Source: an uncultured Syntrophaceae bacterium
GTDB lineage: Bacteria > Desulfobacterota > Syntrophia > Syntrophales > UBA5619
Reading direction: 5' to 3'
Length of the DNA: 64,000 bases
Assembly: GCA_964637025.1 (NCBI GenBank)
Contig: CAZWTL010000003.1
Coordinates: forward strand, 4,056 to 68,055
The first letter of the stretch is position 1. Every line of letters starts with the position of its first letter. This document shows, one piece after another, positions 1 to 64,000 of the stretch. Under the pieces are notes generated by a model, which did not search any database, was not told where the DNA came from, and worked only from the letters and a program-made list of their open reading frames with translations. The position numbers and the translations under genes are program-made.

Positions 1-461
1 TGCCACCCATCGCCTGGATCTCCATCGCCATTCTCTGGTTCGGGATCGGTGAGACCTCAAAGGTCTTCATCATCGTCGTGGGAACATTTGTCCCCTGTCT
101 GCTCAACGCCTACAACGGCGTCAGGCTGGTGGAGCCCGAGCTTTACGACGTGGTCCGGATGCTGGGAGGAACCCGTCGCGACGAGATTCTTCACGTCTGC
201 TTCCCGGCAGCATTTCCAGCGATATTTGCAGGACTGCAAATATCGCTGAGTATTGCATGGACTTGCGTGCTGGCCGCAGAACTGGTCAGTTCCCGTTCCG
301 GACTGGGATTCATCATCATCCTGGGCATGAATCTGTCACGTCCTGCATTGATCGTGGGAGGCATGGTGGTCATTGCCCTGGTGGCATGGGGGATGACGCT
401 GCTCGTGACAGGTCTGGAAAGGCTCGTCTGTCCCTGGAAGCGGGAGATCGAAGGGCTGTAA
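1..461 (+). CDS. ABC transporter permease, NitT/TauT (nitrate/sulfonate/taurine) family, 5'-truncated by window edge
   Basis: The frame is open from the window edge (frame 3) and ends at TAA 459-461. The translation ...IAWISIAILWFGIGETSKVFIIVVGTF...FPAIFAGLQISLSIAWTCVLAAELVSS looks like a TauC/SsuC-type permease core. The cognate ATPase gene follows 48 nt later. Confidence 0.8.
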   Translation, partial: PPIAWISIAILWFGIGETSKVFIIVVGTFVPCLLNAYNGVRLVEPELYDVVRMLGGTRRDEILHVCFPAAFPAIFAGLQISLSIAWTCVLAAELVSSRSGLGFIIILGMNLSRPALIVGGMVVIALVAWGMTLLVTGLERLVCPWKREIEGL

Positions 462-508
462 GGTCGCTTGTCCCACCAATCCACCGCAATCAGATTAAGG
501 AGAAGATC

Positions 509-1282
509 TTGGAGCAAACGGTCACAGCACCCAAAATAAAGTGTGAAGATATTTCTAAGGAATTCATCCAGAAGGGGAAGCAGCGGGTTCATGTGCTGGA
601 CCACATCAGCCTGGACGTGAAGGAAAACGAATTCGTCGTGATCCTGGGGCCGGGCCAATCGGGAAAGAGCACCCTGCTGCGCATCATCGCCGGTCTGGAA
701 ACCCCGACGGAAGGGCGCGTCCTTATCGACGGCCGGGAGGTGAAAGGTCCGGGACCGGACCGGGGTCTGGTCTTCCAGGGCTACATGCTTTTCGCCTGGA
801 AAACGGTCATGGGCAACGTGGAGATGGGCCCCAAACTGCGGGGCGTGCCGAAGAAAGAGCGGCGCGAAATCGCCGCCCATTACATCCATCTCGTCGGACT
901 GGACGGCTTCGAGAACCACTACCCCCACCAGCTCAGCGGCGGCATGAAGCAGCGGGTGGGGATCGCACGGGCCTATGCCAACAATCCCCAGGTCATGCTG
1001 CTGGATGAGCCCTTCGGCCAGCTCGACGCCCAGACCCGCTATTTCATGGAGAAGGAGACCGCACGCATCTGGGAAACCGAGAAGCGGACGATTCTTTTCG
1101 TGACCAACAATATCGATGAGGCAATCTATCTCGCGGACCGGATCGTCACCATGGTGGGCAAGCTGCCGGGCCGGATGGACGTCGTCTACGATGTCGATCT
1201 GCCCCGGCCGCGGGAACATACGGACATGGCGTTTCTCAAGCTCCGTCACGAGATCACCGAAGCCTCGGAGCTGACCCTTTAG
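509..1282 (+). CDS. ABC transporter ATP-binding protein, NitT/TauT family (TauB/SsuB-like)
   Basis: Walker A GPGQSGKST, signature LSGGMKQRV, Walker B VMLLDEPF. There is no in-frame ATG upstream, so I chose TTG 509, six nt after AAGGAG (497-502). The ORF-track frame is 257-1282. Confidence 0.85.
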   Translation: MEQTVTAPKIKCEDISKEFIQKGKQRVHVLDHISLDVKENEFVVILGPGQSGKSTLLRIIAGLETPTEGRVLIDGREVKGPGPDRGLVFQGYMLFAWKTVMGNVEMGPKLRGVPKKERREIAAHYIHLVGLDGFENHYPHQLSGGMKQRVGIARAYANNPQVMLLDEPFGQLDAQTRYFMEKETARIWETEKRTILFVTNNIDEAIYLADRIVTMVGKLPGRMDVVYDVDLPRPREHTDMAFLKLRHEITEASELTL

Positions 1283-1449
1283 GGGGTCGTCGATCCACAC
1301 CCGTCCGAGGGGTCTCCCCTGCCCTTCGCCGCTCAACGCGCCACAGGACGGGACTTGGCATCCGGGCATTCTTGAACGGTTTGAAAAAGGCAGGCCGCCC
1401 GCAAGTGCGGCGCCCGGCGCCGTGGCCAGAAACCAGGAGGTTTGGAGTC

Positions 1450-2841
1450 ATGAACGACAGGGATAGCATGCAGCAATACGTTGACGCATTGTTGAAACAG
1501 GATCGGGATTACCTCTGGCATCATCTGATGCAGCACAGGGTATTCGAGACGAGCGAACCCCCGGTCATGGTGGAAGGCCGGGGCCTGATCCTCAAGGACA
1601 TCCGGGGACGGGAGTACCTGGACGCCACGTCGGGCGGGGTCTGGTGCGTCAACGTGGGCTACGGACGGGATTCCATCGCCGATGCCGTCTGCACCCAGTT
1701 GAAGCGGATGCCTTACTATGCGGGCACCGCGGGGAACATCCCCACGATCCAGCTTGCCGGCAAGGTGATCTCGCTCCTGCCCGGGCTGGGGAAGGTCTTT
1801 TTTTCCAACAGCGGCTCGGAGGCGAATGAGAAGGCCTTCAAGATGGTCCGGCAGTACTTCCGCCTGAAATACAAAGACCGGGACAAGTACAAGATCCTTT
1901 ACCGCAACCGGGATTACCACGGCACCACGCTGGCGGCCCTGAGCGCGACTGGGCAGCAGGAGCGCAAGGAAAGCTACGGCCCGTTTCTCGAGGGTTTCGT
2001 GGAGTTTCCCCACGCTTGCTGCTACCGATGCCCCTTCGGCAAGACCTATCCCGGCTGCAACATCGAATGCGCCAGGGCCGTGGACGCGGTCATCCGGAAG
2101 GAGGGCCCCGACACGGTGGGCGCGATCATCGTCGAGCCCATTACGGCCGGCGGCGGCATCATCCCCCCGGTGAAGGAGTACTATCCGATCCTTCAGGAGA
2201 TCTGCCGGAAATACGAGGTTCTGATGATCATGGATGAGGTCGTCTGCGGTTTCGGCAGGACGGGGAAAATGTTCGGCCATCAACACTACGATGTGGACCC
2301 CGACATGGTGACCATGGCCAAGGGGATGGCCAGCGCTTACATGCCCCTCTCCGCAACGGTGGTCAAGAATGGCATCTTCGAGACCTTCCTCAACGACCCG
2401 GCCGACAAAATGGCCTATTTCCGGGACATCAGCACCTACGGCGGCTGCGCCGGCGCATGCGCCGCGGCCCTGGAGAGCACCCGGATCATCGAAGAGGAAC
2501 GCCTCTGCGAGAACAGCCGGATCGTCGGCGATTACCTGCAGGATCGACTGGAGGAGCTCAGGGCGTTCCCGATCGTGGGGGATGTACGGGGCCGGGGGCT
2601 CTTTGCCGGGATTGAATTTGTGGAGGATCGCCAGACGAAGCAACCGGTGTCGGAATCCTTTTTGGTACGCATCATCAAAGGCATTGCCGATCGTGGCGTT
2701 CTCGTGGGCAGGACCAACCGGAGCCTGCCGGGGCTGAACAACATCATCAACCTCGCACCGGCGCTGGTGGCTCAAAACGCCGACATCGACCGGATTGTGT
2801 CGGCCATCCGGGACGCCATCGCCCACGCGGGGACGCATTGA
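1450..2841 (+). CDS. Class III (omega) aminotransferase, taurine/beta-alanine:pyruvate aminotransferase-like
   Basis: ATG 1450 is preceded by AGGAGG (1435-1440). Motifs present: [21 protein letters not shown], and the PLP-lysine context VTMAKGMAS. The N-terminal YLWHHLMQH...[13 protein letters not shown] is typical of omega-amino-acid:pyruvate transaminases. Confidence 0.85.
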
Positions 2842-3004
2842 TCGCACGGGAAGGCTTTCTCCATGCCGTCCCTCCCGGAGAGGGCCGCCGCAAAGGGCGG
2901 CGGCCCGGTGCCGGCACACCCCTTCAGGAACCGTCGTCCCCGTGCTTTCCCGGATCAACCGGCCGTTTCCCCGGGAGGCACGACATCACCGATCCATTGG
3001 AGGT

Positions 3005-4678
3005 ATGGACATGGCATTCACGGAAGACATTTCCCGCGAAGACCGGCCGTGGTTCCGTTCGTGGCCCGGCCATATGCCGAAGCACTTCGAATATCCGGAT
3101 GTTCCCGCTTGGTGGATTCTGGAGAAAAACCTGGAACGGTTCGCCGACCGGGTGGCCGTTTTGTTTCTTCATCATGAAACGCGGTCCGAACTGGATCGGC
3201 TGACCTACCGGCAACTCTGGGACAGGGCCAACGCGCTGGCTGCGGGCCTTGGCGACCTGGGAATCCGCAGCGGCGACCGCGTGGGGGTCCTGCTGCCCAA
3301 CTCCCCTTCCATCATCATCGGTTACTATGGAATCTGGATGGCGGGAGCGGCGATCACGCCCTGCAATGCCCTCGCCTCGAAAAAGGAGATTGCAAACCAG
3401 CTTCGGGACGCAGGGGCGAAAATTCTGATCGCCGCCGACCATATGGCGGATACGGCCATGTCCGCGGCACAAGGTCTGGGGATACCGGTCATTCTCGCCC
3501 CGGCGGGCGATCCGGCCGTCACGCCCCCCTCCGGGGTGATCCGTTTCGATGATCTTGTCCATACGGGACGGAGGCGGCCGGCCGACGTTGTCGTCCATCC
3601 CCGGGATGACATGGCCGTTCTGCTCTACACCGGCGGCACCACGGGCGATCCGAAGGGCGCCGTTCTGACGCACCGCAATATCGTCGCCAACACCATGCAG
3701 TTCGCCGAGTGGTACGCCCTGGATCCAGGAAAGGAAATCTTTGTCTGCACGATCCCCATGTCCCACAGCGGGGGCATGAGCGGGGTCATGAACGTCCCCC
3801 TTTACGGCGGGGCGACCCTGATCGTCATGAGGCGTTTCCTGGCGGAAACCGTGGCAGGCGTCATCGAAGCATACCGGGCCACACGCTTCTTCGGCGTGCC
3901 GACGATGTTCGTCGCCCTCTTGGGAAGCGAAAAGGCCAAAAGCTGCGACATGACCTCCCTCAAGGCCTGCCGGACGAACGCCTCCCCCCTGCCGGCGGCC
4001 GTGAAGCGGGACTTCGACCAGCTCGTCGGCAAGGAGGTCCTCATCGAAGGCTACGGCCTGACGGAGACCAGCCCCCTGACCCACGCCAACCCTGTTCACA
4101 AAGCCAAGGCCGGGTCCATCGGCATCCCCCTCACGGATACGGACGCGAAGGTCATCGATCTCCGGACCGGCGCCGATCTGGCCGTGGAGCAGGAGGGGGA
4201 ACTGGTGCTGCGGGGGCCGCAGATCATGAAAGGATACTGGGGCAAGCCCGAGGCCACCCAAACGGCCATGGCCGGGGGGTGGTTCCATACGGGCGACGTC
4301 GTCCGGATGGATGACGAAGGATATTTCTTCATCGTGGATCGGGTCAAGGACATGATCAACAGCGGCGGCTACAAGGTCTGGCCGCGGGAGGTCGAAGAGA
4401 TCCTGTATGCCCACCCCAAGGTCCGCATGGCCATGGTCTTCGGAATCGCCGACGACTATTACGGGGAAACCGTCAAGGCCTGCATCGTCCCCAAGGAGGA
4501 GGCAAAGGAAACCATTACCCGGGAAGAGATCACGGCCTTCTGCAAGAAAAAGATGGCATCCTACAAGGTGCCGAAGCACATCGAATTCCGCGACAGTCTG
4601 CCGGTCAGCGCCCAGGGCAAGATGCTCCGGCGCCTGATGCGGGACGAGGCCAAACGCGATCCGGACGGATGCTCTTGA
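3005..4678 (+). CDS. AMP-forming acyl-CoA synthetase/ligase (ANL superfamily), substrate unknown
   Basis: ATG 3005 follows GGAGG. ANL motifs: LLYTGGTTGDPKGAVLTHRN, GYGLTETS, WFHTGDV, SGGYKVWPREVE, and a C-terminal GKMLRR lysine. The ORF-track frame 2795-4678 was trimmed to the first ATG with an RBS. Confidence 0.85.
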   Translation: MDMAFTEDISREDRPWFRSWPGHMPKHFEYPDVPAWWILEKNLERFADRVAVLFLHHETRSELDRLTYRQLWDRANALAAGLGDLGIRSGDRVGVLLPNSPSIIIGYYGIWMAGAAITPCNALASKKEIANQLRDAGAKILIAADHMADTAMSAAQGLGIPVILAPAGDPAVTPPSGVIRFDDLVHTGRRRPADVVVHPRDDMAVLLYTGGTTGDPKGAVLTHRNIVANTMQFAEWYALDPGKEIFVCTIPMSHSGGMSGVMNVPLYGGATLIVMRRFLAETVAGVIEAYRATRFFGVPTMFVALLGSEKAKSCDMTSLKACRTNASPLPAAVKRDFDQLVGKEVLIEGYGLTETSPLTHANPVHKAKAGSIGIPLTDTDAKVIDLRTGADLAVEQEGELVLRGPQIMKGYWGKPEATQTAMAGGWFHTGDVVRMDDEGYFFIVDRVKDMINSGGYKVWPREVEEILYAHPKVRMAMVFGIADDYYGETVKACIVPKEEAKETITREEITAFCKKKMASYKVPKHIEFRDSLPVSAQGKMLRRLMRDEAKRDPDGCS

Positions 4679-4737
4679 AGGTCAGGCACGCTTCCCTCGT
4701 TTGCAGGGAAGATCACGAACGACCAAGGAGGTAATCT

Positions 4738-5715
4738 ATGAAAAGGAGATGCATGCGGTTGTTGTGGTGGGGGGCCCTGCTGGCCGCGGCCAGTTTTGCC
4801 CTCGGATTTGCCGGAAGCGCCGCCATGGCCCAGGACCAATTTCCCTCCCGGGCGATCGAGTACATCGTCCCCTGGGGGCCGGGCGGCGGCGCGGATCAGC
4901 TCGCCCGGAAAACGGGCGTCCTGATGGAGAAGGCGCTGAACGTCCCGTTCCCGGTGATCGACGTTCCCGGAGCCACGGGCGGAACAGGCCTTGCGAAACT
5001 TCTGGCCGCGCCGGCCGACGGCCACTCCATTGCCGTCTATATCGCGGATTCCCACGCCGTGCTCGCGACCTCGACGGCCAACTGGAAGATGTCCGACATC
5101 ATGCCGGTGGCGCGGCTTATCCTGGGCCCCTCCTTCCTGTTCGTTGCGGAAAACAGCCGCTTCAAATCCTGGGCGGATTTCGAAAAGGAGGCGAAGGCGA
5201 AGCCCGGAACCCTCAAGGTGGCGACCCTGGGGTTCGGCAGCGTCGACGACATCACGCTGACCTACCTGGAGGGCAAAGGGATCAAGGTCATCCAGGTGCC
5301 CTACTCCAAGCCCAGCGAGCGGTATGTTTCCGTTCTCGGCACCCACGTGGACGCCCTCTACGAGCAGGCCGGCGACGTGCGGCAGTATATCACCAGCAAG
5401 CAGATCAGGCCCATCATCATGTTCGGTTCCCAGCGCTTCCCGGCCTTCAAGGACGTTCCCTGCTCGAAGGAACTCGGCTACGAAGTCGGCCTGCCGCAGT
5501 TCCGCGCCATCGTCGCCAAGGCCGGAACGGACCCGAAGAAGATCAAGATCCTCTCCGACGCCTTCGGCAAGGTTGCGGCCACGGAGGAGTACAAGGCCTT
5601 CCTCGAGGAGCAGTATGCCACGGCGGACAGTTTCATGGACCATGAAGCGTGCACCCAATTCATCCTCTCCGAACTGGATTCCATGAAAAAGACCTGGGGG
5701 GCAAAGAAAAAGTAG
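4738..5715 (+). CDS. tctC: Tripartite tricarboxylate transporter (TTT) periplasmic substrate-binding protein, TctC/Bug family (system 1)
   Basis: Signal peptide MKRRCMRLLWWGALLAAASFALGFAGSAAMA. Bug-family core YIVPWGPGGGADQLARK...PGATGGTG. RBS AAGGAGG lies upstream. Confidence 0.85.
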   Translation: MKRRCMRLLWWGALLAAASFALGFAGSAAMAQDQFPSRAIEYIVPWGPGGGADQLARKTGVLMEKALNVPFPVIDVPGATGGTGLAKLLAAPADGHSIAVYIADSHAVLATSTANWKMSDIMPVARLILGPSFLFVAENSRFKSWADFEKEAKAKPGTLKVATLGFGSVDDITLTYLEGKGIKVIQVPYSKPSERYVSVLGTHVDALYEQAGDVRQYITSKQIRPIIMFGSQRFPAFKDVPCSKELGYEVGLPQFRAIVAKAGTDPKKIKILSDAFGKVAATEEYKAFLEEQYATADSFMDHEACTQFILSELDSMKKTWGAKKK

Positions 5716-5731
5716 CGATTTTTGCGGGATG

Positions 5732-5765
5732 GGTCCGTCTTCCGGTTTAGACCGGAAGGCGGACC
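5732..5765 (+). other. Intercistronic stem-loop between tctC and tctB (system 1)
   Basis: GGTCCGTCTTCCGGT (5732-5746), loop TTAG, ACCGGAAGGCGGACC (5751-5765). This gives a 15-bp stem with one G-U pair and no following T-run. Confidence 0.55.
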
Positions 5766-5789
5766 GTCCCATGGAAGGGATCGGATACC

Positions 5790-6320
5790 ATGACCATGGA
5801 AAAAATCAAAAAGATCGCTCCCTATGCCGTCGTTTTCGCGATCAGCGCCTATTTCTATTGCCTTGCCGGCCGGTTTGTCTTTTCAGCCCGCGCGGGGAAT
5901 CTGGGTCCGGACTTCTGGCCCAAGCTGCTCCTGGGTCTGACCATGGCGGTCTGTCTTTGGGAAATCGCCAAGATCGCCCTCACGGACCGGATGAAGGGGC
6001 GGGAGAAACCCGCCGAGGAGGGAAAAGGGGAAGCACCGAAGCGGTATTATGGGCTTCTCATCATCGGGACCCTCCTGACTGTCGCCTACGTCTGGTTCGT
6101 GGGCGTCGCGGGCTTCATCCTCTGCACGTTTCTCTATCTTGCCCTGTTCATGATCATCGGCCGCTACCGTAAAATCTGGGTGATCGCGGCCAACAGCATC
6201 GTGGGAACCATCCTGCTCATCTATATTTTCATGAAGGTGGTCTATGTCTCGCTTCCCCTCGGACAGGGGCCGTTCCAGCCATTCTCGCTGCTGGTCTTGA
6301 AAATGCTCGGAATCAAGTGA
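5790..6320 (+). CDS. tctB: TTT small membrane subunit, TctB family (system 1)
   Basis: 176-aa protein with four hydrophobic segments, placed between tctC and tctA. Its stop overlaps the next frame. Confidence 0.7.
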   Translation: MTMEKIKKIAPYAVVFAISAYFYCLAGRFVFSARAGNLGPDFWPKLLLGLTMAVCLWEIAKIALTDRMKGREKPAEEGKGEAPKRYYGLLIIGTLLTVAYVWFVGVAGFILCTFLYLALFMIIGRYRKIWVIAANSIVGTILLIYIFMKVVYVSLPLGQGPFQPFSLLVLKMLGIK

Positions 6321-6334
6321 CGCAAGGAGTTGCC

Positions 6335-7843
6335 ATGCTCGACATCTTTGGACATCTCGGACTCGGCTTCATCAATTGTTTTCAGCCCGTCAACCTGATC
6401 TTTCTCGTCGCGGGAATCGTCGTCGGGCTTCTGGTCGGAGTCCTTCCGGGACTGACCCTCGTCATGGGCGTCGTGCTGGCCCTCCCCTTCACCTATGCCA
6501 TGGACGTGACGCCCGCCATCGTGCTGCTGACGGCCATGTATGTTTCAGGCACCTATGGGGGCGCCCCCACGTCCATCCTCTTCCGGATCCCCGGCGAGCC
6601 CATCCATGTCCCCCTGCTGTGGGACGGCTATACCATGGCCAGGCAGGGCCAGGCGGCCAAGGCCCTGGGATGGACCATCTTTGCGGCCCTGGTCGGGGGG
6701 CTTTTTTCCGCGGTCGTGATGGTCACCCTTTCGGAGCCGGTCGCCAAATTCGCGCTGACCTTTTCCACGCCGGAATACTTCGCCATCGTCTTCTTCGGGC
6801 TGACGAGCGTCGTCTCCCTCGGGGGCGGATCCCTGACGAACGCCTTCATCAGCCTGTTTCTCGGGCTTCTCATCGCGACCGTGGGGGTGGACGCCACGTA
6901 CGGCACGCCCCGGTTCGCCTTCGGTTCCCCCATCCTGACGGACGGCATCGAGTTCCTGACCGTCATGGTCGGCGCCTACGGGGTGGGAGAGGTGCTGACC
7001 CGACTGGGCGAGGGATTCACCACGGTCCCGGTGGAGACCGTGGGGTCCATGAAGACCCGGATGCCCTCTTTCCGGGAGGCCTGGTCCATTGTGACGACGT
7101 TCCTCCGGAGTTCCGTTCTCGGCACGATCATCGGCATCGTCCCCGGCGCCGGGGCCACCATCGCCTCCTTCGTGACCTACGGCGTGGAATCCCAGTACGG
7201 AAAACGCAAGGCGGAAATGGGCACCGGCATCCCCGAGGGGATTGTCGCCCCCCAGGCGGCCGCCACCGGTTCCGTCGGCGGCGCCCTCATTCCCCTCCTG
7301 ACCCTGGGCGTTCCCGGAAGCGGGGCCACGGCGGTGATCCTCGGGGCCTTTCTCCTCCACGGGATCCAGCCGGGCCCCCAGGTGTTCATCACCTCCGCCG
7401 GCATGGTCTATACCGTGTTTGCCTCGCTGTTCCTGGGCGTCATCCTGATGAGCGTCATCGGGTATTTCGCCATCAAGCCGCTGGTGAAGATCCTCGATTT
7501 CCCCGAATCCGTCGTTTCGACCTTCATCATGGTCCTATGCTTCATCGGGGCCTTCTCCATACGGAACAGCATATCCGATCTCTGGCTCATGGTGTTTTTC
7601 GGCGTGGTGGGGTACGTCTTCGAAAAGATCCGGTTCCCCATCGCCCCGATGGTCTTGGGCACGATCCTGGGCCCCCTGGCGGAGAGCTCCTTCATGACGA
7701 CAATGATCAGCTTCCAGAACGACTGGACCATCTTTTTCCGTCGCCCCATCAGCGGCACCATCATGGTGCTCACGGTTATCGCCCTCGTCCTGCCCCTCAT
7801 GAGAAGATTCCGCAACCTGCGGAACACGAAACCGGCAGTCTGA
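6335..7843 (+). CDS. tctA: TTT large permease subunit, TctA family (system 1)
   Basis: About 500-aa polytopic protein with TctA-like segments GVLPGLT...YGGAPTSILFRIPGEP and GIVPGAGATIASFVTYG. ATG 6335 follows AAGGAG (6324-6329); GTG 6317 is an alternative start. Confidence 0.85.
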   Translation: MLDIFGHLGLGFINCFQPVNLIFLVAGIVVGLLVGVLPGLTLVMGVVLALPFTYAMDVTPAIVLLTAMYVSGTYGGAPTSILFRIPGEPIHVPLLWDGYTMARQGQAAKALGWTIFAALVGGLFSAVVMVTLSEPVAKFALTFSTPEYFAIVFFGLTSVVSLGGGSLTNAFISLFLGLLIATVGVDATYGTPRFAFGSPILTDGIEFLTVMVGAYGVGEVLTRLGEGFTTVPVETVGSMKTRMPSFREAWSIVTTFLRSSVLGTIIGIVPGAGATIASFVTYGVESQYGKRKAEMGTGIPEGIVAPQAAATGSVGGALIPLLTLGVPGSGATAVILGAFLLHGIQPGPQVFITSAGMVYTVFASLFLGVILMSVIGYFAIKPLVKILDFPESVVSTFIMVLCFIGAFSIRNSISDLWLMVFFGVVGYVFEKIRFPIAPMVLGTILGPLAESSFMTTMISFQNDWTIFFRRPISGTIMVLTVIALVLPLMRRFRNLRNTKPAV

Positions 7844-7852
7844 GTTTTTCAT

Positions 7853-7895
7853 CCGGATTCCGGCATGTTGACCGCCGGAATCCGGCCGTTCTTTT
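7853..7895 (+). terminator. Hairpin terminator candidate after tctA (system 1)
   Basis: Perfect 11-bp stem CCGGATTCCGG (7853-7863) / CCGGAATCCGG (7875-7885), followed by the T-rich CCGTTCTTTTC. Confidence 0.6.
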
Positions 7896-8050
7896 CAAGG
7901 AATCGGCGTGACCGACAGGCGCGATCCATGCGTCGTCAAAAGACGGGCCCTTGGCCCGGATTTTGAAGCCAACTTTTTGGAGATTTCCCTTGACAGGGCG
8001 TTTCCGCAGGGATACTGTTCATCCGTAAATTTTAATTTGTCCAGCAGGTC

Positions 8051-8542
8051 ATGGAAACCAAGGCACCGAAACCGGGCAAAAAAATAAGCCATTACAATCG
8101 CATATCGGCCCTTTTCTTTACCGGGGTCGGAGTTTTTTTCTCGTTCTACGGACGGACGGTGGAGGTCGGAGCCTGGAGCGAACCGGGCCCGGGTTTCATG
8201 CCCTTCTGGGCGGGAATCGTCCTGGCCTCAATGTCCCTTTCCCTTTTCTTGGGAAGTTTCAAGCGGCAGGACTGGCAGACCCTGCCGCCTTTCTTTCCTC
8301 GCGCCGATTCCTGGAAGCGGGTGACCAAGGCCTTCCTGGCCATGGTCGCCTACCTGCTTTTTTTTAAGGTGCTGGGCTTCACGCTCTCGACCTTTGTGTT
8401 CATCGCATTTTTGCTCAAAACCGTCTTTCCCCAGAATTGGACGCGCACCCTGATCACGGCATCCGCAACCGCGATTCTGGCCAGGCTGCTTTTCGTGAAC
8501 TTTTTGGAAACCCAGCTCCCCGTTGGATTCCTGGGCTTTTGA
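8051..8542 (+). CDS. tctB: TTT small membrane subunit, TctB family (system 2)
   Basis: 163-aa protein with four hydrophobic segments, immediately upstream of a TctA homologue. Confidence 0.7.
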   Translation: METKAPKPGKKISHYNRISALFFTGVGVFFSFYGRTVEVGAWSEPGPGFMPFWAGIVLASMSLSLFLGSFKRQDWQTLPPFFPRADSWKRVTKAFLAMVAYLLFFKVLGFTLSTFVFIAFLLKTVFPQNWTRTLITASATAILARLLFVNFLETQLPVGFLGF

Positions 8543-8548
8543 TCGACT

Positions 8549-10066
8549 ATGGATCTGCTGAATCACATCGCTCTCGGCGCCCAGGTCCTTTTCACACCGA
8601 CCAATCTCCTGTTTTGCTTCATCGGCGTTCTGATGGGGACGCTGGTCGGCGTGCTGCCGGGTCTGGGGCCCACGGCCGCCATTGCGCTGCTGCTGCCCAG
8701 CACCTTCCACATCCCCCCGGTCACGGCGATCATCATGCTGGCGGGGATTTACTACGGGGCCATGTATGGAGGATCGACCACATCGATCCTGGTCAACATC
8801 CCCGGAGAGGCGGCCTCGGTCATCACCTGCCTCGACGGTCACCAGATGGCCCTCAATGGGCGCGCGGGACCGGCCCTGGGAATAGCCGCCTTCGGCTCCT
8901 TCATCGCCGGAACGATTTCCATCATCGGCCTGATGCTCGTGGCCCCGCCCCTGGCAAAGTTCGCACTGGCCTTCGGACCGCCCGAATATTTCGCCCTGAT
9001 GCTCCTGGGCATGGTGGTGCTGATTTACCTGGCAGCGGGATCGATGCTGAAGGCCTTGATGATGGGCGTCTTCGGTCTGCTGCTCAGCACCATCGGGATG
9101 GACAGCATCTCGGGGACCCAGCGCCTGACCTTCGGCCTCCTCGAATTCAGCGACGGCGTAGGCCTGATCCCGGCGATCATGGGCCTGTTCGGGGTGGCCG
9201 AGGTGATCGCCAACCTCGAGGAGGGGATTACGCGAAGCGTGGTGACCACCCGGGTCAGGGACCTGCTTCCCAACCTTGAGGACTGGAAACATGCCATCCG
9301 GCCGATTCTGAGGGGATCGTTTCTGGGATTCTTCATCGGCGTTCTCCCCGGACCGGCGCCGGTCATCTCCGCCTTCAGTTCCTACGCAATCGAAAAGAGA
9401 CTCTCGAAATACCCGGAGCGGTTCGGGACCGGCGTCATCGAAGGGGTGGCCGGGCCGGAGTCGGCCAACAATGCCGCCACCGGGGGGGCCTTCATCCCGC
9501 TGTTCACCCTGGGCATTCCGTGCAACTCGGTCATCGCGATTCTGCTGGGCGCCTTCATGATCTACGGGATCCAGCCGGGACCGATGATGATTTCCAAATA
9601 CCCGGACCTCTTCTGGGGAACCCTCATGAGCATGTATCTGGGCAACGCGATGCTTCTGGTGCTGAATCTGCCCCTGATCGGCCTCTGGGTGCAGGTATTG
9701 AAGGTGCCTTATCCGATCCTGTTTCCCATCATTCTGCTCTTCTGCATCATCGGGGTCTTCAGCCTGAATTACAGTTCCGTGGAAGTGGCCATGATGATCG
9801 GATTCGGCGTCTTCGGCTACCTGGCCCGCAAGTTCCAGTACGAAATGGCGCCCCTGGTCCTGGCGCTGGTGCTGGGCCCGATGATGGAAAACAACGTCCG
9901 TCTCTCCCTGGTCATCTCTCAGGGTGATCCGATGATCTTCCTGACGCGCCCCATCTCAGCCGGGCTCATGGTCTTGACCTTCATCCTGCTGGTTTCCCCT
10001 TTCATTCCCTGGATCGGCAGGCGCCGCAAGAAACTCCATGAAAGGGTGCGGGGTGAAGGGGTGTGA
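8549..10066 (+). CDS. tctA: TTT large permease subunit, TctA family (system 2)
   Basis: 505-aa polytopic protein, paralogous to 6335-7843 (GVLPGLGPT...[33 protein letters not shown]). Confidence 0.85.
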
Positions 10067-10133
10067 CTGCAAGGTATGGATTATTGCTCGAACAGGCGAT
10101 AACCAAATAAAAACTTTCAGAAAGGATGGATCT

Positions 10134-11096
10134 ATGAAGAAACTGTCTCTTTGGTGTTTGGCGGTTGTTTTTCTGTTGGCTCCCGGTCTGACCGCCGGTG
10201 CGGCCGATTTTCCCAAGGGACCCATAACCTATCTCATCCCGTTCAATCCGGGCGGACAATCCGATGTGGAGGCGCGTTTGCAGCAGCCCTATCTGGAAAA
10301 GGCGCTGGGAACGAAGATCATCGTGGAATACAAACCGGGAGCCGGCGGGGCTCTGGCGTGGAGCCAGTTCAGCAAGGCCAAGCCCGACGGTTATACAGTC
10401 TGCGGCATCAATATTCCGCACATCATCCTGCAGCCGCTCTCCCAGAAGGATGCCGCCTTCAAGACAACGGACCTGAAGCCCCTCTCCATCTTCGAATCGA
10501 CCCCGATTGGACTGGCGGTCAAGAAGGGATCCAAGATCAACACGCTCCAGGAGTTCATTGATTACGCCAAGGCCAATCCCGGCAAGATCACCGTCGGCAT
10601 TTCAGGCAAGCTCTCCGGCCATCACATGGCCTCTCTGGAATTTGAAAAGAAAACAGGCACCAAGCTGACGCTGGTCACCTTTACCGGTGCGGCGCCCCAG
10701 GCGACGGCGCTTCTGGGCGGCCATATCGAGGCCATCTGGGGGAACTCCTCCGACCTGGTCAGCTATTACAACGACATGAAGGTGCTGGCGATCGGCACGG
10801 AAAAGCGAATGGCCACCCTGCCCGATGTGCCGACCTTCCAGGAATTGGGCATGAAATTCTACCCGCGGATCGACCGCGGCGTGGCCGTGCCGAAGGATAC
10901 GCCGGCCGACATCACGGCTATCCTGGAAAAGGCCTTCCTGGATACGGTGAACGAAAAGGATTACAATGAGAAAATAACCAAGGCGGGCTTCGTGGCCATG
11001 AGCCTCAACAGCAAGGAGGCCACGAAATACATCGCCGAGCAGACGGAAGCGTACACGAAGCTGCTGGTCGAACACGATCTGCTGCTGAAGAAATAA
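10134..11096 (+). CDS. tctC: TTT periplasmic substrate-binding protein, TctC/Bug family (system 2)
   Basis: ATG 10134 opens the signal peptide MKKLSLWCLAVVFLLAPGLTAGAA. Bug-family core YLIPFNPGGQSDVEARL...PGAGGALAW. The ORF-track frame 10038-11096 was trimmed. Confidence 0.85.
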   Translation: MKKLSLWCLAVVFLLAPGLTAGAADFPKGPITYLIPFNPGGQSDVEARLQQPYLEKALGTKIIVEYKPGAGGALAWSQFSKAKPDGYTVCGINIPHIILQPLSQKDAAFKTTDLKPLSIFESTPIGLAVKKGSKINTLQEFIDYAKANPGKITVGISGKLSGHHMASLEFEKKTGTKLTLVTFTGAAPQATALLGGHIEAIWGNSSDLVSYYNDMKVLAIGTEKRMATLPDVPTFQELGMKFYPRIDRGVAVPKDTPADITAILEKAFLDTVNEKDYNEKITKAGFVAMSLNSKEATKYIAEQTEAYTKLLVEHDLLLKK

Positions 11097-11294
11097 CGGT
11101 CTGTGCGCGTTTCTATCGCCCGCAGGGTCCTCACGGGAGGGTCCTGCGGGCCATCCGTTTGGCCGTCGGACCTCCATGCTCCAGGATGAAGGGGCAACCA
11201 GCAGCGAACACCGCGGGCTTCAGGCGCCTCCCCGGCCCCTGACTTTCAAGACACCCCGCCGGACCGTTCCGTGAGATCGATCCGAAGCCTTTTC

Positions 11295-11320
11295 AGGATC
11301 GAAATCTTCCTGTCGATCCT
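11295..11320. promoter_or_regulatory. Inverted repeat AGGATCGA-N10-TCGATCCT upstream of the larA-like operon promoter
   Basis: Perfect 8-bp arms at 11295-11302 and 11313-11320, in the AT-richer 600-bp intergenic region. A related GATCGATC palindrome lies at 11274-11281. Confidence 0.4.
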
Positions 11321-11364
11321 GTCCGATGTATGGTCCATCGTATCTAAAATGCGGCATTTTTCTC

Positions 11365-11393
11365 TTGACACGCGATTCCCTTTTACATATATG
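11365..11393 (+). promoter_or_regulatory. Sigma70-like promoter candidate for the larA-like/OFOR/comA operon
   Basis: TTGACA (11365-11370), 17-nt spacer, TATATG (11388-11393). It sits in a locally AT-rich stretch about 310 nt upstream of ATG 11706. Confidence 0.4.
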
Positions 11394-11705
11394 TTTCCTA
11401 ACGATATTAGGCAGTCAGAAGGAAATGAACCGCCGGTCGGCACGTGCTGCAATGGAAATGACGCGTCCCGTTGCATGATCGGACAGAAACGATGAGCGGG
11501 GGGCTGATGCGGCCAGGAAGATTGACGTGGCCGATTCTGCGGTAAGGTTTTTCATTCGGCCGACGTCAACGCGACCTCACCAGACCGCTTCCTTCATCTC
11601 CGCACGCTGCAGGGACGGTTGTCCGTCCCAGTCCTTCGGCGCTGAACAGGCGGAGAGATCCTTCGGGAACCGTTTCCGCCAAGCATAAAGGATTGCTTTG
11701 AACCC

Positions 11706-12971
11706 ATGCAGACAGCCTTGAAATACGGGCAGGATCTCCTGTCGCTTTCCCTCCCGGAAAGAGCCAGTGTATCCGTCCTCCAACCCTCCAGCCTGCCCGT
11801 ACTGAACAATGTGGAGGAGTCCTTCAACCGCGCCATGGACAGCCCGCTGGGCGGCCTGATGCTGGAGGCGATGGCGGCGCCAGGCACGGTGTCCATTGTC
11901 GTGCCTGACGAGACCAGGCCGGCGCCGGTCAAGACGCTCCTGCCGCTGCTGCTCAAACGGCTATACAGGGCCTTCCCGGAATTGCGTCCCGCCGATATCA
12001 CGATCGTTGTGGCCGCGGGGCTGCATCCGCCCCTCGATGAATCTGGACTGAGGCGTGTGGTGCCGGAGGCGGTTGCGCCGGGCTGCCGGGTCATTTCCCA
12101 CGACGCGCTCCACTCCCCAATGAGGGACTTCGGCCGCACGAGCCGCAACACGCCGGTGCGGATCAACTCCTGCTTCGCCGAGGCGGATCTCAGACTCCTG
12201 ATCGGCAATATCGATCCCCATCAGTTCGTGGGCTTCACGGGAGGCGCCAAGGGGGCCGTTATCGGTTGCGGATCGGCCAGGACCATTGAGGCCAACCATG
12301 CCCTGATGTTTCACGACTTGGCCAGGGTGGCCAACATCGAAGGCAACCCCGTGCGCGCGGACATCGACGAAGCGGGCCGGATGATCGGCATCCCGATGGT
12401 CATCAATGTCGTACTCGACGGGGACAAGAGGCCGGTGCAGCTTCTGGCCGGCGAACCGGTGGCCGTCTACCGGACCGGCGCCGCGACCTGCGCGGCGATT
12501 TACGGGGTGGCCGTTCCGGATCCGTTCGATATGGCCGTCGCCTCCTGCGGGGGACACCCGAAGGACATCACCCTCTACCAGGCCCAGAAGGGGCTGGCCC
12601 ATGCGGCCCAGGCCGTGAAACCCGGCGGAAAGATCCTGCTGCTGGCCGCCTGTCCGCAAGGGGTGGGGGATGATGTCTATTTCGAGTACGCCTCACGGTT
12701 TCCGACGCCCCAGGCCGCACTGGAAGACTTCAAAAAAACCGGATTTCGAATGGGGGCCCACAAGGCCTTTCTTTTCGACAGGATCCTGGCGGCTTTCGAC
12801 GTGGCTATCGCCTCGGACCTGGATGCGGCGATCCTGCAGCAGTGTCATCTGCGGGCCTGCGATCCTCAGCAAACGGTGGAACGCTGGGTTGCGGACTTTT
12901 CCGGGAAACCTTCCCTGGCCGTCATTCCCAATGCGAACACCACCTATTTTTATCAGCCATCAGCCCCGTGA
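11706..12971 (+). CDS. LarA-family (nickel-pincer cofactor dependent) 2-hydroxyacid racemase/epimerase homologue
   Basis: 421 aa. N-terminal LarA/DUF2088-like layout (VSIVVPDETRPAP...VVAAGLHPP) and the segment DPHQFVGFTGGAKG. That segment resembles the LarA His / G-(F/Y)-(S/T)-G-G-x-K cofactor-lysine region as I remember it. Confidence 0.75.
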   Translation: MQTALKYGQDLLSLSLPERASVSVLQPSSLPVLNNVEESFNRAMDSPLGGLMLEAMAAPGTVSIVVPDETRPAPVKTLLPLLLKRLYRAFPELRPADITIVVAAGLHPPLDESGLRRVVPEAVAPGCRVISHDALHSPMRDFGRTSRNTPVRINSCFAEADLRLLIGNIDPHQFVGFTGGAKGAVIGCGSARTIEANHALMFHDLARVANIEGNPVRADIDEAGRMIGIPMVINVVLDGDKRPVQLLAGEPVAVYRTGAATCAAIYGVAVPDPFDMAVASCGGHPKDITLYQAQKGLAHAAQAVKPGGKILLLAACPQGVGDDVYFEYASRFPTPQAALEDFKKTGFRMGAHKAFLFDRILAAFDVAIASDLDAAILQQCHLRACDPQQTVERWVADFSGKPSLAVIPNANTTYFYQPSAP

Positions 12972-13086
12972 GGGGTGTTGTTCCGACGGGCCGGGCAGAC
13001 GCCAGGCATGGGAAACGTCTTGGAGATCGTCCCTGCATGTGGAACCCATCCGGGTGCAGGGTTCATGAACGGGGAGGCTTGGGGGC

Positions 13087-13296
13087 ATGGTCATCAAAAT
13101 CAACAGGGATTTCTGCAAGGGGTGCGGCTTCTGCATCACCTTCTGCCCGAAGAAGGTCTATGAGCGGTCGGGAGAACTCAACAAGAAGGGGTATGAACCG
13201 CCCAAGGCCGCAAGGCCGGAGGATTGTTCGGAGTGCGGGATGTGCGATCTCTATTGTCCCGAGTTCGCCATTGTGCTCGAGAGGGAATCGGCCTGA
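13087..13296 (+). CDS. 2-oxoacid:ferredoxin oxidoreductase delta subunit (2x[4Fe-4S] ferredoxin)
   Basis: 69 aa with two CxxCxxCxxxCP motifs (CKGCGFCITFCP, CSECGMCDLYCP). RBS GGGGAGG lies upstream. Confidence 0.85.
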   Translation: MVIKINRDFCKGCGFCITFCPKKVYERSGELNKKGYEPPKAARPEDCSECGMCDLYCPEFAIVLERESA

Positions 13297-13476
13297 CGCG
13301 GCGCCAGAATGTCGATTGTGGGAAGAACCTGGACGGCCTGTCCTGGATCTTCCCCGGACAGGGCGGACCCTGCGATATCCGGCCGGCATGGTTGCACGGA
13401 GGTTCGACCAAGTCGTCCGGGAAACCACTAGACGCTCCCTTCCGGGATCAGGGCTTAAGAACAGGAGGTTGAAGTT

Positions 13477-14646
13477 GTGTTGAAACAGGAATGCAGCATC
13501 AACAAATTTTTCGTCCAAGGCGACGAGGCCATTGCCGAAGGCGCCATCGCCGCGGGTTGCCGCTACTTTGCCGGTTATCCGATCACCCCGGCATCGGAGA
13601 TCTCGGAAACCATAGCCAAGCGGTTCCCGGAAGTGGGCGGCGTGGCGATCCAGATGGAGGACGAACTGGCCTCGATCCATTCGGTGGGCGGGGCGTCCGT
13701 GGCCGGAATGAAGGCCATGACCGTCTCCTCGGGCCCGGGGATCAGCCTGAAGCTCGAGGGGCTGGGCTGGGGCATCAAGAACGAGCTCCCCTATGTTGTG
13801 GTGGACGTGCAGCGCGCGGGACCCAGCAACGGCGTCGCGACGCGGGTGGGGCAGGCGGATCTCTACACCGTGAAGTACGGATCCGCCGGAGGAAACAACT
13901 CGATCATCGCCCTGTCGCCCATGAACGTTCAGGAGGCCTTCGATCTCACCGTCGAATGTTTCAACCTGTCGGAAAGCTTCAGGACCCCGGTCTTTCTGCT
14001 GACCGATGAAACCGTAGGGCACACCCGGGAGTTGCTCGTCATCCCCGACGAGAGGGAGCTGAAGATCGTTCCCCGCCGCAAACCGACGGTCCCGCCCTCG
14101 GAATTTCTGATGTATCCGCTCGACACCCCCGGGGCCATCGATTATCCCTATCCCAATATCGGCGAGGGCTACGGCATCTGTGTGTCGCCCTATACGCATA
14201 CGCCCAGAGGGTATGCCACGACCGCGGAAAAGGATCAGGACCGGATGGCGATCCATCTGGTCCGCAAGATCACGGACCATCTGGACCGGCTGACCCGCGT
14301 CCAGGAAGAGATGATCGACGACGCCGAATACGGGATCATCGCTTACGGCTGCGAGGCGAGGCCGGCCATGGAGGCCGTGAAAAAGGCCCGGGCGGAGGGA
14401 ATGAAGGTCGGATTCCTCCGGCCCATCATCGTCTGGCCTTTTCCGGACGAGCCGGTCTATCGCATGGCCTGCAAGGTCAAAAAGATCCTGGTGCCCGAAC
14501 TGAACCGGGACGGCCAGCTCTCCCGCGAGGTCCAGCGGGCGGCAAAGGGCCAGGCCGACGTCTATCACCTGGGGTCGGGCGGGGTGGAGACCCACCAACC
14601 GATGCAGGTATACAACGAATTGATGCGCATCATCGGAGAAAAATAG
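13477..14646 (+). CDS. 2-oxoacid:ferredoxin oxidoreductase alpha subunit
   Basis: GTG 13477 lies 8 nt after AGGAGG (13463-13468). The N-terminus GDEAIAEGAIAAGCRYFAGYPITPASEI is typical of KorA/PorA/VorA. Confidence 0.85.
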   Translation: MLKQECSINKFFVQGDEAIAEGAIAAGCRYFAGYPITPASEISETIAKRFPEVGGVAIQMEDELASIHSVGGASVAGMKAMTVSSGPGISLKLEGLGWGIKNELPYVVVDVQRAGPSNGVATRVGQADLYTVKYGSAGGNNSIIALSPMNVQEAFDLTVECFNLSESFRTPVFLLTDETVGHTRELLVIPDERELKIVPRRKPTVPPSEFLMYPLDTPGAIDYPYPNIGEGYGICVSPYTHTPRGYATTAEKDQDRMAIHLVRKITDHLDRLTRVQEEMIDDAEYGIIAYGCEARPAMEAVKKARAEGMKVGFLRPIIVWPFPDEPVYRMACKVKKILVPELNRDGQLSREVQRAAKGQADVYHLGSGGVETHQPMQVYNELMRIIGEK

Positions 14647-14727
14647 CATCGGCCTGCCGGATATCTCGAAAGCGGCCGCAACAGCAGCATCCGGCATTCC
14701 CAAGCAACAGCGAAGGAGGCGACACCT

Positions 14728-15591
14728 ATGAAGAACCAAGGAGGAGATTTGGAAAAAACCATCCATCCCTTGGCGGCAAAATATCTGCGGCAGGAGAGGA
14801 TGCCGCACATGGCCTGTCCCGGCTGCGGCATAGGCCAGGTGGTCCATTCGACCCTGATCGCCTGCGATGAACTGGGCCTGACTCCGGAGGACACGGTCTG
14901 GGTTCAGGGCGTGGGCTGCTCGAGCCGCATCACCTATACCCTCTGGAAGGGGGACAGCATCGATGCGCACCACGGCCGCATTTTCGCCGTGGCCACAGGC
15001 ATGAAGCTCTCCCGACCGGATCTCAATTTCATCTGCTTCACCGGGGATGGCGACTGCATGTCGATCGGCGGGAACCACTTTCTTCATGCCTGCCGCCGCA
15101 ATCTCGATGTCACGGCCATCATGTTCAACAACGCCATATACGGGATGACAGGCGGACAGGTGGCCCCCACGACCCCGATGGGGGCCATGACGACGACCAC
15201 CCCTTACGGCAACATCGAGGATCCCATGGACTCGATCCAGGTGGCCATTGCCGCTGGCGCCTCGTACGTGGCCCGTTGGCGCTCGACGGATTTCCGTCAG
15301 GTCGTCCAGTCCATCAAAAAGGGGATACAGACCAAGGGATTCAGTTTCATCGAGGTTCTCGTGCAGTGTCCGACCCAATTCGGCCGATACGTGCTCAGGA
15401 CGGGGGATCCCGTCAAGATCGTCCGCTGGTACAGGGAACACACCGTCACTTTGCAGAAGGCGGAGAAGATGGCTCCGGAAGAGATCAAGGACAAGATGCT
15501 CATCGGCGAATTCGTTCACCGGACCGACCGCACGGGCGTCGTGGAGCGTTATTGGGACATGATTCATAAAATCCAGAGGGAGAGGGCTTAG
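14728..15591 (+). CDS. 2-oxoacid:ferredoxin oxidoreductase beta subunit (TPP-binding)
   Basis: CPGCGIG near the N-terminus, and the TPP/Mg motif FTGDGDCMSIGGNH...NNAIYGMTGGQ. RBS GAAGGAGG. Confidence 0.85.
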   Translation: MKNQGGDLEKTIHPLAAKYLRQERMPHMACPGCGIGQVVHSTLIACDELGLTPEDTVWVQGVGCSSRITYTLWKGDSIDAHHGRIFAVATGMKLSRPDLNFICFTGDGDCMSIGGNHFLHACRRNLDVTAIMFNNAIYGMTGGQVAPTTPMGAMTTTTPYGNIEDPMDSIQVAIAAGASYVARWRSTDFRQVVQSIKKGIQTKGFSFIEVLVQCPTQFGRYVLRTGDPVKIVRWYREHTVTLQKAEKMAPEEIKDKMLIGEFVHRTDRTGVVERYWDMIHKIQRERA

Positions 15592-15594
15592 ATC

Positions 15595-16146
15595 ATGGCC
15601 AGAACGGAGATTCGTTTTGCGGGATTCGGAGGTCAGGGTCTGTTGCTGGCGGGCATCATGATGGGGACGGCGGCCACAATCCTGGACTGCAAGAACGCCG
15701 CCCAGACCCAGTCCTACGGAACCGAGGCCAGAGGCGGGGCCAGCCAGTGCAACGTGGTGATCGACGACGAGCCGATCACCTATGTCGGCGTCGTCAACCC
15801 GGATGTCTTCGTGTGCATGAGCCAGGAGGCGTACGACAAGCTCATCGGCGACGTCCGCGAGCAGGGCCTCGTCTTTTACGACAGCGACCTGGTCAAGGTC
15901 AAGGAGCTGCCGAAGTGCCGGCAGATCCCCATCCCGGCCACCAAGACGGCAATCGATATCGTCGGCCGGAAGATCGCGGCCAACATGGTCATTCTGGGCA
16001 GCGTGATCGAAAGCACGGGGATTATCGATGCCGATCTGGTCAAAAGGTGCATACGGGAAAACGTTCCCAAGGGGACGGAGGAGATCAACATGCAGGCCTT
16101 CGACAAGGGAAGGGAGCTCTATCGTGAAACCGCGACGAAGGCCTGA
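15595..16146 (+). CDS. 2-oxoacid:ferredoxin oxidoreductase gamma subunit
   Basis: FAGFGGQGLLLAGIMMG...QSYGTEARGG is typical of the gamma subunit. It starts 4 nt after the beta subunit stop. Confidence 0.85.
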   Translation: MARTEIRFAGFGGQGLLLAGIMMGTAATILDCKNAAQTQSYGTEARGGASQCNVVIDDEPITYVGVVNPDVFVCMSQEAYDKLIGDVREQGLVFYDSDLVKVKELPKCRQIPIPATKTAIDIVGRKIAANMVILGSVIESTGIIDADLVKRCIRENVPKGTEEINMQAFDKGRELYRETATKA

Positions 16147-16167
16147 CGCATTCGAGGAAGGAGAGAC

Positions 16168-17142
16168 ATGAACAAGAAGATCCTCATCACGGAGAACATC
16201 ACGGGGTCCGGCATCGACGCGCTCAAGGCGAAATACGACTGCCGCTGGGACAAGGACCTCTGGCAGAAGCCGGAGGAACTCCTGGCGATCGCCGGTCAAT
16301 TCGACGCGATCATCGTGCGCAATCAGACGAAAGTGACTGCCGATCTTCTGAAGGCGGCCGCCCGATGCCTGGTGATCGGACGGGCGGGCGTGGGCGTCGA
16401 CAACGTGGATGTCAAAACGGCCTCGGAGCTGGGGATCGCGGTGGCCTTCACCCCGGAGGAGAACGCGATCTCTGTGGCGGAGCAGGTTCTGGGGATGATG
16501 CTCTGCATGGCCAGGCGATTCGTGGGGGCCGATGCGAGCGTCAAGTCGGGCAAGTGGGACCGGATGTCTTTTCTGGGTGTGGAGCTCTTCGGCAAGACCC
16601 TGGGCATCGTCGGACTGGGAAAGATCGGGGCCCGGGTGGCGACCCGCGCCCGCGCCTTCGGCATGCGCATCATCGCGTACGATCCCTACCTTACCCGGCA
16701 CCATATCCACGTAACGGAAAACCAGGCCGAACTGAAGGATCTGGACACGCTGTTTTCGACCAGCGACTTCATCACCATCCACCTTCCACTGACGGCTGAG
16801 ACCCGTCACCTGATCGGCAGGGAAAAGCTGAGCCGGATGAAGCCTACGGCGTATCTGGTCAACACGTCGCGCGGTCCCGTCGTGGACGAGGCCGCTCTCT
16901 GCGACGCCCTGAAACGGAACGTGATCGCCGGGGCGGCCCTGGATGTGCGCGAAGAGGAGCCGCCCAAGGCCAGCCCGCTCAACGCCCTACCGAACATCCT
17001 GTTGACGCCCCACGTGGCGGCCTTCACCGTGGAGGCGCAGGACAAGGTTCAGGAGTCGCTTGCCGAGGACGTGGACCGGATCCTGGAGGGCAGGCCGGCG
17101 TTGCGGTTCGCGAACTTTCCCGCACCGAAGCGATCCGCGTGA
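16168..17142 (+). CDS. D-isomer-specific 2-hydroxyacid dehydrogenase (SerA/PGDH-like), substrate unknown
   Basis: NAD fold GIVGLGKIGARVATRA. Catalytic-region motifs NTSRGPVVDE and LLTPHVAAFT. Confidence 0.85.
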   Translation: MNKKILITENITGSGIDALKAKYDCRWDKDLWQKPEELLAIAGQFDAIIVRNQTKVTADLLKAAARCLVIGRAGVGVDNVDVKTASELGIAVAFTPEENAISVAEQVLGMMLCMARRFVGADASVKSGKWDRMSFLGVELFGKTLGIVGLGKIGARVATRARAFGMRIIAYDPYLTRHHIHVTENQAELKDLDTLFSTSDFITIHLPLTAETRHLIGREKLSRMKPTAYLVNTSRGPVVDEAALCDALKRNVIAGAALDVREEEPPKASPLNALPNILLTPHVAAFTVEAQDKVQESLAEDVDRILEGRPALRFANFPAPKRSA

Positions 17143-17169
17143 CGACATATAGACAATGAGAGGAAGCCT

Positions 17170-18159
17170 ATGAACGCAAAATTCTACAAAAGAGCCGTCC
17201 AGTGTCTGGATGCCAAAATCGGCATCGTCTCCAACAACCGGGAACTGATCCGGGACAAGCGTTTCTTCCGTTCCCCCAAGATGGAATCGCTCCTGACCAA
17301 CATCCACAAGCTGCCTGAGATCCCCTACAAGGATCTGGACGCGGAATTCATCGTGGTCGACGACCCCCAGGTGAAGCCCTCCGTCTCCATCGGCCCCCGG
17401 ACCTGCTTCTGCGCCGGGGACTTCACCCGGATGGAGAAGGAGTGCGCCGACATCCGCTACGGGCTGTTCGGCAATCTGGGACTCTTCTTCCGCTATACCC
17501 TGGCCGTTCTGGAGCGTTGCCACGGCATTTACAGTTTTCACGCCAGCTCGATGTTCATCCCGAGCAACAAGACCCTGCTTTTGGTCATCGGAGAGGCGGG
17601 CGCCGGTAAGACCGTATATCTGCTCGAGGCGGTGGTTCAGGGGTGGAAAATTTTCAGCACGGAAATGACCCACATGCGGCTCACGAAGAGCGGCTACGAA
17701 TTCTACAAGGGCTCGCTCTACGACAATGTTCGCGTGGGCAACCTGGTCTATGACTTTCCCGAGGCCATCGACCGGCTGAAGTTGAAGATCCCGAAGGTGG
17801 ACAACATCTGGGGCCACAAGATCACCATCGATCTGGAGCCGCTGCAGGCGGCCGATGTCTATCGGAATCCCCGGGTGCAGATCGCCAATGTGAAGATCGA
17901 ATCTGACCGGACCAAGGCCGACGTCAATGTGATGAAGAACAGGGACAAGGTCGCCTGGACGCTCTACAAGAACGCCAGCGAAAAGCTGGCGCCGCCCTGG
18001 CTGATGTACGAGAGGATTCCGGTGGACGGGTGCGGGGACGAAGCCCTCTCCCGCGCCCGGATCGATGCCATGCGCCGGTTCATGGAAATCGGCGACATCC
18101 TGCCTGTGAAGTCCATATTCGCGGGCGTCAAGAACTGCCTGGAAGGGATCGAGATGTGA
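17170..18159 (+). CDS. Hypothetical soluble protein with an HPr-kinase/PEPCK-like P-loop (putative small-molecule kinase)
   Basis: The only recognisable element is LLLVIGEAGAGKTVYLLEAVVQGWKIFSTE, which resembles the HprK C-terminal GxSGxGKS...E...G...(D/E) segment. RBS GAGAGGAAG. Confidence 0.5.
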   Translation: MNAKFYKRAVQCLDAKIGIVSNNRELIRDKRFFRSPKMESLLTNIHKLPEIPYKDLDAEFIVVDDPQVKPSVSIGPRTCFCAGDFTRMEKECADIRYGLFGNLGLFFRYTLAVLERCHGIYSFHASSMFIPSNKTLLLVIGEAGAGKTVYLLEAVVQGWKIFSTEMTHMRLTKSGYEFYKGSLYDNVRVGNLVYDFPEAIDRLKLKIPKVDNIWGHKITIDLEPLQAADVYRNPRVQIANVKIESDRTKADVNVMKNRDKVAWTLYKNASEKLAPPWLMYERIPVDGCGDEALSRARIDAMRRFMEIGDILPVKSIFAGVKNCLEGIEM

Positions 18160-18274
18160 TGCGGAAAGGGGCCTGTATTGCGGGATCCGCTGCACGACAG
18201 GCGAGGCACAAGATTTAATCATCCATTCCGGGACGGATCGGACCGGAGTCATATTCAACTGAGGAGGTTTGAGA

Positions 18275-19096
18275 ATGAGTGTAAAGGCGTTTGACGGCGT
18301 TTTTGAAATGCCGGTTCAGGGCAGGACGATGAAGCCGCGGAAGAACGGCGTCACCATGCTGATCGACAAGGGGCTGGGGCTGACCGGAACGGAAGACCTC
18401 ATGCAGATGGCGGCCGACTACATCGATATGGTCAAGATGACCTTCGGCACCACCGCCTTCATGGACATGGGCGTGGTCGAGGAGAAAATCGAGATCCTCA
18501 AGAGCTACGATGTGTACACGATGCCGGGCGGGACCTTCATGGAGGTCTCCGTGTGGCAGAAGCGCTACCCCGAATACCTGCGGCGCTGCAAGGAGCTGGG
18601 TTTCAACGCGATCGAGATTTCCGACGGCACCATCGAGTTCGATCTGGAGACCCGCAAGGACTGCATCAAGAGGGCCGTGGACATGGACTTCCTGGTCCTG
18701 ACCGAGGTGGGCAAGAAGGACCCCAATGAAAAGGTCGCCACGGACCTGATGCACAAGGAGATCGCCTCGGACCTGGCCTGCGGCGCGACGAAGGTCATCG
18801 TGGAGGCGAGAGAGGCCGGCAAGGGCGTGGGCATCTATGACGCCTCGGGCAACGTCAAGACCGACGAGATCGACGCCATCATCGCCGGCGTCGACGATCC
18901 CACCGTCCTGGAGTGGGAGGCGCCCATCAAGAACCAGCAGCAGCATCTGATCCTCCGGTTCGGCTGCAACGTGAACCTCGGCAATGTGCCCCCTGAAGAC
19001 ATCCTGGCCCTGGAAGCCCTGCGCGACGGTCTCCGCGGCGACACCCTGAAAAAGGCCTGGGAAGCCGACAAGGCCTGGACAAGGCACAACAAGTAA
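18275..19096 (+). CDS. comA: (2R)-phospho-3-sulfolactate synthase family protein (ComA)
   Basis: ComA-like sequence throughout: RKNGVTMLIDKGLG, VKMTFGT, FNAIEISDGTIEF, VLTEVGKKD. ATG 18275 lies 7 nt after GAGGAGG; the ORF-track start at TTG 18269 is less likely. Confidence 0.85.
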   Translation: MSVKAFDGVFEMPVQGRTMKPRKNGVTMLIDKGLGLTGTEDLMQMAADYIDMVKMTFGTTAFMDMGVVEEKIEILKSYDVYTMPGGTFMEVSVWQKRYPEYLRRCKELGFNAIEISDGTIEFDLETRKDCIKRAVDMDFLVLTEVGKKDPNEKVATDLMHKEIASDLACGATKVIVEAREAGKGVGIYDASGNVKTDEIDAIIAGVDDPTVLEWEAPIKNQQQHLILRFGCNVNLGNVPPEDILALEALRDGLRGDTLKKAWEADKAWTRHNK

Positions 19097-19132
19097 ATCC
19101 GGAACACCGCGCACAGCGCGTTCACACACAAC

Positions 19133-19167
19133 AAAAAGCGGGACCGTTTTTTACGGCCCCGCTTTTT
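19133..19167. terminator. Bidirectional rho-independent terminator between convergent comA and aspC
   Basis: AAAAA, then GCGGGACCGT, loop TTTTT, ACGGCCCCGC, then TTTTT (19133-19167). The stem has one bulge on each side and is flanked by an A-run and a T-run. Confidence 0.75.
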
Positions 19168-19224
19168 GTTGTGAACGGCTTCCTTGAGACGGCAGGGCGC
19201 TCGCCTGCTCGCCTCTCGATCTCC

Positions 19225-20409
19225 CTATTTGAGCGCCGCGGCGATCCGGTCGAGACCCTTTTCGATGTTCGCCATGGAGGTGGCGTAGGACATGCGGAAA
19301 TGGTCGTCAGCACCGAAGGCGATCCCGGGCACCACGGCCACCTTCGCCTCGTTGAGCAGCATATCGGCCAAGTCGAGGGACCCTTGGATCCGTTTGCCGC
19401 TGATGGTCGTTCCGATGAACGAGGTAAAATTCGGGAAGACATAGAATGCGCCGTCCGGTTCGACGCAGGTCAGCCCCGGTATCTCGTTGATCCGCTGCAT
19501 GATGCGGCGCCTGCGCCTGTCGAATTCGGCCGCCATGGCCGCCACGACGCTCTCCGGCGTCTTCAGGGCCTCGATGGCCGCCGCCTGCGCCATGGTCGCC
19601 GGGTTCGAAGTCGAATGCGATTGCAGGTTGTCCACGGCCGCGACGATCTCCCGGTTGTCCGACGCGAGATACCCGATGCGCCACCCCGTCATTGCGTAGG
19701 TCTTGGAAACGCCGTTGACCACAATGGTCTGCGCCTTGACCTCCTTGGAGAGGGAGGCGATGGAGAGGTGTTTTTTCCCGTTGTAGAGCAATTTCCCGTA
19801 GATCTCGTCGGAAATGATCAGAAGCTTGTGTTTCAGCGCCACATCGGCCAATTTTTCGAGCGATTTCTCCGAAAGCACCGCTCCGGAAGGGTTGGAGGGC
19901 GAATTCACGACCATGGCCTTGGTCTTCCCGGTGATCTTTCTCTCCAGCCGATCGAAATCGATCTCGTACCCCTTGGATTCATCCAGTTCAACGAAAACCG
20001 GCACTCCGTCGGCGATCTTCACCTGCTCCTCGTAGGAAACCCAGTAAGGCGAGAAGATAATCACCTCGTCTCCCGGATCCAGGATCGCCATGAAAATGTT
20101 GTACAGGGTGTGCTTGGCGCCGCAGGAGACGACAATATCCGCAGGCCTGTATTCCAGCCCCTGGTCTTGCCTGAATTTTTCGGCCACCGCGGCCTTGAGT
20201 TCGGGAATGCCCGACGCCGGCGTGTATCGCGTCTTGTTGGCCCTGATGGCGTCGATCCCGGCCTCCTTGATGTTTTCCGGCGTGTTGAAGTCCGGCTCGC
20301 CCGCTCCGAAACCGACCAGGTCCACGCCGTCCTTGATCATCTGTTTGGCCTTGGAGTCTATCGCCAGGGTCAGCGACGGCGCCACTTTCTTCAGTCTGTT
20401 CGCAATCAT
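19225..20409 (-). CDS. aspC: Aspartate/aromatic aminotransferase, class I (AspC-like)
   Basis: GAGEPDFNTPENI, and the PLP-lysine motif GVSKTYAMTGWRIGYL. RBS GGAGG lies upstream on the minus strand. Confidence 0.85.
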   Translation of the reverse strand: MIANRLKKVAPSLTLAIDSKAKQMIKDGVDLVGFGAGEPDFNTPENIKEAGIDAIRANKTRYTPASGIPELKAAVAEKFRQDQGLEYRPADIVVSCGAKHTLYNIFMAILDPGDEVIIFSPYWVSYEEQVKIADGVPVFVELDESKGYEIDFDRLERKITGKTKAMVVNSPSNPSGAVLSEKSLEKLADVALKHKLLIISDEIYGKLLYNGKKHLSIASLSKEVKAQTIVVNGVSKTYAMTGWRIGYLASDNREIVAAVDNLQSHSTSNPATMAQAAAIEALKTPESVVAAMAAEFDRRRRRIMQRINEIPGLTCVEPDGAFYVFPNFTSFIGTTISGKRIQGSLDLADMLLNEAKVAVVPGIAFGADDHFRMSYATSMANIEKGLDRIAAALK

Positions 20410-20500
20410 TTCTAAACCTCCGGTATGGATCTATTCCGTTTTCCGTTCCCCCTGCGGCAGCCGCCGGCCGGGCACGCGCCCGGATACGTGGCCGGTTCTT

Positions 20501-21226
20501 TCAGAGCAGGATCTTGCTCAGGAAGTCCTTGGCCCTATCCGTTTTCGGCGCCGAGAAGAAAGACTTGTCCGTTCCCCGCTCGATGATCTGTCCCCCGTCC
20601 ATGAAGATGATCTCGTCGGCGACCTCGCGGGCGAAACCCATCTCATGGGTGACCACGGCCATGGTCATTCCCGACTTGGCCAGGTCGATCATGACATCGA
20701 GCACCTCCTTGATCATCTCCGGATCGAGCGCCGACGTCGGTTCGTCGAAGAGCATGATCTCGGGCTCCATCGCCAGCGCCCGCGCGATGGCCACGCGCTG
20801 CTGCTGTCCGCCGGAAAGGTTGCCCGGGTATTTCTGCGCCTGTTCCGGGATCCCGACGCGCTCAAGCAACTGGATCGCCTTCTCCTCGGCCTGTTTCTTG
20901 GGGATCTTCTTGACCTTGATCGGCGCGATCGTGATGTTGTCGATGACCTTCAAATGGGGATAAAGCTCGAACCGCTGAAAAACCATCCCCATCTTCTGCC
21001 GCAGTTGGATCAGATCAACCTTGGGATCCTTCAGGGAGACGCCGTCGACAATGATGTCCCCTTCCTGAAAGGGTTCGAGGCCGTTGAGGCTCTTGAGCAG
21101 GGTGCTCTTCCCGGAGCCGGAGGGACCGCAGATGACCACCACCTGGCCCCGATGGATCTCCTCATTGATGTTGCTCAGAACCTTGTGGGTCCCGAACCAT
21201 TTGCTGACATTGACGATCTTGATCAT
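20501..21226 (-). CDS. Polar amino-acid ABC transporter ATP-binding protein (GlnQ-like)
   Basis: Walker [39 protein letters not shown] at 21226 (MIKIVNV...). The longer ORF-track frame to 21871 is an artefactual extension running into the permease gene. Confidence 0.9.
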
Positions 21227-21885
21227 TTGGCGGCACCTCGCTTGGCTTCCAGTTTCTTGCTGTACCGGCTCATCAGGAAGCAGAAAATAAAGTAAATCAG
21301 CCCGACGAAAGCGTAGATCTCCACGCTTTTCATCTCGCGGGCGTCGACGATGCTGGCGGACCGCAGGAATTCCTTGAGGCCGATGACGTAGGCCAGGGAG
21401 GTATCCTGAAACACAACGACCGTCTGCGTGATCAGAGAGGGGACCATGTTGCGCAGCGCCTGGGGAAGGATCACGAAACGCATGGTCTGGGCGTAGTTGA
21501 ATCCCGTCGAATAGGCGGCTTGGACCTGCCCCTTGGAGATGGACTGGATTCCGGCGCGTACGATCTCGGCGAAATAGGCGGCCTCGAAGACCACGAAGGC
21601 CACTGCAGCGGAGATGAAATCGCCCAAAGGCCTGCCGGCGATGATGGGCACGAGAAAATAGAACCAGAAAATGACCAGCAGAAGGGGCAGGCTTCGGAAG
21701 AAATTGACGAAGATCGTTGCCGGGTAGTAAATGAGTTTGATGTTGCTCAGTCGGGCCAAGCCGACCAGAATGCCGCACAGCAGCCCCCCGCTGATGGCGA
21801 CCACGGCAAGTTCGAATGTCGTGAGCAAACCCTTCACGAAAAAGGGCATATTGTTGACGATCACGGTCCAATCCAGGGCGCTCAT
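21223..21885 (-). CDS. Amino-acid ABC transporter permease (His/Glu/Gln/Arg/opine family)
   Basis: 220-aa polytopic protein with the segment [30 protein letters not shown]. It overlaps the ATPase start by 4 nt. Confidence 0.85.
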
Positions 21886-21892
21886 GGGTATT

Positions 21893-22615
21893 CTATCTCC
21901 TCCTCGTGATCAGACCCGGCACGGCCAGCCGTTTTTCAACCATGCCCATGATCAGGACAACCATGAGGGTGATGACCATGTAGGCGAGGGATGCCGCCGT
22001 GGTCGCTTCGATGCCGCGAAAGGTATAGGCCTCGATCTGCTGGCTCATGAATGTCGTTTCCAGCACGCCGACCGTCATCGCCAGGGACGTGTTTTTGAAA
22101 ATGGTCAGGCATTCCGTGGTCAGAGGGGGAATCATGATCCGGACCGCAAGCGGAATGATGATGTACCGATACGTCTGAAGGTGCGTAAATCCCGTGCTGA
22201 GAGCCGCATAGTACTGATCGGTGGGGATCGATTGCATGCCGGAGCGCACCTGCTCGGCCACGCGGGATGCGGTGTATAGGGAAAGTCCGATAACGACGAC
22301 CCAAAATTCGAAATTCGGAAGCTCGCGGTAGAGGAATTTTTCGATGAAGTCGGGCAGAATGCTCGGAGCGGCAAAATACCAGAAAAAAAGCTGTACCAGC
22401 AAGGGGATGTCGCGAAAAAGTTCCGTATAGGCGGTTGCAAAAATACGGACGGGCTTCCAGGGGGTGATGCGCATCGTGCCGATGATGATTCCCAGGGTCA
22501 GCGCAATGCACCAGCTGATGAAGCCGAGACGGATCGTGGTCCAGATCCCCTGGAGCATCCAAGTCCCATAAGGCTCCGTCCAGATCACGGCCCAGTTGAA
22601 ATCATAAGAAAGCAT
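21893..22615 (-). CDS. Amino-acid ABC transporter permease (second subunit)
   Basis: 240-aa polytopic protein with the segment IPTDQYYAALSTGFTHLQTYRYIIIPLAVR, paralogous to the adjacent permease. Confidence 0.85.
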   Translation of the reverse strand: MLSYDFNWAVIWTEPYGTWMLQGIWTTIRLGFISWCIALTLGIIIGTMRITPWKPVRIFATAYTELFRDIPLLVQLFFWYFAAPSILPDFIEKFLYRELPNFEFWVVVIGLSLYTASRVAEQVRSGMQSIPTDQYYAALSTGFTHLQTYRYIIIPLAVRIMIPPLTTECLTIFKNTSLAMTVGVLETTFMSQQIEAYTFRGIEATTAASLAYMVITLMVVLIMGMVEKRLAVPGLITRRR

Positions 22616-22709
22616 AGATGAACCGCTCCTTGTCGCAGATGAACGGGCAAGCCCGGAGGGATCCAGCGGGATGGCCCTCCGGGCGCCCCTTCGTCAGGGG
22701 AAAACGTTT

Positions 22710-23585
22710 CTACGACGGCCAGGCCTGAAGTTTCAGCAGGGTTTTGAACTCTTCCGTCATGGGGATCGGGAGGACGCCCTTGGGGCCGAACCATTTGTCA
22801 TACATGGTCATATAGCGTCCGTCCTTGATCATCTCGATGATCTGGGCGTTCACGAAATCCAGGAACGCCGAATCGTTCTGGCGCACGATGAAGGCATAGG
22901 GGTCATAGGTGATCATTTCGCCGACGATTCTGTAATCATCGGGCTTGGGGGCTTTGGCCTTCAGGCCCCCCAGGTGGGTGCCGTCGCCGCAGTAGGCGTC
23001 GATGATCCCCTTCTCCAGGGCCAGCATGCCCTGAGGATGCTCCTGGTAAACGACGATCGTGGCGGGTGGTTTGATGGCCCCCTTCTCGTTCAAATTCCGG
23101 ATCGCAGCCTCGTTGGTCGATCCCTGGGCCGCGCCGACTTTCTTGCCGGCAAGATCCTTGGCGCTCTTGATCTTGCTGTTCTTCTTGACCAGCAACTGGG
23201 AACCGGTCAGGAAAACGGTGATGGTGAAATCGACGGTCTCCTCACGCCCGATGGTGTGCGTGGTGGATCCGCACTCCATGTCGATCGTGCCGTTGGCCAC
23301 GAGAGGTATTCGGGTCTTGGGATTCACGGTCTTCAGTTCGATGTTCAGCGGTTTCCCCAGTTTCTTTTCCAGGGCCGCCTTGAGCTCGTAGGCCATGTCG
23401 ATGCTGAACCCGACCTGCTCGTTCTTTTCGTTGAAGAAGCCGAAGGGAATGGCCCCGTCCCGGACCCCCACGATGAACGTACCCCTCTTGGCGATCGTAT
23501 CCAGGGTGCCTTCCGCAAAGGCGGAAGCGGTAAGACAGAAAACAACTGCCAAAATGATTCCTACCGTGCATAAAGCCTTTTTCAT
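22710..23585 (-). CDS. Amino-acid ABC transporter periplasmic substrate-binding protein (family 3)
   Basis: ATG 23585 opens the signal peptide MKKALCTVGIILAVVFCLTASAFA. The body matches polar amino-acid binding proteins. RBS GGAAAGGAG. Confidence 0.85.
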   Translation of the reverse strand: MKKALCTVGIILAVVFCLTASAFAEGTLDTIAKRGTFIVGVRDGAIPFGFFNEKNEQVGFSIDMAYELKAALEKKLGKPLNIELKTVNPKTRIPLVANGTIDMECGSTTHTIGREETVDFTITVFLTGSQLLVKKNSKIKSAKDLAGKKVGAAQGSTNEAAIRNLNEKGAIKPPATIVVYQEHPQGMLALEKGIIDAYCGDGTHLGGLKAKAPKPDDYRIVGEMITYDPYAFIVRQNDSAFLDFVNAQIIEMIKDGRYMTMYDKWFGPKGVLPIPMTEEFKTLLKLQAWPS

Positions 23586-23641
23586 GTTCCGTCTCCTTTC
23601 CGATAATCCGACAATAAATGATGGATGGTCTGCCCGCACTC

Positions 23642-24658
23642 TCATAAAACCCTCGTCGAACCGTCGAGAATCTCGGACCTGTGGGCATAGATCGCTGGAA
23701 TGCCGCCTGTATGCACAAACAGGATCCGTTCTCCCCTTTTGAAATATCCCTTCCGGATCAGATCGATCAGGCCCGCCATGGCTTTTCCCGTATAGCAGGG
23801 ATCCAGAAGGATCCCCTCCGTTCTGGCCGTCAGCCGGACCGCTTCCGCCATTTCAGGCGTGGGCAGGGAGTATCCGGGACCGAGGTAGGCGTCGCAACAC
23901 TTCACGGCATCCCTGGGAATATCAGCGGGAATGCCCACATAAGCGGCAGCACTCCCGGCCAGTCGGTACACGAGCTCTTCCTGTGCCTTCCTGCCCCGGA
24001 CCACATTGATGCCGGTGACCGGCACCGCTGCGCGGTTCCCGTAGAAACCCGTCACGAGCCCCGACTGCGTTCCGCCGCTGCCGCTGGCGCAGACGACATG
24101 GTCCACCGCAAGGCCCGATTCAAAACACTGGCCCAATATTTCCTCGGCGCAGGCCACGTATCCCAAATCGCCCAGCGCATTGGAACCACCCACCGGAATG
24201 ACATACGGTTTTCCACCCTCCCGGCGTGTCTCTTCGGCCAGTTGCTCCATGGCCTGCATCATGTCCACCCCGCCCGGAACGATGCGTATCCCGTCGACGC
24301 CCAGCAGCCTGAAGAGGAAGTTGTTGCCGCTGGCATCCGGCTGGTAGCTGCCGGGGACCCGTTCCTCCAGGACGAGTCTGCATTTCATCCCTTCCCGGAC
24401 CGCCGCCGCCAGCGTCAGGCGGCAGTGGTTGGACTGCACGGCCCCTCCCGTGATGAGCGTGTCCGCGCCTTGAGCCAGCGCGTCGGCCACGAGAAATTCG
24501 AGCTTCCGCGTCTTGTTGCCCCCGGCGGTCAGACCGAGAAGATCGTCTCTTTTGATATAAAGGGTGGGGCCACCCAACACATCGGATAGCCTGGAGAGTT
24601 TTTCGATAGGGGTTTGACCCTGGGTGTAGCGCCTGCGTGGAAATCTCGCCAGATTCAT
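23642..24658 (-). CDS. PLP-dependent lyase of the ACC deaminase / D-cysteine desulfhydrase family (the family that also contains L-cysteate sulfo-lyase CuyA)
   Basis: YIKRDDL...GGNKTRKLEF (PLP-lysine motif), GGSNALG, HTGG. ATG 24658 (MNLARF...). Confidence 0.8.
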   Translation of the reverse strand: MNLARFPRRRYTQGQTPIEKLSRLSDVLGGPTLYIKRDDLLGLTAGGNKTRKLEFLVADALAQGADTLITGGAVQSNHCRLTLAAAVREGMKCRLVLEERVPGSYQPDASGNNFLFRLLGVDGIRIVPGGVDMMQAMEQLAEETRREGGKPYVIPVGGSNALGDLGYVACAEEILGQCFESGLAVDHVVCASGSGGTQSGLVTGFYGNRAAVPVTGINVVRGRKAQEELVYRLAGSAAAYVGIPADIPRDAVKCCDAYLGPGYSLPTPEMAEAVRLTARTEGILLDPCYTGKAMAGLIDLIRKGYFKRGERILFVHTGGIPAIYAHRSEILDGSTRVL

Positions 24659-24805
24659 AACATATGATCCCTCAGGTGCGACACCTCTAACAGACTTTTG
24701 GGACCCTGTCAACATCTTTCGGCCTATTCAGCAGCCGCGCATCCCTTCTCCGGAAGAGAAGACTCCCGCCAGGCTTCCGGCCTTTGAACGCCGGAGACGA
24801 AGCAC

Positions 24806-25726
24806 TCACTGGAGTCCCCACAACCAGAAGGAAAGGGTGGCCATGGAGAGCAGCGTGGAGACCATGATGTCCGACGACATCAGGCTCTTGTCGGCCCCGA
24901 GTTTGCTGGAGAGGAGGTAAGAGGAGAAGGCCGTCGGACAGGCCAGGATGATGATACCCACCTTGAAATCGAGTCCCTTGACGCCGGCCTCGGTCAGCAG
25001 AAACCAGCCCAGCAGGACGATCAGCAACAGCTTGATCAGGCACGCCCCGGCGGTTGCCTTGTAGTCCTTCTTGACCTTTTCGAACGAAAGACTTCCCCCC
25101 ATCGAGATCAGGGCCAGGGGCAGAGCCAGATCGGAAAGAAAATGGAGAACATTCACGACGAAAGTCGGGAACGGGATCTGGAAATAGGAGAGGAGCAGGC
25201 CGGCCATGCAGGAGAGGATCACCGGATTCGTCACCAGGGCGTTCTTCAGATCGACGATCGATTTCCAGTCCATGGCCCCTTTGAGAGGCCAGGTCAGGGC
25301 CAGCACGGCCAGGATGTTGATCAACGGGCTCATGAAACCGATCAGCACGCTTCCCCGCTGCAGCCCCTCCTCGCCATAGGCCGCCAGCAGGATCGGCAGG
25401 CCGATATAGGTCATGTTGCCCCAAAAAGAACCCTGTGTGAAGGACCCCACCTCTCTGGGCGGCAGGCGCAGAAGACGGGCGACGCCATAGGCGACCACCA
25501 TGCAGACGACCACTGTCAGATAGCAGACCAGGATCAACCGGGGGTTGAAATTCATGTCAAATGAAGAGGTGCCGATCTTCCAGACGAGCAGCGACGGAAC
25601 CGCCACGAAATAGGCCAATTGGCTGATCTTCTCTAAGAAAACCTTGTCGACGAAATCGGATCGCCGTATGGCGTACCCCAGTGCAATGATGAGAAAGACG
25701 GGCAGAACGACGTTTAAAAATACCAT
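24806..25726 (-). CDS. AEC (auxin efflux carrier) family membrane transporter
   Basis: About 306-aa protein with roughly 10 TM segments; the N-terminus MVFLNVVLPVFLIIALGY is typical of the AEC family. ATG 25726. Confidence 0.75.
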   Translation of the reverse strand: MVFLNVVLPVFLIIALGYAIRRSDFVDKVFLEKISQLAYFVAVPSLLVWKIGTSSFDMNFNPRLILVCYLTVVVCMVVAYGVARLLRLPPREVGSFTQGSFWGNMTYIGLPILLAAYGEEGLQRGSVLIGFMSPLINILAVLALTWPLKGAMDWKSIVDLKNALVTNPVILSCMAGLLLSYFQIPFPTFVVNVLHFLSDLALPLALISMGGSLSFEKVKKDYKATAGACLIKLLLIVLLGWFLLTEAGVKGLDFKVGIIILACPTAFSSYLLSSKLGADKSLMSSDIMVSTLLSMATLSFWLWGLQ

Positions 25727-26453
25727 CACAGCCCCGCCCCCCTGCTGCGGGTCCAATCGGATTTCTCACTTTGGCCTTCGACATCGTTTCTCATTTGAAC
25801 CTCCTTGCCTTCGATCGGTTACCCCGCGTCGGGAAACCACCTTTCCTCTATACCACGTTTTGCGCATTGGCGACACCCCGTCCTCACAAGGCTTACTCCG
25901 CTTCTCCTGAGCATGCCGACTGAAAAAAATCTTGACAACGGTTCCCCATATGTATATTACTCAACAAAGCAAAACATGCTGCATTTTCAAAACGCCCGTC
26001 CCCCCGGATGAACGGAAGGAGGGGGTTTTTTCTATCACCCAGGGGCCCTGAAAATGCGTATGCTATCGAAACGGCATGGATCTTTTTAATTCAGGGTACA
26101 ATCCCGATGCTGGACACAAGATGGCTTCGCCAGCATCATGACCCGGGAGGATATGACGTCTGACGCCCCTTTCCGATGAAGCCGTTTGGGCCTTCACCTG
26201 CCATCGGCGTCCTGAACGGTATTGTTGCGGACATTTTCCTCTCCACAGCCGTCTGTATGGATTACCGGATACATGATTGAGGGATGACTTGCACCCGTAA
26301 CCGCTGGGGTTGCGGAAGCGCTTCCCGGCCAAAGCCGTCGCCTGCGGAAACCAGGAGCAATCCGCAATCCCGCCGGCTTCTTTTGAACCGCTGCTGTTGA
26401 CGTCAGACCATCCCCTTCGCGGGGTTAAAATTGATAGACAGGAGGTTAAGTGT

Positions 26454-26777
26454 ATGGCAGATTTTTATATCAATCTCTTCCTCGATGCCGAGAAGGCCAA
26501 AAAAATCGAGGACGCCGGGCTGGCCGGAGAGATCAAGGAGATCAACGGCAAAAAAGCGATTCAGGTCGGTGTGACGGCGAAGGAGCAGAAGAAGCTTGCC
26601 AAGAGTTTCCCGGATCTGTCCTTCGACGCGTCCAATGCCTGCGTGCTTCCGGAACAGGCTGAGAATACCCTGTTCAACATCATCGTATCCATGAAAACGC
26701 TGGACGTGATGAAGGGCGCCATCATGAAACTGTACAATCCCCTCTCAGGCAAGGAGCTTCGTTCCAAGACTTTTTAA
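26454..26777 (+). CDS. Hypothetical protein (107 aa), first gene of a trio directly upstream of dsrA
   Basis: ATG 26454 follows AGGAGG (26439-26445). Lys/Glu-rich, with no motif I recognise. Confidence 0.55.
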   Translation: MADFYINLFLDAEKAKKIEDAGLAGEIKEINGKKAIQVGVTAKEQKKLAKSFPDLSFDASNACVLPEQAENTLFNIIVSMKTLDVMKGAIMKLYNPLSGKELRSKTF

Positions 26778-26796
26778 TGCTGGAGGGAAGGATCCC

Positions 26797-27138
26797 GTGG
26801 CCGGGCTGACCCGCGAGGAGGAAAATCAGAAGAAGGCCGTTTTCGACGCCATGTCGGCCAGGAGCCGCAGGAGGATCCTCGACAAGGGGTACGAGAACTG
26901 GGATCCTTTTTTGAAACCGAAGGATCCCATCGACATCCGGATGGCCCAGCACCGCGAATCCGCCTTGTCCCTGATGAGGAGATTCCTGCATGAGTGTCCC
27001 GCCGAAGGCGACAGCAACGCCTATGGCCAGGGGGCATGGGAGATTTGCATGGGGATCACCGTCGGCGATGACCGATGGAAAGGGGCATACGATTTTTCGT
27101 GCTGGCACCGCGATCTCGTCAAAAAGGGTGAACTATGA
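26797..27138 (+). CDS. Hypothetical protein (113 aa)
   Basis: GTG 26797 follows GGAGGG (26783-26788). The stop overlaps the next start (ATGA at 27135-27138). No motif I recognise. Confidence 0.55.
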   Translation: MAGLTREEENQKKAVFDAMSARSRRRILDKGYENWDPFLKPKDPIDIRMAQHRESALSLMRRFLHECPAEGDSNAYGQGAWEICMGITVGDDRWKGAYDFSCWHRDLVKKGEL

Positions 27139-27755
27139 ACAAAGAGGTCGCCACGGAGGCCTATATAGAGGAATTGCGGAAAGCCCTGAAGGAGAATCCC
27201 GGTTGTGCGCTGACACACTACAACCTGGGAATTGCTCTGATCACGCGGCATCAATGGGACGAGGCCATTGCAGAATTCACGGAGGCCATCGCGGAGAGTC
27301 CGCATCTGGCCGAGGCGTATATCAACCTCAGCGGGATATATTTTCAGAAAGGGGAACTGCAGAAAGGGATCGACCTCTGCGAGAAGGTCATTGGCTTCAG
27401 ATCCGATTTTGCTGTTCCCTACGGCAACATCGGATATGCCTATCTGCAAATGGGAAACGTTGAAAAAGCGATCGAGATGCTTAAGAAGGCCGTTCAGAAG
27501 GATCCCCGGTTCGTGCAGGCCCTCAGCGACCTGGGAAGCGCCTATCTGCGGCAGGGAGATATTGACGCCTGTATTACGCACTGCGAAAAAGCCATTGAAG
27601 TTGCCCCGCACTTCGCTGTTGCGCACAACAATCTGGCCGTGGCCTATCTCCAGAAAGGAGAAATCCCAAAGGCCATCGATCACTGCGACAGGGCATTGGA
27701 ATACGGATATGAGGTGCATCCCGAATTCCTGAAGGAATTGAGTGCATTCCGGTAA
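27135..27755 (+). CDS. Tetratricopeptide-repeat (TPR) protein
   Basis: About five consecutive 34-aa TPR units (recurring A..Y.NLG.AY...G....AI..Y..AL...P). Translationally coupled to the upstream ORF. Confidence 0.8.
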   Translation: MNKEVATEAYIEELRKALKENPGCALTHYNLGIALITRHQWDEAIAEFTEAIAESPHLAEAYINLSGIYFQKGELQKGIDLCEKVIGFRSDFAVPYGNIGYAYLQMGNVEKAIEMLKKAVQKDPRFVQALSDLGSAYLRQGDIDACITHCEKAIEVAPHFAVAHNNLAVAYLQKGEIPKAIDHCDRALEYGYEVHPEFLKELSAFR

Positions 27756-27963
27756 CGGCTCCGGACTTGCCTCCCGGACGAAGAAGGGGCGCCATGAAAG
27801 AGGGACAAACACGGTGTAAGACGCTGGCCGCGGGGCAGACAGCGGGACATGAGATCGTGGCGGTAAGGGATGTGTGAACATTGACGAAATGGGTTTTGAC
27901 CTGCGGGATGAATGGGCCGAAAGGGGCAATGCCCGCAGATTACTTGTGAGGGGAGGTATTTGA

Positions 27964-29271
27964 ATGGCAAAGCGTAAGACTCCGATGCTGGATGAATTGG
28001 AAAAGGGGAAGTGGCCGAGTTTTGTCTCCGATATAAAACAGGAGGCCGAGGCAAGGGAAAAAACCAAAGTGGATTTGCAGGTGCCGAAGGAGGTGTGCGA
28101 TGACCTCCTCGATCTCCTGGAACTCTCCTACAAGGATAAGGAGGGGCACTGGAAACACGGCGGGATCGCGGGCGTCTTCGGGTACGGCGGCGGCGTGATC
28201 GGACGATACTGCGACCAGCCGGACGCATTTCCGGCGGTGAAGGATTTTCACACCCTTCGCGTCAACCAGCCTTCCGGCTTCTTTTATAAGACCGAATATC
28301 TCAAGCAGTTGTGCGACCTCTGGGAGAGACGGGGCAGCGGCGTTACCAACATGCACGGGTCCACCGGCGACATCATCCTGCTGGGAACGACCACCCCGCA
28401 GTTGGAGGAGATCTTCTGGGAGCTCACCCACAATCTCGACCAGGACCTCGGCGGCTCCGGGTCCAACCTCCGGTCGCCGAACTGCTGTATCGGCAAGTCG
28501 CGCTGCGAGTGGGCCTGCTACGACACCCAGGCGGCGTGCCGGAACCTGACCATGGAATTCCAAGACGAGCTCCACCGCCCCTCATTCCCCTATAAATTCA
28601 AATTCAAGTTCGACGGCTGCCCCAACGGCTGCGTCGCTTCCATTGCCAGGGCGGACATGTCGGTGATTGGAACCTGGAAGGACGACATCCGCATCGATCA
28701 GGAGGCGGTCAAGGCTTATGTCGCCGGGGAATTCAAGCCCGACGGAGGGGCGCATGCAGGACGGGACTGGGGTCCCTTCGATATCCAGAAAGAGGTGATC
28801 GATCTCTGCCCCACCCACTGCATGGCGTGGGACGGCAAGAAGCTCGTAATCAACAACAAAGAATGCAACCGCTGCATGCATTGCATCAGCACGATGCCCA
28901 GGGCCTTGAGAATCGGAAAGGAGACGGGGGCCTCCGTCCTGTTCGGCGCCAAAGCCCCGATCCTGGAGGGCGCGCAGCTTTCGGCATTGACCATACCTTT
29001 CATGCCGATGGAAGAGCCTTTCGATGAACTCAAGGAACTGATCGGAAAGGTCTGGGATTGGTGGTCCGAAGAGGGCAGGAACCGTGAGCGGCTCGGTGAA
29101 CTGATCCAGCGCATGGGCTTCCCGAAATTCCTCGAAGTTTGCGGGGTCAAAGCCGATCCCCGCATGATCCGGGAACCCAGGTCGAACCCCTATATCTTCT
29201 GGAAGGAAAAGGACGTTCCGGGGGGATGGACGCGCGACATCAAAGAATTCAGAAAACGACACCAGAAATAG
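27964..29271 (+). CDS. dsrA: Dissimilatory sulfite reductase alpha subunit
   Basis: Typical DsrA N-terminus MAKRKTPMLDELEKGKWPSFV, siroheme/FeS Cys cluster NCCIGKSRCEWAC, ferredoxin insert CNRCMHCI. RBS GGGGAGG. Confidence 0.95.
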   Translation: MAKRKTPMLDELEKGKWPSFVSDIKQEAEAREKTKVDLQVPKEVCDDLLDLLELSYKDKEGHWKHGGIAGVFGYGGGVIGRYCDQPDAFPAVKDFHTLRVNQPSGFFYKTEYLKQLCDLWERRGSGVTNMHGSTGDIILLGTTTPQLEEIFWELTHNLDQDLGGSGSNLRSPNCCIGKSRCEWACYDTQAACRNLTMEFQDELHRPSFPYKFKFKFDGCPNGCVASIARADMSVIGTWKDDIRIDQEAVKAYVAGEFKPDGGAHAGRDWGPFDIQKEVIDLCPTHCMAWDGKKLVINNKECNRCMHCISTMPRALRIGKETGASVLFGAKAPILEGAQLSALTIPFMPMEEPFDELKELIGKVWDWWSEEGRNRERLGELIQRMGFPKFLEVCGVKADPRMIREPRSNPYIFWKEKDVPGGWTRDIKEFRKRHQK

Positions 29272-29282
29272 GAGGTTAAAAA

Positions 29283-30398
29283 ATGGCTTACGATCCAACC
29301 AATCCAATGAAGGACAGGATTACCGATATCGGTCCGAGAGATTACAAGGAATTTCTGCCCCCTGTCATCAACAGGAATTTCGGTAAATGGCTCTATCACG
29401 AGATCCTGGAGCCGGGCGTGCTGCTGCACGTCTCCGAGACGGGCGAGAAGGTCTACACGGTCAGGGTGGGCGGCGCGCGTATCATGAGCGTCTCCCATAT
29501 CCGCGAGATCTGCGAGATCGCCGACAAGCACTGCGACGGATACGTACGCTGGACCACCCGCAACAACATCGAGTTCATGGTCGACGACGAGGCGAAGCTG
29601 AAGCCGCTGATCGCGGACCTCGAAAAGAGGGAATTTGCCGGTGGATCGAAGAAATTCCCCAAGGGCGGAACCGGCGCCGGCCTGACCAACATCGTCCATA
29701 CCCAGGGATGGCTCCACTGCCATACCGCGGCGATCGATGCTTCGGGCATCGTCAAGGCCGTCATGGACGAGCTGTACGACGATTTTGAAAAGATGCGGCT
29801 TCCCGCCCATGTCCGGATCTCCCTGGCCTGCTGCCTCAACATGTGCGGCGCGGTCCACTGCTCCGATATCGCCATCCTGGGCGTCCACCGCAAGCCTCCC
29901 ATGGTCGACCACGAAAACCTGGGGAACATGTGTGAAATTCCCCTCGCCGTCGCCGCTTGCCCCACGGGCGCCATCAAGGCGACCACGGTGGAGGGCAAGA
30001 AGAGCGTCGTGGTGAATGACGAAAAGTGCATGTATTGCGGCAACTGCTTCACCATGTGTCCCTCCATGCCCCTTGCGGATGCGGAGGGAAGCGGCGTCGC
30101 GCTCCTGGTCGGCGGCAAGCTTTCAAACCGGATCAGCGCACCGATGTTTTCCAAGGTCGTGGTTCCCTTTATCCCCAATGAGCCCCCCCGCTGGTCGCAG
30201 ACGGTGGAGGCCATCAAGAAGATCCTCTATGCATATGCAAAGGGTGCAAAGAAATATGAACGCCTCGGGGATTGGGCCGCTCGGATAGGATGGGAAAGGT
30301 TCTTTGAAAAAACGGGGCTGCCCTTCTCGGAACACCTGATCGACGACTACCGTTTCGCCTATACGACCTGGCGTACCAGCACGCAGTTCAAATTCTAA
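29283..30398 (+). CDS. dsrB: Dissimilatory sulfite reductase beta subunit
   Basis: [26 protein letters not shown], ferredoxin domain [12 protein letters not shown]. Starts 12 nt after dsrA. Confidence 0.95.
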
Positions 30399-30414
30399 CG
30401 AAAAGAGGTGTTAG

Positions 30415-30657
30415 ATGGGTACCGAAGAGGATAAGAAACTGGTCGTCGAAACCTTGAAGTCCAAGACGTTGAAAACGAAGTTTTATCTCAAGGACTTCAA
30501 TAAGATTTTCCCGGACAAGAAACCCCGGGAGGTCAGCAAGTTGGTCAACGAAATGGTGGCGGACGGCACCCTGGAGTACTGGTCGAGCGGCAGCACGACG
30601 ATGGTCGGCCTCAAGGGCGCCGGCATCCAGCACGACGCGGAAGACGGCAAAGAGTAA
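30415..30657 (+). CDS. dsrD: DsrD
   Basis: 80-aa winged-helix-like protein with the conserved YWSSGSTTM segment, in the canonical position after dsrB. Confidence 0.9.
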   Translation: MGTEEDKKLVVETLKSKTLKTKFYLKDFNKIFPDKKPREVSKLVNEMVADGTLEYWSSGSTTMVGLKGAGIQHDAEDGKE

Positions 30658-30673
30658 GGAACAGAGCGGGGAA

Positions 30674-32086
30674 ATGATCGTAGATCGTCCGAGGATAGTT
30701 TTCTCCGCTTTGCGTGGAAATTCGGGGAAAACCTTCTTGACCGTCGGCGTAGGCGCCTGCCTTCGCCGACGGGGAAGGAAGGTCTCCCCTTTCAAGAAGG
30801 GTCCCGATTACATCGATCCGGCCTGGCTCGAAATGGCCACGGGTGAGCCCTGTCACAATCTGGATCTGTTCCTGATGGAACGCGACGGGTTGGTTTCCTC
30901 CTTTGCCTCCCGCATTGGGCAAGCGGACGGGGCGCTGGTGGAGGGCAACCGGGGCCTCTTCGACGGCATGGACCGAGAAGGAAGTTACAGCACGGCGGAA
31001 CTGGCGAAGCTGCTGCAGGCGCCTGTCGTGCTTGTTCTGGACTGCAGCATGACGACGCGCACGGCAGCCGCGATGGTGCTCGGCTGTCAGCATTTCGATC
31101 CCCAGGTCGCCATACGCGGCGTTATCCTGAATCGGGTCGGCGGAACGCGTCACGAATCGGTGATCCGTTCCGCGATCGAGGATCACTGCGGGGTTACTGT
31201 ATTGGGGGCGGTTCCCAGAATCAGGGGGGGCGTCTTTCCCGTACGGCACATGGGTCTCGTGCCTCCCCGGGAGCACCCGGGGGCCGAAGGGGCCATCGAC
31301 GCAGCGGCCCGCATCGTGGACGGTTGCGTGGACATGGACCGGCTCTGGGAGATCGCCCGGGAAACCCCTGCTGCCTTTTTCGACGATCCGCCCCGGGTAG
31401 AAACGGAAGAGGCGCCTTGTCCATCGGCGGCGCCAAGAATAGGATATATCAGGGATTCCGCGTTCTGGTTCTACTACCCGGACAATCTGGAGGCCCTTGA
31501 AAGAACAGGGGCGGCCCTGGTGGAGTGCAGCGCCCTGAACGACCGGGAACTCCCTCCGATGGATGCCCTTTATATCGGAGGCGGCTTCCCCGAGACCCAT
31601 GCCGCGGCCCTTGCCGCAAACTCCGGGTTCAGGGAATCGCTGCGCAGGGCGATTGAGAAAGGGCTTCCGGTGTACGCGGAATGCGGAGGCTTGATGTATC
31701 TCGGGCAAGAGCTGATCGTGGCGGAGAAGACCTATCCCATGGCGGGGATCTTCCCTGTGCAATCCGTTCTGGACCGAATGCCTCATGGCCACGGGTACAC
31801 GGTCCTGGAGGTGGATGCCCCAAACCCTTATTTCAGCACCGGGGAAATGCTTCACGGTCATGAGTTTCATTACTCCCGGATCCCGGAACGGAAAGAGGGG
31901 GGGCTGAACTTTGCCTTCAATGTGAGACGGGGGCATGGCATCCAGGGGCAAAGGGACGGTCTGTGCTACAGAAATGTCCTGGCCACCTATTCCCACCTGC
32001 ACGCGGCGGGCACGCGAGGCTGGGCAAAGGCCATCTGGAAACAGGCTGTGCGACATCAGGAGGAACTTAACAGATCGGGGGGATAG
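30674..32086 (+). CDS. dsrN: Cobyrinic acid a,c-diamide synthase family amidase (DsrN, siroheme amidation)
   Basis: CobB/CbiA layout: N-terminal ATP loop RGNSGKTF, GPDYIDP, and a C-terminal glutamine-amidotransferase Cys in YAECGGLMYL. Located within the dsr locus. Confidence 0.85.
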   Translation: MIVDRPRIVFSALRGNSGKTFLTVGVGACLRRRGRKVSPFKKGPDYIDPAWLEMATGEPCHNLDLFLMERDGLVSSFASRIGQADGALVEGNRGLFDGMDREGSYSTAELAKLLQAPVVLVLDCSMTTRTAAAMVLGCQHFDPQVAIRGVILNRVGGTRHESVIRSAIEDHCGVTVLGAVPRIRGGVFPVRHMGLVPPREHPGAEGAIDAAARIVDGCVDMDRLWEIARETPAAFFDDPPRVETEEAPCPSAAPRIGYIRDSAFWFYYPDNLEALERTGAALVECSALNDRELPPMDALYIGGGFPETHAAALAANSGFRESLRRAIEKGLPVYAECGGLMYLGQELIVAEKTYPMAGIFPVQSVLDRMPHGHGYTVLEVDAPNPYFSTGEMLHGHEFHYSRIPERKEGGLNFAFNVRRGHGIQGQRDGLCYRNVLATYSHLHAAGTRGWAKAIWKQAVRHQEELNRSGG

Positions 32087-32203
32087 ACGAACGCGACACC
32101 GGTTGTTACGGGCTTGCCGGGGACTGGGGAAAGCCTATCGCCCCGGAACCCACAGAATTTTCGCAGTAGAATTTACAATTAAAAATTGGGAGGTAATTGA
32201 CGT

Positions 32204-32524
32204 ATGCCGCAGTTAGAGATCGGAGGAACGAATTACGAGGTTGACGAGGATGGCTTCCTGCAGGAACTGGACAAATGGAGCAGGGACTTTGCGCAAGGTT
32301 ACGCGGCCATCGAGGGCATCGAAGGATCCTTGACCGAGGACCATTGGAAACTGATCGACTACATCCGGAACTACTACGCTCAGTTCGGCATTGCACCCAT
32401 GATCCGCAAGATGTGCAAAGATACGAATCTGAGCCTCAAGCAGATTTACGAACTTTTCCCCTCGGGGCCTGCCAAGGGGGCCTGCAAGCTCGCCGGCCTC
32501 TCCAAGCCCACGGGATGCGTCTGA
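32204..32524 (+). CDS. dsrC: DsrC (TusE/DsrC/DsvC family)
   Basis: 106 aa ending ...CKLAGLSKPTGCV, i.e. the diagnostic C-x10-C-V C-terminal arm. RBS GGGAGG. Confidence 0.95.
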   Translation: MPQLEIGGTNYEVDEDGFLQELDKWSRDFAQGYAAIEGIEGSLTEDHWKLIDYIRNYYAQFGIAPMIRKMCKDTNLSLKQIYELFPSGPAKGACKLAGLSKPTGCV

Positions 32525-32632
32525 TGGCAATGCCTTCAGGACCGTCCCGGCAAGGATGAAGGGGTCCCAATCCGAAGGGAAGCCTGTTTTTGAAGACGGC
32601 TTTTGCCGGTCCGTTCCGATGACGGAAGCGCT

Positions 32633-32670
32633 GGGGGCGAATCCTCATTTTAAAATGAGGATTCGCCCCC
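32633..32670. terminator. Perfect 38-nt palindrome (19-bp arms) downstream of dsrC; hairpin terminator/stabiliser candidate
   Basis: GGGGGCGAATCCTCATTTT / AAAATGAGGATTCGCCCCC at 32633-32670. No downstream T-run. Confidence 0.55.
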
Positions 32671-32845
32671 ATAGGTGAGAAAACACCGTCCGCATTTTTT
32701 TCAGGTCGGTTGCAAACGCACGGCGCTTCGGTCTGCGGGGACCGCTTCAAACACATGCCGCCCGCCTCCGCCCTTTCGAAATCCCGATCCTTAATATATT
32801 GCGGGCCGGTTCTCATCACCAATGCAGGAAAGCAGGGAGTGACTT

Positions 32846-33379
32846 ATGCCTAATGAGCTCAGGGTGAATGGTGGTGCCATCCGCTTGATGGTTGGATTCA
32901 TCACCGATGTCGAGGATATGGATGGGCTGGTCTATTACGCCCGGCCGGATTTGACGTTGGGCGCCGGATTCGGTACGGCGATAGCCACCCAAGGCGGGCC
33001 CAAGGTGCAAGTGGAGCTTAAGAAGATAGGCAGCGCCGGCGTCACCGATGTGGTCGTCACGGCAGGAGGAAACCTCAAGGCCAAATACATCCTCCACGCC
33101 GTCGGACCCAGATTCCAGGAAGAGGAAAGCGAAGCAAAGCTCAGGGCCACCATGCAGAACGTGCTGCAAAAGGCGGAGGATCATAAACTCCGGAAAATCA
33201 TCCTGCCGGCGATGGGCGCGGGATTCTACGGAATTCCCCTGGACGTCAGCGCCCGGGTCACATTGGGAGTGGCCAGGGATTTCCTGGAAAAATCGGTGGA
33301 ACTCAGGGAGACGGTCTTCTGTCTCCGGGACTCGCGGGAGTTCAAGGTCTTCCAGGAACATCTGCAGAGGATGCAATGA
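32846..33379 (+). CDS. Macro-domain (ADP-ribose/O-acetyl-ADP-ribose binding or hydrolysing) protein
   Basis: The pattern ...GAGFGTAIATQGG...VTAGGNLKAKYILHAVGPRF...ILPAMGAGFYGIP follows the macro-domain layout (GxG loop, HxVGP, second glycine loop). Confidence 0.65.
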   Translation: MPNELRVNGGAIRLMVGFITDVEDMDGLVYYARPDLTLGAGFGTAIATQGGPKVQVELKKIGSAGVTDVVVTAGGNLKAKYILHAVGPRFQEEESEAKLRATMQNVLQKAEDHKLRKIILPAMGAGFYGIPLDVSARVTLGVARDFLEKSVELRETVFCLRDSREFKVFQEHLQRMQ

Positions 33380-33477
33380 AATGATATTGAATGCCGGGGT
33401 CTTTTCGTTCCCCGCTGAACGCAGATGTTCACTTCCGGTATGGGTTCAACGGGATCAAACAGGTTCAGGAGGATAGA

Positions 33478-34170
33478 ATGAGCGAAACCCTTCGCTTCGT
33501 TTCCGATGACTTGCAGCTGATGGCCCTGAGTTTTATGGCCATCGTCTATATCATTCGAATTCGCTGGCTCTTGAAGTTCAAGGCCTCCCGGGATCGGCAG
33601 GCGCCCTCGGAGCGCAATGAAACGTCCGCCTTCAAGGGAATCGTCTATTCCTGGGCGAACATCGCGATGCCCTGGTCCATGGAAAGCACACGGCGGATGT
33701 TTCCCTTCTACCTTCAATTCGTGGTCTTCCATCTGGCCGTGGCCGCCAACATCGCAATGTCTTTCGTCATCCCGTACGCACCGGGCCTGATGAAGCCCAT
33801 GATCGTGGTCCGACTGCTTCAGGCCCTGTTTGCGGCTGCCGTCGTGATCGGCTGCTACCGGATGTATCGCCGCCTCAGCAACCCGGCCATGCGCCTGATC
33901 AGCACGCCGGACGACCTGTTTTCACTGGGGCTGCTGACGGTCTGGTCGTTCGCCTCCATCTTCGCGGCGCCGAACCGCCCCGATCTGGGCGAAGGGCCAT
34001 TGCTGGTCTATTTCATCATGACCGCTTTCTTTCTGGTCTATGTGCCATTCAGCAAGATATCCCATTACCTGTATTATCCTTTTACCCGATTCTACTTCGG
34101 GAAAACCCTGGGCTACCGAGGCGTCTATCCGGTTAAACACGCGACACAGCCGAAGCCGACCCATACTTAA
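33478..34170 (+). CDS. DsrM/NarI-like integral membrane protein (paralogue 3, short form)
   Basis: 230 aa with about 5 TM segments. The C-terminal motif VPFSKISHYLYYPF is shared with DsrM (IPMSKLMHMAGVF) and with 37808-38749 (IPLTHMSHMFMKYF). ATG 33478 follows CAGGAGGA. Confidence 0.65.
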   Translation: MSETLRFVSDDLQLMALSFMAIVYIIRIRWLLKFKASRDRQAPSERNETSAFKGIVYSWANIAMPWSMESTRRMFPFYLQFVVFHLAVAANIAMSFVIPYAPGLMKPMIVVRLLQALFAAAVVIGCYRMYRRLSNPAMRLISTPDDLFSLGLLTVWSFASIFAAPNRPDLGEGPLLVYFIMTAFFLVYVPFSKISHYLYYPFTRFYFGKTLGYRGVYPVKHATQPKPTHT

Positions 34171-34195
34171 ATTCACATCCATACAGGAGCGATGA

Positions 34196-35947
34196 ATGTT
34201 CCCAAACGCGAGATCGCATAAAGCCGAAAAAGTCGTCGAGAAAATGGGCAGGAAACTGAGCCGCCAATTGGTGGGTTCGCTGGTCAGCTGCGTTCATTGC
34301 GGCATGTGCACGGAATCCTGCCACTATGTCCTGGCCAATCCGGACGATCCCACCTATGCCCCCGCCTACAAGGCGGATCAGATCCGGAAGATCTTCAAAC
34401 GCAACTTCGACTGGACCGGTAAGGTCTTTCCGTGGTGGGTTCACGCCCAGGATATCCGCACCGATGAGGAGCTGGAAAAACTCAAGGACATCGTTTTCGG
34501 GAAATGCACGAACTGCAGGAGATGTTCGATCAATTGTCCCATGGGCGTGGACTTCGCCCTCCTGAACCGGATGGCCAGAGGATTGCTTGTCTCCGTGGGC
34601 GTCATGCCTGAGGGCGTGGCCGTGGTCAGCAAGGACCAGTGGGAAGTGGGAAACCAGATGGGGGTTCTCCCGCAGGAATACATTGAAACCCTCGAATGGC
34701 TTTCGGACGAACTGGAAGAGGAGTTCAACGACCCCGCGGCCCGGATACCCATCGACAAGATGGACGCAGACATCGTTTACGCGATCAATCCCCGGGAGGT
34801 GAAATACGATCCCCGGACGATTTCCGACGCGGCCCGCATCTTCTACCTGGCGGGAGAAAACTGGACCATGCCCAGCGAGGGATGGGACATGACCAATTTC
34901 GGTCTCTTCTCCGGGGATGACGAGCTCGGAGGGGCGGTCGCCTTGAGGGTTTACGACAAGGTCCGCGAGCTCCGGGGCAAGACGCTGGTTCTTTCCGAGT
35001 GCGGCCATGGGTACCGGTCGACCCGGTGCGAAGGACCCAACTGGTCGGGGAAAGAGGTGCCCTTCGTGATCGAAAGTTCGGTCCTGACCATGCTCCGCTA
35101 CATCCGGGAGGGACGGATCCAGGTGGACAGGAACAAGAACACGGAATCCTGCACCTTTCACGATTCCTGCAACAATGCCCGCAGTTGCGGCTTCTTTGAG
35201 GAACCCCGGGAGCTTCTGGACCTGGTGGTCACCGATTTCCGCGAGATGTACCCGAACCGTGCGGAGAATTACTGCTGTACGGGCGGCGGCGGGGCGATGT
35301 CGATGTCGGAATATACGCCCCAGCGACTGAAATCGGCCGTGATCAAGGCTGAGCAGCTGAAGGCCACAGGGGCCAAGGCGGTCGTCACTTCGTGCCACAA
35401 CTGCGTGGACGGCTTGACCGATGTGATCCGGCACTACAAACTGGGCATGAAGGTGACCCAGCTCGTCAACCTGACGGCCAACGCCCTGGTGATCCCGGAA
35501 AAGAAGGCCGTCATCCCGGTGACCGTGCCGATGGCTGCAGCCGCGCTGCCGCTGCAGGGCTTCAAGATCCTGGTCGTGGACGATGAGCCGGATATCCTGA
35601 CCTTCATTTCGGTGGTTCTGGAGGACCAGGGCGCCACGGTGCTCCAGGCGGCCGACGGAGATCAGGCGTTGACATTGACAATGGCGGAGAAACCTGATCT
35701 GATTACCCTTGACCTGTCCATGCCGGGCAAAAACGGAGGCATGGTGTTTGAAGAAATCCGGAACAATCCGGAGATCGCTTCCACCAAGGTCTGCATCATT
35801 ACCGGGAAACCGGAGCTGAGACGGCTCATCTACGAGCGTCCGGTTCCTCCTCCCGAAGGGTATCTGGACAAGCCGATCGACGAAGAGGCTCTGCTGACCA
35901 ATATCCGGAAGATCCTGGAGACGAATCCTCCCGTCGGACACGCGTAA
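34196..35947 (+). CDS. DsrK/HdrD-like Fe-S CCG-domain oxidoreductase fused to a C-terminal response-regulator receiver domain
   Basis: Residues about 1-440 carry CVHCGMCTESCHY, CTNCRRCSINCPMG and the CCG elements FHDSCNNARSCG, NYCCTGGGG, TSCHNCVDG. Residues about 456-583 (nt 35561-35947) form a receiver: ILVVDDEPD, phospho-acceptor D in LITLDLSMP (GAC 35711-35713), CIITG, DKP. Confidence 0.85.
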   Translation: MFPNARSHKAEKVVEKMGRKLSRQLVGSLVSCVHCGMCTESCHYVLANPDDPTYAPAYKADQIRKIFKRNFDWTGKVFPWWVHAQDIRTDEELEKLKDIVFGKCTNCRRCSINCPMGVDFALLNRMARGLLVSVGVMPEGVAVVSKDQWEVGNQMGVLPQEYIETLEWLSDELEEEFNDPAARIPIDKMDADIVYAINPREVKYDPRTISDAARIFYLAGENWTMPSEGWDMTNFGLFSGDDELGGAVALRVYDKVRELRGKTLVLSECGHGYRSTRCEGPNWSGKEVPFVIESSVLTMLRYIREGRIQVDRNKNTESCTFHDSCNNARSCGFFEEPRELLDLVVTDFREMYPNRAENYCCTGGGGAMSMSEYTPQRLKSAVIKAEQLKATGAKAVVTSCHNCVDGLTDVIRHYKLGMKVTQLVNLTANALVIPEKKAVIPVTVPMAAAALPLQGFKILVVDDEPDILTFISVVLEDQGATVLQAADGDQALTLTMAEKPDLITLDLSMPGKNGGMVFEEIRNNPEIASTKVCIITGKPELRRLIYERPVPPPEGYLDKPIDEEALLTNIRKILETNPPVGHA

Positions 35948-35965
35948 CCAAGGGAAAACGATTTT

Positions 35966-37399
35966 ATGACCAGCAACCCATACAAAGAATATTTCGAATC
36001 GATGCCGGCCTACCTGACGATCATGGACCGAAACCTCAGGATCGTGGAGGCCAACAGGCGATTTCGCCGGGACTTCGGCGAGTTCGAGGGACGCTACTGC
36101 TACCAGATGAACCAGCACCGGTCCGAACGATGCGAACAGTGTCCCGCGGAGCGGACCTTCCGCGACGGATTGCGCCACGGGATCGAAGAGACCGTCGTCA
36201 ATAAGCAGGGGAACGAGATCATCCTGCTGATCAACACGATAGCCGTACCGGATGAGTCCGGAGAGATCACCCGCGTCATGAGGATGGCGACGGACATCAC
36301 GGAGCTTAAACTCCTCCAGAAGCAGATCCGGGACAGCCGGGAACGTTACCGCAAGCTTTTTGACGAGGTTCCCTGCTACATCTCCATCCAGGATGCCGAT
36401 CTGCGCATCGTCGATGCGAACCGACGGCTCCGCGAGGATTTCGGAGCCTCCCCCGGAGAGCGATGCCACCAGGTTTACATGCACCGCCCCGAGGCCTGCG
36501 TTCCCTGCATCGTGAGAGAAACCTTCAAGGACGGACAGGTTCATCAGTCGGAGGAGGTGATGACCTCCCCCAAGGGGGATCAGGTCAATGTTCTGGTCTA
36601 CACGGCCCCGGTTCGCAACGAAGCCGGCCAGATCAACAATGTCATCGAAATCAGCACCGACATCACCCAGATCCGACAACTCCAGTCCAAACTGACCTCC
36701 CTGGGCCTCATCATCAGCTCGATATCCCACGGCATCAAGGGGCTTCTCACCAGCCTGGACGGGGGCGTTTATCTCGTGAACACCGGCCTCGCCAAGAATG
36801 ACCGGAAGCGTTTCGAACAGGGCTGGAAAATGGTCGAACGCAACATCACCCGGATCCGGAGAATGGTTCTGGACCTCCTCTATTACGCCAAGGACCGGGA
36901 GCCGGACCTCGAAACCATCCCTGCGCGCGCCGTGGCGGACGAGGTGTGCGAGGTCGTGCGCCTCAAGGCAGCGGAACTGGGCATCGGCTTCAGTTGCGAC
37001 GTGGACCGCAATATCGGGGATATCGACGCGGACCTCAAGGCCGTTCGATCCCTGCTGGTCAACCTTGTCGAAAACGCCATGGATGCCTGCCGGGTGGATA
37101 CGAGGAAAAAGGACCATCTGGTGCGCATCAAATTGCGGGGCTACCCGGAGTACATCGAATATGAGGTGGAGGACAACGGCATCGGCATGGACCAGGAGAC
37201 CCGAGAGCGGGCCTTCAGCCTCTTTTTCTCTTCGAAAAAGGGAAACGGTACGGGGCTGGGGCTTTTCATCTCCAACAAGATCGCCCAGGCCCATGGGGGG
37301 GAAATCAAGATCGAGTCCGAATGCAACCAGGGAACCCGCATGATCGTCAAACTTCCGCGCAAGCCGCCGATGCGAGGGATTGAAGCGCCGAAAACCTGA
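35966..37399 (+). CDS. Cytoplasmic sensor histidine kinase with two PAS domains
   Basis: No TM segment. Two PAS repeats, each with a C-x10-C-x2-C motif. H-box ISSISHGIKGLL, N-box LVNLVENAMDA, G1 DNGIGM, G2 GTGLGLF. Confidence 0.9.
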   Translation: MTSNPYKEYFESMPAYLTIMDRNLRIVEANRRFRRDFGEFEGRYCYQMNQHRSERCEQCPAERTFRDGLRHGIEETVVNKQGNEIILLINTIAVPDESGEITRVMRMATDITELKLLQKQIRDSRERYRKLFDEVPCYISIQDADLRIVDANRRLREDFGASPGERCHQVYMHRPEACVPCIVRETFKDGQVHQSEEVMTSPKGDQVNVLVYTAPVRNEAGQINNVIEISTDITQIRQLQSKLTSLGLIISSISHGIKGLLTSLDGGVYLVNTGLAKNDRKRFEQGWKMVERNITRIRRMVLDLLYYAKDREPDLETIPARAVADEVCEVVRLKAAELGIGFSCDVDRNIGDIDADLKAVRSLLVNLVENAMDACRVDTRKKDHLVRIKLRGYPEYIEYEVEDNGIGMDQETRERAFSLFFSSKKGNGTGLGLFISNKIAQAHGGEIKIESECNQGTRMIVKLPRKPPMRGIEAPKT

Positions 37400-37410
37400 T
37401 CAAGGAGGGA

Positions 37411-37797
37411 ATGATGGCCGACCAGAAACGGATTTTGATTGTCGATGACGAGGAGGATATCCGCACCTACCTTTCGACGCTGCTCGAAGACGAGGGATTT
37501 AAGACCGTTACAGCGAAGGACGGGGCGGAGGCGGTGAAGGCGCTCCAGGGAGAGGCGCCGGATCTGATCACCCTGGATGTTTCGATGCCCGAGAAGTCCG
37601 GGGTCAAATTTTACCGCGAGATCAAGACGGACGAACGCTGGAAACGGATCCCGATCGTCATCGTCACCGGGGTCTCCGAGGATTTCAAGAATTTCATCTC
37701 CTCTCGTCATCAGATACCGGCGCCGGAGGGATTCGTTTCGAAACCGATCTCTCCGGATGAAATACTGAACCTGGTCCGTACGCTGACCAAAGCCTAA
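37411..37797 (+). CDS. Stand-alone response-regulator receiver (CheY-like, no output domain)
   Basis: ILIVDDEED, LITLDVSMP, VIVTG, SKP. 128 aa with no DNA-binding or other domain. Confidence 0.9.
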   Translation: MMADQKRILIVDDEEDIRTYLSTLLEDEGFKTVTAKDGAEAVKALQGEAPDLITLDVSMPEKSGVKFYREIKTDERWKRIPIVIVTGVSEDFKNFISSRHQIPAPEGFVSKPISPDEILNLVRTLTKA

Positions 37798-37807
37798 GGA
37801 AGCGCTC

Positions 37808-38749
37808 ATGGGATTCTATGCCTTGTCTTATCTGTGTGTTCTGGTGTTCGTCCTGACCGTCGCCTGCCGGGTCTACCGGCAGTGGTCCTTCCCCGTCCAT
37901 GTCCGGTGGGAGATCTATCCGGTCCAGCACGAAACGACCGATAAACTGGCCCACGGCGGCTCCTACATGGAAGAGTTGAACTGGTGGGAAAAGAAGCACG
38001 GCAGTTCCCTCTGGAATGAGGTGAAATACATGGTGCCGGAGATCTTGCTCATCCGGGGGCTCTGGAAAGACAACCGGAGCCTGTGGCGGGTCTCCTTCCC
38101 CTTCCATTTCGGGCTGTACCTGATGATCGGCCTCTTCGCTTTGATGGTGATCCAGTCCCTGCTCGTCCTGTGGGGACCGGCATCGGCGGGGATCGGTACG
38201 ATCCAGTCCGGGTTGAACGGCCTGATCGTGTTCGTGGCCTGGGTGGGCCTGGTCCTGGGGGTGATGGGCGGCGTGGGGATGCTTTGCCGCCGGATTGCCG
38301 ATCCGGAACTGCGGGAATATTCCTCTTTCGTGGACTACTTCAACATCGCCTTCATCCTGCTCTTCTTCCTGTCCGCGTTTCTGACGACCCTGTTTGCCGA
38401 TCCGCTACTGGAAGGGGCGAAGGCCTATGTCTTCGGTCTGCTGACCGGAGGAGGGTCGCTGAAGGGCTATGTCCCCGGGCAAACCTTCTGCGGCGGGGCG
38501 GCGATCGTTCTGGGCTCGCTCCTGGTCGCCTACATCCCCTTGACCCATATGTCGCACATGTTCATGAAGTATTTCTTTTATCACAAGATCAAATGGGACG
38601 ATGCCCCGAACCTCAGAGGCGGATCCCTCGAGGCCTCCATTCGGGAAAATCTTGCACTCAAGCCGACCTGGAATGCGAAGCACGTCGAAGCGGACGGACG
38701 GAAGTCCTGGCTCGACATCGCGACCTCTGAACCCAAGGAGATCAAATGA
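37808..38749 (+). CDS. DsrM/NarI-like cytochrome b-type membrane protein (paralogue 2)
   Basis: 313 aa, polytopic, with the NarI-like C-terminal motif IPLTHMSHMFMKYF. The stop overlaps the next start (ATGA 38746-38749). Confidence 0.75.
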   Translation: MGFYALSYLCVLVFVLTVACRVYRQWSFPVHVRWEIYPVQHETTDKLAHGGSYMEELNWWEKKHGSSLWNEVKYMVPEILLIRGLWKDNRSLWRVSFPFHFGLYLMIGLFALMVIQSLLVLWGPASAGIGTIQSGLNGLIVFVAWVGLVLGVMGGVGMLCRRIADPELREYSSFVDYFNIAFILLFFLSAFLTTLFADPLLEGAKAYVFGLLTGGGSLKGYVPGQTFCGGAAIVLGSLLVAYIPLTHMSHMFMKYFFYHKIKWDDAPNLRGGSLEASIRENLALKPTWNAKHVEADGRKSWLDIATSEPKEIK

Positions 38750-40359
38750 AAAAGATCACGAAGCCATCGGATTTGGCCAAGCCTTCCGAATGCCTGTGCC
38801 ACATCGAGCCGGACGAGCTTACGCCGCTGCCCCCTCCCTATGAGGATTTCAATCAGAAAACGATCACCCCCCTGAAACCGGAAAGGGTCCAAAACATCGA
38901 GACCTCGCTGGATGACACCGTCGCCATCGGCATCCCCAAGCCCGCCAGCAAGGAGGAAGAAGAGGAGCTGATCCGCCGGTTTCTATCGGGGCTCCGGAAG
39001 CTTTTCGAAAAGGAAAACAACTGGACCTTCCTGCAGCCGCTGATGCTCTCCATGGAGTACTGCGCCAAATGCCAGACCTGCTCCGACGCCTGCCCGGCCT
39101 ACGAAATGAGCGGCGGCAAGGACATCTACCGGCCCATGTTCCGCGCCGAGGTCCTGCGCCGGATCTACAACAAATACCTCAAACCGGGCGGCAAGATCAC
39201 CTCCAAGCTGACCGGCGACATCGATCTGAACTGGAAGACGATCGCGCGTCTGGCCGAGCTCTCCTACCGGTGCACCCTATGCCGGCGCTGCGCCTCGGTC
39301 TGCCCGATCGGCGTGGACAACGGTCTCATCAACCACGAGATCCGCAAGCTCTTCTCCCAGGAGATGGGGATCGCCCCCAAGGAGCTCCACGAGAAGGGGA
39401 CCTCGCAGCAGCTCCGCGTGGGTTCCTCCACCGGGATGAACCCGCTGGCGGCCAAGGACAGCGTGGACTTCATCGAGGAGGAGATGGAGGAGATCACGGG
39501 ATACAAGGTCAAGATCCCCTGGGACGTGGAGGGGGCGGACATCCTGCTGCTCCACAACGCGGGCGAAATCATCGCCTGGCCGGAAAACGTCGGGGCCTTT
39601 GCGATCATCTTTCAGGCCGCGGGGCTTTCCTGGACCATGGCCTCGGAGGCGGTCGGATATGATGCGGTCAACTACGGCCTCTGGTACGACGATGTCCAGT
39701 TTTCCCGTATCGCCGTGAAGCATGCGGATATCGCCCGGAGGCTGAAGGTCAAGAAGATCGTGATGGGCGAGTGCGGCCATGCCCACAAGGCCCTGACGGT
39801 TATTGCCGACCGGCTGCTCACGGGGGATCTCAATATCCCGAGGGAATCGGCCATGGTGACGCTGGAGGAGATCGTCATGAGCGGCAAGCTGCAATTCGAT
39901 CCCATGCGCAACAACTTCCCCGTCACCCTGCACGATCCCTGCAATGTCGTGCGCGCCATGGGGATCGTCGAACCCCAGCGGCGGATCCTCAGAAAGATCG
40001 CCCCGCGGTTCCGGGAGATGACTCCCCACGGGGTGGACAACTACTGCTGCGGCGGCGGCTCGGGCTTCGCGATCATGTCAGGGTACAACTTCGAGGAATG
40101 GCGCACCCTGGTCAGCAGCCGAAAAAAATTCCTCCAGATCCTCGATGCCTTCAAGGATGAGCCGCAGGAGATTCCGAAATATGTCTGCGCCCCCTGCTCC
40201 AACTGCAAGGGCTCGATCCGGGACATCTTGAACTACTATCAGGCGGAGGACCGCAGCCGCCTCTATTACGGAGGGCTGGTCGAATTGATCGTCAACGCCA
40301 TGGCGGGGATGAAAAAGCCGATGATCCAGTTCGGCGACGAACCTTCGTGGAAAGCATGA
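38746..40359 (+). CDS. DsrK/HdrD-like Fe-S CCG-domain oxidoreductase (paralogue 2)
   Basis: CAKCQTCSDACPAY, CTLCRRCASVCPIG, LHDPCNVVRAMG, NYCCGGGSG, APCSNCKGS. Confidence 0.85.
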   Translation: MKKITKPSDLAKPSECLCHIEPDELTPLPPPYEDFNQKTITPLKPERVQNIETSLDDTVAIGIPKPASKEEEEELIRRFLSGLRKLFEKENNWTFLQPLMLSMEYCAKCQTCSDACPAYEMSGGKDIYRPMFRAEVLRRIYNKYLKPGGKITSKLTGDIDLNWKTIARLAELSYRCTLCRRCASVCPIGVDNGLINHEIRKLFSQEMGIAPKELHEKGTSQQLRVGSSTGMNPLAAKDSVDFIEEEMEEITGYKVKIPWDVEGADILLLHNAGEIIAWPENVGAFAIIFQAAGLSWTMASEAVGYDAVNYGLWYDDVQFSRIAVKHADIARRLKVKKIVMGECGHAHKALTVIADRLLTGDLNIPRESAMVTLEEIVMSGKLQFDPMRNNFPVTLHDPCNVVRAMGIVEPQRRILRKIAPRFREMTPHGVDNYCCGGGSGFAIMSGYNFEEWRTLVSSRKKFLQILDAFKDEPQEIPKYVCAPCSNCKGSIRDILNYYQAEDRSRLYYGGLVELIVNAMAGMKKPMIQFGDEPSWKA

Positions 40360-40393
40360 CCGGCAGATGCAGCGGCGGGTTGAAAAACCCGTG

Positions 40394-40422
40394 TTGACAA
40401 TCGACCGCTGATAGGGTATGAA
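40394..40422 (+). promoter_or_regulatory. Sigma70-like promoter candidate upstream of dsrMKJOP
   Basis: TTGACA (40394-40399), 17-nt spacer, TATGAA (40417-40422), about 50 nt before the dsrM ATG. Confidence 0.35.
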
Positions 40423-40470
40423 CACCCATCCCTCACAGCATAAAATTTTCGACGAAACGGAACAGGTATC

Positions 40471-41460
40471 ATGAATCTGCTGAAATCGATCGTAGCTGTC
40501 CTGATTCTGACCCTTGTGGCCTTGGGATTCGCATCCAGCAGCGCCCTCGCCCATCTGCTGACCGTATACATCCCTTATGCGGCCTTTGCGGTCTTCGTCG
40601 TTGGGTTTGTCTATCGCATGGTTCAGTGGGGAAAGTCCCCGGTCCCCTTCCGGATACCCAGCACCTGCGGCCAGGAAAAGTCCCTCTCCTGGATCAAGAC
40701 CAATCCTCTGGACAACCCCTCATGTTTCTGGGGCGTGATCGGAAGGATGGCCCTGGAGGTCCTCCTGTTCCGCTCGCTCTTCCGGAACACGAAAGCGGGG
40801 ATCGTACAGCAGCGGCCCGTGTACGACAGCGCCAAATGGCTCTGGCTTTTCGGCCTGCTCTTCCACTGGTCGCTCCTGATCGTGGTGGTCAGGCACCTGC
40901 GCTTCTTCATCGAGCCGGTGGCCGGCTGCATCAACAGGCTCTCCGCAATCGACGGATTCTTTGAGATCGGAATCCCAACCCTCTATATGAGCGATGCCGC
41001 GATCCTGGCGGGCGTGTCGTTTCTGTTCCTCCGCAGGGTGTTCGGACCGAGGATCCGTTACATTTCCCTGTTTTCCGATTACTTCGCCCTGCTTCTGATC
41101 ATGGGCGTTGTGGGAACGGGTCTGTTGACGCGGCACTTCTTCCCGGCTGACCTTCTCCAGGTCAAGAATCTGGCGCTGGGATGGGTCACCTTCTCACCCG
41201 CCGCGCCGAAGGAGGTCGGAACGCTTTTCTACATGCATCTCTTCTTCGTCTTCACCTTGATGGTGTTCATTCCGATGAGCAAGCTGATGCACATGGCGGG
41301 GGTGTTCCTGAGCCCGACGCGGAACCTGGCCAATGACAACCGCATGAATCGGCACGTCAATCCCTGGAACGCGCCGGTGAAGGTCCACACCTATGAGGAA
41401 TACGAGGACGAGTTCCGGGAGAAGATGAAGCTCGCGGGACTGCCAGTGGATAAGGAGTGA
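40471..41460 (+). CDS. dsrM: DsrM, membrane cytochrome b subunit of the DsrMKJOP complex
   Basis: 329-aa NarI-like polytopic protein directly followed by dsrK, dsrJ, dsrO and dsrP. Confidence 0.9.
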   Translation: MNLLKSIVAVLILTLVALGFASSSALAHLLTVYIPYAAFAVFVVGFVYRMVQWGKSPVPFRIPSTCGQEKSLSWIKTNPLDNPSCFWGVIGRMALEVLLFRSLFRNTKAGIVQQRPVYDSAKWLWLFGLLFHWSLLIVVVRHLRFFIEPVAGCINRLSAIDGFFEIGIPTLYMSDAAILAGVSFLFLRRVFGPRIRYISLFSDYFALLLIMGVVGTGLLTRHFFPADLLQVKNLALGWVTFSPAAPKEVGTLFYMHLFFVFTLMVFIPMSKLMHMAGVFLSPTRNLANDNRMNRHVNPWNAPVKVHTYEEYEDEFREKMKLAGLPVDKE

Positions 41461-41462
41461 CG

Positions 41463-43085
41463 ATGTCCTTTGCGAAGATTCCCAAACCCGATGAACTGAT
41501 CGCGGTCCGTTACGAACCGCCGAAGACGCCCTGGATGGATACCCCCGTGGATTTCCGTCCGGGAACCTGGAGCTATCCGGGCAACGCCAAAAGCCTGACC
41601 GCGCTGGACCTCCCGAATCCGAGATCCTGGCTGCCCACCGACGGGGACTGGAAGCTGCCCGAAAACTGGCAGGAGATCATCCTGGAGGGGATGCGGGAGC
41701 GCCTGGAAAAATACCGTTCCTTCAGGCTCTTCATGGATCTCTGCGTGCGGTGCGGCGCCTGTGCGGACAAGTGCCACTTCTACATCGGCTCCGGGGATCC
41801 TAAAAACATGCCGGTCGTCCGGGCCGAACTGCTGCGATCGGTCTACCGCCGCTACTTCACGAAGTCGGGGAAACTCTTCGGCCGGCTGGCCGGCGCCCGC
41901 GACCTGACCGTTGATGTCCTCAAGGAGTGGTTCTACTACTTCTACCAATGCACGGAATGCCGACGCTGCTCCGTCTTCTGCCCCTACGGGATCGACCAGG
42001 CGGAAATCACGATGATTGGCCGGGAGCTCCTGAACCTCGTGGGCTGCAACATCAATTGGGTCATCGAGCCGGCGGCCAACTGTTTCCGCACGGGAAACCA
42101 CCTCGGGATCCAGCCGGGCGGGGTGAAGGACATGCTCGAATTCCTGGCGGACGATCTGGAGGAGCGCACCGGCGTGCGCGTCGACGTCCCGCTCAACAAA
42201 AAAGGGGCCGATATCCTTTTCGTGGTCCCCTCCGGCGACTATTTCGCCGATCCCGGGACATACACCTGCATGGGCTACCTGGCCCTGCTGCATGAAATCG
42301 GCCTGAACTACACCTGGAGCACCTACGCCTCCGAAGGGGGAAATTTCGGACTCTTCACCTCCCACGAGATGATCAAACGCCTCAACGCCAAGATCTACGC
42401 CGAAGCCAGGCGGCTGGGGGTCAAGTGGATTCTCGGCGGCGAGTGCGGGCACATGTGGCGGGTCATGCATCAGTACATGGACACCCTCAACGGCCCCGCC
42501 GATTTCCTCGAGGTGCCGGTTTCTCCGATCACCGGGACGCGGTTCGAAAACGCCCGGTCGACGAAAATGGTCCACATCAGCGAGTTCACGGCCGATCTGA
42601 TCCGGCACGGCAAGCTGAATCTGGACCCGTCCCGCAACGACCATCTGAAAGTTACGTTCCACGACTCCTGCAACCCCTCCCGCGCGATGGGGCTTTTCGA
42701 GGAGCCGCGGTTCATCATCAACAACGTCTGCAACCATTTCCACGAAATGGCCGAAGACACCATCCGGGAGAATACCTTCTGCTGCGGCGGCGGCGCCGGT
42801 CTCGGGAACGACGAGAACCTGGAGATGCGGCTGCGGGGCGGCATGCCGCGGGCCATGGCCGTCAAGGCGGTCAGGGAAAAACACGGGGTGAACCGCCTGA
42901 CCTGCATGTGCGCGATCGACCGGGCGGTCCTGACGACGCTGATGGAATACTGGGTGCCGGAGGTATTGGTCACCGGCGTGCATGAACTCGTGGCCAATGC
43001 CCTGATCATGAAGGGGGAAAAAGAAAGAACGACCGACCTGCGCGGCGAGCCTTTGGAAGGAAAGACAGTCGATGAAACTCTATAA
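41463..43085 (+). CDS. dsrK: DsrK, cytoplasmic HdrD-like catalytic subunit of DsrMKJOP
   Basis: CVRCGACADKCHFY, CTECRRCSVFCPYG, FHDSCNPSRAMG, FCCGGGAG. ATG 41463 lies 5 nt after AAGGAG; GTG 41457 is an alternative start. Confidence 0.9.
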   Translation: MSFAKIPKPDELIAVRYEPPKTPWMDTPVDFRPGTWSYPGNAKSLTALDLPNPRSWLPTDGDWKLPENWQEIILEGMRERLEKYRSFRLFMDLCVRCGACADKCHFYIGSGDPKNMPVVRAELLRSVYRRYFTKSGKLFGRLAGARDLTVDVLKEWFYYFYQCTECRRCSVFCPYGIDQAEITMIGRELLNLVGCNINWVIEPAANCFRTGNHLGIQPGGVKDMLEFLADDLEERTGVRVDVPLNKKGADILFVVPSGDYFADPGTYTCMGYLALLHEIGLNYTWSTYASEGGNFGLFTSHEMIKRLNAKIYAEARRLGVKWILGGECGHMWRVMHQYMDTLNGPADFLEVPVSPITGTRFENARSTKMVHISEFTADLIRHGKLNLDPSRNDHLKVTFHDSCNPSRAMGLFEEPRFIINNVCNHFHEMAEDTIRENTFCCGGGAGLGNDENLEMRLRGGMPRAMAVKAVREKHGVNRLTCMCAIDRAVLTTLMEYWVPEVLVTGVHELVANALIMKGEKERTTDLRGEPLEGKTVDETL

Positions 43086-43473
43086 CCGCGGCTACATTCT
43101 TGCCGGGATCGTGGTCTTCCTGATCCTGGCCAGCGGCCCGTTCTGGTACGGAAAGGGAAAGGCGGTCGCGCCGCCGGATCTCAAACTGGACACGCCTGCC
43201 ATCGAGCAGCTCAAGGAGAAGCTCTGCGTGGAGCCGGCCCCGTACATGAGGGCGAACCACATGAGGCTCCTCAACGAATGGCGGGACAGCGTGGTCCGTG
43301 AGGGCAAGCGCACCTACACGGCCGCGGACGGAAAGGTCCACACGATCAGCCTGACCGAGACCTGCCTCGAATGCCACAGCAACAAAACGGAGTTCTGCGA
43401 CCGGTGCCACGACTACGCCGGGGTCACCCCCACCTGCTGGAACTGCCACATCATCCCGGAGGAGGTCCGCTGA
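43072..43473 (+). CDS. dsrJ: DsrJ, periplasmic triheme cytochrome c
   Basis: N-terminal membrane anchor, then three CxxCH motifs (CLECH, CDRCH, CWNCH). Overlaps the dsrK end by 14 nt. Confidence 0.9.
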   Translation: MKLYNRGYILAGIVVFLILASGPFWYGKGKAVAPPDLKLDTPAIEQLKEKLCVEPAPYMRANHMRLLNEWRDSVVREGKRTYTAADGKVHTISLTETCLECHSNKTEFCDRCHDYAGVTPTCWNCHIIPEEVR

Positions 43474-44273
43474 TGGCGCCCACAAGAAGAGATTTCCTGA
43501 AGATCGCCGGAATTTCCGCTGCCGGCCTGGTTCTCCCCCCGCTGGCCAAGGTGCTCAACGGGGCCCAGCAGCAGGGGACATCCCCCGCTGCCGCGGAGGC
43601 GCCGCAAACGGTTTCAGGGCCGCGCCCGGCCCTGACGGCCAAACGCTGGGCCATGGTGGTGGACGCCTCGAAGTGCCGACGCGACTGCAAGGATTGCATC
43701 CTGGCCTGCCATCGCAGCCATAACGTGCCCGATTTCGGAAACCTCAAGGACGACGTCCACTGGATCGGCGCCGAGAAGATGACGCACGTCTTCCCCGCCG
43801 AGACCCATGCCCGGTTGCCGGAATCCATCCAGAGCCTTTCCGTCCCGGTTCTGTGCAACCACTGCGAGAATCCCCCCTGCGTGCGGGTCTGCCCCACGCA
43901 GGCGACCTTCCGGCGCCCGGACGGCATCGTGATGATGGATTACCACCGCTGCATCGGCTGCCGGTTCTGCATGGCTGCGTGCCCCTACGGTTCGCGCAGC
44001 ATGAACTTCAGGGATCCGCGGCCCTTCATCCCGAAGATCGATCCGGCGTTTCCCACCCGCACCAAGGGTGTGGTGGAGAAGTGCAACTTCTGCGAGGAGC
44101 GGCTCGCCAAGGGGATGCTTCCCGCCTGCGTGGCCGCCTGCAGCGAAAAGGCGCTGACGTTCGGCGATCTGGACGATCCGGGATCGGACGTGCGCCGCAT
44201 TCTGGATCAGAAATTCTCCCTCCGAAGGAGACAGGAGCTGGGAACAGGACCTCAGGTCTATTACATTTTGTGA
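43473..44273 (+). CDS. dsrO: DsrO, periplasmic Tat-exported Fe-S protein
   Basis: The start overlaps the dsrJ stop (TGATG). Tat signal MAPTRRDFLKIAG. Ferredoxin motifs CNHCENPPCVRVCP, CIGCRFCMAACP, CNFCEERL...PACVAAC. Confidence 0.9.
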   Translation: MAPTRRDFLKIAGISAAGLVLPPLAKVLNGAQQQGTSPAAAEAPQTVSGPRPALTAKRWAMVVDASKCRRDCKDCILACHRSHNVPDFGNLKDDVHWIGAEKMTHVFPAETHARLPESIQSLSVPVLCNHCENPPCVRVCPTQATFRRPDGIVMMDYHRCIGCRFCMAACPYGSRSMNFRDPRPFIPKIDPAFPTRTKGVVEKCNFCEERLAKGMLPACVAACSEKALTFGDLDDPGSDVRRILDQKFSLRRRQELGTGPQVYYIL

Positions 44274-44280
44274 GGATGCC

Positions 44281-45432
44281 GTGCTCGAAAAAGCATTGAA
44301 AGGAAGTCGCGGATACGGGATATGGGTGGCCTTTCTGCTGCTCCTGACCGGAATCGGTTTCATCTTTTACCTGAAGCAGCTTGACTACGGTTTGGGCATC
44401 ACCGGCATGAGCCGGGACGTCTCCTGGGGGCTTTACATCGCCCAGTTCACCTTCCTCGTCGGGGTCGCGGCCTCGGCGGTCATGCTCGTCATGCCCTACT
44501 ACCTCCACGACCACAAGGCCTTCGGCAAGATCACCATCCTCGGGGAGTTCCTGGCCGTCTCCGCGGTGATCATGTGCCTTACCTTCGTCCTGGTGGACCT
44601 GGGGCGCCTCGACCGGGCGATGAACATGATTCTCCACCCGTCGCCCAAGTCGATTCTCTTCTGGGACATGGTGGTCCTCAACGGCTATCTCCTGATCAAC
44701 ATCGTCACCGGGTGGACCGTACTGGAATCCGAGAAGCAGGGCGTGCCGCCGCCGACCTGGGTCAAGCCCATCATCTACCTCTCCATCCCGTGGGCCATCA
44801 GCATCCATACGGTCACGGCGTTCATCTACGCGGGCCTGCCGGGACGCGGCTTCTGGCTCACCGCCATCATGGCTCCGCGCTTCCTCGCGTCGGCCTTCGC
44901 CTCCGGACCGGCCCTGCTGATCCTCTTCTGCCTGATTCTGAAGCGGATCACCCGTTTCGACGCCGGGGAAAAGGCCGTTCAGACCCTGGCCAACATCGTA
45001 ACCTATGCGCTGGCCGTGAGCATCTTCTTCGTGCTGGTTGAGCTCTTCACAGGCTTCTACAGCCAGATCCCCGCGCACATGCACCATCTGGTCTATCTCT
45101 TCCGGGGGCTGGAGGGGCACAGCATGATCGCAAACTCGATGACCCTATCGGCTTTATTCGCCTTTGCCGCGCTGGCCCTGCTGATCATCCCGAAGACGCG
45201 TAAACGGGAATCCATCCTGGCGCTGGCCTGCGGCCTGACGTTCGTGTCGCTCTGGATCGAAAAGGGGCTGGGCCTCGTGATCACCGGCTTCATCCCCTCG
45301 CCTCTTGAGGCGCTCACGGACTACGTCCCCACCGGACCGGAAATCGCGATCACGATCGGGGTCTGGGCGCTGGGATTCCTGCTGATCACGCTGTTCTACA
45401 AGATCTTCGTCGCGGTCCGAACAGAGGGGTAG
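44281..45432 (+). CDS. dsrP: DsrP, NrfD/PsrC-like integral membrane quinone-interacting subunit
   Basis: 383-aa polytopic NrfD-like protein after dsrO. GTG start at 44281. Confidence 0.85.
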   Translation: MLEKALKGSRGYGIWVAFLLLLTGIGFIFYLKQLDYGLGITGMSRDVSWGLYIAQFTFLVGVAASAVMLVMPYYLHDHKAFGKITILGEFLAVSAVIMCLTFVLVDLGRLDRAMNMILHPSPKSILFWDMVVLNGYLLINIVTGWTVLESEKQGVPPPTWVKPIIYLSIPWAISIHTVTAFIYAGLPGRGFWLTAIMAPRFLASAFASGPALLILFCLILKRITRFDAGEKAVQTLANIVTYALAVSIFFVLVELFTGFYSQIPAHMHHLVYLFRGLEGHSMIANSMTLSALFAFAALALLIIPKTRKRESILALACGLTFVSLWIEKGLGLVITGFIPSPLEALTDYVPTGPEIAITIGVWALGFLLITLFYKIFVAVRTEG

Positions 45433-45725
45433 TCAACCGGCGTTTGTTTCGGTTTTTATCTGTTCTAGCCTTTTGCATGACGTTGCGGCAACGGCCAAGG
45501 CGCCGTTGACCGCAATTTCATCTTCCCATGATCTCCCAAAGATGAAGCCCGACGGAAGGATGACCCTCTCGGGATCCATCGGGGATTTGCCCTCTGTCGA
45601 CCGGGACGGCTGCCCTGGCGGTTCATGGGGCGGGAGTTTGTCACATGGCTGAAGAAAAGCTTCCGGATGGTCGTCAGGAGATCCGGCCGATTGAGGATTC
45701 GTGTCGGGCGTCGGAGGCATCCGGG

Positions 45726-46106
45726 ATGAAGATCGATCGAATCGACCACCTCGTGCTGACGGTTCGGGACATTCAAAGAAGCGCGGCATTCTATGCAGAC
45801 GTCCTGGGAATGCAACCGACCGCGTTTGGCCGGGGCCGTTGCGCCTTGGTGTTTGGTCAGCAGAAACTCCACCTTCACCCGGCCGATGCCCCTGTTGAAC
45901 CTCATGCCAGATATCCGGTTCCCGGGTCCGCTGATCTGTGTTTCATTACATCGGCGCCGATCGCGGAGGTTCTGGATCATCTGGTCCGCGTCGGCGTCCC
46001 CGTTGAGAAAGGTCCGGTGACGCGCACAGGGGCGACGGGAGAGATCTGTTCCGTGTATTTCAGAGACCCGGACGGGAATCTGATCGAAGTCTCCCGGTAT
46101 GTCTAG
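45726..46106 (+). CDS. VOC (glyoxalase/bleomycin resistance/dioxygenase) family protein
   Basis: MKIDRIDHLVLTVRDIQRSAAFYADVLGM ... YFRDPDGNLIEV is a typical VOC fold signature. ATG 45726. Confidence 0.8.
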   Translation: MKIDRIDHLVLTVRDIQRSAAFYADVLGMQPTAFGRGRCALVFGQQKLHLHPADAPVEPHARYPVPGSADLCFITSAPIAEVLDHLVRVGVPVEKGPVTRTGATGEICSVYFRDPDGNLIEVSRYV

Positions 46107-46252
46107 CGTGTCCGGCATGCCGGCTGGGACCGCGCAGCCGTTTGCCCGATAGGGGCGCGTCCCGGCGGTCGGCCAGGGGACGGTTCCAACGTTGCACGGC
46201 TATTTTCGCGGCGCATGCATCGGGTCATGACGCCGTCTTCCCAACAACCTGG

Positions 46253-47185
46253 ATGAAAAACTTCATGAACGGAGCGGAAGGTGTCCGGATCGTCGAGGTC
46301 GGGCCGCGGGACGGCCTACAGAACCTTGAAACCTTCGTCCCGACGGACCGGAAGATCGTCCTGATCCGGGATCTGGCCGCCTGCGGGCTCAGGGAAATCC
46401 AGATCGGAGGATTCGTCCATCCGCAGGCAATCCCCCAGTTCCGGGATATCCGCGAAGTGGCCGATGGATTGAGAGGGCTGCAGGAGGTTACGCTGACCGC
46501 CCTGATCCCCAATCCGGCAGGGGCGCGCGACGCCGTCGCCGCCGGCCTGAACAAGCTCATCTTCTTTTTTTCGGTCAGCCGTTCCCACAACTTGAACAAT
46601 GTCCGCAGGACCCCCGAGGAGTCCCTCGACGCCCTCAGGACGATCCACCGCGAGCTTTCCCCGGATGGGATCGAAATCCGCGTGGATCTCGCGACCGCAT
46701 TCGGCTGCCCGTTCGAGGGGTGCATCCCCGTTGGGGACGTACTGCGGACCGTCGAATCCACCGCCAACCTCGACATCCGTGAGATCACCCTCTGCGACAC
46801 CGTCGGCTTCGGCAATCCGCGCCTGGTCGAGGAGACCATACGGGCCTGCGCGGAACGGTTTCCGGACGTCTCTTTCGGGATGCACTTCCACAACACCCGC
46901 GGACTCGGCTTGGCCAACACCCTGACCGCTTATCATGCGGGAATCCGGATCTTCGACACGTCTCTGGGTGGCCTCGGCGGTTGCCCCTTTGCGCCCGGCG
47001 CCTCCGGGAACACGGCCACGGAGGATACGGTCTTTCTGTTCGAGGAGATGGGCGTCCACACGGGAGTGAACCTTCCGGCCCTGCTGGAGGCGGCGCGGCG
47101 CCTCCGGGAACTCCTCCCCGGCACCCCCCTGACCAGCGCCCTCTCACGGTCCGGACTCCCGCGGCCCATGAACTCCCCCTCTTGA
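46253..47185 (+). CDS. Hydroxymethylglutaryl-CoA lyase family protein
   Basis: VEVGPRDGLQN near the N-terminus, and HFHNTRGLGLAN...GLGGCPFAPGASGN. The start is uncertain (ATG 46253 or 46265). Confidence 0.85.
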   Translation: MKNFMNGAEGVRIVEVGPRDGLQNLETFVPTDRKIVLIRDLAACGLREIQIGGFVHPQAIPQFRDIREVADGLRGLQEVTLTALIPNPAGARDAVAAGLNKLIFFFSVSRSHNLNNVRRTPEESLDALRTIHRELSPDGIEIRVDLATAFGCPFEGCIPVGDVLRTVESTANLDIREITLCDTVGFGNPRLVEETIRACAERFPDVSFGMHFHNTRGLGLANTLTAYHAGIRIFDTSLGGLGGCPFAPGASGNTATEDTVFLFEEMGVHTGVNLPALLEAARRLRELLPGTPLTSALSRSGLPRPMNSPS

Positions 47186-47384
47186 GGCGCGGCGCCCATT
47201 TTCCATTGCCTTCCGGAAGCGGCCTGTCGGCGAGGGACGCGATCCCGCCGCGCCGCCGCATCCTGCTGCCTCCATTTTTTGTCTTTGAAATCGGGATGGG
47301 CCATGGTAAAGAATCACCCTCCGCTGTCGCAAGGCCGTTGCTTCAGGTCGCGACGGGTATCAGGGAACGGACAAGGAGAGCACC

Positions 47385-48308
47385 ATGCGCATCGCCATCA
47401 TGGGACAGGCCGCCTTCGGCGCCAAGGTTCTTGAAACCTTGTCGGATCGGGGTGAAGAGGTCATCGCCGCCTGGCTTCCCCAGGGGAATGCCGGGGGTAA
47501 AGTGGACCCCCTGAAGGCCGCGGCCGACAGTCGGGGCATCCCGGCCTACCGACCGGAAAGCTACAAGGCGCCGGAAACCCTCACGGCCTTCCGGGAGACA
47601 CGTCCGGATCTGCTGATCATGGCCTTTGTGACCGACATCATCCCGCAAGCCCTGATCGAGGTACCGTCACAGGGATCGATCTGCTATCACCCCTCCCTTC
47701 TGCCCCGCCACCGCGGCGGAAGCGCGATCAACTGGGCGCTGATCATGGGAGACGGAGAGACGGGGCTTTCGATCTTCTGGACGGACGCGGGGATCGACAC
47801 GGGGCCTCTTCTGCTGCAAAAACGGGTCCCGATCGGGCCGGATGACACCACGGGTTCCCTCTACTTCACCCAGCTCTTCCCCCTCGGTGTCGAGGCGCTT
47901 GCCGAATCCGTAGACCTGATCCGCTCGGGCCGGGCTCCCCGCCAGGCCCAGGACGAGGGTCTTGCGACCTACGAGCCTCTCTGCAACGATCGGGTCGCCG
48001 GGATCGACTGGAACAAATCCGCGGCAGAGATCTACAACCTCATCCGGGGTTGCGATCCCCAGCCCGGCGCCTATGCATTTCATCGGGGGGCAAAGATCCG
48101 CTTCCTGGAGGCCCGGCCCGCGGACATTCACCGCCCGGAAGCCGCTCCCGGCGAGGTCCTGGCGGTCGGGAAAGACGGATGGGTCGTGGCCGCCCGCGGC
48201 GGCGCGATCCGCGTCGGCAAGATCCGGACGGAAGCGGGCAAGCAGGAGGCCGCGGAATACGCCGCGGCGGCAGGACTGCGGCCCGGCGAGCGGCTTATGC
48301 CCGCCTGA
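47385..48308 (+). CDS. Formyltransferase family protein (Fmt/ArnA N-domain-like)
   Basis: MRIAIMGQAAFG..., HPSLLPRHRGGSAINWALI, FWTDAGIDTGPLL, plus a C-terminal Fmt-like domain. Confidence 0.7.
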   Translation: MRIAIMGQAAFGAKVLETLSDRGEEVIAAWLPQGNAGGKVDPLKAAADSRGIPAYRPESYKAPETLTAFRETRPDLLIMAFVTDIIPQALIEVPSQGSICYHPSLLPRHRGGSAINWALIMGDGETGLSIFWTDAGIDTGPLLLQKRVPIGPDDTTGSLYFTQLFPLGVEALAESVDLIRSGRAPRQAQDEGLATYEPLCNDRVAGIDWNKSAAEIYNLIRGCDPQPGAYAFHRGAKIRFLEARPADIHRPEAAPGEVLAVGKDGWVVAARGGAIRVGKIRTEAGKQEAAEYAAAAGLRPGERLMPA

Positions 48309-48421
48309 AGCCGGACCGCAACCATCGCAAACAGGGATATGTCCCGGGATCAACCCGTTCCATGTTCCGTTGGACCGGCCGATCCGGGGTAGGATGCACA
48401 ACATTCCAAGGAGGTCAATGC

Positions 48422-48907
48422 ATGGCGGCAGAGGAAAAAGAGGATCTGAAAGAAAAAATGGAGGGCTACAAGGCCAAGATCTCCCCAACGATGAAGGCCA
48501 CGGTCGCATGGGACCGGGACCTGATCTTCGTGGCGACGACGCCGCAGGGCTATGAGCTTGAATTCGACGCCGACGCGCAGTGGGGCTGCAAGCCGACGGA
48601 GTCGCTGCTGATGTCGCTGGGGGGGTGCATGGCCATCGACATCGTATCGATCCTGAAGAAGATGAGGATGGAGATTGTCCGTTTTCGCATGGATCTCACG
48701 GGGGAACGCAATCCCGATCCGCCCCAGTTCTTCAAGTCCGTGGACATGGTCCTTCACCTGACGGGCCGCAACCTGGATTCTCGCAAGATCGAGCGCGCGA
48801 TCTCCCTTTCCCGGGAGAAGTACTGTTCCGTCTACAACTCGCTTCGTCCGGACATGGATCTGAAGGTTCGACACATCATCGAACAGGAGGACCCTGCGAC
48901 CCCTTAG
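48422..48907 (+). CDS. OsmC/Ohr family peroxiredoxin-like protein
   Basis: ATG 48422 follows AAGGAGG. Two conserved Cys contexts (LGGCMAIDI, KYCSVYNSL). Confidence 0.75.
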   Translation: MAAEEKEDLKEKMEGYKAKISPTMKATVAWDRDLIFVATTPQGYELEFDADAQWGCKPTESLLMSLGGCMAIDIVSILKKMRMEIVRFRMDLTGERNPDPPQFFKSVDMVLHLTGRNLDSRKIERAISLSREKYCSVYNSLRPDMDLKVRHIIEQEDPATP

Positions 48908-48949
48908 CCGGATAGATCCGACATCACATCCCGGCAGTCGGCAATCAAA

Positions 48950-49900
48950 ATGAAAAAGCTTCTGATTCTCGGGTTGGGACTCTCGGCGTTCGCCGCCATC
49001 GGGGCTTATTTCCTGTTTCCGGGGACCCTGCTCGAACTCGCCTTGGCAGCGGGAAGACATGCCGCCGGCCTGAACCGGAAGGAAATCCGGATCCAGGATC
49101 ACACGATCCACTATCTCGAGGGGGGAAAAGGGCAAACGATCCTGCTGCTCCACGGCTTTGGGGCCAGCAAGGAGAGCTGGATCCGCTTCGCCCGGCACCT
49201 CACGGGGGGCTATCGCGTGGTGATTCCCGATCTTCCCGGATTCGGCCAGAGCTCCCGGATACCGGCCGCATCCTATGACATGGAAACGCAGTTGAAGCGG
49301 ATCGAACTTTTCGCGGAGGCGCTGATCCCCGATAAATTCCATCTTGCCGGGAACTCCATGGGAGGGACGCTGGCCGCGCTGTATGCGGCCGAACATCCCC
49401 GGAGGATTGCGACGCTGGCGCTGCTGGCGCCGGGCGGCGTCGGTTCCCCCCGTCCAAGCGAGTTGGCCAAACTCATCCAGAAAGGCATAAACCCGCTCCT
49501 GACCGGCAACGCCGAGGATTTTGACCGCCTGTTGGAATTGTGTTTTGCCAAGCCGCCGTTCATCCCTTCGCAATTCAAAAAAGTCATGGCGTCCGCGGCA
49601 TCCCTGCAGAGGAATTTCAATCAGAAGATATGGAACGACATGGTAGGAAGTCGCGCACACGGGGCGTCCTTTTTGATGGAAAACTTTCTGGAGCCCTATT
49701 TGTCCCGAATCCAGGCGCCGGTCCTGATCATCTGGGGGAATGCCGACCATATCCTGGATGTGGGCGGTGCGGCGGTTCTGGAGAGGAGCCTGAAAAACGC
49801 CAAGACGGTGGTCATGGAGAATATCGGACACGCGCCGATGCTGGAAGATCCCCGGGACACGGCATCGCATTATCTGAACCATTTGAAAGGCGTCTTTTAA
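48950..49900 (+). CDS. Alpha/beta hydrolase
   Basis: LLHGFGASKESW, and the nucleophile elbow GNSMGG. The N-terminus has one hydrophobic segment. Confidence 0.8.
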   Translation: MKKLLILGLGLSAFAAIGAYFLFPGTLLELALAAGRHAAGLNRKEIRIQDHTIHYLEGGKGQTILLLHGFGASKESWIRFARHLTGGYRVVIPDLPGFGQSSRIPAASYDMETQLKRIELFAEALIPDKFHLAGNSMGGTLAALYAAEHPRRIATLALLAPGGVGSPRPSELAKLIQKGINPLLTGNAEDFDRLLELCFAKPPFIPSQFKKVMASAASLQRNFNQKIWNDMVGSRAHGASFLMENFLEPYLSRIQAPVLIIWGNADHILDVGGAAVLERSLKNAKTVVMENIGHAPMLEDPRDTASHYLNHLKGVF

Positions 49901-49922
49901 CCTTGCCCGAAGCGCCGGCCGT

Positions 49923-50792
49923 TTATCGCGTTTCCCTTTCCTCGAGGGCATGCCGGAGCGCCTGCGGGATCTGTTCGATGATCTCGATGATCTGGGTCGC
50001 CGGCGTTGGACGGGCATAGCGGCCGGCCAGACGGTTCGCCCGCATGGCCGTCAAGGCAGCCCGCCGCATCTCCATCCCCGCGTCGATCAGGACCGAGACG
50101 ATCCCCGTCAGGGTGTCGCCGGTCCCGCCGATGGCCTCCATGGCCTCTTCCGCGGGCTCGTTGACCGTTTCGAGGACGCCGTTTTCGTCCGCCAGATAAT
50201 CCGTTTCCCCCTTGACGAGAAGATGCCTGGCGGCGTTGCCGTGTTTATAGGCACGGGCGATGAGGTCGGGTATTCGATTCTCCTCGTGGAGGATAAACCC
50301 CCTCGTATAGAATGGATGGGGCGCATCCTCATCGGCCAGAAAGGCGAGCTCTCCCGCATCCGGTGTGAACAGGTCGTACAGGGGCGCATTGCCGCTCATC
50401 TTGGCGACGTACATGAAACCCGCGTCCGCGATCAGCGTCGGCTTCGGGACCAGCGTTCCAAGAACGGCCTGAAGCCGTTGATGCCAGTGGACGATCGGCT
50501 GGAGATAATGGAAGGTGAGGGTCTGAAAGTCTGATCGAGGCAGCGTTTCGGTCATGCGCGCATAGAGGCGCCGGCTTCCCTTGCCGCTTCCCGTATCTCC
50601 CACCAGCCAGGCGAACGGCGCCGTTTCCCCGAGCATCTCGGCCGTCTTTGCGGCGGCGGCAAGCAGGGCCGGAGTCCCACGGTTGACGGGGATCAACGAC
50701 GTCCCGACGGAGATCCGGCCTTCGGCCAGTGAGATCCGTCCCTCCGTCAGGGGAAAATCGTCCATCGGAACCGTTCCCGCTATACAGAGCAT
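49923..50792 (-). CDS. Ribokinase-superfamily protein resembling YjeF C-terminal / NAD(P)HX dehydratase-type carbohydrate kinases
   Basis: The C-terminal AIGGTGDTLTGIVSVLIDAG matches the GG(S/T)GDxLTG ATP/anion-hole motif. ATG 50792 overlaps the upstream gene by 13 nt. The ORF-track frame to 51200 is an artefactual extension. Confidence 0.55.
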   Translation of the reverse strand: MLCIAGTVPMDDFPLTEGRISLAEGRISVGTSLIPVNRGTPALLAAAAKTAEMLGETAPFAWLVGDTGSGKGSRRLYARMTETLPRSDFQTLTFHYLQPIVHWHQRLQAVLGTLVPKPTLIADAGFMYVAKMSGNAPLYDLFTPDAGELAFLADEDAPHPFYTRGFILHEENRIPDLIARAYKHGNAARHLLVKGETDYLADENGVLETVNEPAEEAMEAIGGTGDTLTGIVSVLIDAGMEMRRAALTAMRANRLAGRYARPTPATQIIEIIEQIPQALRHALEERETR

Positions 50793-51343
50793 CTGCGCTT
50801 GACCTCCTCGTAGGCCAGTTGAAGGGCGTAGCCGCAGAGGGTGCGGCCGATGTCGCGGGGCCGGGGCGCGTCGTCCAATGTGCGTCCCACCATGGAAGCC
50901 GCCAGAAACGGGACATCCGGGCACCCGCCCCCCGATACGTTCACGATAACGCCCGTTTCCTTGTCCACTGTGATTTTCATGTTCGCCGCCCGGACCATCA
51001 GGTATCGGCCATAATCCTTGAACTGGAAGATATCCACCGGCTTGAGCAGCGGACCGGTGACCGGAACCGTTCTGAGCGGAGACAGCCCCGCGGCTTCCAG
51101 AACTCCGAGAATCCGCAGTTGTTCCATCAGCGGAAATTCGATGACCAGATCGCACCCCTGACGGATTTCGGAAGGAGGGCCCATGACCCGGATCTCCCAT
51201 CCATTTTTCTTCAACAGACTCTCCGCCTGGATCACCTCGCCGGTGTTTTCGAACACGAGGATCCCCCGATCCGCCTGCGCGGCCGGATCAGGGGATTTTT
51301 TCTCTTTGGATTTATCCTTCAAAAAATCGAACATCTCAAACAT
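50780..51343 (-). CDS. DUF3343-like (putative S/Se carrier) domain fused to an unknown Cys-containing C-terminal domain
   Basis: The N-terminal GILVFENTGEVIQAESLLKKNGWEIRVMGPPSEIRQGCDLVIEF follows the DUF3343 pattern. The C-terminal half contains SGGGCPDVP. ATG 51343 lies 2 nt after the tusA-like stop. Confidence 0.6.
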   Translation of the reverse strand: MFEMFDFLKDKSKEKKSPDPAAQADRGILVFENTGEVIQAESLLKKNGWEIRVMGPPSEIRQGCDLVIEFPLMEQLRILGVLEAAGLSPLRTVPVTGPLLKPVDIFQFKDYGRYLMVRAANMKITVDKETGVIVNVSGGGCPDVPFLAASMVGRTLDDAPRPRDIGRTLCGYALQLAYEEVKRRCSV

Positions 51344-51345
51344 GA

Positions 51346-51564
51346 TCAACCTTTTTTGATCGTAATGGTGTAAATGCCGCCTTGCTCGCTGATTCTGGCA
51401 ACAGCCCATCCCTTGCCCGTAGCGGCCCGCGACACATTCTCCCTGGAGGCCTCGCTGTCCACCATGACGACGATCTCATCCTCCTCCCCCGCCTTGATCT
51501 CATTGAGCGTCATCAGGACAGGCTGGGGACACGAAACTCCGCAGGCGTCGATTGTCTTTGCCAT
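51346..51564 (-). CDS. TusA/SirA/YedF-type sulfurtransferase
   Basis: 72 aa with the diagnostic CPxP motif in IDACGVSCPQPVLMT. Confidence 0.85.
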   Translation of the reverse strand: MAKTIDACGVSCPQPVLMTLNEIKAGEEDEIVVMVDSEASRENVSRAATGKGWAVARISEQGGIYTITIKKG

Positions 51565-51583
51565 CTTTAATCCTCCTTGTGCA

Positions 51584-52678
51584 TTACGCGATTCTTTTTC
51601 TCATCGTAAAGCCGATGAACAGACAGACCAAGAACCCGACGACGACAGCGGGTATCCCGTAGGGACCGACTCCGGTCGCCGAACTGGCCAGGCCGAAGTT
51701 GTGGGAAATCCCGGCCCCAAAAATCATCCCCATCACAAAAACGGCGGCGTCCCCGTCCCCTTCCCCGGCCAAGAAAAGCTGGCGTCCGGGACAGCCGCCA
51801 GCCAGACAGAACGCCAGGCCCGAGAGCGCCATGCCCGCAAAATTCCAGAAATGCATGGTGTGGGCCACGGGCTGCCCCTCGAATCCCGGCTTGAACTGTC
51901 CCAGGACGAGATTGACGACAAAGGCGGTCGCCACCAGGGCGACAAATCCCGACAGGAGGTGCGCCTGCCGGAAGAGAACGAAGTCTCTGATCGCTCCCAT
52001 GGTGCAGAATCGGCTCCGCTGCGCGAGCACCCCGATCAGAAGGCCTACGATCAAAGAGACCGCAAGCGGAGCATGCATCGATCCCGGCCCCTTCACGCTG
52101 TAGAAAAGCACGCCGCTCCTGGCCTCTCCGGCGATCTGGGGGAAGGCCAGCATGAGCAACAGGAGGCCGGCCATGAAGAGGGGCATCATCCAGCCCGCAG
52201 CGGTGTGCGTTTGCTGGCTTCTTCCCAAATTGTATCCCCCTTTCAAGAACAGCGTGCCGATCCAGATGCCTGTGATGAGACCCAGCAGGCCGAGGATGGC
52301 GTTGCCGTCCCCGCCGGCCAGGCGCAGCGCCGCCCTCCAGGGACATCCGAGAAAGACCAGGGCGCCGATCATGGCGAACACCCCAAGAAAAAACCGGACG
52401 ATGGGTGCGGAACCCAGACGGGGACGGAATTCCTTGAACAGATAGGCGGCCGCGAGGGACCCGAGGACGAAGCCGACGATTTCGGGCCGGACGTACTGGA
52501 CAACCTCTGCCCGGTGCAGGCCGATGGCGCCGGCGATGTCCCGTTCGAAGCAGGCCACGCAGACTCCCATGTTTCCGGGGTTCCCCAGTTTCTGCAAGAG
52601 GGGCGCCAGAATTCCGATGGCGATCCCGACGCCGATGATCCCCCAGCGCCCTGCAAAGATGTTCTTGATGCCGTTCAT
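51584..52678 (-). CDS. YeeE/YedE family membrane protein (thiosulfate/sulfur- or selenium-compound transporter)
   Basis: Polytopic, with conserved Cys contexts GVCVACFERD, LGCPWR, RSRFCTMGAIRD, AGGCPGRQ. ATG 52678 follows AGGAGG. The ORF-track frame to 52930 was trimmed. Confidence 0.8.
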   Translation of the reverse strand: MNGIKNIFAGRWGIIGVGIAIGILAPLLQKLGNPGNMGVCVACFERDIAGAIGLHRAEVVQYVRPEIVGFVLGSLAAAYLFKEFRPRLGSAPIVRFFLGVFAMIGALVFLGCPWRAALRLAGGDGNAILGLLGLITGIWIGTLFLKGGYNLGRSQQTHTAAGWMMPLFMAGLLLLMLAFPQIAGEARSGVLFYSVKGPGSMHAPLAVSLIVGLLIGVLAQRSRFCTMGAIRDFVLFRQAHLLSGFVALVATAFVVNLVLGQFKPGFEGQPVAHTMHFWNFAGMALSGLAFCLAGGCPGRQLFLAGEGDGDAAVFVMGMIFGAGISHNFGLASSATGVGPYGIPAVVVGFLVCLFIGFTMRKRIA

Positions 52679-53175
52679 AGCATGCCTCCTGATTATAATG
52701 GATGTGACGATCCCGGAGACTCCGGGACGGTTTCGGGCAAAAAGCGGCTGCCCGGCCGATGGAACGCCTTGGAATTGAAGGGACGGATTTCCAGGCAGGG
52801 TCGAGGGATCACCCCTGCAAGCCAATCCATGCGCAGCGTGGCGATCCGGATGAAGCGCATGCAGACGTTTCCGGATAGGTTCTGGATTCTGTAGGTGAAG
52901 GGGACCAACCTCGCCTCCTGATCGCGTCATGCCGCAGTCTCCGCGGCATGGTTCTCAGGGGCGAAAGGATCAGCGCGGGAGCAGCGGCGGGACGATGTTT
53001 CCGGAGAACCGCCCGGGTTCTCTTTCATCGCCTCATATCAAGGGTGTGAAAAACGGGTTCCGCTGTTTCATGGTTGCGATTCACTCCTTTTCGATGGTGA
53101 CCTCTACAGGATCATCCCCCTCTTTGTCAATGAAAATATCGACACGGCGCGATCCGGCATCGATGCAAATAAAAC

Positions 53176-53204
53176 TTGACATTCCTTCCGAATGCCCTTA
53201 TAAG
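53176..53204 (+). promoter_or_regulatory. Sigma70 promoter candidate for cspA, implying a 5' UTR of about 165 nt
   Basis: TTGACA (53176-53181), exact 17-nt spacer, TATAAG (53199-53204). Confidence 0.55.
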
Positions 53205-53374
53205 GGCGTCGCAGACCGGCTCCAGTCGGGGTTCGGGATGGAAGTTGGATACGGACATTTTGAAGTGCAAGACCGGCCCTCATGTTCTCCCAGAGAGTCT
53301 TGGAGGCCAAGTTTTTTTTGCCGTGATGTACATCCGACTTGGTATGAATCTGGGAAGAAAGGAGGATCAGTGTC

Positions 53375-53575
53375 ATGGCAGAAGGAACAGTGAAGTGGTT
53401 TAACGAGCAAAAAGGCTTCGGTTTCATCGAGAAGTCCGAGGGCGGCGATGTGTTCGTTCATTACAGCGCCATCCAGGCCAGCGGATTCAAGACGTTGGCT
53501 GAGGGTCAGCGCGTCAGTTTCGACATCGCGCAGGGCAAGAAAGGCCCGGCCGCTGAAAACGTGAAGCTTCTGTAG
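53375..53575 (+). CDS. cspA: Cold-shock protein (CspA family)
   Basis: [19 protein letters not shown]...DVFVHYSAI contains the RNP1 (KGFGFI) and RNP2 (VFVHY) motifs. Confidence 0.95.
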
Positions 53576-53596
53576 GATAAACCGCAGATGAGCAAA

Positions 53597-53636
53597 GGCC
53601 TTCCGGACCCAATGGGCGACGGAAGGCCTTTTTTTT
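53597..53636 (+). terminator. Rho-independent terminator of cspA
   Basis: Perfect 9-bp stem GGCCTTCCG (53597-53605) / CGGAAGGCC (53620-53628), followed by T8 (53629-53636). Confidence 0.85.
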
Positions 53637-53805
53637 CGACCGCCGCATTCGCGCCCTACCCCGGGGCACATGCCCGGATGGCCTCAGGCCCCAATCCAGC
53701 GTTTCCCTTTCTTGAACCATTATGGTATCTTTAGGCCGGTCATCCGTGATCTGGGCGCAAACGGACCGCAATGGACGGATGCACGACCGATACGACGATA
53801 GCCCT

Positions 53806-54738
53806 ATGAATTACAGACCCCTGCTTCTGCTAGCCTCCTTTCTGATCTGTGTGGTATTGGCGGTTGTTGTCAACCTCCTCTTCGCGGTCGATATCGTCTA
53901 TACCCATCTCTTCTATATCCCCATCATCCTCACAGGGATCTGGTACCCCCGATACGCCCTTTTGATGGCCGCCGCACTGGGGCTGATCCACATCGCCTGT
54001 GACCATGCGACGGCGGAAACATTCAAGTTCGGGGCGCTGCTCAGAGCCGTTCTGTTTGTTGCGGTGGCCTCTGTAACCCGGCATCTCGCGTTGAGACAGG
54101 AGAGACTGCTCCATTCACTGCGCGAGAGCGAGGAGCGTTTTGCCAAGGTTTTCCGTCTCAGCCCGGCCCCGCTCATGATCAGTTCGATCGATGAAGGCCG
54201 CTTCCTCGACGTGAACGATCAGGGGCTCGCGATGCTGGGATATTTGCGGAAGGAAATGGTGGGGCGCACCTCTGCCGAACTGTCCCTGTTCAAGGATGGC
54301 GAGGTCCGGGATGCGTATGTGAAGAAGCTGGTTCAGCAGGGATTCCTGCGTAGCGAACCGGTTCAGCTGCGAACGAAACAGGGGGGGATCCGGGAGGTCC
54401 TCTGGTCGGCGGAAACCATCCACCACCAGAACGGGAACGTCATTTTATCGCTCTTCTACGACATTACGGAACGTCAGCAGGCGGAAAACGAGCGGGCGAA
54501 GCTGCTTTTGAGGCTTCAAAAGGCGATTTCGGATATCAACGTGCTGAGCGGACTGATTCCCATCTGCTCCTCCTGCAAAAAAATCCGCGACGACAAGGGT
54601 TACTGGAATTTGCTGGAATCATACATCGAGGCGCACTCGGCCGCCGAGTTCAGCCATGGGATCTGTCCCGAGTGCATGAAGAAATTGAATCCGAATTACT
54701 ATGAAAAGCACTACAAAAAAATGCACCATATCGATTGA
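53806..54738 (+). CDS. Membrane-anchored PAS-domain protein with a C-terminal Cys-rich (CxxC...HGxCPxC) motif and no kinase domain
   Basis: N-terminal hydrophobic segments, then a PAS core (FAKVFRLSPAPLMISS...GYLRKEMVGRT). The C-terminus reads IPICSSCKKIRDDKGYWNLLESYIEAHSAAEFSHGICPECMKKL. The start is uncertain (ATG 53722, 53779 or 53806). Confidence 0.7.
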   Translation: MNYRPLLLLASFLICVVLAVVVNLLFAVDIVYTHLFYIPIILTGIWYPRYALLMAAALGLIHIACDHATAETFKFGALLRAVLFVAVASVTRHLALRQERLLHSLRESEERFAKVFRLSPAPLMISSIDEGRFLDVNDQGLAMLGYLRKEMVGRTSAELSLFKDGEVRDAYVKKLVQQGFLRSEPVQLRTKQGGIREVLWSAETIHHQNGNVILSLFYDITERQQAENERAKLLLRLQKAISDINVLSGLIPICSSCKKIRDDKGYWNLLESYIEAHSAAEFSHGICPECMKKLNPNYYEKHYKKMHHID

Positions 54739-54904
54739 ATGCTGAACGGAAATGATTCCCTCCCACATGCTCCCTCGCAGGGGGATGATTCTCTTTTCGT
54801 GTTTGTTGCCCTGTTTCCAGCGAACATGGCCTAAAATCAGACGATGCGGCGCCTGTGCTGCAACTGAAACGAAAAATCCCGATTCCGGCAAGCCATCCTG
54901 AGGT

Positions 54905-55912
54905 TTACCTTCGGCCGCTGCCGCCGGAGCCTCCGGGGCCCGATCCGTTCCCTCCTCCGGAGCTGCCCGATTCACCACCCCCACCGGAGTTTCCCGATCC
55001 GCTGGAGCCGCCGTCACTGCCGGAACCTGCTCCATCGCCTCCTCCGGCTCCCCCCGATCCACCGGATCCACCCGGACTGCCGGAGCCGCTATCGCTTCCG
55101 GAACCTGCGGATGATCCTGGTCCTCGGCCGCCCGATCCGGAATCGCCTCCAGCCCCCGTCCCGAGCCCTCCTGCCCTCGCTCCTCCGCTGATCCGGGCGC
55201 CGTATTGCTGCGCGATGCTTTCCGTCTTTCCGGATCGGGCCTCTGTGACAAAGGTGTTTCTCATCTGCGTCATCTCCCAGGCCGTGAATTGATGCTGCAG
55301 GGCCTGGCATACGACGTCCGCGACCGTCTCAGAGGAGACGCCAAACCTTGCCATCTCGCGGACCGTTTGAAAGGATTGGACGGCCAATTCTGCCCTCTGA
55401 TCCCGGCTGAGACGGCGTTCCTGCTGCCGGATACTGTCCGTGATCCGCGTCACATCCTTTTCCCGGACGCCGGCCGTCATCCCCTCGGCGATGGCCGTTC
55501 CCAGCGCCTGCCGCTGTTTTTCATCGGTCGTCACGGTCCTCGCCGCAGCGAACGCCACGGAATAGCGGGAACGAACGAGATCCATCGCCTTCACGGTCCT
55601 TTCGGCCTCCACGCGTTTGGCGACCCCCTCAAAGGCCTTGTTCACGATCGGCTGAACCGGCAGTCCTTCCTGCCTGGCTTTGATGACGATCTCATGCGCC
55701 CGGATCATGAGGCTTTCGCTGAATCGGCTCTCCTCCATTTTAGCCGTCAACGAAACGACCTCATCCGGATCGACGCCTGCACGGATGGCATCCCGGATGC
55801 TGGCCCTGATTTGTTCCGATGCGCCGGACGGCAGCCGGCTCTCCGGATCCGCCCCGTAGACGGTCGTTCCGAACAACATCAGGACCGTCGTTATGGCAAT
55901 TAACCTTCTCAT
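54905..55912 (-). CDS. Secreted hypothetical protein with a helical N-domain and a C-terminal Gly/Ser/Asp-rich tail of about 105 aa
   Basis: Signal peptide MRRLIAITTVLMLFGTTVYGA. The tail reads GGARAGGLGTGAGGDSGSGGRGPGSS...GSGGSGRR. Last gene downstream of the ECF sigma unit. Confidence 0.6.
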   Translation of the reverse strand: MRRLIAITTVLMLFGTTVYGADPESRLPSGASEQIRASIRDAIRAGVDPDEVVSLTAKMEESRFSESLMIRAHEIVIKARQEGLPVQPIVNKAFEGVAKRVEAERTVKAMDLVRSRYSVAFAAARTVTTDEKQRQALGTAIAEGMTAGVREKDVTRITDSIRQQERRLSRDQRAELAVQSFQTVREMARFGVSSETVADVVCQALQHQFTAWEMTQMRNTFVTEARSGKTESIAQQYGARISGGARAGGLGTGAGGDSGSGGRGPGSSAGSGSDSGSGSPGGSGGSGGAGGGDGAGSGSDGGSSGSGNSGGGGESGSSGGGNGSGPGGSGGSGRR

Positions 55913-56002
55913 CGCTTCACCCCTTCATTCTCCCGTTTGACATTAAAACGTCCACGGAGGGATCATGGTTACACCATCGGCCGAGGCAATCCCTGCCGGT
56001 CC

Positions 56003-56326
56003 CTACAGACCGGGTCTGTACAGGCAGTTATATGATCCGAAATCGTCCACTTCCCGATATCGGCAGTCGGGACGGTGCACGTTGCCGTCCACAATATAGA
56101 AGTAGGTGAACTCCCTGTCCGGGGCAACCACCTCCCAGGTCTTTTCGTCCCTCTTCTGTGCCGCTTGGCGTTCGAATCCCGCCAGGGAGGCGGAGAAAAG
56201 CACTTCACGGGCATCTGCGTCCCTCAGCCGGAGGTGCACCCGGTCATCCGCCCGAAAGTAGGAATGGTCCGCACATCCGGTTATGAGAAGAGCAACGGCC
56301 AGCAGCCTCCGGAAGGCCGACATCAT
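56003..56326 (-). CDS. Lipoprotein with an E-set/CBM48 (AMPK-beta glycogen-binding)-like domain
   Basis: Lipobox LLITGC. The pattern VLFSASLAGF....W...........YFYIVDGNV..D......DDFGSYN is typical of CBM48-like beta-sandwiches. Confidence 0.55.
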   Translation of the reverse strand: MMSAFRRLLAVALLITGCADHSYFRADDRVHLRLRDADAREVLFSASLAGFERQAAQKRDEKTWEVVAPDREFTYFYIVDGNVHRPDCRYREVDDFGSYNCLYRPGL

Positions 56327-56880
56327 AACGCCGTGCCTCCGATGGAGAGGATGGTGTTTTCGCTGCCGAAATCATCCTCCTCCCGGGTCTGGATGGTCGG
56401 ATCGGACACCCTCACCTTCCCGTTGAGAACGTAGGCGAACCGGTGTTCTCCGGGAGGAAGGCTGGAGGTGTATTCCCAGTAACCGCTCGACCCGGCATGA
56501 TTCATGGGAATCGTCTTCCAGCCGGTGAACGTGCCGGTGATTTCGACGCGGCTGGCGTCGGGGCGATACAGAACAAAACGGTAGGGGGTTCCCGACGGCG
56601 ACGGTGCCTGAGGAAGCAACAGGACGATCAGTGCCAATGCCGCTCCGGCGGCCACGAGCCCGACGGGGCGGAGAAGGCGGAAAAAGGACCGGCGTTTCGA
56701 CCGGATTTCCACCGCCGGATAACGATCCACGGGTTCCGACCGAAGCAGCCGCTCCTGCCGGAGGAGTTCAACCGTTTCGTCCTTGAACCGTTCCGATTCG
56801 TGGATGGTTTCCACGAAATCGATCTTGTCTTCAAGGGTCATTTCATCGTCGATAAACTGGCTGATCATCTGTGAACTCAT
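56323..56880 (-). CDS. Anti-sigma factor, single-pass, with a periplasmic CBM48-like domain
   Basis: 4-nt overlaps with the sigma gene upstream and the lipoprotein gene downstream. TM segment LVAAGAALALIVLLL. The C-terminus VEITGTFTGWKTIPM...GYWEYTSSLPPGEHRFAYVLNGKV..DP....EDDFGSEN is CBM48-like. Confidence 0.65.
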   Translation of the reverse strand: MSSQMISQFIDDEMTLEDKIDFVETIHESERFKDETVELLRQERLLRSEPVDRYPAVEIRSKRRSFFRLLRPVGLVAAGAALALIVLLLPQAPSPSGTPYRFVLYRPDASRVEITGTFTGWKTIPMNHAGSSGYWEYTSSLPPGEHRFAYVLNGKVRVSDPTIQTREEDDFGSENTILSIGGTAL

Positions 56881-57353
56881 CCTTCTGCCTCCCTGAGTTT
56901 TTCCCTGAGCTTGAGCCGGGCCCGGTGAACCTTCACCTTCACGTTGGCTTCGCTGATGCCCGCAAGGTCGGCGATTTCCCTGTAGGAGAGATCTTCACCC
57001 GTGGCCAGTGCCAGGACCTCCCTCTCGTCCTCGTCCAGCAGTTTCATCGCGGAGAGCACCCGGCGGTATTCGGACCGGACCATGAGGCGATGCTCCTGGT
57101 CCAGAGAAGGCTCCTCGCCCTCTTTCCCCCCGGCGCCTTCACGCTGCCGTCTCCTCAATTCGTCCGCAAAGAGATTCCGCGCGATCCCATATAACAGCGG
57201 GATCTCCCGGTTTTCCCGACCGTAATGTTCGAGATGCCGCGCAAAGGTCTCCTGCATGATGTCTCCGGCCGTACTGTAATCGCCGGTCAAGCGCATCAGA
57301 TAGTTGAAGATTTTTTTTCTGCAGTCACGGTAAAACGACCCATAGTCACTCAT
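56877..57353 (-). CDS. ECF-type RNA polymerase sigma-70 factor
   Basis: Region 2 (GDYSTAGDIMQETFARHLE...YGIARNLFADELRR) and region 4 (REVLALATGEDLSYREIADLAGISEANVKVKVHRARLKLRE). Confidence 0.9.
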   Translation of the reverse strand: MSDYGSFYRDCRKKIFNYLMRLTGDYSTAGDIMQETFARHLEHYGRENREIPLLYGIARNLFADELRRRQREGAGGKEGEEPSLDQEHRLMVRSEYRRVLSAMKLLDEDEREVLALATGEDLSYREIADLAGISEANVKVKVHRARLKLREKLREAEG

Positions 57354-57365
57354 ACTCGGTATTAT

Positions 57366-57392
57366 AACGGATTCAGGTCAAAAAGGTTACAG
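57366..57392 (-). promoter_or_regulatory. ECF-type promoter candidate for the sigma/anti-sigma operon (CTGTAACCTTTT-N9-TCCGTT)
   Basis: The minus strand reads CTGTAACCTTTT (57392-57381), N9, TCCGTT (57371-57366), which fits AAC-N16-CGT spacing. Only 12 nt separate the -10 element from the ATG, so the mRNA would be leaderless or near-leaderless. Confidence 0.5.
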
Positions 57393-57521
57393 CTTCGATC
57401 CGATGGGGCCTCTTGGGGGCAGGAAATGATCCCCGGGAGTCAATCCAATCCGGAGCAGGGAAGAGATTCAAGGAGGGGATGCTTCCGAATAAGCCGAATC
57501 GTTTCGAGGAATAAAAATATT

Positions 57522-57548
57522 CTGTAACCTTTTCGCCGGATGTCCGTT
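57522..57548 (+). promoter_or_regulatory. ECF-type promoter candidate for the glycine-rich protein gene (same motif in divergent orientation)
   Basis: CTGTAACCTTTT (57522-57533), N9, TCCGTT (57543-57548). Boxes and spacing are identical to the minus-strand copy at 57366-57392. Confidence 0.5.
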
Positions 57549-57662
57549 TCAGATGTCAAAAGGCGTCATGAGTGCCGTTTGAGGGACCATGATCGGCTTC
57601 TGTTGCAATGGGAGGACGAAATGGTCAAACTGCGAACCCTGTTTAAGATTGGAGGTTATCCG

Positions 57663-58061
57663 ATGAAGCGTATGTTGATGGTGGGTTTTTCTTTGATGAT
57701 CCTGTTCCTTTTGAGCGTGCCGGCCTGGAGTTCAAGCGGGGCAGGCATGAATGTGGGCGGTCATTTCATCCTCGCCAAGGGCGGAAACGGCGGAGGCAAT
57801 GGGGGCTCCGGAGGCGGAAGCGGTTCAGGAAACGGTTCCTGCGATGGTGCGGGCGGCGGCAGCGGTACGGGAAACGGCCCCGGCGACGGTACGGGCAATA
57901 GCGGAGACGGCCCCCAGGACGGTACCGGCTACGGACCCGGCGAGGCTTCCGGAAACGGCCATGGCAGAGGTTCGGGATACGGTCCCGGCGACGGCACGGG
58001 CAATAGCGGAGACGCCCCCCAGGACGGTACCGGTTACGGTCCCGGCGAATGCAAGGTTTGA
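57663..58061 (+). CDS. Secreted glycine-rich repeat protein (132 aa)
   Basis: ATG 57663 follows GGAGG. Signal peptide MKRMLMVGFSLMILFLLSVPAWS. The rest is a GGNGG/GSGG tract plus two copies of GDGTGNSGD(G/A)PQDGTGYGPGE. Confidence 0.65.
   Translation: MKRMLMVGFSLMILFLLSVPAWSSSGAGMNVGGHFILAKGGNGGGNGGSGGGSGSGNGSCDGAGGGSGTGNGPGDGTGNSGDGPQDGTGYGPGEASGNGHGRGSGYGPGDGTGNSGDAPQDGTGYGPGECKV
57882..58049 (+). repeat. Imperfect 63-nt direct repeat with a 105-nt period, inside the glycine-rich gene
   Basis: Copy 1 at 57882-57944 and copy 2 at 57987-58049 differ at a few third-codon positions. Each encodes GDGTGNSGDxPQDGTGYGPGE. Confidence 0.8.
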
Positions 58062-58089
58062 CCGAGACGGTAAATTCCCTGTCAGCGGC

Positions 58090-58124
58090 CCATGGGTCCC
58101 CCGGCACTGCCGGAGGACCCATGG
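58090..58124. terminator. Strong hairpin between convergent genes (glycine-rich gene and polyferredoxin gene)
   Basis: CCATGGGTCC (58090-58099) pairs with GGACCCATGG (58115-58124), with an inner CCGG/CCGG extension. No clean T-run. Confidence 0.4.
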
Positions 58125-58247
58125 AGTATGAAATTTCCGGTTTAATAAGCGGTCCCGCTTTCGGATTGAACGGCGCATCCCAGCAGCTGTCGCCCGGCCG
58201 TCTCCAGATTGGAATTCAAGACCGGGCCGCTGCTGCTTGGCGGATGG

Positions 58248-59411
58248 CTAAAGGGATCTCCCCTCCGGCGGCCGGACGCGTCTGCCGGCTGACAGACGGA
58301 TTGATCCCGTCGGGCAGACCTCGATACAGGTCCCGCACGCAAAACAGTCCGGGATTACCCTGTCCCGTTTCAGGATCGCCCCCATTACGGTCGAAGGACA
58401 TGCCCTTTCACAGGAGCGGCATCCGATGCAGGTCTGATGGTCTACGGTGATTTTGAACAAACTGACTTTTTCGACAATCCAGCCGACGAGCCCGAACGGA
58501 CAGAAAAATTGACACCAGGGCCGGTACACGAAGAGCGATGAAAGCAGGATCAAGCCGAGAAATAAACCTCCTCCGACAGTGATCGTAGCCGGATTGTAGA
58601 TCTTGAAGGGATCGACCGGATCGACCAGATCCGTTGTCCATAAAAACGCGGCCGCCGTGAATATCAGAAAGAAAGCGATCCGGACAGAATGGGTCCAGAG
58701 GAACGGCGGCCGATACTGCCTCAGGATTCCTTTTGTGTCCCGGCGATTCCGGTTCAGGCGGAAAATCAGGTCCTGGAGCGTCCCCGCCTGGCATCCCCAG
58801 GCGCAGATGAACTTATTGGCGAGGAGCACCATCAGCAGGAAAAGGGTCAAGGCGACCATCCGGGGTGGAAAGACGACCCTCTTGGCGCCGAACAGGACGA
58901 TGGCGTCCTTGACCGTGCCCATCGGGCCGGGATCCGATCCGAGGATGACGCCGAAGACCGCCACTGCCGCCAGGTAGAGACCGGGACGCAGGCCGGGGGT
59001 GATTTTCCTGCGGCGCATCATCACAAAGACCGTTACGAGAAAGAGAATCCACAGACCGAACTTCAGGGGGATCTTCGCCCAGTTTTTCGATTCGTATTCG
59101 ACAGCCAGCGCACGTGCCTTATCCACCTTCTGAACCAGTTCGTCACGGGAAAGGTTCAGGCTCTCCAGGGGTTTCTGCCCATCAGCCCTGCCTTGCAGCG
59201 AAAAGGCTCTTTTCACGACCTCGTCGGACAACCCGTTTTCCCCGGTGAATTCTGCGATGGTCATGCCGTCCCGGAACACCAGCGGGACGGCATGACCCTG
59301 CTTCTCCTGTTTACCCTGCCACAGGGACGTAGCCAAAAGAGAGAAAAGGACAACCGACATGATCAGAATGAAGAATCGCGCCCATGGGGGTTTTGCCGTT
59401 TTTTCATCCAC
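58248..59411 (-). CDS. Membrane-bound polyferredoxin, NapH/MauN/NosR-like 4Fe-4S binding protein
   Basis: Several TM segments. Membrane-face Cys motifs CAWGCQAG and WCQFFCPFG. C-terminal 2x[4Fe-4S] region CIGCRSCERACP / CFACGTCIEVCP. Confidence 0.75.
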   Translation of the reverse strand: MDEKTAKPPWARFFILIMSVVLFSLLATSLWQGKQEKQGHAVPLVFRDGMTIAEFTGENGLSDEVVKRAFSLQGRADGQKPLESLNLSRDELVQKVDKARALAVEYESKNWAKIPLKFGLWILFLVTVFVMMRRRKITPGLRPGLYLAAVAVFGVILGSDPGPMGTVKDAIVLFGAKRVVFPPRMVALTLFLLMVLLANKFICAWGCQAGTLQDLIFRLNRNRRDTKGILRQYRPPFLWTHSVRIAFFLIFTAAAFLWTTDLVDPVDPFKIYNPATITVGGGLFLGLILLSSLFVYRPWCQFFCPFGLVGWIVEKVSLFKITVDHQTCIGCRSCERACPSTVMGAILKRDRVIPDCFACGTCIEVCPTGSIRLSAGRRVRPPEGRSL

Positions 59412-59412
59412 C

Positions 59413-60273
59413 TTATGCTTCCTCGCCGGGAGATTTCAATGCCGTATCATGCGGCGTCTCTTTTGGCGCCGATTCCCCGGATTCGGCAGACTCCCCTTCT
59501 GAAAGGGGTGCAGGACCCGGAAACGGCGCTGCAGCCGAGGCTTTCGTCTGCCCTTCCGAAAGGGCCCCATCCTTGTCTGTTTTCTTTTCCGAAATGATCC
59601 GCTGCGGCTCCATCCGGGCCAGCCACAGGGGATGGCGGTGGCGCGCATAATCGAGCCGGACCATCCCGGTGAAGACCCCCCGGATCATGGGCCGGTTCGG
59701 TTTGAGGAGGATGGCTCCGATGTGGGCAATAAACGCCAAGACAAAAAGCACAAAGAAGATGTTGTGAAGCCAGGTCGCCCAGAGGACGAGGGTGTAGTTC
59801 ATATCCGGGACGAAAAGATTCTTGGCGGTTTTGACCATACCGGAAAGGATCAGAACGGCGATGATCGCGGCCATGCCGACATAGGCGATCCGTTGCTCCG
59901 GCAGGTATTTGTCGAACGGCGGCTCCTCGCCCTTTCCGAAGAAGGTTTTGATGACGGCGATGGAAGTCTTCAGGTCGTCCCGGTGCGGCATCAGCCCCCG
60001 TTCGCCGGTCAGCCCATGGTAGAAGAGATGGAACAGCGCGGCGGCGATGAAGACCACGGATGCCGCATAATGGACCGACAGCGAGGTGATGAAATCGCCG
60101 GACCAGGCGAACCCGGGAATGGATGTGATACGGTAACGTGCGGCCATGGGAAGCTCGAACATACCGGACAGGATCAGGAGCAGTCCGGAAAGGGCGATCG
60201 CCCAATGTTCCACAAGCTCGACCAGGCTGTGTCGAACCACACGGTTCTTCTCTTCGATAATGCGTTCCGGCAT
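59413..60273 (-). CDS. Cytochrome b, formate dehydrogenase gamma / Ni-Fe hydrogenase b-type cytochrome family
   Basis: Four-helix membrane protein with VEHWAIALSGLLLILSG, HYAASVVF...FHLFYH and WLHNIFFVLFVLAFIAHI, which carry His ligand candidates. Confidence 0.7.
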   Translation of the reverse strand: MPERIIEEKNRVVRHSLVELVEHWAIALSGLLLILSGMFELPMAARYRITSIPGFAWSGDFITSLSVHYAASVVFIAAALFHLFYHGLTGERGLMPHRDDLKTSIAVIKTFFGKGEEPPFDKYLPEQRIAYVGMAAIIAVLILSGMVKTAKNLFVPDMNYTLVLWATWLHNIFFVLFVLAFIAHIGAILLKPNRPMIRGVFTGMVRLDYARHRHPLWLARMEPQRIISEKKTDKDGALSEGQTKASAAAPFPGPAPLSEGESAESGESAPKETPHDTALKSPGEEA

Positions 60274-60276
60274 GAT

Positions 60277-61263
60277 TCAGCCCTCCCTCTTCGACCCGCT
60301 TTTCCTCTTGGAGACGAATGCGAAGATCCCCGCCGCGGCCCCGATCGCCGGAGCAGCCAGCGCGATTTTCCCCAGCCCGTCGGTTCTTTCCATTCTTCGG
60401 ACGACCGGCCCGAGACCCGGTCGTCCGGAATCCCTCTGTATGGAGGCATTGAGCGCGTCGAAAGCGACGGCGGAAACATACAGGGTGCTCGTCCCGCCGT
60501 TTTCATGCTTCCCGTAGAGGTGGCCTCCCATCTTCTTGGCCAGTTCCTCGGCCCTGGCAAAAATTTCCTCTCGGGGTCCGATGGCCATCGCCTGTCTTGG
60601 GCAGGCCGCGATGCATGCCGGAGTTTTTCCCTCCCTGAGCAGGTCGTTGCAGAGATCGCACTTGACCATGATGCCGTTTCCCATCAGCGTCGGCAGAACC
60701 TTAAGATAGATGCCGATGCCCGACTGGCGCTGCGGGATCTGCCAAGGGCAGACGGTCTTGCACTTGGCCCCGCCGAAGCAGGTTTCGGAATCGATCACCA
60801 CGGCCCCGTTGGGATGCTTGTGGTTCGAGGCGAACGGGCAGAGCGTGGCGCAGGCCGGGTTGTCGCAGTGCATGCACCTTCTCGGGATGAAAACGGTCTG
60901 CCTCTTTCCGCCGACGTTTGCCTCTGCCTTCTGGACGAAGATCAGATTGTAGGGCGTCAGCCGGTCGTGAACCTCCCGCTTCTTCGACCAATCCTCGACC
61001 CTGCGGGTGGGGAAAGGAACCGGAATCGGGTCCATCGGCTCCGGCAGGCTTCCCGTCTTGATTTTCTTGCACGAGGAGACGCAAGCCGGAACATCGAGGC
61101 CGCTGCAGCCGTCGCAGCGGGTCAGATCGATCAATGTGGCAAGTTCCCCCTCTCCCGCCCATGCCTTGCGCGGCACATCGAGCAGCGCCGCTGTGCCGAT
61201 CAGGGCGGAGGCGGCGGCCGATTTCAGGAAACCCCGGCGATTCAAACACGATTCTTTGCCCAT
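60277..61263 (-). CDS. Tat-exported 4x[4Fe-4S]-type ferredoxin subunit (FdnH/HybA-like) with a C-terminal membrane anchor
   Basis: Tat signal NRRGFLKSAAASAL. Cys clusters CMHCDNPACATLCP, CFGGAKCKTVCP, CDLCNDLL...PACIAACP. C-terminal TM IALAAPAIGAAAGIFAFV. Confidence 0.8.
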   Translation of the reverse strand: MGKESCLNRRGFLKSAAASALIGTAALLDVPRKAWAGEGELATLIDLTRCDGCSGLDVPACVSSCKKIKTGSLPEPMDPIPVPFPTRRVEDWSKKREVHDRLTPYNLIFVQKAEANVGGKRQTVFIPRRCMHCDNPACATLCPFASNHKHPNGAVVIDSETCFGGAKCKTVCPWQIPQRQSGIGIYLKVLPTLMGNGIMVKCDLCNDLLREGKTPACIAACPRQAMAIGPREEIFARAEELAKKMGGHLYGKHENGGTSTLYVSAVAFDALNASIQRDSGRPGLGPVVRRMERTDGLGKIALAAPAIGAAAGIFAFVSKRKSGSKREG

Positions 61264-61284
61264 TTTATCCCTCCCTGTACCCCA

Positions 61285-61563
61285 TCAGGCCATGTCGATG
61301 AAGCGGGACAGGGCCTTCTGAAATTCCTTCACGTTTCGGACCCGGTTCGCCTCGGATTTACCGGGGATCTCCGACAGGCATTGGTCCATGTAGGCGCGGA
61401 CGAACTCCGCTCCGGCCTTCTTGATCGCCGAGGTGACGGCTGAAACCTGGGTCAAGACATCAATGCACGGCGCCCCGTTCTCCACCAGTTTCTCCAGCCC
61501 GCGGATCTGCCCTTCGATCCGCTTCAGGCGGTGGACGATTTTGGTCCGTTCCGTTGCGTTCAT
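61285..61563 (-). CDS. CsoR/RcnR/FrmR (DUF156) family transcriptional repressor, CstR-like Cys pair
   Basis: HRLKRIEGQIRGLEKLVENGAPCIDVLTQVSAVTSAI is the family core. Cys occurs at APC and 29 residues later at DQC. The CsoR His position (4 residues before the second Cys) is Tyr. Confidence 0.85.
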   Translation of the reverse strand: MNATERTKIVHRLKRIEGQIRGLEKLVENGAPCIDVLTQVSAVTSAIKKAGAEFVRAYMDQCLSEIPGKSEANRVRNVKEFQKALSRFIDMA

Positions 61564-61565
61564 AT

Positions 61566-61609
61566 ATACCCTCCTAGGGTATTATGCCCACGGTTTTTGT
61601 CTTTGTCAA
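61566..61609 (-). promoter_or_regulatory. Sigma70 promoter plus palindromic operator for the csoR-like operon
   Basis: The minus strand reads TTGACA (61609-61604), 17 nt, CATAAT (61586-61581). The palindrome ATACCCT-N3-AGGGTAT (61566-61582) overlaps the end of the -10 box, the predicted start site and the AGGAGG RBS. Confidence 0.6.
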
Positions 61610-61733
61610 GACCAAACCGGGGAGTTGGCCGCCGCTTTGCAGCCTCCGTCCCCAACAGCCCGCGGAAACCGCCCTTTTTCCATTGACACCCCCCGGCACC
61701 TTTCCTATACTGTTGCAGATCAGGGGATAAACC

Positions 61734-62972
61734 ATGCTCACCCGACGCGCCTTTCTCAGGACAACGGCCGGAATCGCACCGATCCTCGGCGGAGCGGGGC
61801 TGTGTCTCTCTTCCCCCCTGTGGGAACGCCTGCTTAAGGGAGATGCCGCTTGTCTGTTTGCCCACGAGACGGAATCCGAGCTGATCCGCAGCGCACCCCG
61901 GGCCCGTTTCTGGACCTCGGTTCCCATGGCGGGAAGCGATTGCCGTCTGTGCCACCCCCCTGCCGAACGCCTCAAAGGGAAACGCGTCCGCCACAGGAAC
62001 GGGATCGTCAAGTGTCTGCTGTGCGCCCAGGGCTGCGTCATCGGTGTCGGCAACCGGGGCCGGTGCCGCGCCCGGATGAACGTCGGCGGCGAGCTCAGGA
62101 GCCTCGTCTACGGCCGGCCCATCAGCATCCACGTGGACCCGATCGAGAAGAAGCCCTTCTACCATTTTCTTCCGGCCGCCGCCGCCTATTCGCTGGCAAC
62201 CTCCGGCTGCCCGCTGCAGTGCAAGTTTTGCCAGAACTGGGAGATCTCGCAGGCTTCCCCAGAGGATTGCAAAAGCCCGCCGATACCCCCCGTCCGGATC
62301 GTCGAGTCGGCAGGGCAACATGGGGCGCCGGTGATCGCCTTCACCTACAACGAGCCAACGGTTTTCACCGAGTATATGATCGACATCGCCCGCGAGGCCA
62401 AGAAAAACGGGGTCCGTTCGGTGCTGATCAGTTGCGGGATCATGAACGAAACGCCTCTGGCCGAACTCTGCGAAGTCCTGGATGCGATCAAGATCGACCT
62501 GAAGGGTTACGACGAATCGTTCTACCGCAACGTATGCGGCTCGGCGCTGAAACCCGTTCTGAGAAGCATCAAGCAGATCTCCGGAAGCCGCGTCCATCTG
62601 GAGATCGTCAACCTCGTGGTGCCGACCCTGAACGACTCCGAAGGGATGATCCGCGGGCTGATCGACTGGGTTCTGGGGGAAATCGGTCCCGACGTTCCCC
62701 TCCATTTCAGCCGTTTTCATCCGGATTACCAGCTCCGGAACCTGCCGCCCACGCCGGTGGCGACCCTGGAAAGGGCCCGGGAGAAGGCGCTCGACCGGGG
62801 GATGCGCCACGTCTATGTCGGCAATGTCCCCGACCATCCGGGGAACCATACCTTCTGTCCTTCCTGCGGGAAGGCGCTCATCCGGCGCACCGGATTCTTT
62901 GTCGTCGAAACGCATCTCGACGGCGGCCGCTGCGGCTTCTGCGGCCAGAGGATCGCCGGCGTCTGGATTTGA
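61734..62972 (+). CDS. AmmeMemoRadiSam system radical SAM enzyme with an N-terminal twin-arginine signal
   Basis: MLTRRAFLRTTAGIAPILGGAGL is a Tat-like signal. Radical SAM cluster CPLQCKFCQNW. Flanking motifs (IDPIEKKPFYHF, FTYNEPT) are typical of this PflA-like subfamily. A Memo-like gene follows. Confidence 0.85.
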   Translation: MLTRRAFLRTTAGIAPILGGAGLCLSSPLWERLLKGDAACLFAHETESELIRSAPRARFWTSVPMAGSDCRLCHPPAERLKGKRVRHRNGIVKCLLCAQGCVIGVGNRGRCRARMNVGGELRSLVYGRPISIHVDPIEKKPFYHFLPAAAAYSLATSGCPLQCKFCQNWEISQASPEDCKSPPIPPVRIVESAGQHGAPVIAFTYNEPTVFTEYMIDIAREAKKNGVRSVLISCGIMNETPLAELCEVLDAIKIDLKGYDESFYRNVCGSALKPVLRSIKQISGSRVHLEIVNLVVPTLNDSEGMIRGLIDWVLGEIGPDVPLHFSRFHPDYQLRNLPPTPVATLERAREKALDRGMRHVYVGNVPDHPGNHTFCPSCGKALIRRTGFFVVETHLDGGRCGFCGQRIAGVWI

Positions 62973-62990
62973 ATGGAGAGGAGAGAGGTC

Positions 62991-64000
62991 ATGACCATGC
63001 TGCAATTCGGAATTCCCATCGTTGCCCTCAGTATTGGGGTGGCCGCCACCGGCATGGCCGGTCGGGACGGAGGGGGCGAAGTGCGCTCGCCCGCAGTCGC
63101 CGGCCAGTTTTACCCCGAATCGGAATCCGTTCTGAGACTCGCAATCGAAAAATTCATGGAAGACGCGCTCTCACCTGAGGTGCAGAGGCCGCTGGCCATC
63201 GTCGTCCCCCACGCAGGATACATCTATTCCGGTCAGGTCTGCGCCGACGGATGGAATCAAGCCCGCGGCGGGGCTTTTGACGTCATCGTCCTCCTCGGGA
63301 CGAACCACACGACGGCCGGACTCCGGAAGATCGCCCTCTTTCCGGGCAGCGGCTTTCGGACGCCGCTGGGAACCGCCAGGGTGGACCGGGAAGTCGTCTC
63401 CGCACTCCTGGCCGCGTCGCCGGATTGCGCTCTCGACGGAAAGCCGCACGTGCGGGAGCATTCGGTCGAGGTCCAGGTCCCCTTTGTCCAGGCCCTCTTC
63501 CCCCGGGCCGGGATCGTCCCCGCGATCGTCGGCGAGGCGGATCCCGCCCTTTGTCTCCGATTCGGAAAAGCGCTGGCTTCGGTGCTGAAGAACCGGCGCG
63601 CCCTGATCGTTGCGAGCTCGGATCTCTCCCACTATCCCTCGGCAAAAGACGCGGAGGACGCGGACATGAAAATTCTCGAGGCCGTCGCGACCATGGATCC
63701 CGCGCTCCTCCAAAAGGCCGTGCGGACCCAGACGGCACGGAGAATCCCGAACCTCTCCACCTGCGCCTGCGGCGAGGCGCCGATCATGGCCGCAATGGCG
63801 GCCGCCAAGGAGATGGGCGCGGTCTCGGGCAGGATCGTCAGCTACGCCCATTCCGGTAACCTTCCCATCGGGGAAAGGGAGCGGGTCGTCGGATACGGCG
63901 CCGTCGTGATGGCTGCGGACGCGAAGAGGGAGATCTCCCCCGTGCGGCAGGCCGCGGCCGACGAGGGGTCCATCGGTCACGAAGACCGCCGATACCTGCT
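62991..64000 (+). CDS. AmmeMemoRadiSam system protein B (Memo-like), with an N-terminal signal/anchor; 3'-truncated by the window end
   Basis: Not in the ORF track because it has no stop in the window. ATG 62991 follows GGAGAGGAGAGAGG. My translation gives AGQFYP, VVPHAGYIYSG, REHSVEVQVPF, ASSDLSHY, which are Memo-family motifs. The frame is still open at 64000, possibly continuing into an AMMECR1 domain. Confidence 0.8.
   Translation, partial: MTMLQFGIPIVALSIGVAATGMAGRDGGGEVRSPAVAGQFYPESESVLRLAIEKFMEDALSPEVQRPLAIVVPHAGYIYSGQVCADGWNQARGGAFDVIVLLGTNHTTAGLRKIALFPGSGFRTPLGTARVDREVVSALLAASPDCALDGKPHVREHSVEVQVPFVQALFPRAGIVPAIVGEADPALCLRFGKALASVLKNRRALIVASSDLSHYPSAKDAEDADMKILEAVATMDPALLQKAVRTQTARRIPNLSTCACGEAPIMAAMAAAKEMGAVSGRIVSYAHSGNLPIGERERVVGYGAVVMAADAKREISPVRQAAADEGSIGHEDRRYL

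What the first reader, a model, noticed from the sequence alone, without database searches (positions are those of the whole stretch)
17170..19096. HprK-like P-loop protein + ComA pair beside dsr: candidate ATP-primed desulfonation of sulfolactate (coenzyme M biosynthesis steps run in reverse)
Seen: 17170-18159 encodes a 329-aa soluble protein. Its only recognisable feature is an HPr-kinase/PEPCK-like P-loop segment (LLLVIGEAGAGKTVYLLEAVVQGWKIFSTE). About 115 nt downstream on the same strand sits a clear ComA-family protein. The pair closes an operon that also holds a D-2-hydroxyacid dehydrogenase, a 2-oxoacid:ferredoxin oxidoreductase and a LarA-like racemase. That operon converges on one carrying AspC and a CuyA-like lyase, and dsrAB start about 9 kb away. 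Established: ComA adds sulfite to PEP to give (2R)-phosphosulfolactate. In coenzyme M synthesis ComB (phosphatase), ComC (sulfolactate dehydrogenase) and ComDE follow. Known bacterial sulfolactate desulfonation uses SuyAB, or goes via sulfopyruvate to Xsc or CuyA. I see no comB-, comDE-, suyAB- or xsc-like gene in the window. Inference: in a sulfite respirer the addition could run backwards. Sulfolactate + ATP would give phosphosulfolactate (the kinase-like protein replacing the ComB step in reverse), and ComA would then release PEP + sulfite. Sulfite would go to DsrAB and the ATP would be recovered through pyruvate kinase. I am not aware of this route having been described.
Basis: partly seen in the sequence, partly recalled or inferred. 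Interest (0 to 1): 0.8.

Follow-up and report, generated by a model that had tools for sequence, protein, structure and literature searches.

The report
Candidate sulfolactate kinase paired with ComA
An unnamed kinase-like gene that sits next to the sulfite-adding enzyme ComA in nearly every genome examined probably lets bacteria run that enzyme backwards, splitting sulfite off the common natural sulfonate sulfolactate; if so, this is an undescribed route in the sulfur cycle.

Summary
17170-18159(+) encodes a 329-aa protein ("X") with no Pfam or NCBIfam family. 18275-19096(+) encodes a bona fide ComA-family protein.

X folds with high confidence (pLDDT 91) as a shortened PEP-carboxykinase-like P-loop protein. 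The PEPCK His232 and Lys254/Thr255 equivalents are invariant.

X is rare: 179 clusters at 50% identity among 1.84 billion proteins. In 49 of 49 unique loci with room on both sides, ComA lies within 10 kb, and in 47 it is within 300 nt, often overlapping. The carriers span Thermodesulfobacteriota, Chloroflexota, Aminicenantes/Acidobacteriota, Firmicutes-type bacteria and a Sphingomonadaceae MAG. One exception turned up later.

The variable neighbours fit catabolism:
- pyruvate kinase directly after X in two Firmicutes-type loci
- pyruvate phosphate dikinase (PPDK) directly before X in a Thermodesulfobacteriota clade
- GntR regulators and TTT importers
- TauE or YeiH exporters
- CuyA with an aminotransferase
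- dsrAB 1.7-10 kb away

No comB, comC, comDE or xsc appears in the Pfam-annotated neighbourhoods; a SuyB-family (GD_AH) gene lies upstream in the PPDK clade.

Best reading (about 0.6): sulfolactate + ATP gives phosphosulfolactate, which gives PEP + sulfite, and PEP then gives pyruvate + ATP. I found no published description. The evidence is genomic only; no enzyme activity has been shown.

The parts
17170..18159 (+). X: 329-aa PEPCK/HprK-superfamily P-loop protein, the candidate (R)-sulfolactate 2-kinase
   Evidence: No Pfam or NCBIfam family. AF2 model pLDDT 91.2, pTM 0.89. The top 50 Foldseek PDB hits are all PEPCK, E from 2e-9. H124 and K147 align to E. coli Pck H232 and K254. The invariant residues are listed.
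18275..19096 (+). ComA-family (2R)-phospho-3-sulfolactate synthase homologue, proposed here to run as a phosphosulfolactate sulfite-lyase
   Evidence: PF02679 E 9.5e-89; TIGR03849 339.6 bits against a cutoff of 280. 1QWG E 6e-61 over the full length, with conserved motifs. RBS plus ATG at 18275.
16168..17142 (+). D-isomer-specific 2-hydroxyacid dehydrogenase (candidate sulfolactate/sulfopyruvate dehydrogenase)
   Evidence: PF02826 and PF00389. A homologue lies within 10 kb of X in 28 of 49 loci.
13087..16146 (+). Four-subunit 2-oxoacid:ferredoxin oxidoreductase: delta 13087-13296, alpha 13477-14646, beta 14728-15591, gamma 15595-16146
   Evidence: Pfam POR_N, PFOR_II, TPP_enzyme_C and POR. NCBIfam PRK08659 437 bits against a cutoff of 411.
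11706..12971 (+). LarA-family nickel-pincer 2-hydroxyacid racemase (MAR1/LarAH5 type; candidate sulfolactate racemase)
   Evidence: Lar_N and LarA_C. NCBIfam NF052595 549.6 bits against a cutoff of 462. LarAH5 is a malate racemase; the word sulfolactate does not occur in the paper's main text (PMC11770544).
4738..11096 (+). Two tripartite tricarboxylate (TTT) transporters: TctC 4738-5715, TctB 5790-6320, TctA 6317-7843, TctB 8051-8542, TctA 8549-10066, TctC 10038-11096
   Evidence: Pfam. This is the family of the sulfolactate importer SlcHFG (PMC5812351). TctA lies within 10 kb of X in 12 of 49 loci.
19225..20409 (-). Class I aminotransferase (AspC type; candidate cysteate:2-oxoacid aminotransferase)
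   Evidence: PF00155 E 3e-80; the closest NCBIfam models are aspartate aminotransferases, below their cutoffs.
20501..23645 (-). Amino-acid-type ABC importer: ATPase ORF 20501-21871, permease 21893-22615, Glu/Asp-type binding protein 22710-23645
   Evidence: ABC_tran, BPD_transp_1 and SBP_bac_3. The closest NCBIfam model is the glutamate/aspartate binding protein.
23642..24715 (-). CuyA, D-cysteate sulfo-lyase
   Evidence: NCBIfam NF052482 511.9 bits against a cutoff of 450; XcbE scores only 287.8 against 450.
24806..25756 (-). Auxin-efflux-carrier family membrane protein next to CuyA (possible sulfite/sulfate exporter; from memory, this is the family of SuyZ/CuyZ)
   Evidence: PF03547 E 6e-31; TIGR00946 84.9 bits, below its cutoff.
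27964..32524 (+). dsrA 27964-29271, dsrB 29283-30398, small ORF 30415-30657, dsrN-like 30674-32086, dsrC 32204-32524
   Evidence: NIR_SIR, NIR_SIR_ferr, CbiA and GATase_3. The DsrC candidate is 71% identical to a PF04358 protein of L004 and keeps the C-terminal CxxxxxxxxxxC motif.

Best explanation
X and ComA form a two-enzyme desulfonation module.

**Proposed reactions**
1. X is a shortened member of the PEP-carboxykinase/HPr-kinase P-loop superfamily. It phosphorylates the 2-hydroxyl of (2R)-3-sulfolactate with ATP, giving (2R)-2-phospho-3-sulfolactate.
2. ComA then runs opposite to its known biosynthetic direction. It performs an enolase-like beta-elimination that releases sulfite and phosphoenolpyruvate.
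3. PEP is converted to pyruvate with recovery of the ATP, by pyruvate kinase or pyruvate phosphate dikinase.

The net reaction equals that of SuyAB: sulfolactate gives pyruvate plus sulfite.

**In this Syntrophales window**
- Sulfolactate would enter through the TTT transporters, or arise from L-cysteate via the AspC-type aminotransferase and the D-2-hydroxyacid dehydrogenase.
- The LarA-type racemase would supply the (R)-isomer.
- Pyruvate would go to the 2-oxoacid:ferredoxin oxidoreductase.
- Sulfite would go to DsrAB/DsrC.

**Shown**
- The fold of X and its conserved nucleotide-site residues.
- ComA family membership.
- The near-obligate, co-inherited X-ComA pairing.
- The identity of the neighbouring genes.

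**Inferred**
- The substrate and phosphoryl donor of X.
- The direction of ComA.
- The stereochemistry.
- The roles of LarA, the dehydrogenase and the OFOR.
For: **X is built like a kinase.**
- AF2 model with pLDDT 91.2.
- The Foldseek top 50 are all PEPCK, E 2e-9 to 5e-6, probability 1.0.
- hhalign places X 116-151 on E. coli Pck 224-258, with H124=H232 and K147/T148=K254/T255.
- G141, G144, G146, K147, T148, H124, E165, D185, R188 and R247 are invariant down to 31% identity.
- Distant relatives weakly hit HprK-related kinase A/B, FomB kinase and PEPCK models.

**X depends on ComA.**
- ComA lies within 10 kb in 49 of 49 unique loci with at least 1 kb on both sides, and within 300 nt in 47 of them.
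- The two genes are always on the same strand where the order is X then ComA, with a median gap of about -8 nt.
- Identities of X and ComA to the window pair correlate at r=0.93 over 61 pairs.
- The carriers span several phyla.
- Phosphosulfolactate is known only as the product of ComA (PMC9457059). A dedicated partner should therefore act on it.

**PEP is the shared metabolite and is consumed.**
- Pyruvate kinase (TIGR01064, 387 bits against a cutoff of 306) directly follows ComA-X in Ca. Formimonas warabiya. A pyruvate kinase also directly follows X in L064.
- PPDK directly precedes X in 9-12 of the 49 loci.
- Enolase lies next to the pair in L038.

**The context is catabolic and sulfite-related.**
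- GntR regulators.
- TTT transporters of the SlcHFG sulfolactate-importer family.
- TauE in L001, L021 and L046.
- A YeiH/PF03601 transporter directly upstream of X in L045.
- CuyA with an aminotransferase and RidA in the window, L010, L011 and L071.
- dsrAB 1.7-9.8 kb away in six loci.

**Other points.**
- ComA keeps the M. jannaschii ComA motifs over its full length.
- A kinase forming a phosphate monoester from ATP is favourable only in the sulfolactate-to-phosphosulfolactate direction (general thermodynamics, from my own knowledge).
Against: - There is no biochemical or expression evidence of any kind.
- ComA has only been shown to work in the synthetic direction. Its equilibrium constant is unknown to me, and I could not retrieve the 2002 paper.
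- In the largest clade (Aminicenantes-type, 510 clusters) the pair stands alone, with no transporter, regulator, exporter or dsr gene nearby.
- One locus (L072) has X without ComA within 10 kb.
- The LarA gene scores as a malate racemase. The OFOR, SucCD-like, fumarase and Sdh neighbours in L006/L015 could be ordinary C4-dicarboxylate or TCA genes.
- A SuyB-family (GD_AH) gene sits 8-10 kb upstream in the PPDK clade.
- PPDK is reversible and would fit either direction.
- X lacks the PEPCK Lys212-Lys213 motif in my own inspection of the two sequences, a mapping the automatic local alignment did not reproduce. Its catalytic metal site may therefore differ.
Confidence: 0.6

Rival explanations
1. 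Biosynthetic or detoxifying direction. ComA adds sulfite to PEP as in coenzyme M synthesis. X is a non-orthologous replacement for ComB: it removes the phosphate, by hydrolysis or by transfer to ADP or Pi. The product would be sulfolactate, serving as an osmolyte, a sulfite sink or a precursor.
For: - ComA is only known in this direction (PMC9457059).
- The Aminicenantes-type loci show no catabolic neighbours.
- A 2-hydroxyacid dehydrogenase and aminotransferases nearby could extend the route to sulfopyruvate or cysteate.
- From memory, HprK/P, a relative of this fold, also catalyses phosphorolysis.
- PPDK could supply PEP.
Against: - The invariant Walker-A Lys-Thr and the PEPCK-like fold point to nucleotide-dependent phosphoryl transfer. 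Making ATP from a secondary-alcohol phosphate ester is uphill.
- Pyruvate kinase, which is effectively irreversible and consumes PEP, sits in the operon in two loci.
- Importers, GntR regulators, TauE/YeiH exporters, CuyA and dsrAB surround the pair.
- No comC or comDE appears in any annotated neighbourhood.
Confidence: 0.15
2. X is a miniature PEP carboxykinase (oxaloacetate + ATP gives PEP + CO2). It would belong to a malate/C4-dicarboxylate catabolic cluster: LarA as malate racemase, the dehydrogenase as D-malate dehydrogenase, then PK/PPDK and the OFOR. ComA would merely draw on the PEP pool.
For: - The closest fold is PEPCK, with the H232 and P-loop equivalents conserved.
- LarA scores above the cutoff for the MAR1 malate racemase family.
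- TTT transporters commonly carry di- and tricarboxylates.
- Fumarase, Sdh/Frd and SucCD are neighbours in L001 and L006/L015.
Against: - It does not explain why X practically never occurs without ComA and is translationally coupled to it. PEP is a ubiquitous metabolite and needs no dedicated supplier.
- X is 329 aa against about 540 for PEPCK. It matches no PEPCK profile. It lacks the Lys212-Lys213 motif in my own inspection of the two sequences, a mapping the automatic local alignment did not reproduce.
- It leaves phosphosulfolactate with no consumer.
- It does not explain the exporters, CuyA or the dsr linkage.
Confidence: 0.08
3. The pair acts on a non-sulfonated analogue. For example, X phosphorylates another 2-hydroxyacid (glycerate, malate, lactate or tartrate) and this ComA subgroup eliminates water or another leaving group. 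Sulfite would play no part.
For: [quoted passage not shown]
- The Aminotran_5 plus 2-Hacid_dh pair near the Aminicenantes loci resembles the serine, hydroxypyruvate, glycerate route.
- LarA and the dehydrogenase belong to broad-specificity families.
Against: - The ComA here scores above the equivalog cutoff of TIGR03849 and aligns full length with M. jannaschii ComA at E 6e-61.
- The pair is repeatedly linked to sulfite-specific genes: dsrAB, TauE, YeiH-family and CuyA.
- Enolase and glycerate kinases already exist for the oxygen analogues.
Confidence: 0.07

Closest known systems
Coenzyme M biosynthesis, PEP branch (ComA, ComB, ComC, ComDE) of class I methanogens
   Same: - The same ComA family, with TIGR03849 above its cutoff.
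- The same intermediates: PEP, sulfite, (2R)-phosphosulfolactate, (R)-sulfolactate and sulfopyruvate (PMC9457059).
   Different: - No ComB, ComC (Ldh_2) or ComDE in the window or in any annotated neighbourhood.
- A P-loop kinase-like protein stands where the phosphatase would be.
- The context is importers, regulators, PK/PPDK, exporters and dsr.
- The proposed flux runs in the opposite direction.
(R)-sulfolactate sulfo-lyase SuyAB pathway (Paracoccus pantotrophus, Chromohalobacter salexigens, Desulfovibrio, Bilophila)
   Same: - The same proposed net reaction: sulfolactate gives pyruvate plus sulfite.
- The same feeder steps: cysteate aminotransferase and sulfolactate dehydrogenase, inversion of the stereocentre, and a TTT importer (PMC11193023; PMC12814064; PMC5812351).
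   Different: - SuyAB is a single Fe(II)-dependent lyase of the altronate-dehydratase family and uses no ATP.
- Here C-S cleavage would be primed by phosphorylation and yield PEP.
- Racemisation would use a LarA-type enzyme in place of the SlcC/ComC dehydrogenase pair.
ATP-dependent PEP carboxykinase (PckA) and the HPr kinase/phosphorylase superfamily, including HprK-related kinases A/B and FomB
   Same: - The overall fold (Foldseek).
- The His-(16 residues)-GxxGxGKT arrangement.
- Weak profile hits from distant relatives of X.
- From memory, PEPCK binds the oxaloacetate mimic beta-sulfopyruvate; PDB entries 3dt7 and 9e35 appear among the hits.
   Different: - 329 aa against about 540.
- No significant match to the PF01293, PF07475 or TIGR00679 models.
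- The Lys-Lys Mn2+ motif is not conserved in my own mapping.
- No HPr-type protein substrate is indicated.
- Always paired with ComA.
Bacterial coenzyme M pathway XcbABCDE (Xanthobacter autotrophicus)
   Same: It starts with a ComA homologue (XcbB) and includes a D-cysteine-desulfhydrase-family PLP enzyme (XcbE). The window has both families.
   Different: - No aspartase/fumarase-superfamily XcbC or XcbD was seen.
- The window's PLP enzyme scores as CuyA (512 bits against a cutoff of 450) and not as XcbE (288 against 450).
- It lies in a separate, convergent import operon.
Enolase step of glycolysis followed by pyruvate kinase
   Same: The proposed chemistry is its sulfonate analogue: a 2-phospho-3-X-propanoate loses X from C3 to give PEP, and PEP then gives pyruvate plus ATP.
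   Different: The leaving group is sulfite and not water. ComA is an unrelated TIM-barrel family. The phosphate ester must first be made by a dedicated kinase.

Membership tests
ComA, phosphosulfolactate synthase (PF02679 / TIGR03849) | Profile match above the curated cutoffs over the whole length | tested here: met
   PF02679 297 bits against a cutoff of 25; TIGR03849 339.6 bits against a cutoff of 280.
ComA, phosphosulfolactate synthase (PF02679 / TIGR03849) | Full-length similarity to a structurally and biochemically characterised ComA, with shared motifs | tested here: met
   1QWG (M. jannaschii), E 5.6e-61, residues 25-262 against 12-250. The motifs EISDG, LTEVGKK, EaRE.GKG, EAP.K.QQ and LRGDT are conserved.
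ComA, phosphosulfolactate synthase (PF02679 / TIGR03849) | Catalyses PEP + sulfite <-> (2R)-phosphosulfolactate | not testable with these tools
   This needs an enzyme assay.
HPr kinase/phosphorylase (PF07475 / TIGR00679) | Profile match to the HprK C-terminal kinase domain | tested here: not met
   X has no Pfam hit at E<=0.01 and no TIGR00679 hit at E<=1. Only distant relatives of X give 15-16 bit hits against a cutoff of 240.
HPr kinase/phosphorylase (PF07475 / TIGR00679) | Walker-A P-loop GxxGxGK[ST] | tested here: met
   G141-E-A-G-A-G-K147-T148, invariant in 34 close sequences and 12 distant ones.
ATP-dependent PEP carboxykinase (PF01293) | Sequence-profile match and a length of about 530 aa | tested here: not met
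   No Pfam or NCBIfam PEPCK hit for X. X is 329 aa. phmmer and hmmsearch against the PDB returned nothing at E<=10.
ATP-dependent PEP carboxykinase (PF01293) | Two-domain PEPCK fold | tested here: met
   Foldseek: the top 50 hits are all PEPCK, E 2e-9 to 5e-6, probability 1.0, TM score on the query 0.42-0.53. The model has pLDDT 91.
ATP-dependent PEP carboxykinase (PF01293) | Active-site residues His232, Lys254/Thr255, Lys212-Lys213 and Arg333 (E. coli numbering, recalled from memory) | tested here: inconclusive
   H124=H232 and K147/T148=K254/T255 by hhalign. By my own inspection of the two sequences (a mapping the automatic local alignment did not reproduce), KK212-213 falls on N102-L103, and E-x-x-R333 may correspond to E244-x-x-R247. 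No structural superposition was available.
FomB phosphonate-monophosphate kinase (NF000361) | Profile match above the cutoff | tested here: not met
   16.8 bits against a cutoff of 400, over residues 110-176 only.
Coenzyme M biosynthetic gene set (comA-comB-comC-comDE) | comB, comC and comDE accompany comA | tested here: not met
   None of PF04029, PF02615 or ComDE-type ThDP enzymes appears in the window ORFs scanned. None appears in the Pfam-annotated neighbourhoods L001, L002, L004-L007, L068-L071 and L073. Whole genomes could not be examined.
SuyAB sulfolactate sulfo-lyase | SuyA (SAF) plus SuyB (GD_AH) genes | tested here: not met
   No GD_AH or SAF domain in the window ORFs scanned. A GD_AH gene does occur 8-10 kb upstream of X in the PPDK clade (L002, L017, L018, L027).
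LarA superfamily, MAR1/LarAH5 malate racemase (NF052595) | Profile match above the cutoff | tested here: met
   549.6 bits against a cutoff of 462. The substrate in vivo is not testable here; the word sulfolactate does not occur in the family paper's main text (PMC11770544).
CuyA D-cysteate sulfo-lyase (NF052482) | Profile match above the cutoff | tested here: met
   511.9 bits against a cutoff of 450 for 23642-24715(-).

The most novel reading that the evidence does not exclude
A widespread, previously unrecognised mechanism of C-S bond cleavage: phosphorylation-primed, enolase-like elimination of sulfite from sulfolactate.

- It would be carried out by a new family of miniature PEPCK-fold kinases together with ComA running in reverse.
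- It would be ATP-neutral, because the product is PEP.
- Around it there may be further unrecognised sulfonate enzymes: a nickel-pincer (LarA-type) sulfolactate racemase, and possibly a sulfopyruvate:ferredoxin oxidoreductase with a SauCD-like ligase.
- The route would feed sulfite respiration in Thermodesulfobacteriota and carbon or sulfur assimilation in Aminicenantes, Chloroflexota and Firmicutes.
- It would also mean that 'comA' in bacterial metagenomes usually marks sulfonate degradation and not coenzyme M synthesis.
Probability: 0.5. Interest if true: 0.85.

Novelty: new variant of a known kind. Interest (0 to 1): 0.78.

Why it matters
**Place in the sulfur cycle.** Sulfolactate and cysteate are central C3 sulfonates. 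They arise from sulfoquinovose, DHPS, cysteinolate and cysteine oxidation. Their desulfonation supplies sulfite for H2S production in sediments and guts.

**What is currently known.** Papers from 2024-2025 describe C-S cleavage for these compounds via SuyAB or CuyA (PMC11193023, PMC12814064). A kinase-plus-ComA route would:
- add a mechanistically different way of breaking the C-S bond, phosphorylate then eliminate, with PEP as product
- give a function to a conserved 'hypothetical protein' family (179 clusters at 50% identity; 349 and 510 hits at 90% identity in two searches)
- define a new small-molecule branch of the PEPCK/HprK superfamily
- change how comA hits are read in bacterial genomes and metagenomes, where they are usually taken as a coenzyme M or sulfolactate synthesis marker
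- extend sulfonate use to uncultured Syntrophales, Aminicenantes and Chloroflexota

**Testability.** The proposal can be checked directly with two recombinant proteins and a standard PK/LDH-coupled assay.

Tried and rejected
- **Sequence searches of X against solved structures.** phmmer and a 34-sequence profile returned nothing at E<=10. Only fold comparison found relatives.
- **hhalign of the X profile against E. coli Pck.** It gave a short alignment at 15% probability. This is useful for residue mapping and is not proof of homology on its own. A Smith-Waterman alignment beyond the P-loop was unreliable.
- **First pass at Pfam annotation of flanks using longest-ORF gene calls.** It failed in high-GC loci because of wrong strands. 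I repeated it with a GC3-based gene caller.
- **X as an HprK family member.** Rejected, because there is no profile match.
- **X as a true PEPCK.** Rejected, because of its size, the lack of a profile match and the lost KK motif.
- **The PLP enzyme as XcbE (bacterial CoM synthesis).** Rejected, because CuyA scores above its cutoff and XcbE well below.
- **Desulfonation of sulfopyruvate by X in a PEPCK-like 'decarboxylation' manner.** Considered and rejected on chemical grounds. It would release SO3 with the wrong polarity, and it leaves ComA unexplained.
- **Literature.** 'sulfolactate kinase' gave 0 papers. 'phosphosulfolactate' with desulfonation, kinase or sulfate-reducing terms gave nothing relevant. 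None of the 34 papers since 2021 that mention phosphosulfolactate describes a catabolic role. Several hits for 'ComA' were Comamonadaceae.
- **The 2002 ComA paper.** It could not be retrieved to check whether the reaction is reversible.
- **Promoter and terminator scan of 11000-20500.** It found no more sites than in shuffled sequence.

Full report
**What is in the window**

The + strand carries one tightly packed gene string. No terminator-like site on the + strand was found anywhere in the scanned stretch, 11000-20500. In order it holds:
- two tripartite tricarboxylate (TTT) transporters, 4738-11096
- a LarA-family racemase, 11706-12971
- a four-subunit 2-oxoacid:ferredoxin oxidoreductase, delta 13087-13296 followed by alpha, beta and gamma at 13477-16146
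- a D-2-hydroxyacid dehydrogenase, 16168-17142
- the 329-aa ORF X, 17170-18159
- ComA

X has a good ribosome-binding site. ComA most likely starts at ATG 18275, behind GAGGAGG.

An import-and-cleavage operon converges on this string from the minus strand. It holds an AspC-type aminotransferase, a Glu/Asp-type ABC importer, CuyA (D-cysteate sulfo-lyase, 512 bits against a cutoff of 450) and an auxin-efflux-carrier-family membrane protein.

dsrA, dsrB, a dsrN-like gene and dsrC follow from 27964, and DsrMK-, DsrO- and DsrP-like genes lie further on.

The nearest relatives are Syntrophales MAGs at about 90% identity. NCBI calls X a 'hypothetical protein'.

**What X is**

X matches no Pfam model. 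Its only NCBIfam hit is a 17-bit match to FomB kinase around the P-loop. Sequence searches against the PDB find nothing.

An AlphaFold model built on 34 homologues is confident, with pLDDT 91.2 and pTM 0.89. Its 50 best Foldseek matches in the PDB are all PEP carboxykinases of the ATP and GTP types, with E from 2e-9 to 5e-6, probability 1.0 and 360-430 aligned columns.

A profile-sequence alignment to E. coli Pck puts X 116-151 on Pck 224-258. His124 falls on His232, and the Walker-A Lys147-Thr148 fall on Lys254-Thr255. These residues stay invariant in homologues down to 31% identity, together with E165, D185, R188, R247 and a further R/K set.

By my own inspection of the two sequences, a mapping the automatic local alignment did not reproduce, the PEPCK Lys212-Lys213 motif is replaced by Asn-Leu. 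An E-x-x-R motif may correspond to the one holding Arg333. This part is not secure.

More distant relatives of about 320 aa weakly hit the HprK-related kinase A/B, FomB, PEPCK and HprK models.

X is therefore a new, shortened family inside the PEPCK/HprK P-loop superfamily. It is a member of neither named family.

**How rare X is and what it travels with**

An exhaustive profile search found only 179 clusters at 50% identity among 1.84 billion proteins. At 90% identity, two word-indexed searches found 349 and 510 proteins.

Among 185,579 species genomes, 59 loci were found. They lie in:
- Syntrophales and other Thermodesulfobacteriota
- Chloroflexota, including Dehalococcoidales
- Aminicenantes and other Acidobacteriota
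- Eubacteriales and Oscillospiraceae
- one Sphingomonadaceae MAG
- the cultured dichloromethane fermenter Ca. Formimonas warabiya

With tblastn I scored the neighbours in all loci. Of the 49 unique loci with at least 1 kb on both sides of X:
- all 49 have ComA within 10 kb
- 47 have it within 300 nt

In the 53 pairs with the order X then ComA, both genes are on the same strand, with a median spacing of about -8 nt, so the genes overlap. Identities of X and ComA to the window pair correlate at r=0.93.

One later look-up (L072) is an exception: X without ComA within 10 kb.

This degree of coupling means X acts on something specific to ComA. PEP and sulfite are common metabolites, whereas phosphosulfolactate is known only as the product of ComA.

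**Direction**

The variable neighbours are informative.

- In Ca. Formimonas warabiya the order is GntR, ComA, X, pyruvate kinase (TIGR01064, 387 bits against a cutoff of 306), then two TTT transporters. An Oscillospiraceae MAG also has pyruvate kinase right after X.
- In a large Thermodesulfobacteriota clade, pyruvate phosphate dikinase directly precedes X.
- A Chloroflexota locus has enolase next to the pair.

Two unrelated enzymes that convert PEP to pyruvate were thus recruited independently. One of them is practically irreversible. This argues that PEP is the product of the module.

Other neighbours point the same way:
- GntR-type regulators occur in most clades.
- TTT transporters belong to the family of the sulfolactate importer SlcHFG (PMC5812351).
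- TauE sits beside the pair in three loci.
- A PF03601/YeiH-family transporter lies directly upstream of X in L045. From memory, NCBI names this family 'putative sulfate exporter'.
- CuyA with aminotransferases and RidA occurs in the window, L010, L011 and L071.
- dsrAB lies 1.7-9.8 kb from X in six loci.

In none of the Pfam-annotated neighbourhoods is there a ComB, a ComC or a ComDE.

A P-loop kinase making a secondary-alcohol phosphate ester is favourable only towards the ester. This is general thermodynamics, from my own knowledge.

**Proposed mechanism**

1. (R)-sulfolactate + ATP gives (2R)-phosphosulfolactate + ADP (X).
2. Phosphosulfolactate gives PEP + sulfite (ComA in reverse, an enolase-like elimination).
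3. PEP + ADP gives pyruvate + ATP (PK), or the PPDK equivalent.

The sum is the SuyAB reaction, so the overall thermodynamics are those of a known pathway, and no net ATP is spent.

In the window the feeder steps would mirror the Paracoccus pantotrophus cysteate pathway, in which an aminotransferase gives sulfopyruvate and an NADH-dependent dehydrogenase gives sulfolactate (PMC11193023).

A D-specific dehydrogenase should give or take the (S)-isomer. This follows from my own assignment of the CIP descriptors, in which L-configured sulfolactate is (R). ComA's substrate is (2R). The LarA-type racemase therefore has an obvious job, analogous to the SlcC/ComC pair of Chromohalobacter. LarA here scores as a MAR1 malate racemase. 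Malate and sulfolactate are near-isosteric, and the word sulfolactate does not occur in the main text of the family paper.

These last assignments are inference.

**Weak points**

- There is no experimental evidence.
- The reversibility of ComA is unknown to me.
- The Aminicenantes-type clade carries the pair as a bare two-gene unit beside unrelated genes. There the physiological role is open: a carbon and sulfur source, or sulfite handling.
- Several neighbours could belong to ordinary C4-dicarboxylate metabolism: the MAR1-type LarA, the OFOR closest to 2-oxoglutarate types, a SucCD-like ligase, fumarase and Sdh in L006/L015.
- These same neighbours could equally be sulfonate-specific look-alikes. 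SauCD, for example, is a succinate-CoA-ligase homologue acting on sulfoacetate (PMC10413351).
- A SuyB-family gene lies upstream in the PPDK clade.

I therefore give the kinase-plus-reverse-ComA model about 0.6. The rivals get 0.15 (biosynthetic, ComB replacement), 0.08 (miniature PEPCK) and 0.07 (non-sulfonate substrate).

**Novelty**

- 'Sulfolactate kinase' returns no paper.
- None of the 34 papers since 2021 that mention phosphosulfolactate gives it a catabolic role.
- Papers from 2024 and 2025 by the group most active on anaerobic sulfonate degradation describe sulfolactate and cysteate cleavage via SuyAB and CuyA.
- The search covers open-access papers and bioRxiv only.

Within that limit the route is undescribed. 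It is a new variant of a known kind of system, a sulfonate catabolic gene cluster. Its new parts are a new enzyme family and a known enzyme proposed to run backwards.

Noticed in passing
window 1372-4678 (+), with TctC at 4738-5715: A class-III aminotransferase (1372-2841) and an AMP-binding acyl-CoA-type ligase (2795-4678) lie directly upstream of the TTT transporters. [quoted passage not shown] This may be a further sulfonate or amino-acid module.
   Followed up: no
window 34196-37399 (+): An HdrD/DsrK-like protein (Fer4 plus a CCG domain) is fused to a response-regulator receiver domain and followed by a PAS histidine kinase. It sits between dsrC and two DsrM/DsrK-like gene pairs at 37808-43085. 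A redox-enzyme and receiver fusion inside a dsr cluster is unusual.
   Followed up: no
window 13063-16809 (-): A 1248-aa ORF lies antisense to the OFOR genes. Its codon-position GC pattern (GC1 0.80, GC3 0.58) marks it as a shadow ORF of a high-GC region and not a gene.
   Followed up: yes
L072:10001-10990 (GCA_975968675.1): This is the only locus found where X (59% identical) has no ComA within 10 kb. X is followed there by biotin carboxyl carrier protein, biotin carboxylase, GcvH and GcvP.
   Followed up: partly
L004:4190-8871, L006:1103-5761, L058 (about 1200-5700): An ADP-forming succinate-CoA-ligase-like pair sits right after the OFOR in several X-ComA clusters. SauCD, a homologue, activates sulfoacetate. 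The OFOR plus ligase could therefore oxidise sulfopyruvate to sulfoacetate with ATP gain. This is pure speculation.
   Followed up: no
L006/L007/L015:11902-16776: Directly after ComA comes an SdhA/FrdA-like flavoprotein, then an Fe-S subunit fused to a Rieske domain, then a cytochrome b with c-type haem domains. A CN-hydrolase and dsrAB follow. This is an odd respiratory module between ComA and dsr.
   Followed up: no
window 26310-27755 (+): A DUF6955 protein (26310-26777) and a TPR protein (27135-27755) sit between the cuyA operon and dsrA.
   Followed up: no
L071:10938-17998: In an FCB-type contig, X-ComA is followed by an aminotransferase, an amidohydrolase, an NhaC-type antiporter, a second aminotransferase, RidA and a PALP enzyme. 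This resembles the Bilophila cuy cluster layout (PMC11193023). It is an independent link between the pair and cysteate catabolism.
   Followed up: partly

What the first reader, a model, noticed from the sequence alone, without database searches (positions are those of the whole stretch)
34196..35947. DsrK/HdrD-like CCG Fe-S oxidoreductase fused to a response-regulator receiver domain
Seen: a single 583-aa ORF has a complete HdrD-like catalytic part (two 4Fe-4S motifs and both CCG-type Cys clusters). A Pro/Ala-rich linker (IPEKKAVIPVTVPMAAAALPLQG) connects it to a canonical receiver domain (DD pair, phospho-acceptor Asp at nt 35711-35713, T/K residues). The partner membrane subunit lies directly upstream, and a PAS histidine kinase plus a free receiver lie directly downstream, all between dsrC and dsrMKJOP. 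Established: receiver domains normally control an attached output domain by phosphorylation-dependent dimerisation or occlusion, and CCG domains carry the noncubane Fe-S cluster that reduces disulfides in Hdr/DsrK. Inference: this would be an electron-transfer enzyme whose activity or complex formation is switched by phosphorylation. That amounts to post-translational control of quinol-to-DsrC (or other disulfide) electron flow. Conversely, it could be a redox input into a phosphorelay. I do not know of a characterised example.
Basis: partly seen in the sequence, partly recalled or inferred. Interest (0 to 1): 0.75.

Follow-up and report, generated by a model that had tools for sequence, protein, structure and literature searches.

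The report
Receiver-fused DsrK-like respiratory iron-sulfur subunit
A cytoplasmic iron-sulfur enzyme subunit of the type that finishes sulfite respiration carries a built-in two-component phosphorylation switch. This fusion, always next to its own membrane partner and kinase, is conserved in hundreds of uncultured bacterial species and has never been studied.

Summary
The 583-aa ORF at 34196..35947 is real and is not an assembly artefact. The identical protein occurs on six independently assembled contigs. Full-length homologues with the same architecture occur in at least 80 genomes from about ten phyla; the scan confirmed 458 relatives but showed only the best 80.

The N-terminal part is DsrK/TmcB/HmcF-like, not HdrD-like. 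It has two 4Fe-4S motifs, one complete CCG motif and the catalytic SECGH cysteine. A flexible linker joins it to a receiver domain whose phospho-switch residues are all conserved: D462, D463, D506, T536, Y556 and K559.

The invariant gene unit is membrane subunit, CCG::REC, then histidine kinase. In this clade it also includes a Macro-domain gene, a free receiver and a DsrM2K2 paralogue. The true dsrMKJOP starts only at 40471.

The nearest unfused relatives are encoded right after a genuine dsrC, and one relative has a DsrC-like domain at the position of the receiver.

Best reading (about 0.5): a quinol:DsrC-(tri)sulfide reductase module whose activity or assembly is switched by the neighbouring Cys-rich PAS kinase. 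The main rival is a redox-sensing input or phosphate sink.

I found no paper describing the fusion. It is a new variant of known kinds. Interest 0.7.

The parts
32204..32524 (+). dsrC. It is the probable substrate protein and ends in ...GACKLAGLSKPTGCV, with both conserved cysteines.
   Evidence: Pfam DsrC E 1e-35. Translation. dsrC directly precedes Macro-mb-CCG::REC in L008, L019, L040, L051, L069 and L081.
32846..33379 (+). Macro-domain protein, the first gene of the conserved cassette.
   Evidence: Pfam Macro E 7e-25. Detected by tblastn at >=60% coverage in 71 of the 80 related loci, median 46% identity in the L021-L085 loci. PDB relatives are PARP14, macroH2A and MacroD macrodomains.
33478..34170 (+). 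Membrane partner of about 230 aa. I read five hydrophobic stretches by eye as possible transmembrane helices (no predictor run). It is TmcC/HmcE/NarI-like. The longer ORF starts at 33391, but conservation and gene calls in other assemblies begin at M30.
   Evidence: NCBIfam TmcC E 5e-12 and HmcE E 1e-11. The motif VPFSKISHYLYYPF is invariant, and only two His are invariant (H114, H225).
34196..35491 (+). DsrK/TmcB/HmcF-like catalytic part of the fusion (aa 1-432). Its features are 4Fe-4S motifs at nt 34289-34321 and 34505-34537, the SECGH cysteine at 34994-35008 and the CCG motif at 35168-35404.
   Evidence: Pfam. NCBIfam HmcF 337, TmcB 310 and DsrK 240 bits, all below cut-off. Invariant Cys. 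The motif definition is from PMC10861901. Best structural match is EtfD, 9ojn.
35492..35560 (+). Pro/Ala-rich flexible linker (aa 433-455).
   Evidence: Mean column identity 0.35 over aa 441-456. pLDDT below 50 at 437-448.
35561..35947 (+). Receiver domain (aa 456-583). The phospho-acceptor D506 is encoded at nt 35711-35713.
   Evidence: Pfam Response_reg 70 bits. D462, D463, D506, T536 and K559 are conserved; Y556 lies in the b5 segment (555-560), which is 0.92 conserved. Foldseek matches DivK, RR468, CheY and Spo0F at rmsd 1.4-2.4. Helix a4 is also 0.92 conserved.
35966..37399 (+). Cytoplasmic PAS-PAS histidine kinase with phospho-acceptor H255 in SISHGIKG. PAS2 has invariant C137, C167, H173, C178 and C181.
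   Evidence: Pfam PAS_4 and HATPase_c. Conservation. It sits directly downstream of the fusion in nearly all loci, including the divergent subfamily.
37411..37797 (+). Free single-domain receiver, a paralogue of the fused receiver (40% identity).
   Evidence: Pfam E 8e-25. NCBIfam DVU0259 family 111 bits, below the cut-off of 160. It follows the kinase in 53 of 70 loci and sits elsewhere in the locus in 8 more, in most of them directly after DsrK2.
37808..40359 (+). DsrM2-DsrK2 paralogue pair, a NarI-like membrane protein plus a single-CCG protein. It is not the canonical DsrMK.
   Evidence: NCBIfam DsrM 21 bits (cut-off 300) and DsrK 343 bits (cut-off 400). It is linked to the cassette in several phyla.
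40471..45432 (+). Canonical dsrMKJOP.
   Evidence: NCBIfam DsrM 481, DsrK 736, DsrJ 171, DsrO 304 and DsrP 467 bits, all above cut-off. A terminator-like site lies at 45435-45454.

Best explanation
The membrane protein (33478..34170) and the CCG::REC protein form a third DsrMK-type module in this operon. It is a membrane-anchored quinol-linked reductase of a protein-bound di- or trisulfide, most probably on DsrC. The adjacent cytoplasmic kinase senses a redox, oxygen or metal-related signal through its Cys-rich PAS domains and phosphorylates D506 of the tethered receiver. The phosphorylated receiver then uses its highly conserved a4-b5 face to change how the module works. It could do so by docking on or releasing the catalytic domain, or by dimerising two modules. 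The result would be post-translational gating of electron flow between the quinone pool and DsrC. The free receiver probably plays the same role in trans for the neighbouring DsrM2K2 paralogue, or competes for phosphate.

Shown: the domain architecture, the residue conservation and the gene linkage.
Inferred: the substrate, phosphotransfer from this kinase, and the effect of phosphorylation.
For: - Intact DsrK-type catalytic set: two 4Fe-4S motifs, one CCG motif and the SECGH cysteine. This matches the definition in PMC10861901.
- The receiver active-site residues D462, D463, D506, T536 and K559 are conserved across phyla, and Y556 lies in a b5 segment that is 0.92 conserved.
- The order membrane gene, CCG::REC, kinase is kept in about 80 loci from many phyla. 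It is also kept in the 50-57%-identical subfamily that lacks the Macro gene, the free receiver and dsr genes.
- About 9 loci have no free receiver, so the fused receiver is the kinase's constant local partner.
- The core cassette has no canonical DNA-binding response regulator. The upstream regulators are sigma54, MerR or Rrf2 types without a canonical receiver.
- Fused-receiver a4 and b5 are 0.92 conserved, against 0.51 and 0.62 in the free receiver.
- The whole protein shows 72-77% identity across phyla, where DsrA and DsrB show 55-58%.
- Substrate inference: the nearest unfused clade is encoded as dsrC, membrane gene, CCG gene, with a genuine DsrC C-terminus. One relative carries a DsrC-like domain at the position of the receiver and is followed by another dsrC. 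In the window, dsrC lies just upstream.
- At least 32 of 80 loci have dsr genes within 8 kb.
Against: - There is no biochemical evidence of any kind.
- The AlphaFold2 model gives two confident domains on a disordered tether (pTM 0.73) and no usable information on domain contact.
- The divergent subfamily sits in non-sulfur contexts (L090, L094, L095), so DsrC need not be the substrate for the whole family.
- The membrane partner has only two invariant His, so it may not be a di-haem quinol oxidase like DsrM.
- Some loci do encode a possible transcriptional branch nearby: an OmpR-type regulator in L091, and an HTH protein with an atypical receiver in about 10 loci.
- A C-terminal receiver is the less common arrangement for regulated effectors.
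Confidence: 0.5

Rival explanations
1. Redox-sensing input or phosphate sink. The membrane/CCG module reports the redox state of the quinone pool or of DsrC. Its state determines how readily the tethered receiver takes phosphate from the kinase, or feeds back on the kinase as DivK does. The real output then runs through the free receiver, acting on DsrM2K2 or on unknown targets, or through a distal regulator.
For: - The receiver is C-terminal, as in hybrid kinases and CheV.
- Both receivers are closest to the DivK-like DVU0259 family and to DivK structures.
- A second, free receiver paralogue is usually present and competes for the same kinase.
- The kinase H-box SISHGIKG lacks the E/DxxT/N phosphatase motif (plus my own knowledge), so a sink would be useful.
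- Rrf2 or other redox-type regulators are often adjacent.
Against: - The kinase has its own conserved Cys-rich PAS sensor domains.
- Triad-only loci (L092, L094, L095) contain no other receiver or output, so a pure input would have nothing local to control.
- The full catalytic set, including the SECGH cysteine, is invariant, which is more than a sensor would need.
- No HPt domain is present to support a phosphorelay.
Confidence: 0.27
2. Scaffold or localisation role. The receiver mainly tethers the soluble kinase, or the free receiver, to the membrane complex or drives constitutive dimerisation. Phosphorylation has little effect on catalysis.
For: - The a4-b5 face is highly conserved, consistent with a permanent protein contact.
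- The kinase is cytoplasmic with no membrane segment of its own.
Against: Every residue needed for phosphoryl chemistry and for the T/Y switch is conserved across phyla. Pseudo-receivers that act only as scaffolds usually lose these residues.
Confidence: 0.1
3. Same switchable enzyme but a different substrate. The module would reduce or oxidise another disulfide, persulfide or small thiol rather than DsrC, for example in organosulfur or stress metabolism.
For: - Divergent family members lie outside dsr islands, next to Rrf2 regulators and once next to a cbb3 oxidase and DsrE.
- The protein scores below the DsrK, TmcB and HmcF cut-offs.
Against: - The window's clade is embedded in dsr clusters, with dsrC upstream.
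- The sister clade is linked to a genuine DsrC, and one relative is fused to a DsrC-like domain that lacks the C-terminal cysteines.
Confidence: 0.12
4. Assembly or frameshift artefact that joined two genes.
For: None found.
Against: - The identical 583-aa protein is on six contigs; five loci from different sequencing runs were fetched.
- More than 230 homologue clusters and 80 species genomes have the same uninterrupted architecture.
Confidence: 0.01

Closest known systems
DsrMK module of DsrMKJOP (menaquinol:DsrC-trisulfide oxidoreductase; Barbosa et al. 2024, PMC10861901)
   Same: A NarI-like membrane protein plus a cytoplasmic Fe-S protein with two 4Fe-4S motifs, a single CCG motif and the (T/G)ECGH cysteine. 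It lies in a dsr cluster next to dsrC.
   Different: It scores 240 bits on the DsrK model (cut-off 400), and the real DsrK is encoded 5.5 kb downstream. It has no JOP partners. The last Cys of the CCG motif is kept (CxxC), whereas this organism's DsrK has CxxD. It carries a receiver domain, which DsrK does not.
TmcBC of TmcABCD and HmcEF of HmcABCDEF (Desulfovibrio transmembrane redox complexes)
   Same: These are the best NCBIfam matches for both subunits: HmcF 337 and TmcB 310 bits, and TmcC and HmcE at E about 1e-11. They share the single-CCG plus ECGH design.
   Different: All scores are far below the equivalog cut-offs (735-750 and 240-275). No cytochrome c or periplasmic subunit genes are in the cassette. 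No receiver is fused in the 457- and 430-position HmcF and TmcB family profiles, which align only to the N-terminal part (aa 11-436 and 21-426).
HdrED heterodisulfide reductase of methanogens
   Same: The same superfamily and the same logic of a membrane cytochrome b plus a CCG Fe-S subunit.
   Different: HdrD has two complete CCG motifs and two noncubane clusters (PMC10861901). This protein has one.
Mycobacterium smegmatis EtfD (PDB 9ojn)
   Same: It is the best structural match of the N-terminal part (Foldseek E 5e-16, TMq 0.55 over 463 columns) and the only non-receiver PDB hit by sequence.
   Different: EtfD is one large polypeptide (742 residues in the Foldseek entry, 1042 in the sequence table). 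It is only 18% identical and has no receiver. From my own knowledge, not tested here, EtfD carries its own membrane domain and accepts electrons from ETF.
Response regulators with non-DNA-binding outputs or C-terminal receivers (CheB, PleD, PhyR, CheV, PorX)
   Same: A canonical receiver covalently tethered to an effector, with the output acting at protein level. PhyR and CheV show that a C-terminal receiver can control an N-terminal partner domain. This comparison rests on my own knowledge.
   Different: None of these has a respiratory Fe-S or CCG catalytic subunit as the attached domain. I found no paper describing such a regulator.
dsrM2/dsrK2 'DsrMK paralogs' noted in acidobacterial MAGs (Hausmann et al. 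2018, PMC6018796)
   Same: Extra DsrMK-like pairs in the dsr gene clusters of the same uncultured lineages. That paper's figure also marks four syntenic genes of unknown function.
   Different: The paper and its supplements mention no receiver, kinase or two-component system. I could not establish which of the two extra pairs in this window corresponds to their M2K2.

Membership tests
DsrK (NCBIfam NF045796; PMC10861901) | Two canonical CxxCxxCxxxC 4Fe-4S motifs | tested here: met
   C32/35/38/42 and C104/107/110/114 are invariant in 81 orthologues.
DsrK (NCBIfam NF045796; PMC10861901) | Single CCG motif CXnCCGXnCX2C for one noncubane cluster | tested here: met
   There is one Pfam CCG hit at 319-403. 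The motif residues are C325, C360-C361 and C400xxC403, written CCT rather than CCG.
DsrK (NCBIfam NF045796; PMC10861901) | Conserved cysteine in the (T/G)ECGH motif | tested here: met
   S267-E-C269-G-H-G272 is invariant in 109 homologues, with Ser in place of Thr or Gly.
DsrK (NCBIfam NF045796; PMC10861901) | Score at or above the curated equivalog cut-off (400 bits) | tested here: not met
   It scores 240 bits. The gene at 41457..43085 scores 736 bits and is the DsrK of this genome.
DsrK (NCBIfam NF045796; PMC10861901) | Menaquinol:DsrC-trisulfide oxidoreductase activity with DsrM | not testable with these tools
   Only genomic linkage to dsrC and the DsrC-linked or DsrC-fused sister clade are available.
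TmcB / HmcF (NF045724 / NF045711) | Equivalog score cut-off (735 / 750 bits) | tested here: not met
   310 and 337 bits.
TmcB / HmcF (NF045724 / NF045711) | Encoded with periplasmic cytochrome c subunits (TmcA, HmcA) in one operon | tested here: not met
   The neighbours are Macro, the membrane protein, the kinase and the receiver. There is no cytochrome c gene in the cassette.
HdrD (methanogen HdrED) | Two complete CCG motifs | tested here: not met
   Only one is complete. The first is reduced to C269 (plus C278 in this clade).
Response regulator receiver domain (PF00072) | Profile match above the gathering score | tested here: met
   70.2 bits against 30.2, covering model positions 1-110 of 111.
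Response regulator receiver domain (PF00072) | Acidic pocket, phospho-acceptor Asp, and the Thr/Ser, aromatic and Lys switch residues | tested here: met
   D462, D463, D506, T536, Y556 and K559 are all present. D463, D506 and K559 are invariant, D462 is at least 90% conserved and T536 is 89% conserved. Y556 lies in a b5 segment that is 0.92 conserved.
Response regulator receiver domain (PF00072) | Phosphorylation by a cognate histidine kinase | not testable with these tools
   The only evidence is invariant adjacency of a kinase gene.
DVU0259-family single-domain receivers (NF045717) | Score cut-off of 160 bits | tested here: not met
   The fused receiver scores 77 bits and the free receiver 111 bits. 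This is the best NCBIfam match for each, but below cut-off.
NarI/DsrM-type di-haem cytochrome b (membrane partner) | Four conserved His ligands for two haems b | tested here: inconclusive
   Only H114 and H225 are invariant in 75 orthologues. The PFSKxxH motif is shared with DsrM and DsrM2. Identity is low, so the alignment is uncertain.

The most novel reading that the evidence does not exclude
One Cys-rich PAS kinase with two receivers acts as a post-translational gearbox. One receiver is fused to a DsrK-like subunit, and the other travels with the DsrM2K2 paralogue. Together they would decide within seconds which of three parallel DsrMK-type modules carries electrons between the quinone pool and DsrC. 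This would let facultative, often oxygen-exposed, uncultured sulfite and sulfate reducers switch dissimilatory sulfur respiration on, off or into reverse without new gene expression.
Probability: 0.2. Interest if true: 0.85.

Novelty: new variant of a known kind. Interest (0 to 1): 0.7.

Why it matters
Dissimilatory sulfite and sulfate reduction is a major biogeochemical process. How electron flow into its last step, DsrC-trisulfide reduction, is controlled is essentially unknown.

Known redox-responsive two-component systems act on transcription. A receiver domain built into a respiratory Fe-S catalytic subunit would be direct phosphorylation control of an electron-transfer enzyme, and to my knowledge no example of that has been characterised.

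The family is widespread, with about 458 species-level genomes in Syntrophales, Acidobacteriota, Zixibacteria, Ignavibacteria/Kapabacteria, Calditrichota, Gemmatimonadota, Planctomycetota and others. These are exactly the recently discovered uncultured dsr-carrying lineages whose physiology (reductive, oxidative or facultative) is debated. Across these lineages the fusion is more conserved than DsrAB itself.

It gives a concrete, testable handle: one Asp residue, one kinase and an existing enzyme assay. It also adds a new output domain to the catalogue of response regulators.

Tried and rejected
- **Frameshift or assembly artefact.** Rejected.
- **HdrD-type protein with two CCG clusters.** Rejected. 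There is one CCG plus the ECGH cysteine, as in DsrK.
- **The pair after the free receiver is dsrMK of dsrMKJOP.** Rejected. It is a paralogue, and the true complex starts at 40471.
- **Sigma54 promoter upstream of the cassette.** I searched because sigma54 activators sit upstream in other phyla. Matches to TGGCAC-N5-TTGCW were not above chance and none lies in the dsrC-Macro gap.
- **Literature on the fusion.** Seven full-text searches and five papers read (Hausmann 2018, Diao 2023, Thiel 2019, Rajeev 2011, Barbosa 2024). None mentions a receiver-fused DsrK/TmcB-like protein. Pereira et al. 2011 is not held.
- **Inter-domain docking from AlphaFold2.** The tool returns no PAE or coordinates. 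A pTM of 0.73 with a disordered linker says nothing about contact.
- **Solved relatives of the Cys-rich PAS region.** None by sequence.
- **The 1053-aa antisense ORF at 34133..37294.** It has no Pfam hit and is explained by the rarity of TTA, CTA and TCA codons (0.28%), so it is a codon-usage artefact.
- **A DNA-binding response regulator inside the cassette.** Not found in the window or as a recurrent cluster. There is only an HTH protein with a weak, atypical receiver in about 10 loci and one OmpR-type gene in L091.
- **Covariation or mirror-tree analysis of kinase against the two receivers.** Considered and not run. With about 70 phylogenetically structured sequences it would not be decisive.
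Full report
**1. The observation**

The window has one uninterrupted ORF at 34196..35947 on the + strand, 583 aa.

- Pfam finds a 4Fe-4S dicluster domain (Fer4_8, aa 30-118), one CCG domain (aa 319-403) and a receiver domain (Response_reg, aa 458-570, E 2e-19, 70 bits against a gathering score of 30).

The fusion is not an artefact.

- The identical protein was assembled on six contigs; five loci from different sequencing runs were fetched.
- The 120 best homologue clusters are all full length or nearly so and have the same Pfam architecture.
- A second search seeded with a 56%-identical relative returned another 120, nearly all fused.
- A scan of one genome per GTDB species confirmed 458 stretches that encode a relative. 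The best 80 are 72-92% identical over the whole length. They come from Syntrophales, Acidobacteriota, Zixibacteria, Ignavibacteria/Kapabacteria, Calditrichota, Gemmatimonadota, Planctomycetota and others.
- Every record is a metagenome-assembled genome. Automatic names are 'response regulator' or 'Fe-S oxidoreductase/CheY-like'.

**2. Corrections to the anatomy**

First, the catalytic part is DsrK-like, not HdrD-like.

- Only one complete CCG motif is present: C325, C360-C361 and C400xxC403.
- The position of the other motif is reduced to the cysteine of an invariant S-E-C269-G-H-G motif.
- Barbosa et al. 2024 (PMC10861901) describe exactly this combination as the signature of DsrK, HmcF and TmcB: two ordinary 4Fe-4S clusters, a single noncubane cluster and a (T/G)ECGH cysteine. 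HdrD and HdrB instead have two CCG motifs.
- NCBIfam ranks the N-terminal part HmcF (337 bits) > TmcB (310) > DsrK (240). All are well below the equivalog cut-offs of 750, 735 and 400. It is therefore a separate subfamily.

Second, the two genes directly after the free receiver (37808..38749 and 38746..40359) are a DsrMK paralogue: DsrM 21 bits and DsrK 343 bits, both below cut-off. The canonical dsrMKJOP is at 40471..45432, with all five subunits above cut-off. The operon therefore holds three tandem modules of 'NarI-like membrane protein plus single-CCG protein'.

Third, a Macro-domain gene (32846..33379) lies between dsrC and the membrane subunit and belongs to the conserved unit.

**3. Conservation and context**

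I compared the window's proteins with the 80 loci by tblastn.

- The order Macro, membrane protein, CCG::REC, PAS kinase, free receiver recurs across phyla.
- In the more distant loci (L021-L085) the median identities are:

| Gene | Median identity |
|---|---|
| CCG::REC | 74% (range 72-77) |
| Membrane protein | 57% |
| Kinase | 55% |
| Free receiver | 52% |
| Macro | 46% |
| DsrA / DsrB / DsrC | 57 / 56 / 58% |

. The loci were chosen by similarity to the fusion, so only the within-locus comparison is meaningful. DsrK proper is similarly well conserved (69-74% in L040 and L051).
- Within the fusion, mean column identity is 0.79 for the catalytic part, 0.69 for the receiver and 0.35 for the linker.
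- At least 32 of the 80 loci have dsr genes within 8 kb. dsrC directly precedes the cassette in several.
- The free receiver follows the kinase in 53 of 70 loci with enough sequence. In eight more it lies elsewhere in the locus, in most of them directly after DsrK2. L021 and L025 have both. About nine loci have none.
- A more divergent fused subfamily (50-57% identity) keeps only membrane gene, CCG::REC and kinase, often with an Rrf2 regulator. It lies outside dsr contexts (L090, L092, L094, L095).
- The invariant core is therefore the triad membrane partner, CCG::REC, kinase.

Intergenic gaps in the window are 10-25 bp from Macro to DsrK2. No + strand terminator-like site lies in between. A strong hairpin follows dsrC and a terminator-like site follows dsrP.

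**4. Structure**

AlphaFold2 was run on an alignment of 109 fused homologues.

- It gives mean pLDDT 91 and pTM 0.73, with residues 437-448 below 50. That means two confident domains on a flexible tether.
- Foldseek's best match for the N-terminal part is M. smegmatis EtfD (9ojn, E 5e-16).
- The receiver superposes on DivK, RR468, CheY and Spo0F at 1.4-2.4 A.
- Domain contact could not be assessed.

**5. What the relatives say about the substrate**

An exhaustive search of 1.84 billion cluster representatives with the catalytic part found only 219 representatives at E <= 1e-30.

- After the fused family, the closest full-length relative is P0129 (44% identity). It carries a DsrC-like domain at the C-terminal position where our protein has the receiver. 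It is encoded between a NarI-like gene and a separate dsrC.
- Next comes an unfused clade of about 450 aa (P0130, 41% identity) that is widespread in Zixibacteria, Aminicenantes and others.
- In all three genomes examined for that clade, the gene order is dsrC, membrane protein, CCG protein. In the two translated here the DsrC has the genuine C-terminal ...GACKLAGLPKPDGCV.
- The window has the same order with the Macro gene inserted.

This gene-neighbourhood and fusion evidence points to DsrC as the substrate. It is an inference, and it is weaker for the divergent subfamily.

**6. How it most likely works**

Established background:
- Receiver domains switch conformation on Asp phosphorylation and signal mainly through the a4-b5-a5 face.
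- DsrMK passes electrons from menaquinol through haem b and Fe-S clusters to the noncubane cluster, which reduces the DsrC trisulfide.

Findings here:
- The catalytic set and the phospho-switch set are both intact and conserved.
- The kinase gene is inseparable from the fusion.
- The core cassette contains no canonical DNA-binding response regulator. The recurrent upstream regulators are LMWPc-PAS-sigma54 activators, MerR-like proteins or Rrf2 proteins.
- The a4 helix and b5 strand of the fused receiver are 0.92 conserved, against 0.51 and 0.62 in the free receiver from the same loci. This argues for a conserved protein contact on the output face.
- The kinase has conserved cysteines in both PAS domains: C45, C56 and C59 in PAS1, and C137, C167, H173, C178 and C181 in PAS2. 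This suggests a metal or Fe-S redox sensor.

I therefore favour, at about 0.5, a DsrMK-type quinol:DsrC-(tri)sulfide reductase whose catalysis or assembly is gated by phosphorylation of D506 by the adjacent kinase. The free receiver would do the same in trans for DsrM2K2, or compete for phosphate.

The main rival, at about 0.27, is that the redox module is the input and the receiver a redox-dependent phosphate sink or DivK-like modulator of the kinase. Triad-only loci, which have no other local output, weigh against that rival but do not exclude it. Scaffold-only and other-substrate readings remain possible.

**7. Comparison with what is known**

- It works like, and is homologous to, DsrMK, TmcBC and HmcEF.
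- It fails the curated cut-offs for each, has its own membrane partner, and sits beside the genuine DsrK. I therefore file it as a distinct DsrK-superfamily subfamily.
- It is a bona fide receiver-domain protein by every sequence criterion.
- Hausmann et al. 2018 noted 'dsrM2/dsrK2' paralogues and four syntenic genes of unknown function in acidobacterial dsr clusters. They did not mention receivers or kinases.
- None of seven full-text searches found a description of the fusion. The library lacks many subscription papers, so this is absence of evidence within a limited corpus.

**8. Verdict**

- The finding is real, widely conserved and uncharacterised.
It remains untested, and two anatomical details were wrong.
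- Novelty: a new variant of known kinds, namely a response regulator with a respiratory Fe-S output, or equivalently a DsrK paralogue with a built-in switch.
- Interest: 0.7.

Noticed in passing
window 33478..35947, 37808..40359, 40471..43085: There are three tandem modules of 'NarI-like membrane protein plus single-CCG Fe-S protein' in one operon. Only the third is the canonical DsrMK. This organism's DsrK has the CxxD variant of the last CCG cysteine, while the two paralogues keep CxxC.
   Followed up: partly
window 32634..32671: A perfect long hairpin (GGGGGCGAATCCTCATTTT/AAAATGAGGATTCGCCCCC) sits in the 321-bp gap between dsrC and the Macro gene. It may be a terminator or attenuator separating dsrABDNC from the cassette. 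The simple scan did not report it because no T-run follows directly.
   Followed up: no
window 35966..37399: Both PAS domains of the kinase carry conserved cysteines: C45/C56/C59 in PAS1, and C137/C167/H173/C178/C181 in PAS2, all invariant in 75 orthologues. This could be a metal or Fe-S site. No solved structure is related by sequence. The H-box SISH255GIKG lacks the usual E/DxxT/N phosphatase motif.
   Followed up: partly
window 32846..33379; L088 9642..10589: A Macro (ADP-ribose binding or hydrolysing) gene is the conserved first gene of the cassette. One locus of the unfused sister clade has an ADP-ribosylglycohydrolase gene two genes downstream of the CCG gene. A link between ADP-ribosylation and these DsrC-associated modules is unexplained.
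   Followed up: no
L086, L087, L088, L089 (about 6030..8350 in three of them): The sister clade forms a conserved trio of genuine dsrC, a 210-217 aa membrane protein and a 450-aa CCG protein. A convergent cysteine desulfurase gene lies next to it. It occurs in Zixibacteria, Aminicenantes and others, away from dsrAB.
   Followed up: partly
L093 2019..3668 (protein P0129): This is a DsrK-like protein with a C-terminal DsrC-like domain that lacks the two C-terminal cysteines. It is followed by a separate dsrC gene. The fusion sits at the same position as the receiver in the window's protein.
   Followed up: partly
L022, L023, L026, L031, L034, L035, L070, L072, L084 and others, directly upstream of the Macro gene: A recurrent regulator with the architecture LMW phosphatase-like domain, Cys-rich PAS, sigma54 AAA+ and HTH_8 precedes the cassette in 15 loci. 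MerR-like proteins with Cys-rich tails precede DsrM2K2. Rrf2 regulators accompany other loci and the divergent subfamily.
   Followed up: partly
L029, L039, L061, L062, L071, L074, L078, L079, L081; L091 7411..8226: An HTH_17/MerR protein has a Cys-rich middle and a C-terminal domain with weak receiver homology. It keeps the acceptor Asp but lacks the DD pair, Thr and Lys. It could be an atypical transcriptional branch of the system.
   Followed up: partly
L021, L025, L045, L046, L059, L060, L085, L091: The free receiver gene often sits directly after DsrK2 (M2-K2-REC). L021 and L025 have two free receivers, one after the kinase and one after DsrK2. This suggests DsrK2 has a receiver partner in trans, mirroring the fusion.
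   Followed up: partly
window 34133..37294 (- strand): A 1053-aa antisense ORF is codon-aligned with both the fusion and the kinase genes. It has no Pfam hit. It is explained by the rarity of TTA, CTA and TCA codons (0.28% in the operon, so P of no stop is about 0.05). Similar antisense ORFs overlie dsrN and dsrK.
   Followed up: yes
window 26310..26777 and 27135..27755: A DUF6955 protein and a TPR-repeat protein are encoded just upstream of dsrA. dsrD (30415..30657) and dsrN (30674..32086) lie between dsrB and dsrC.
   Followed up: no
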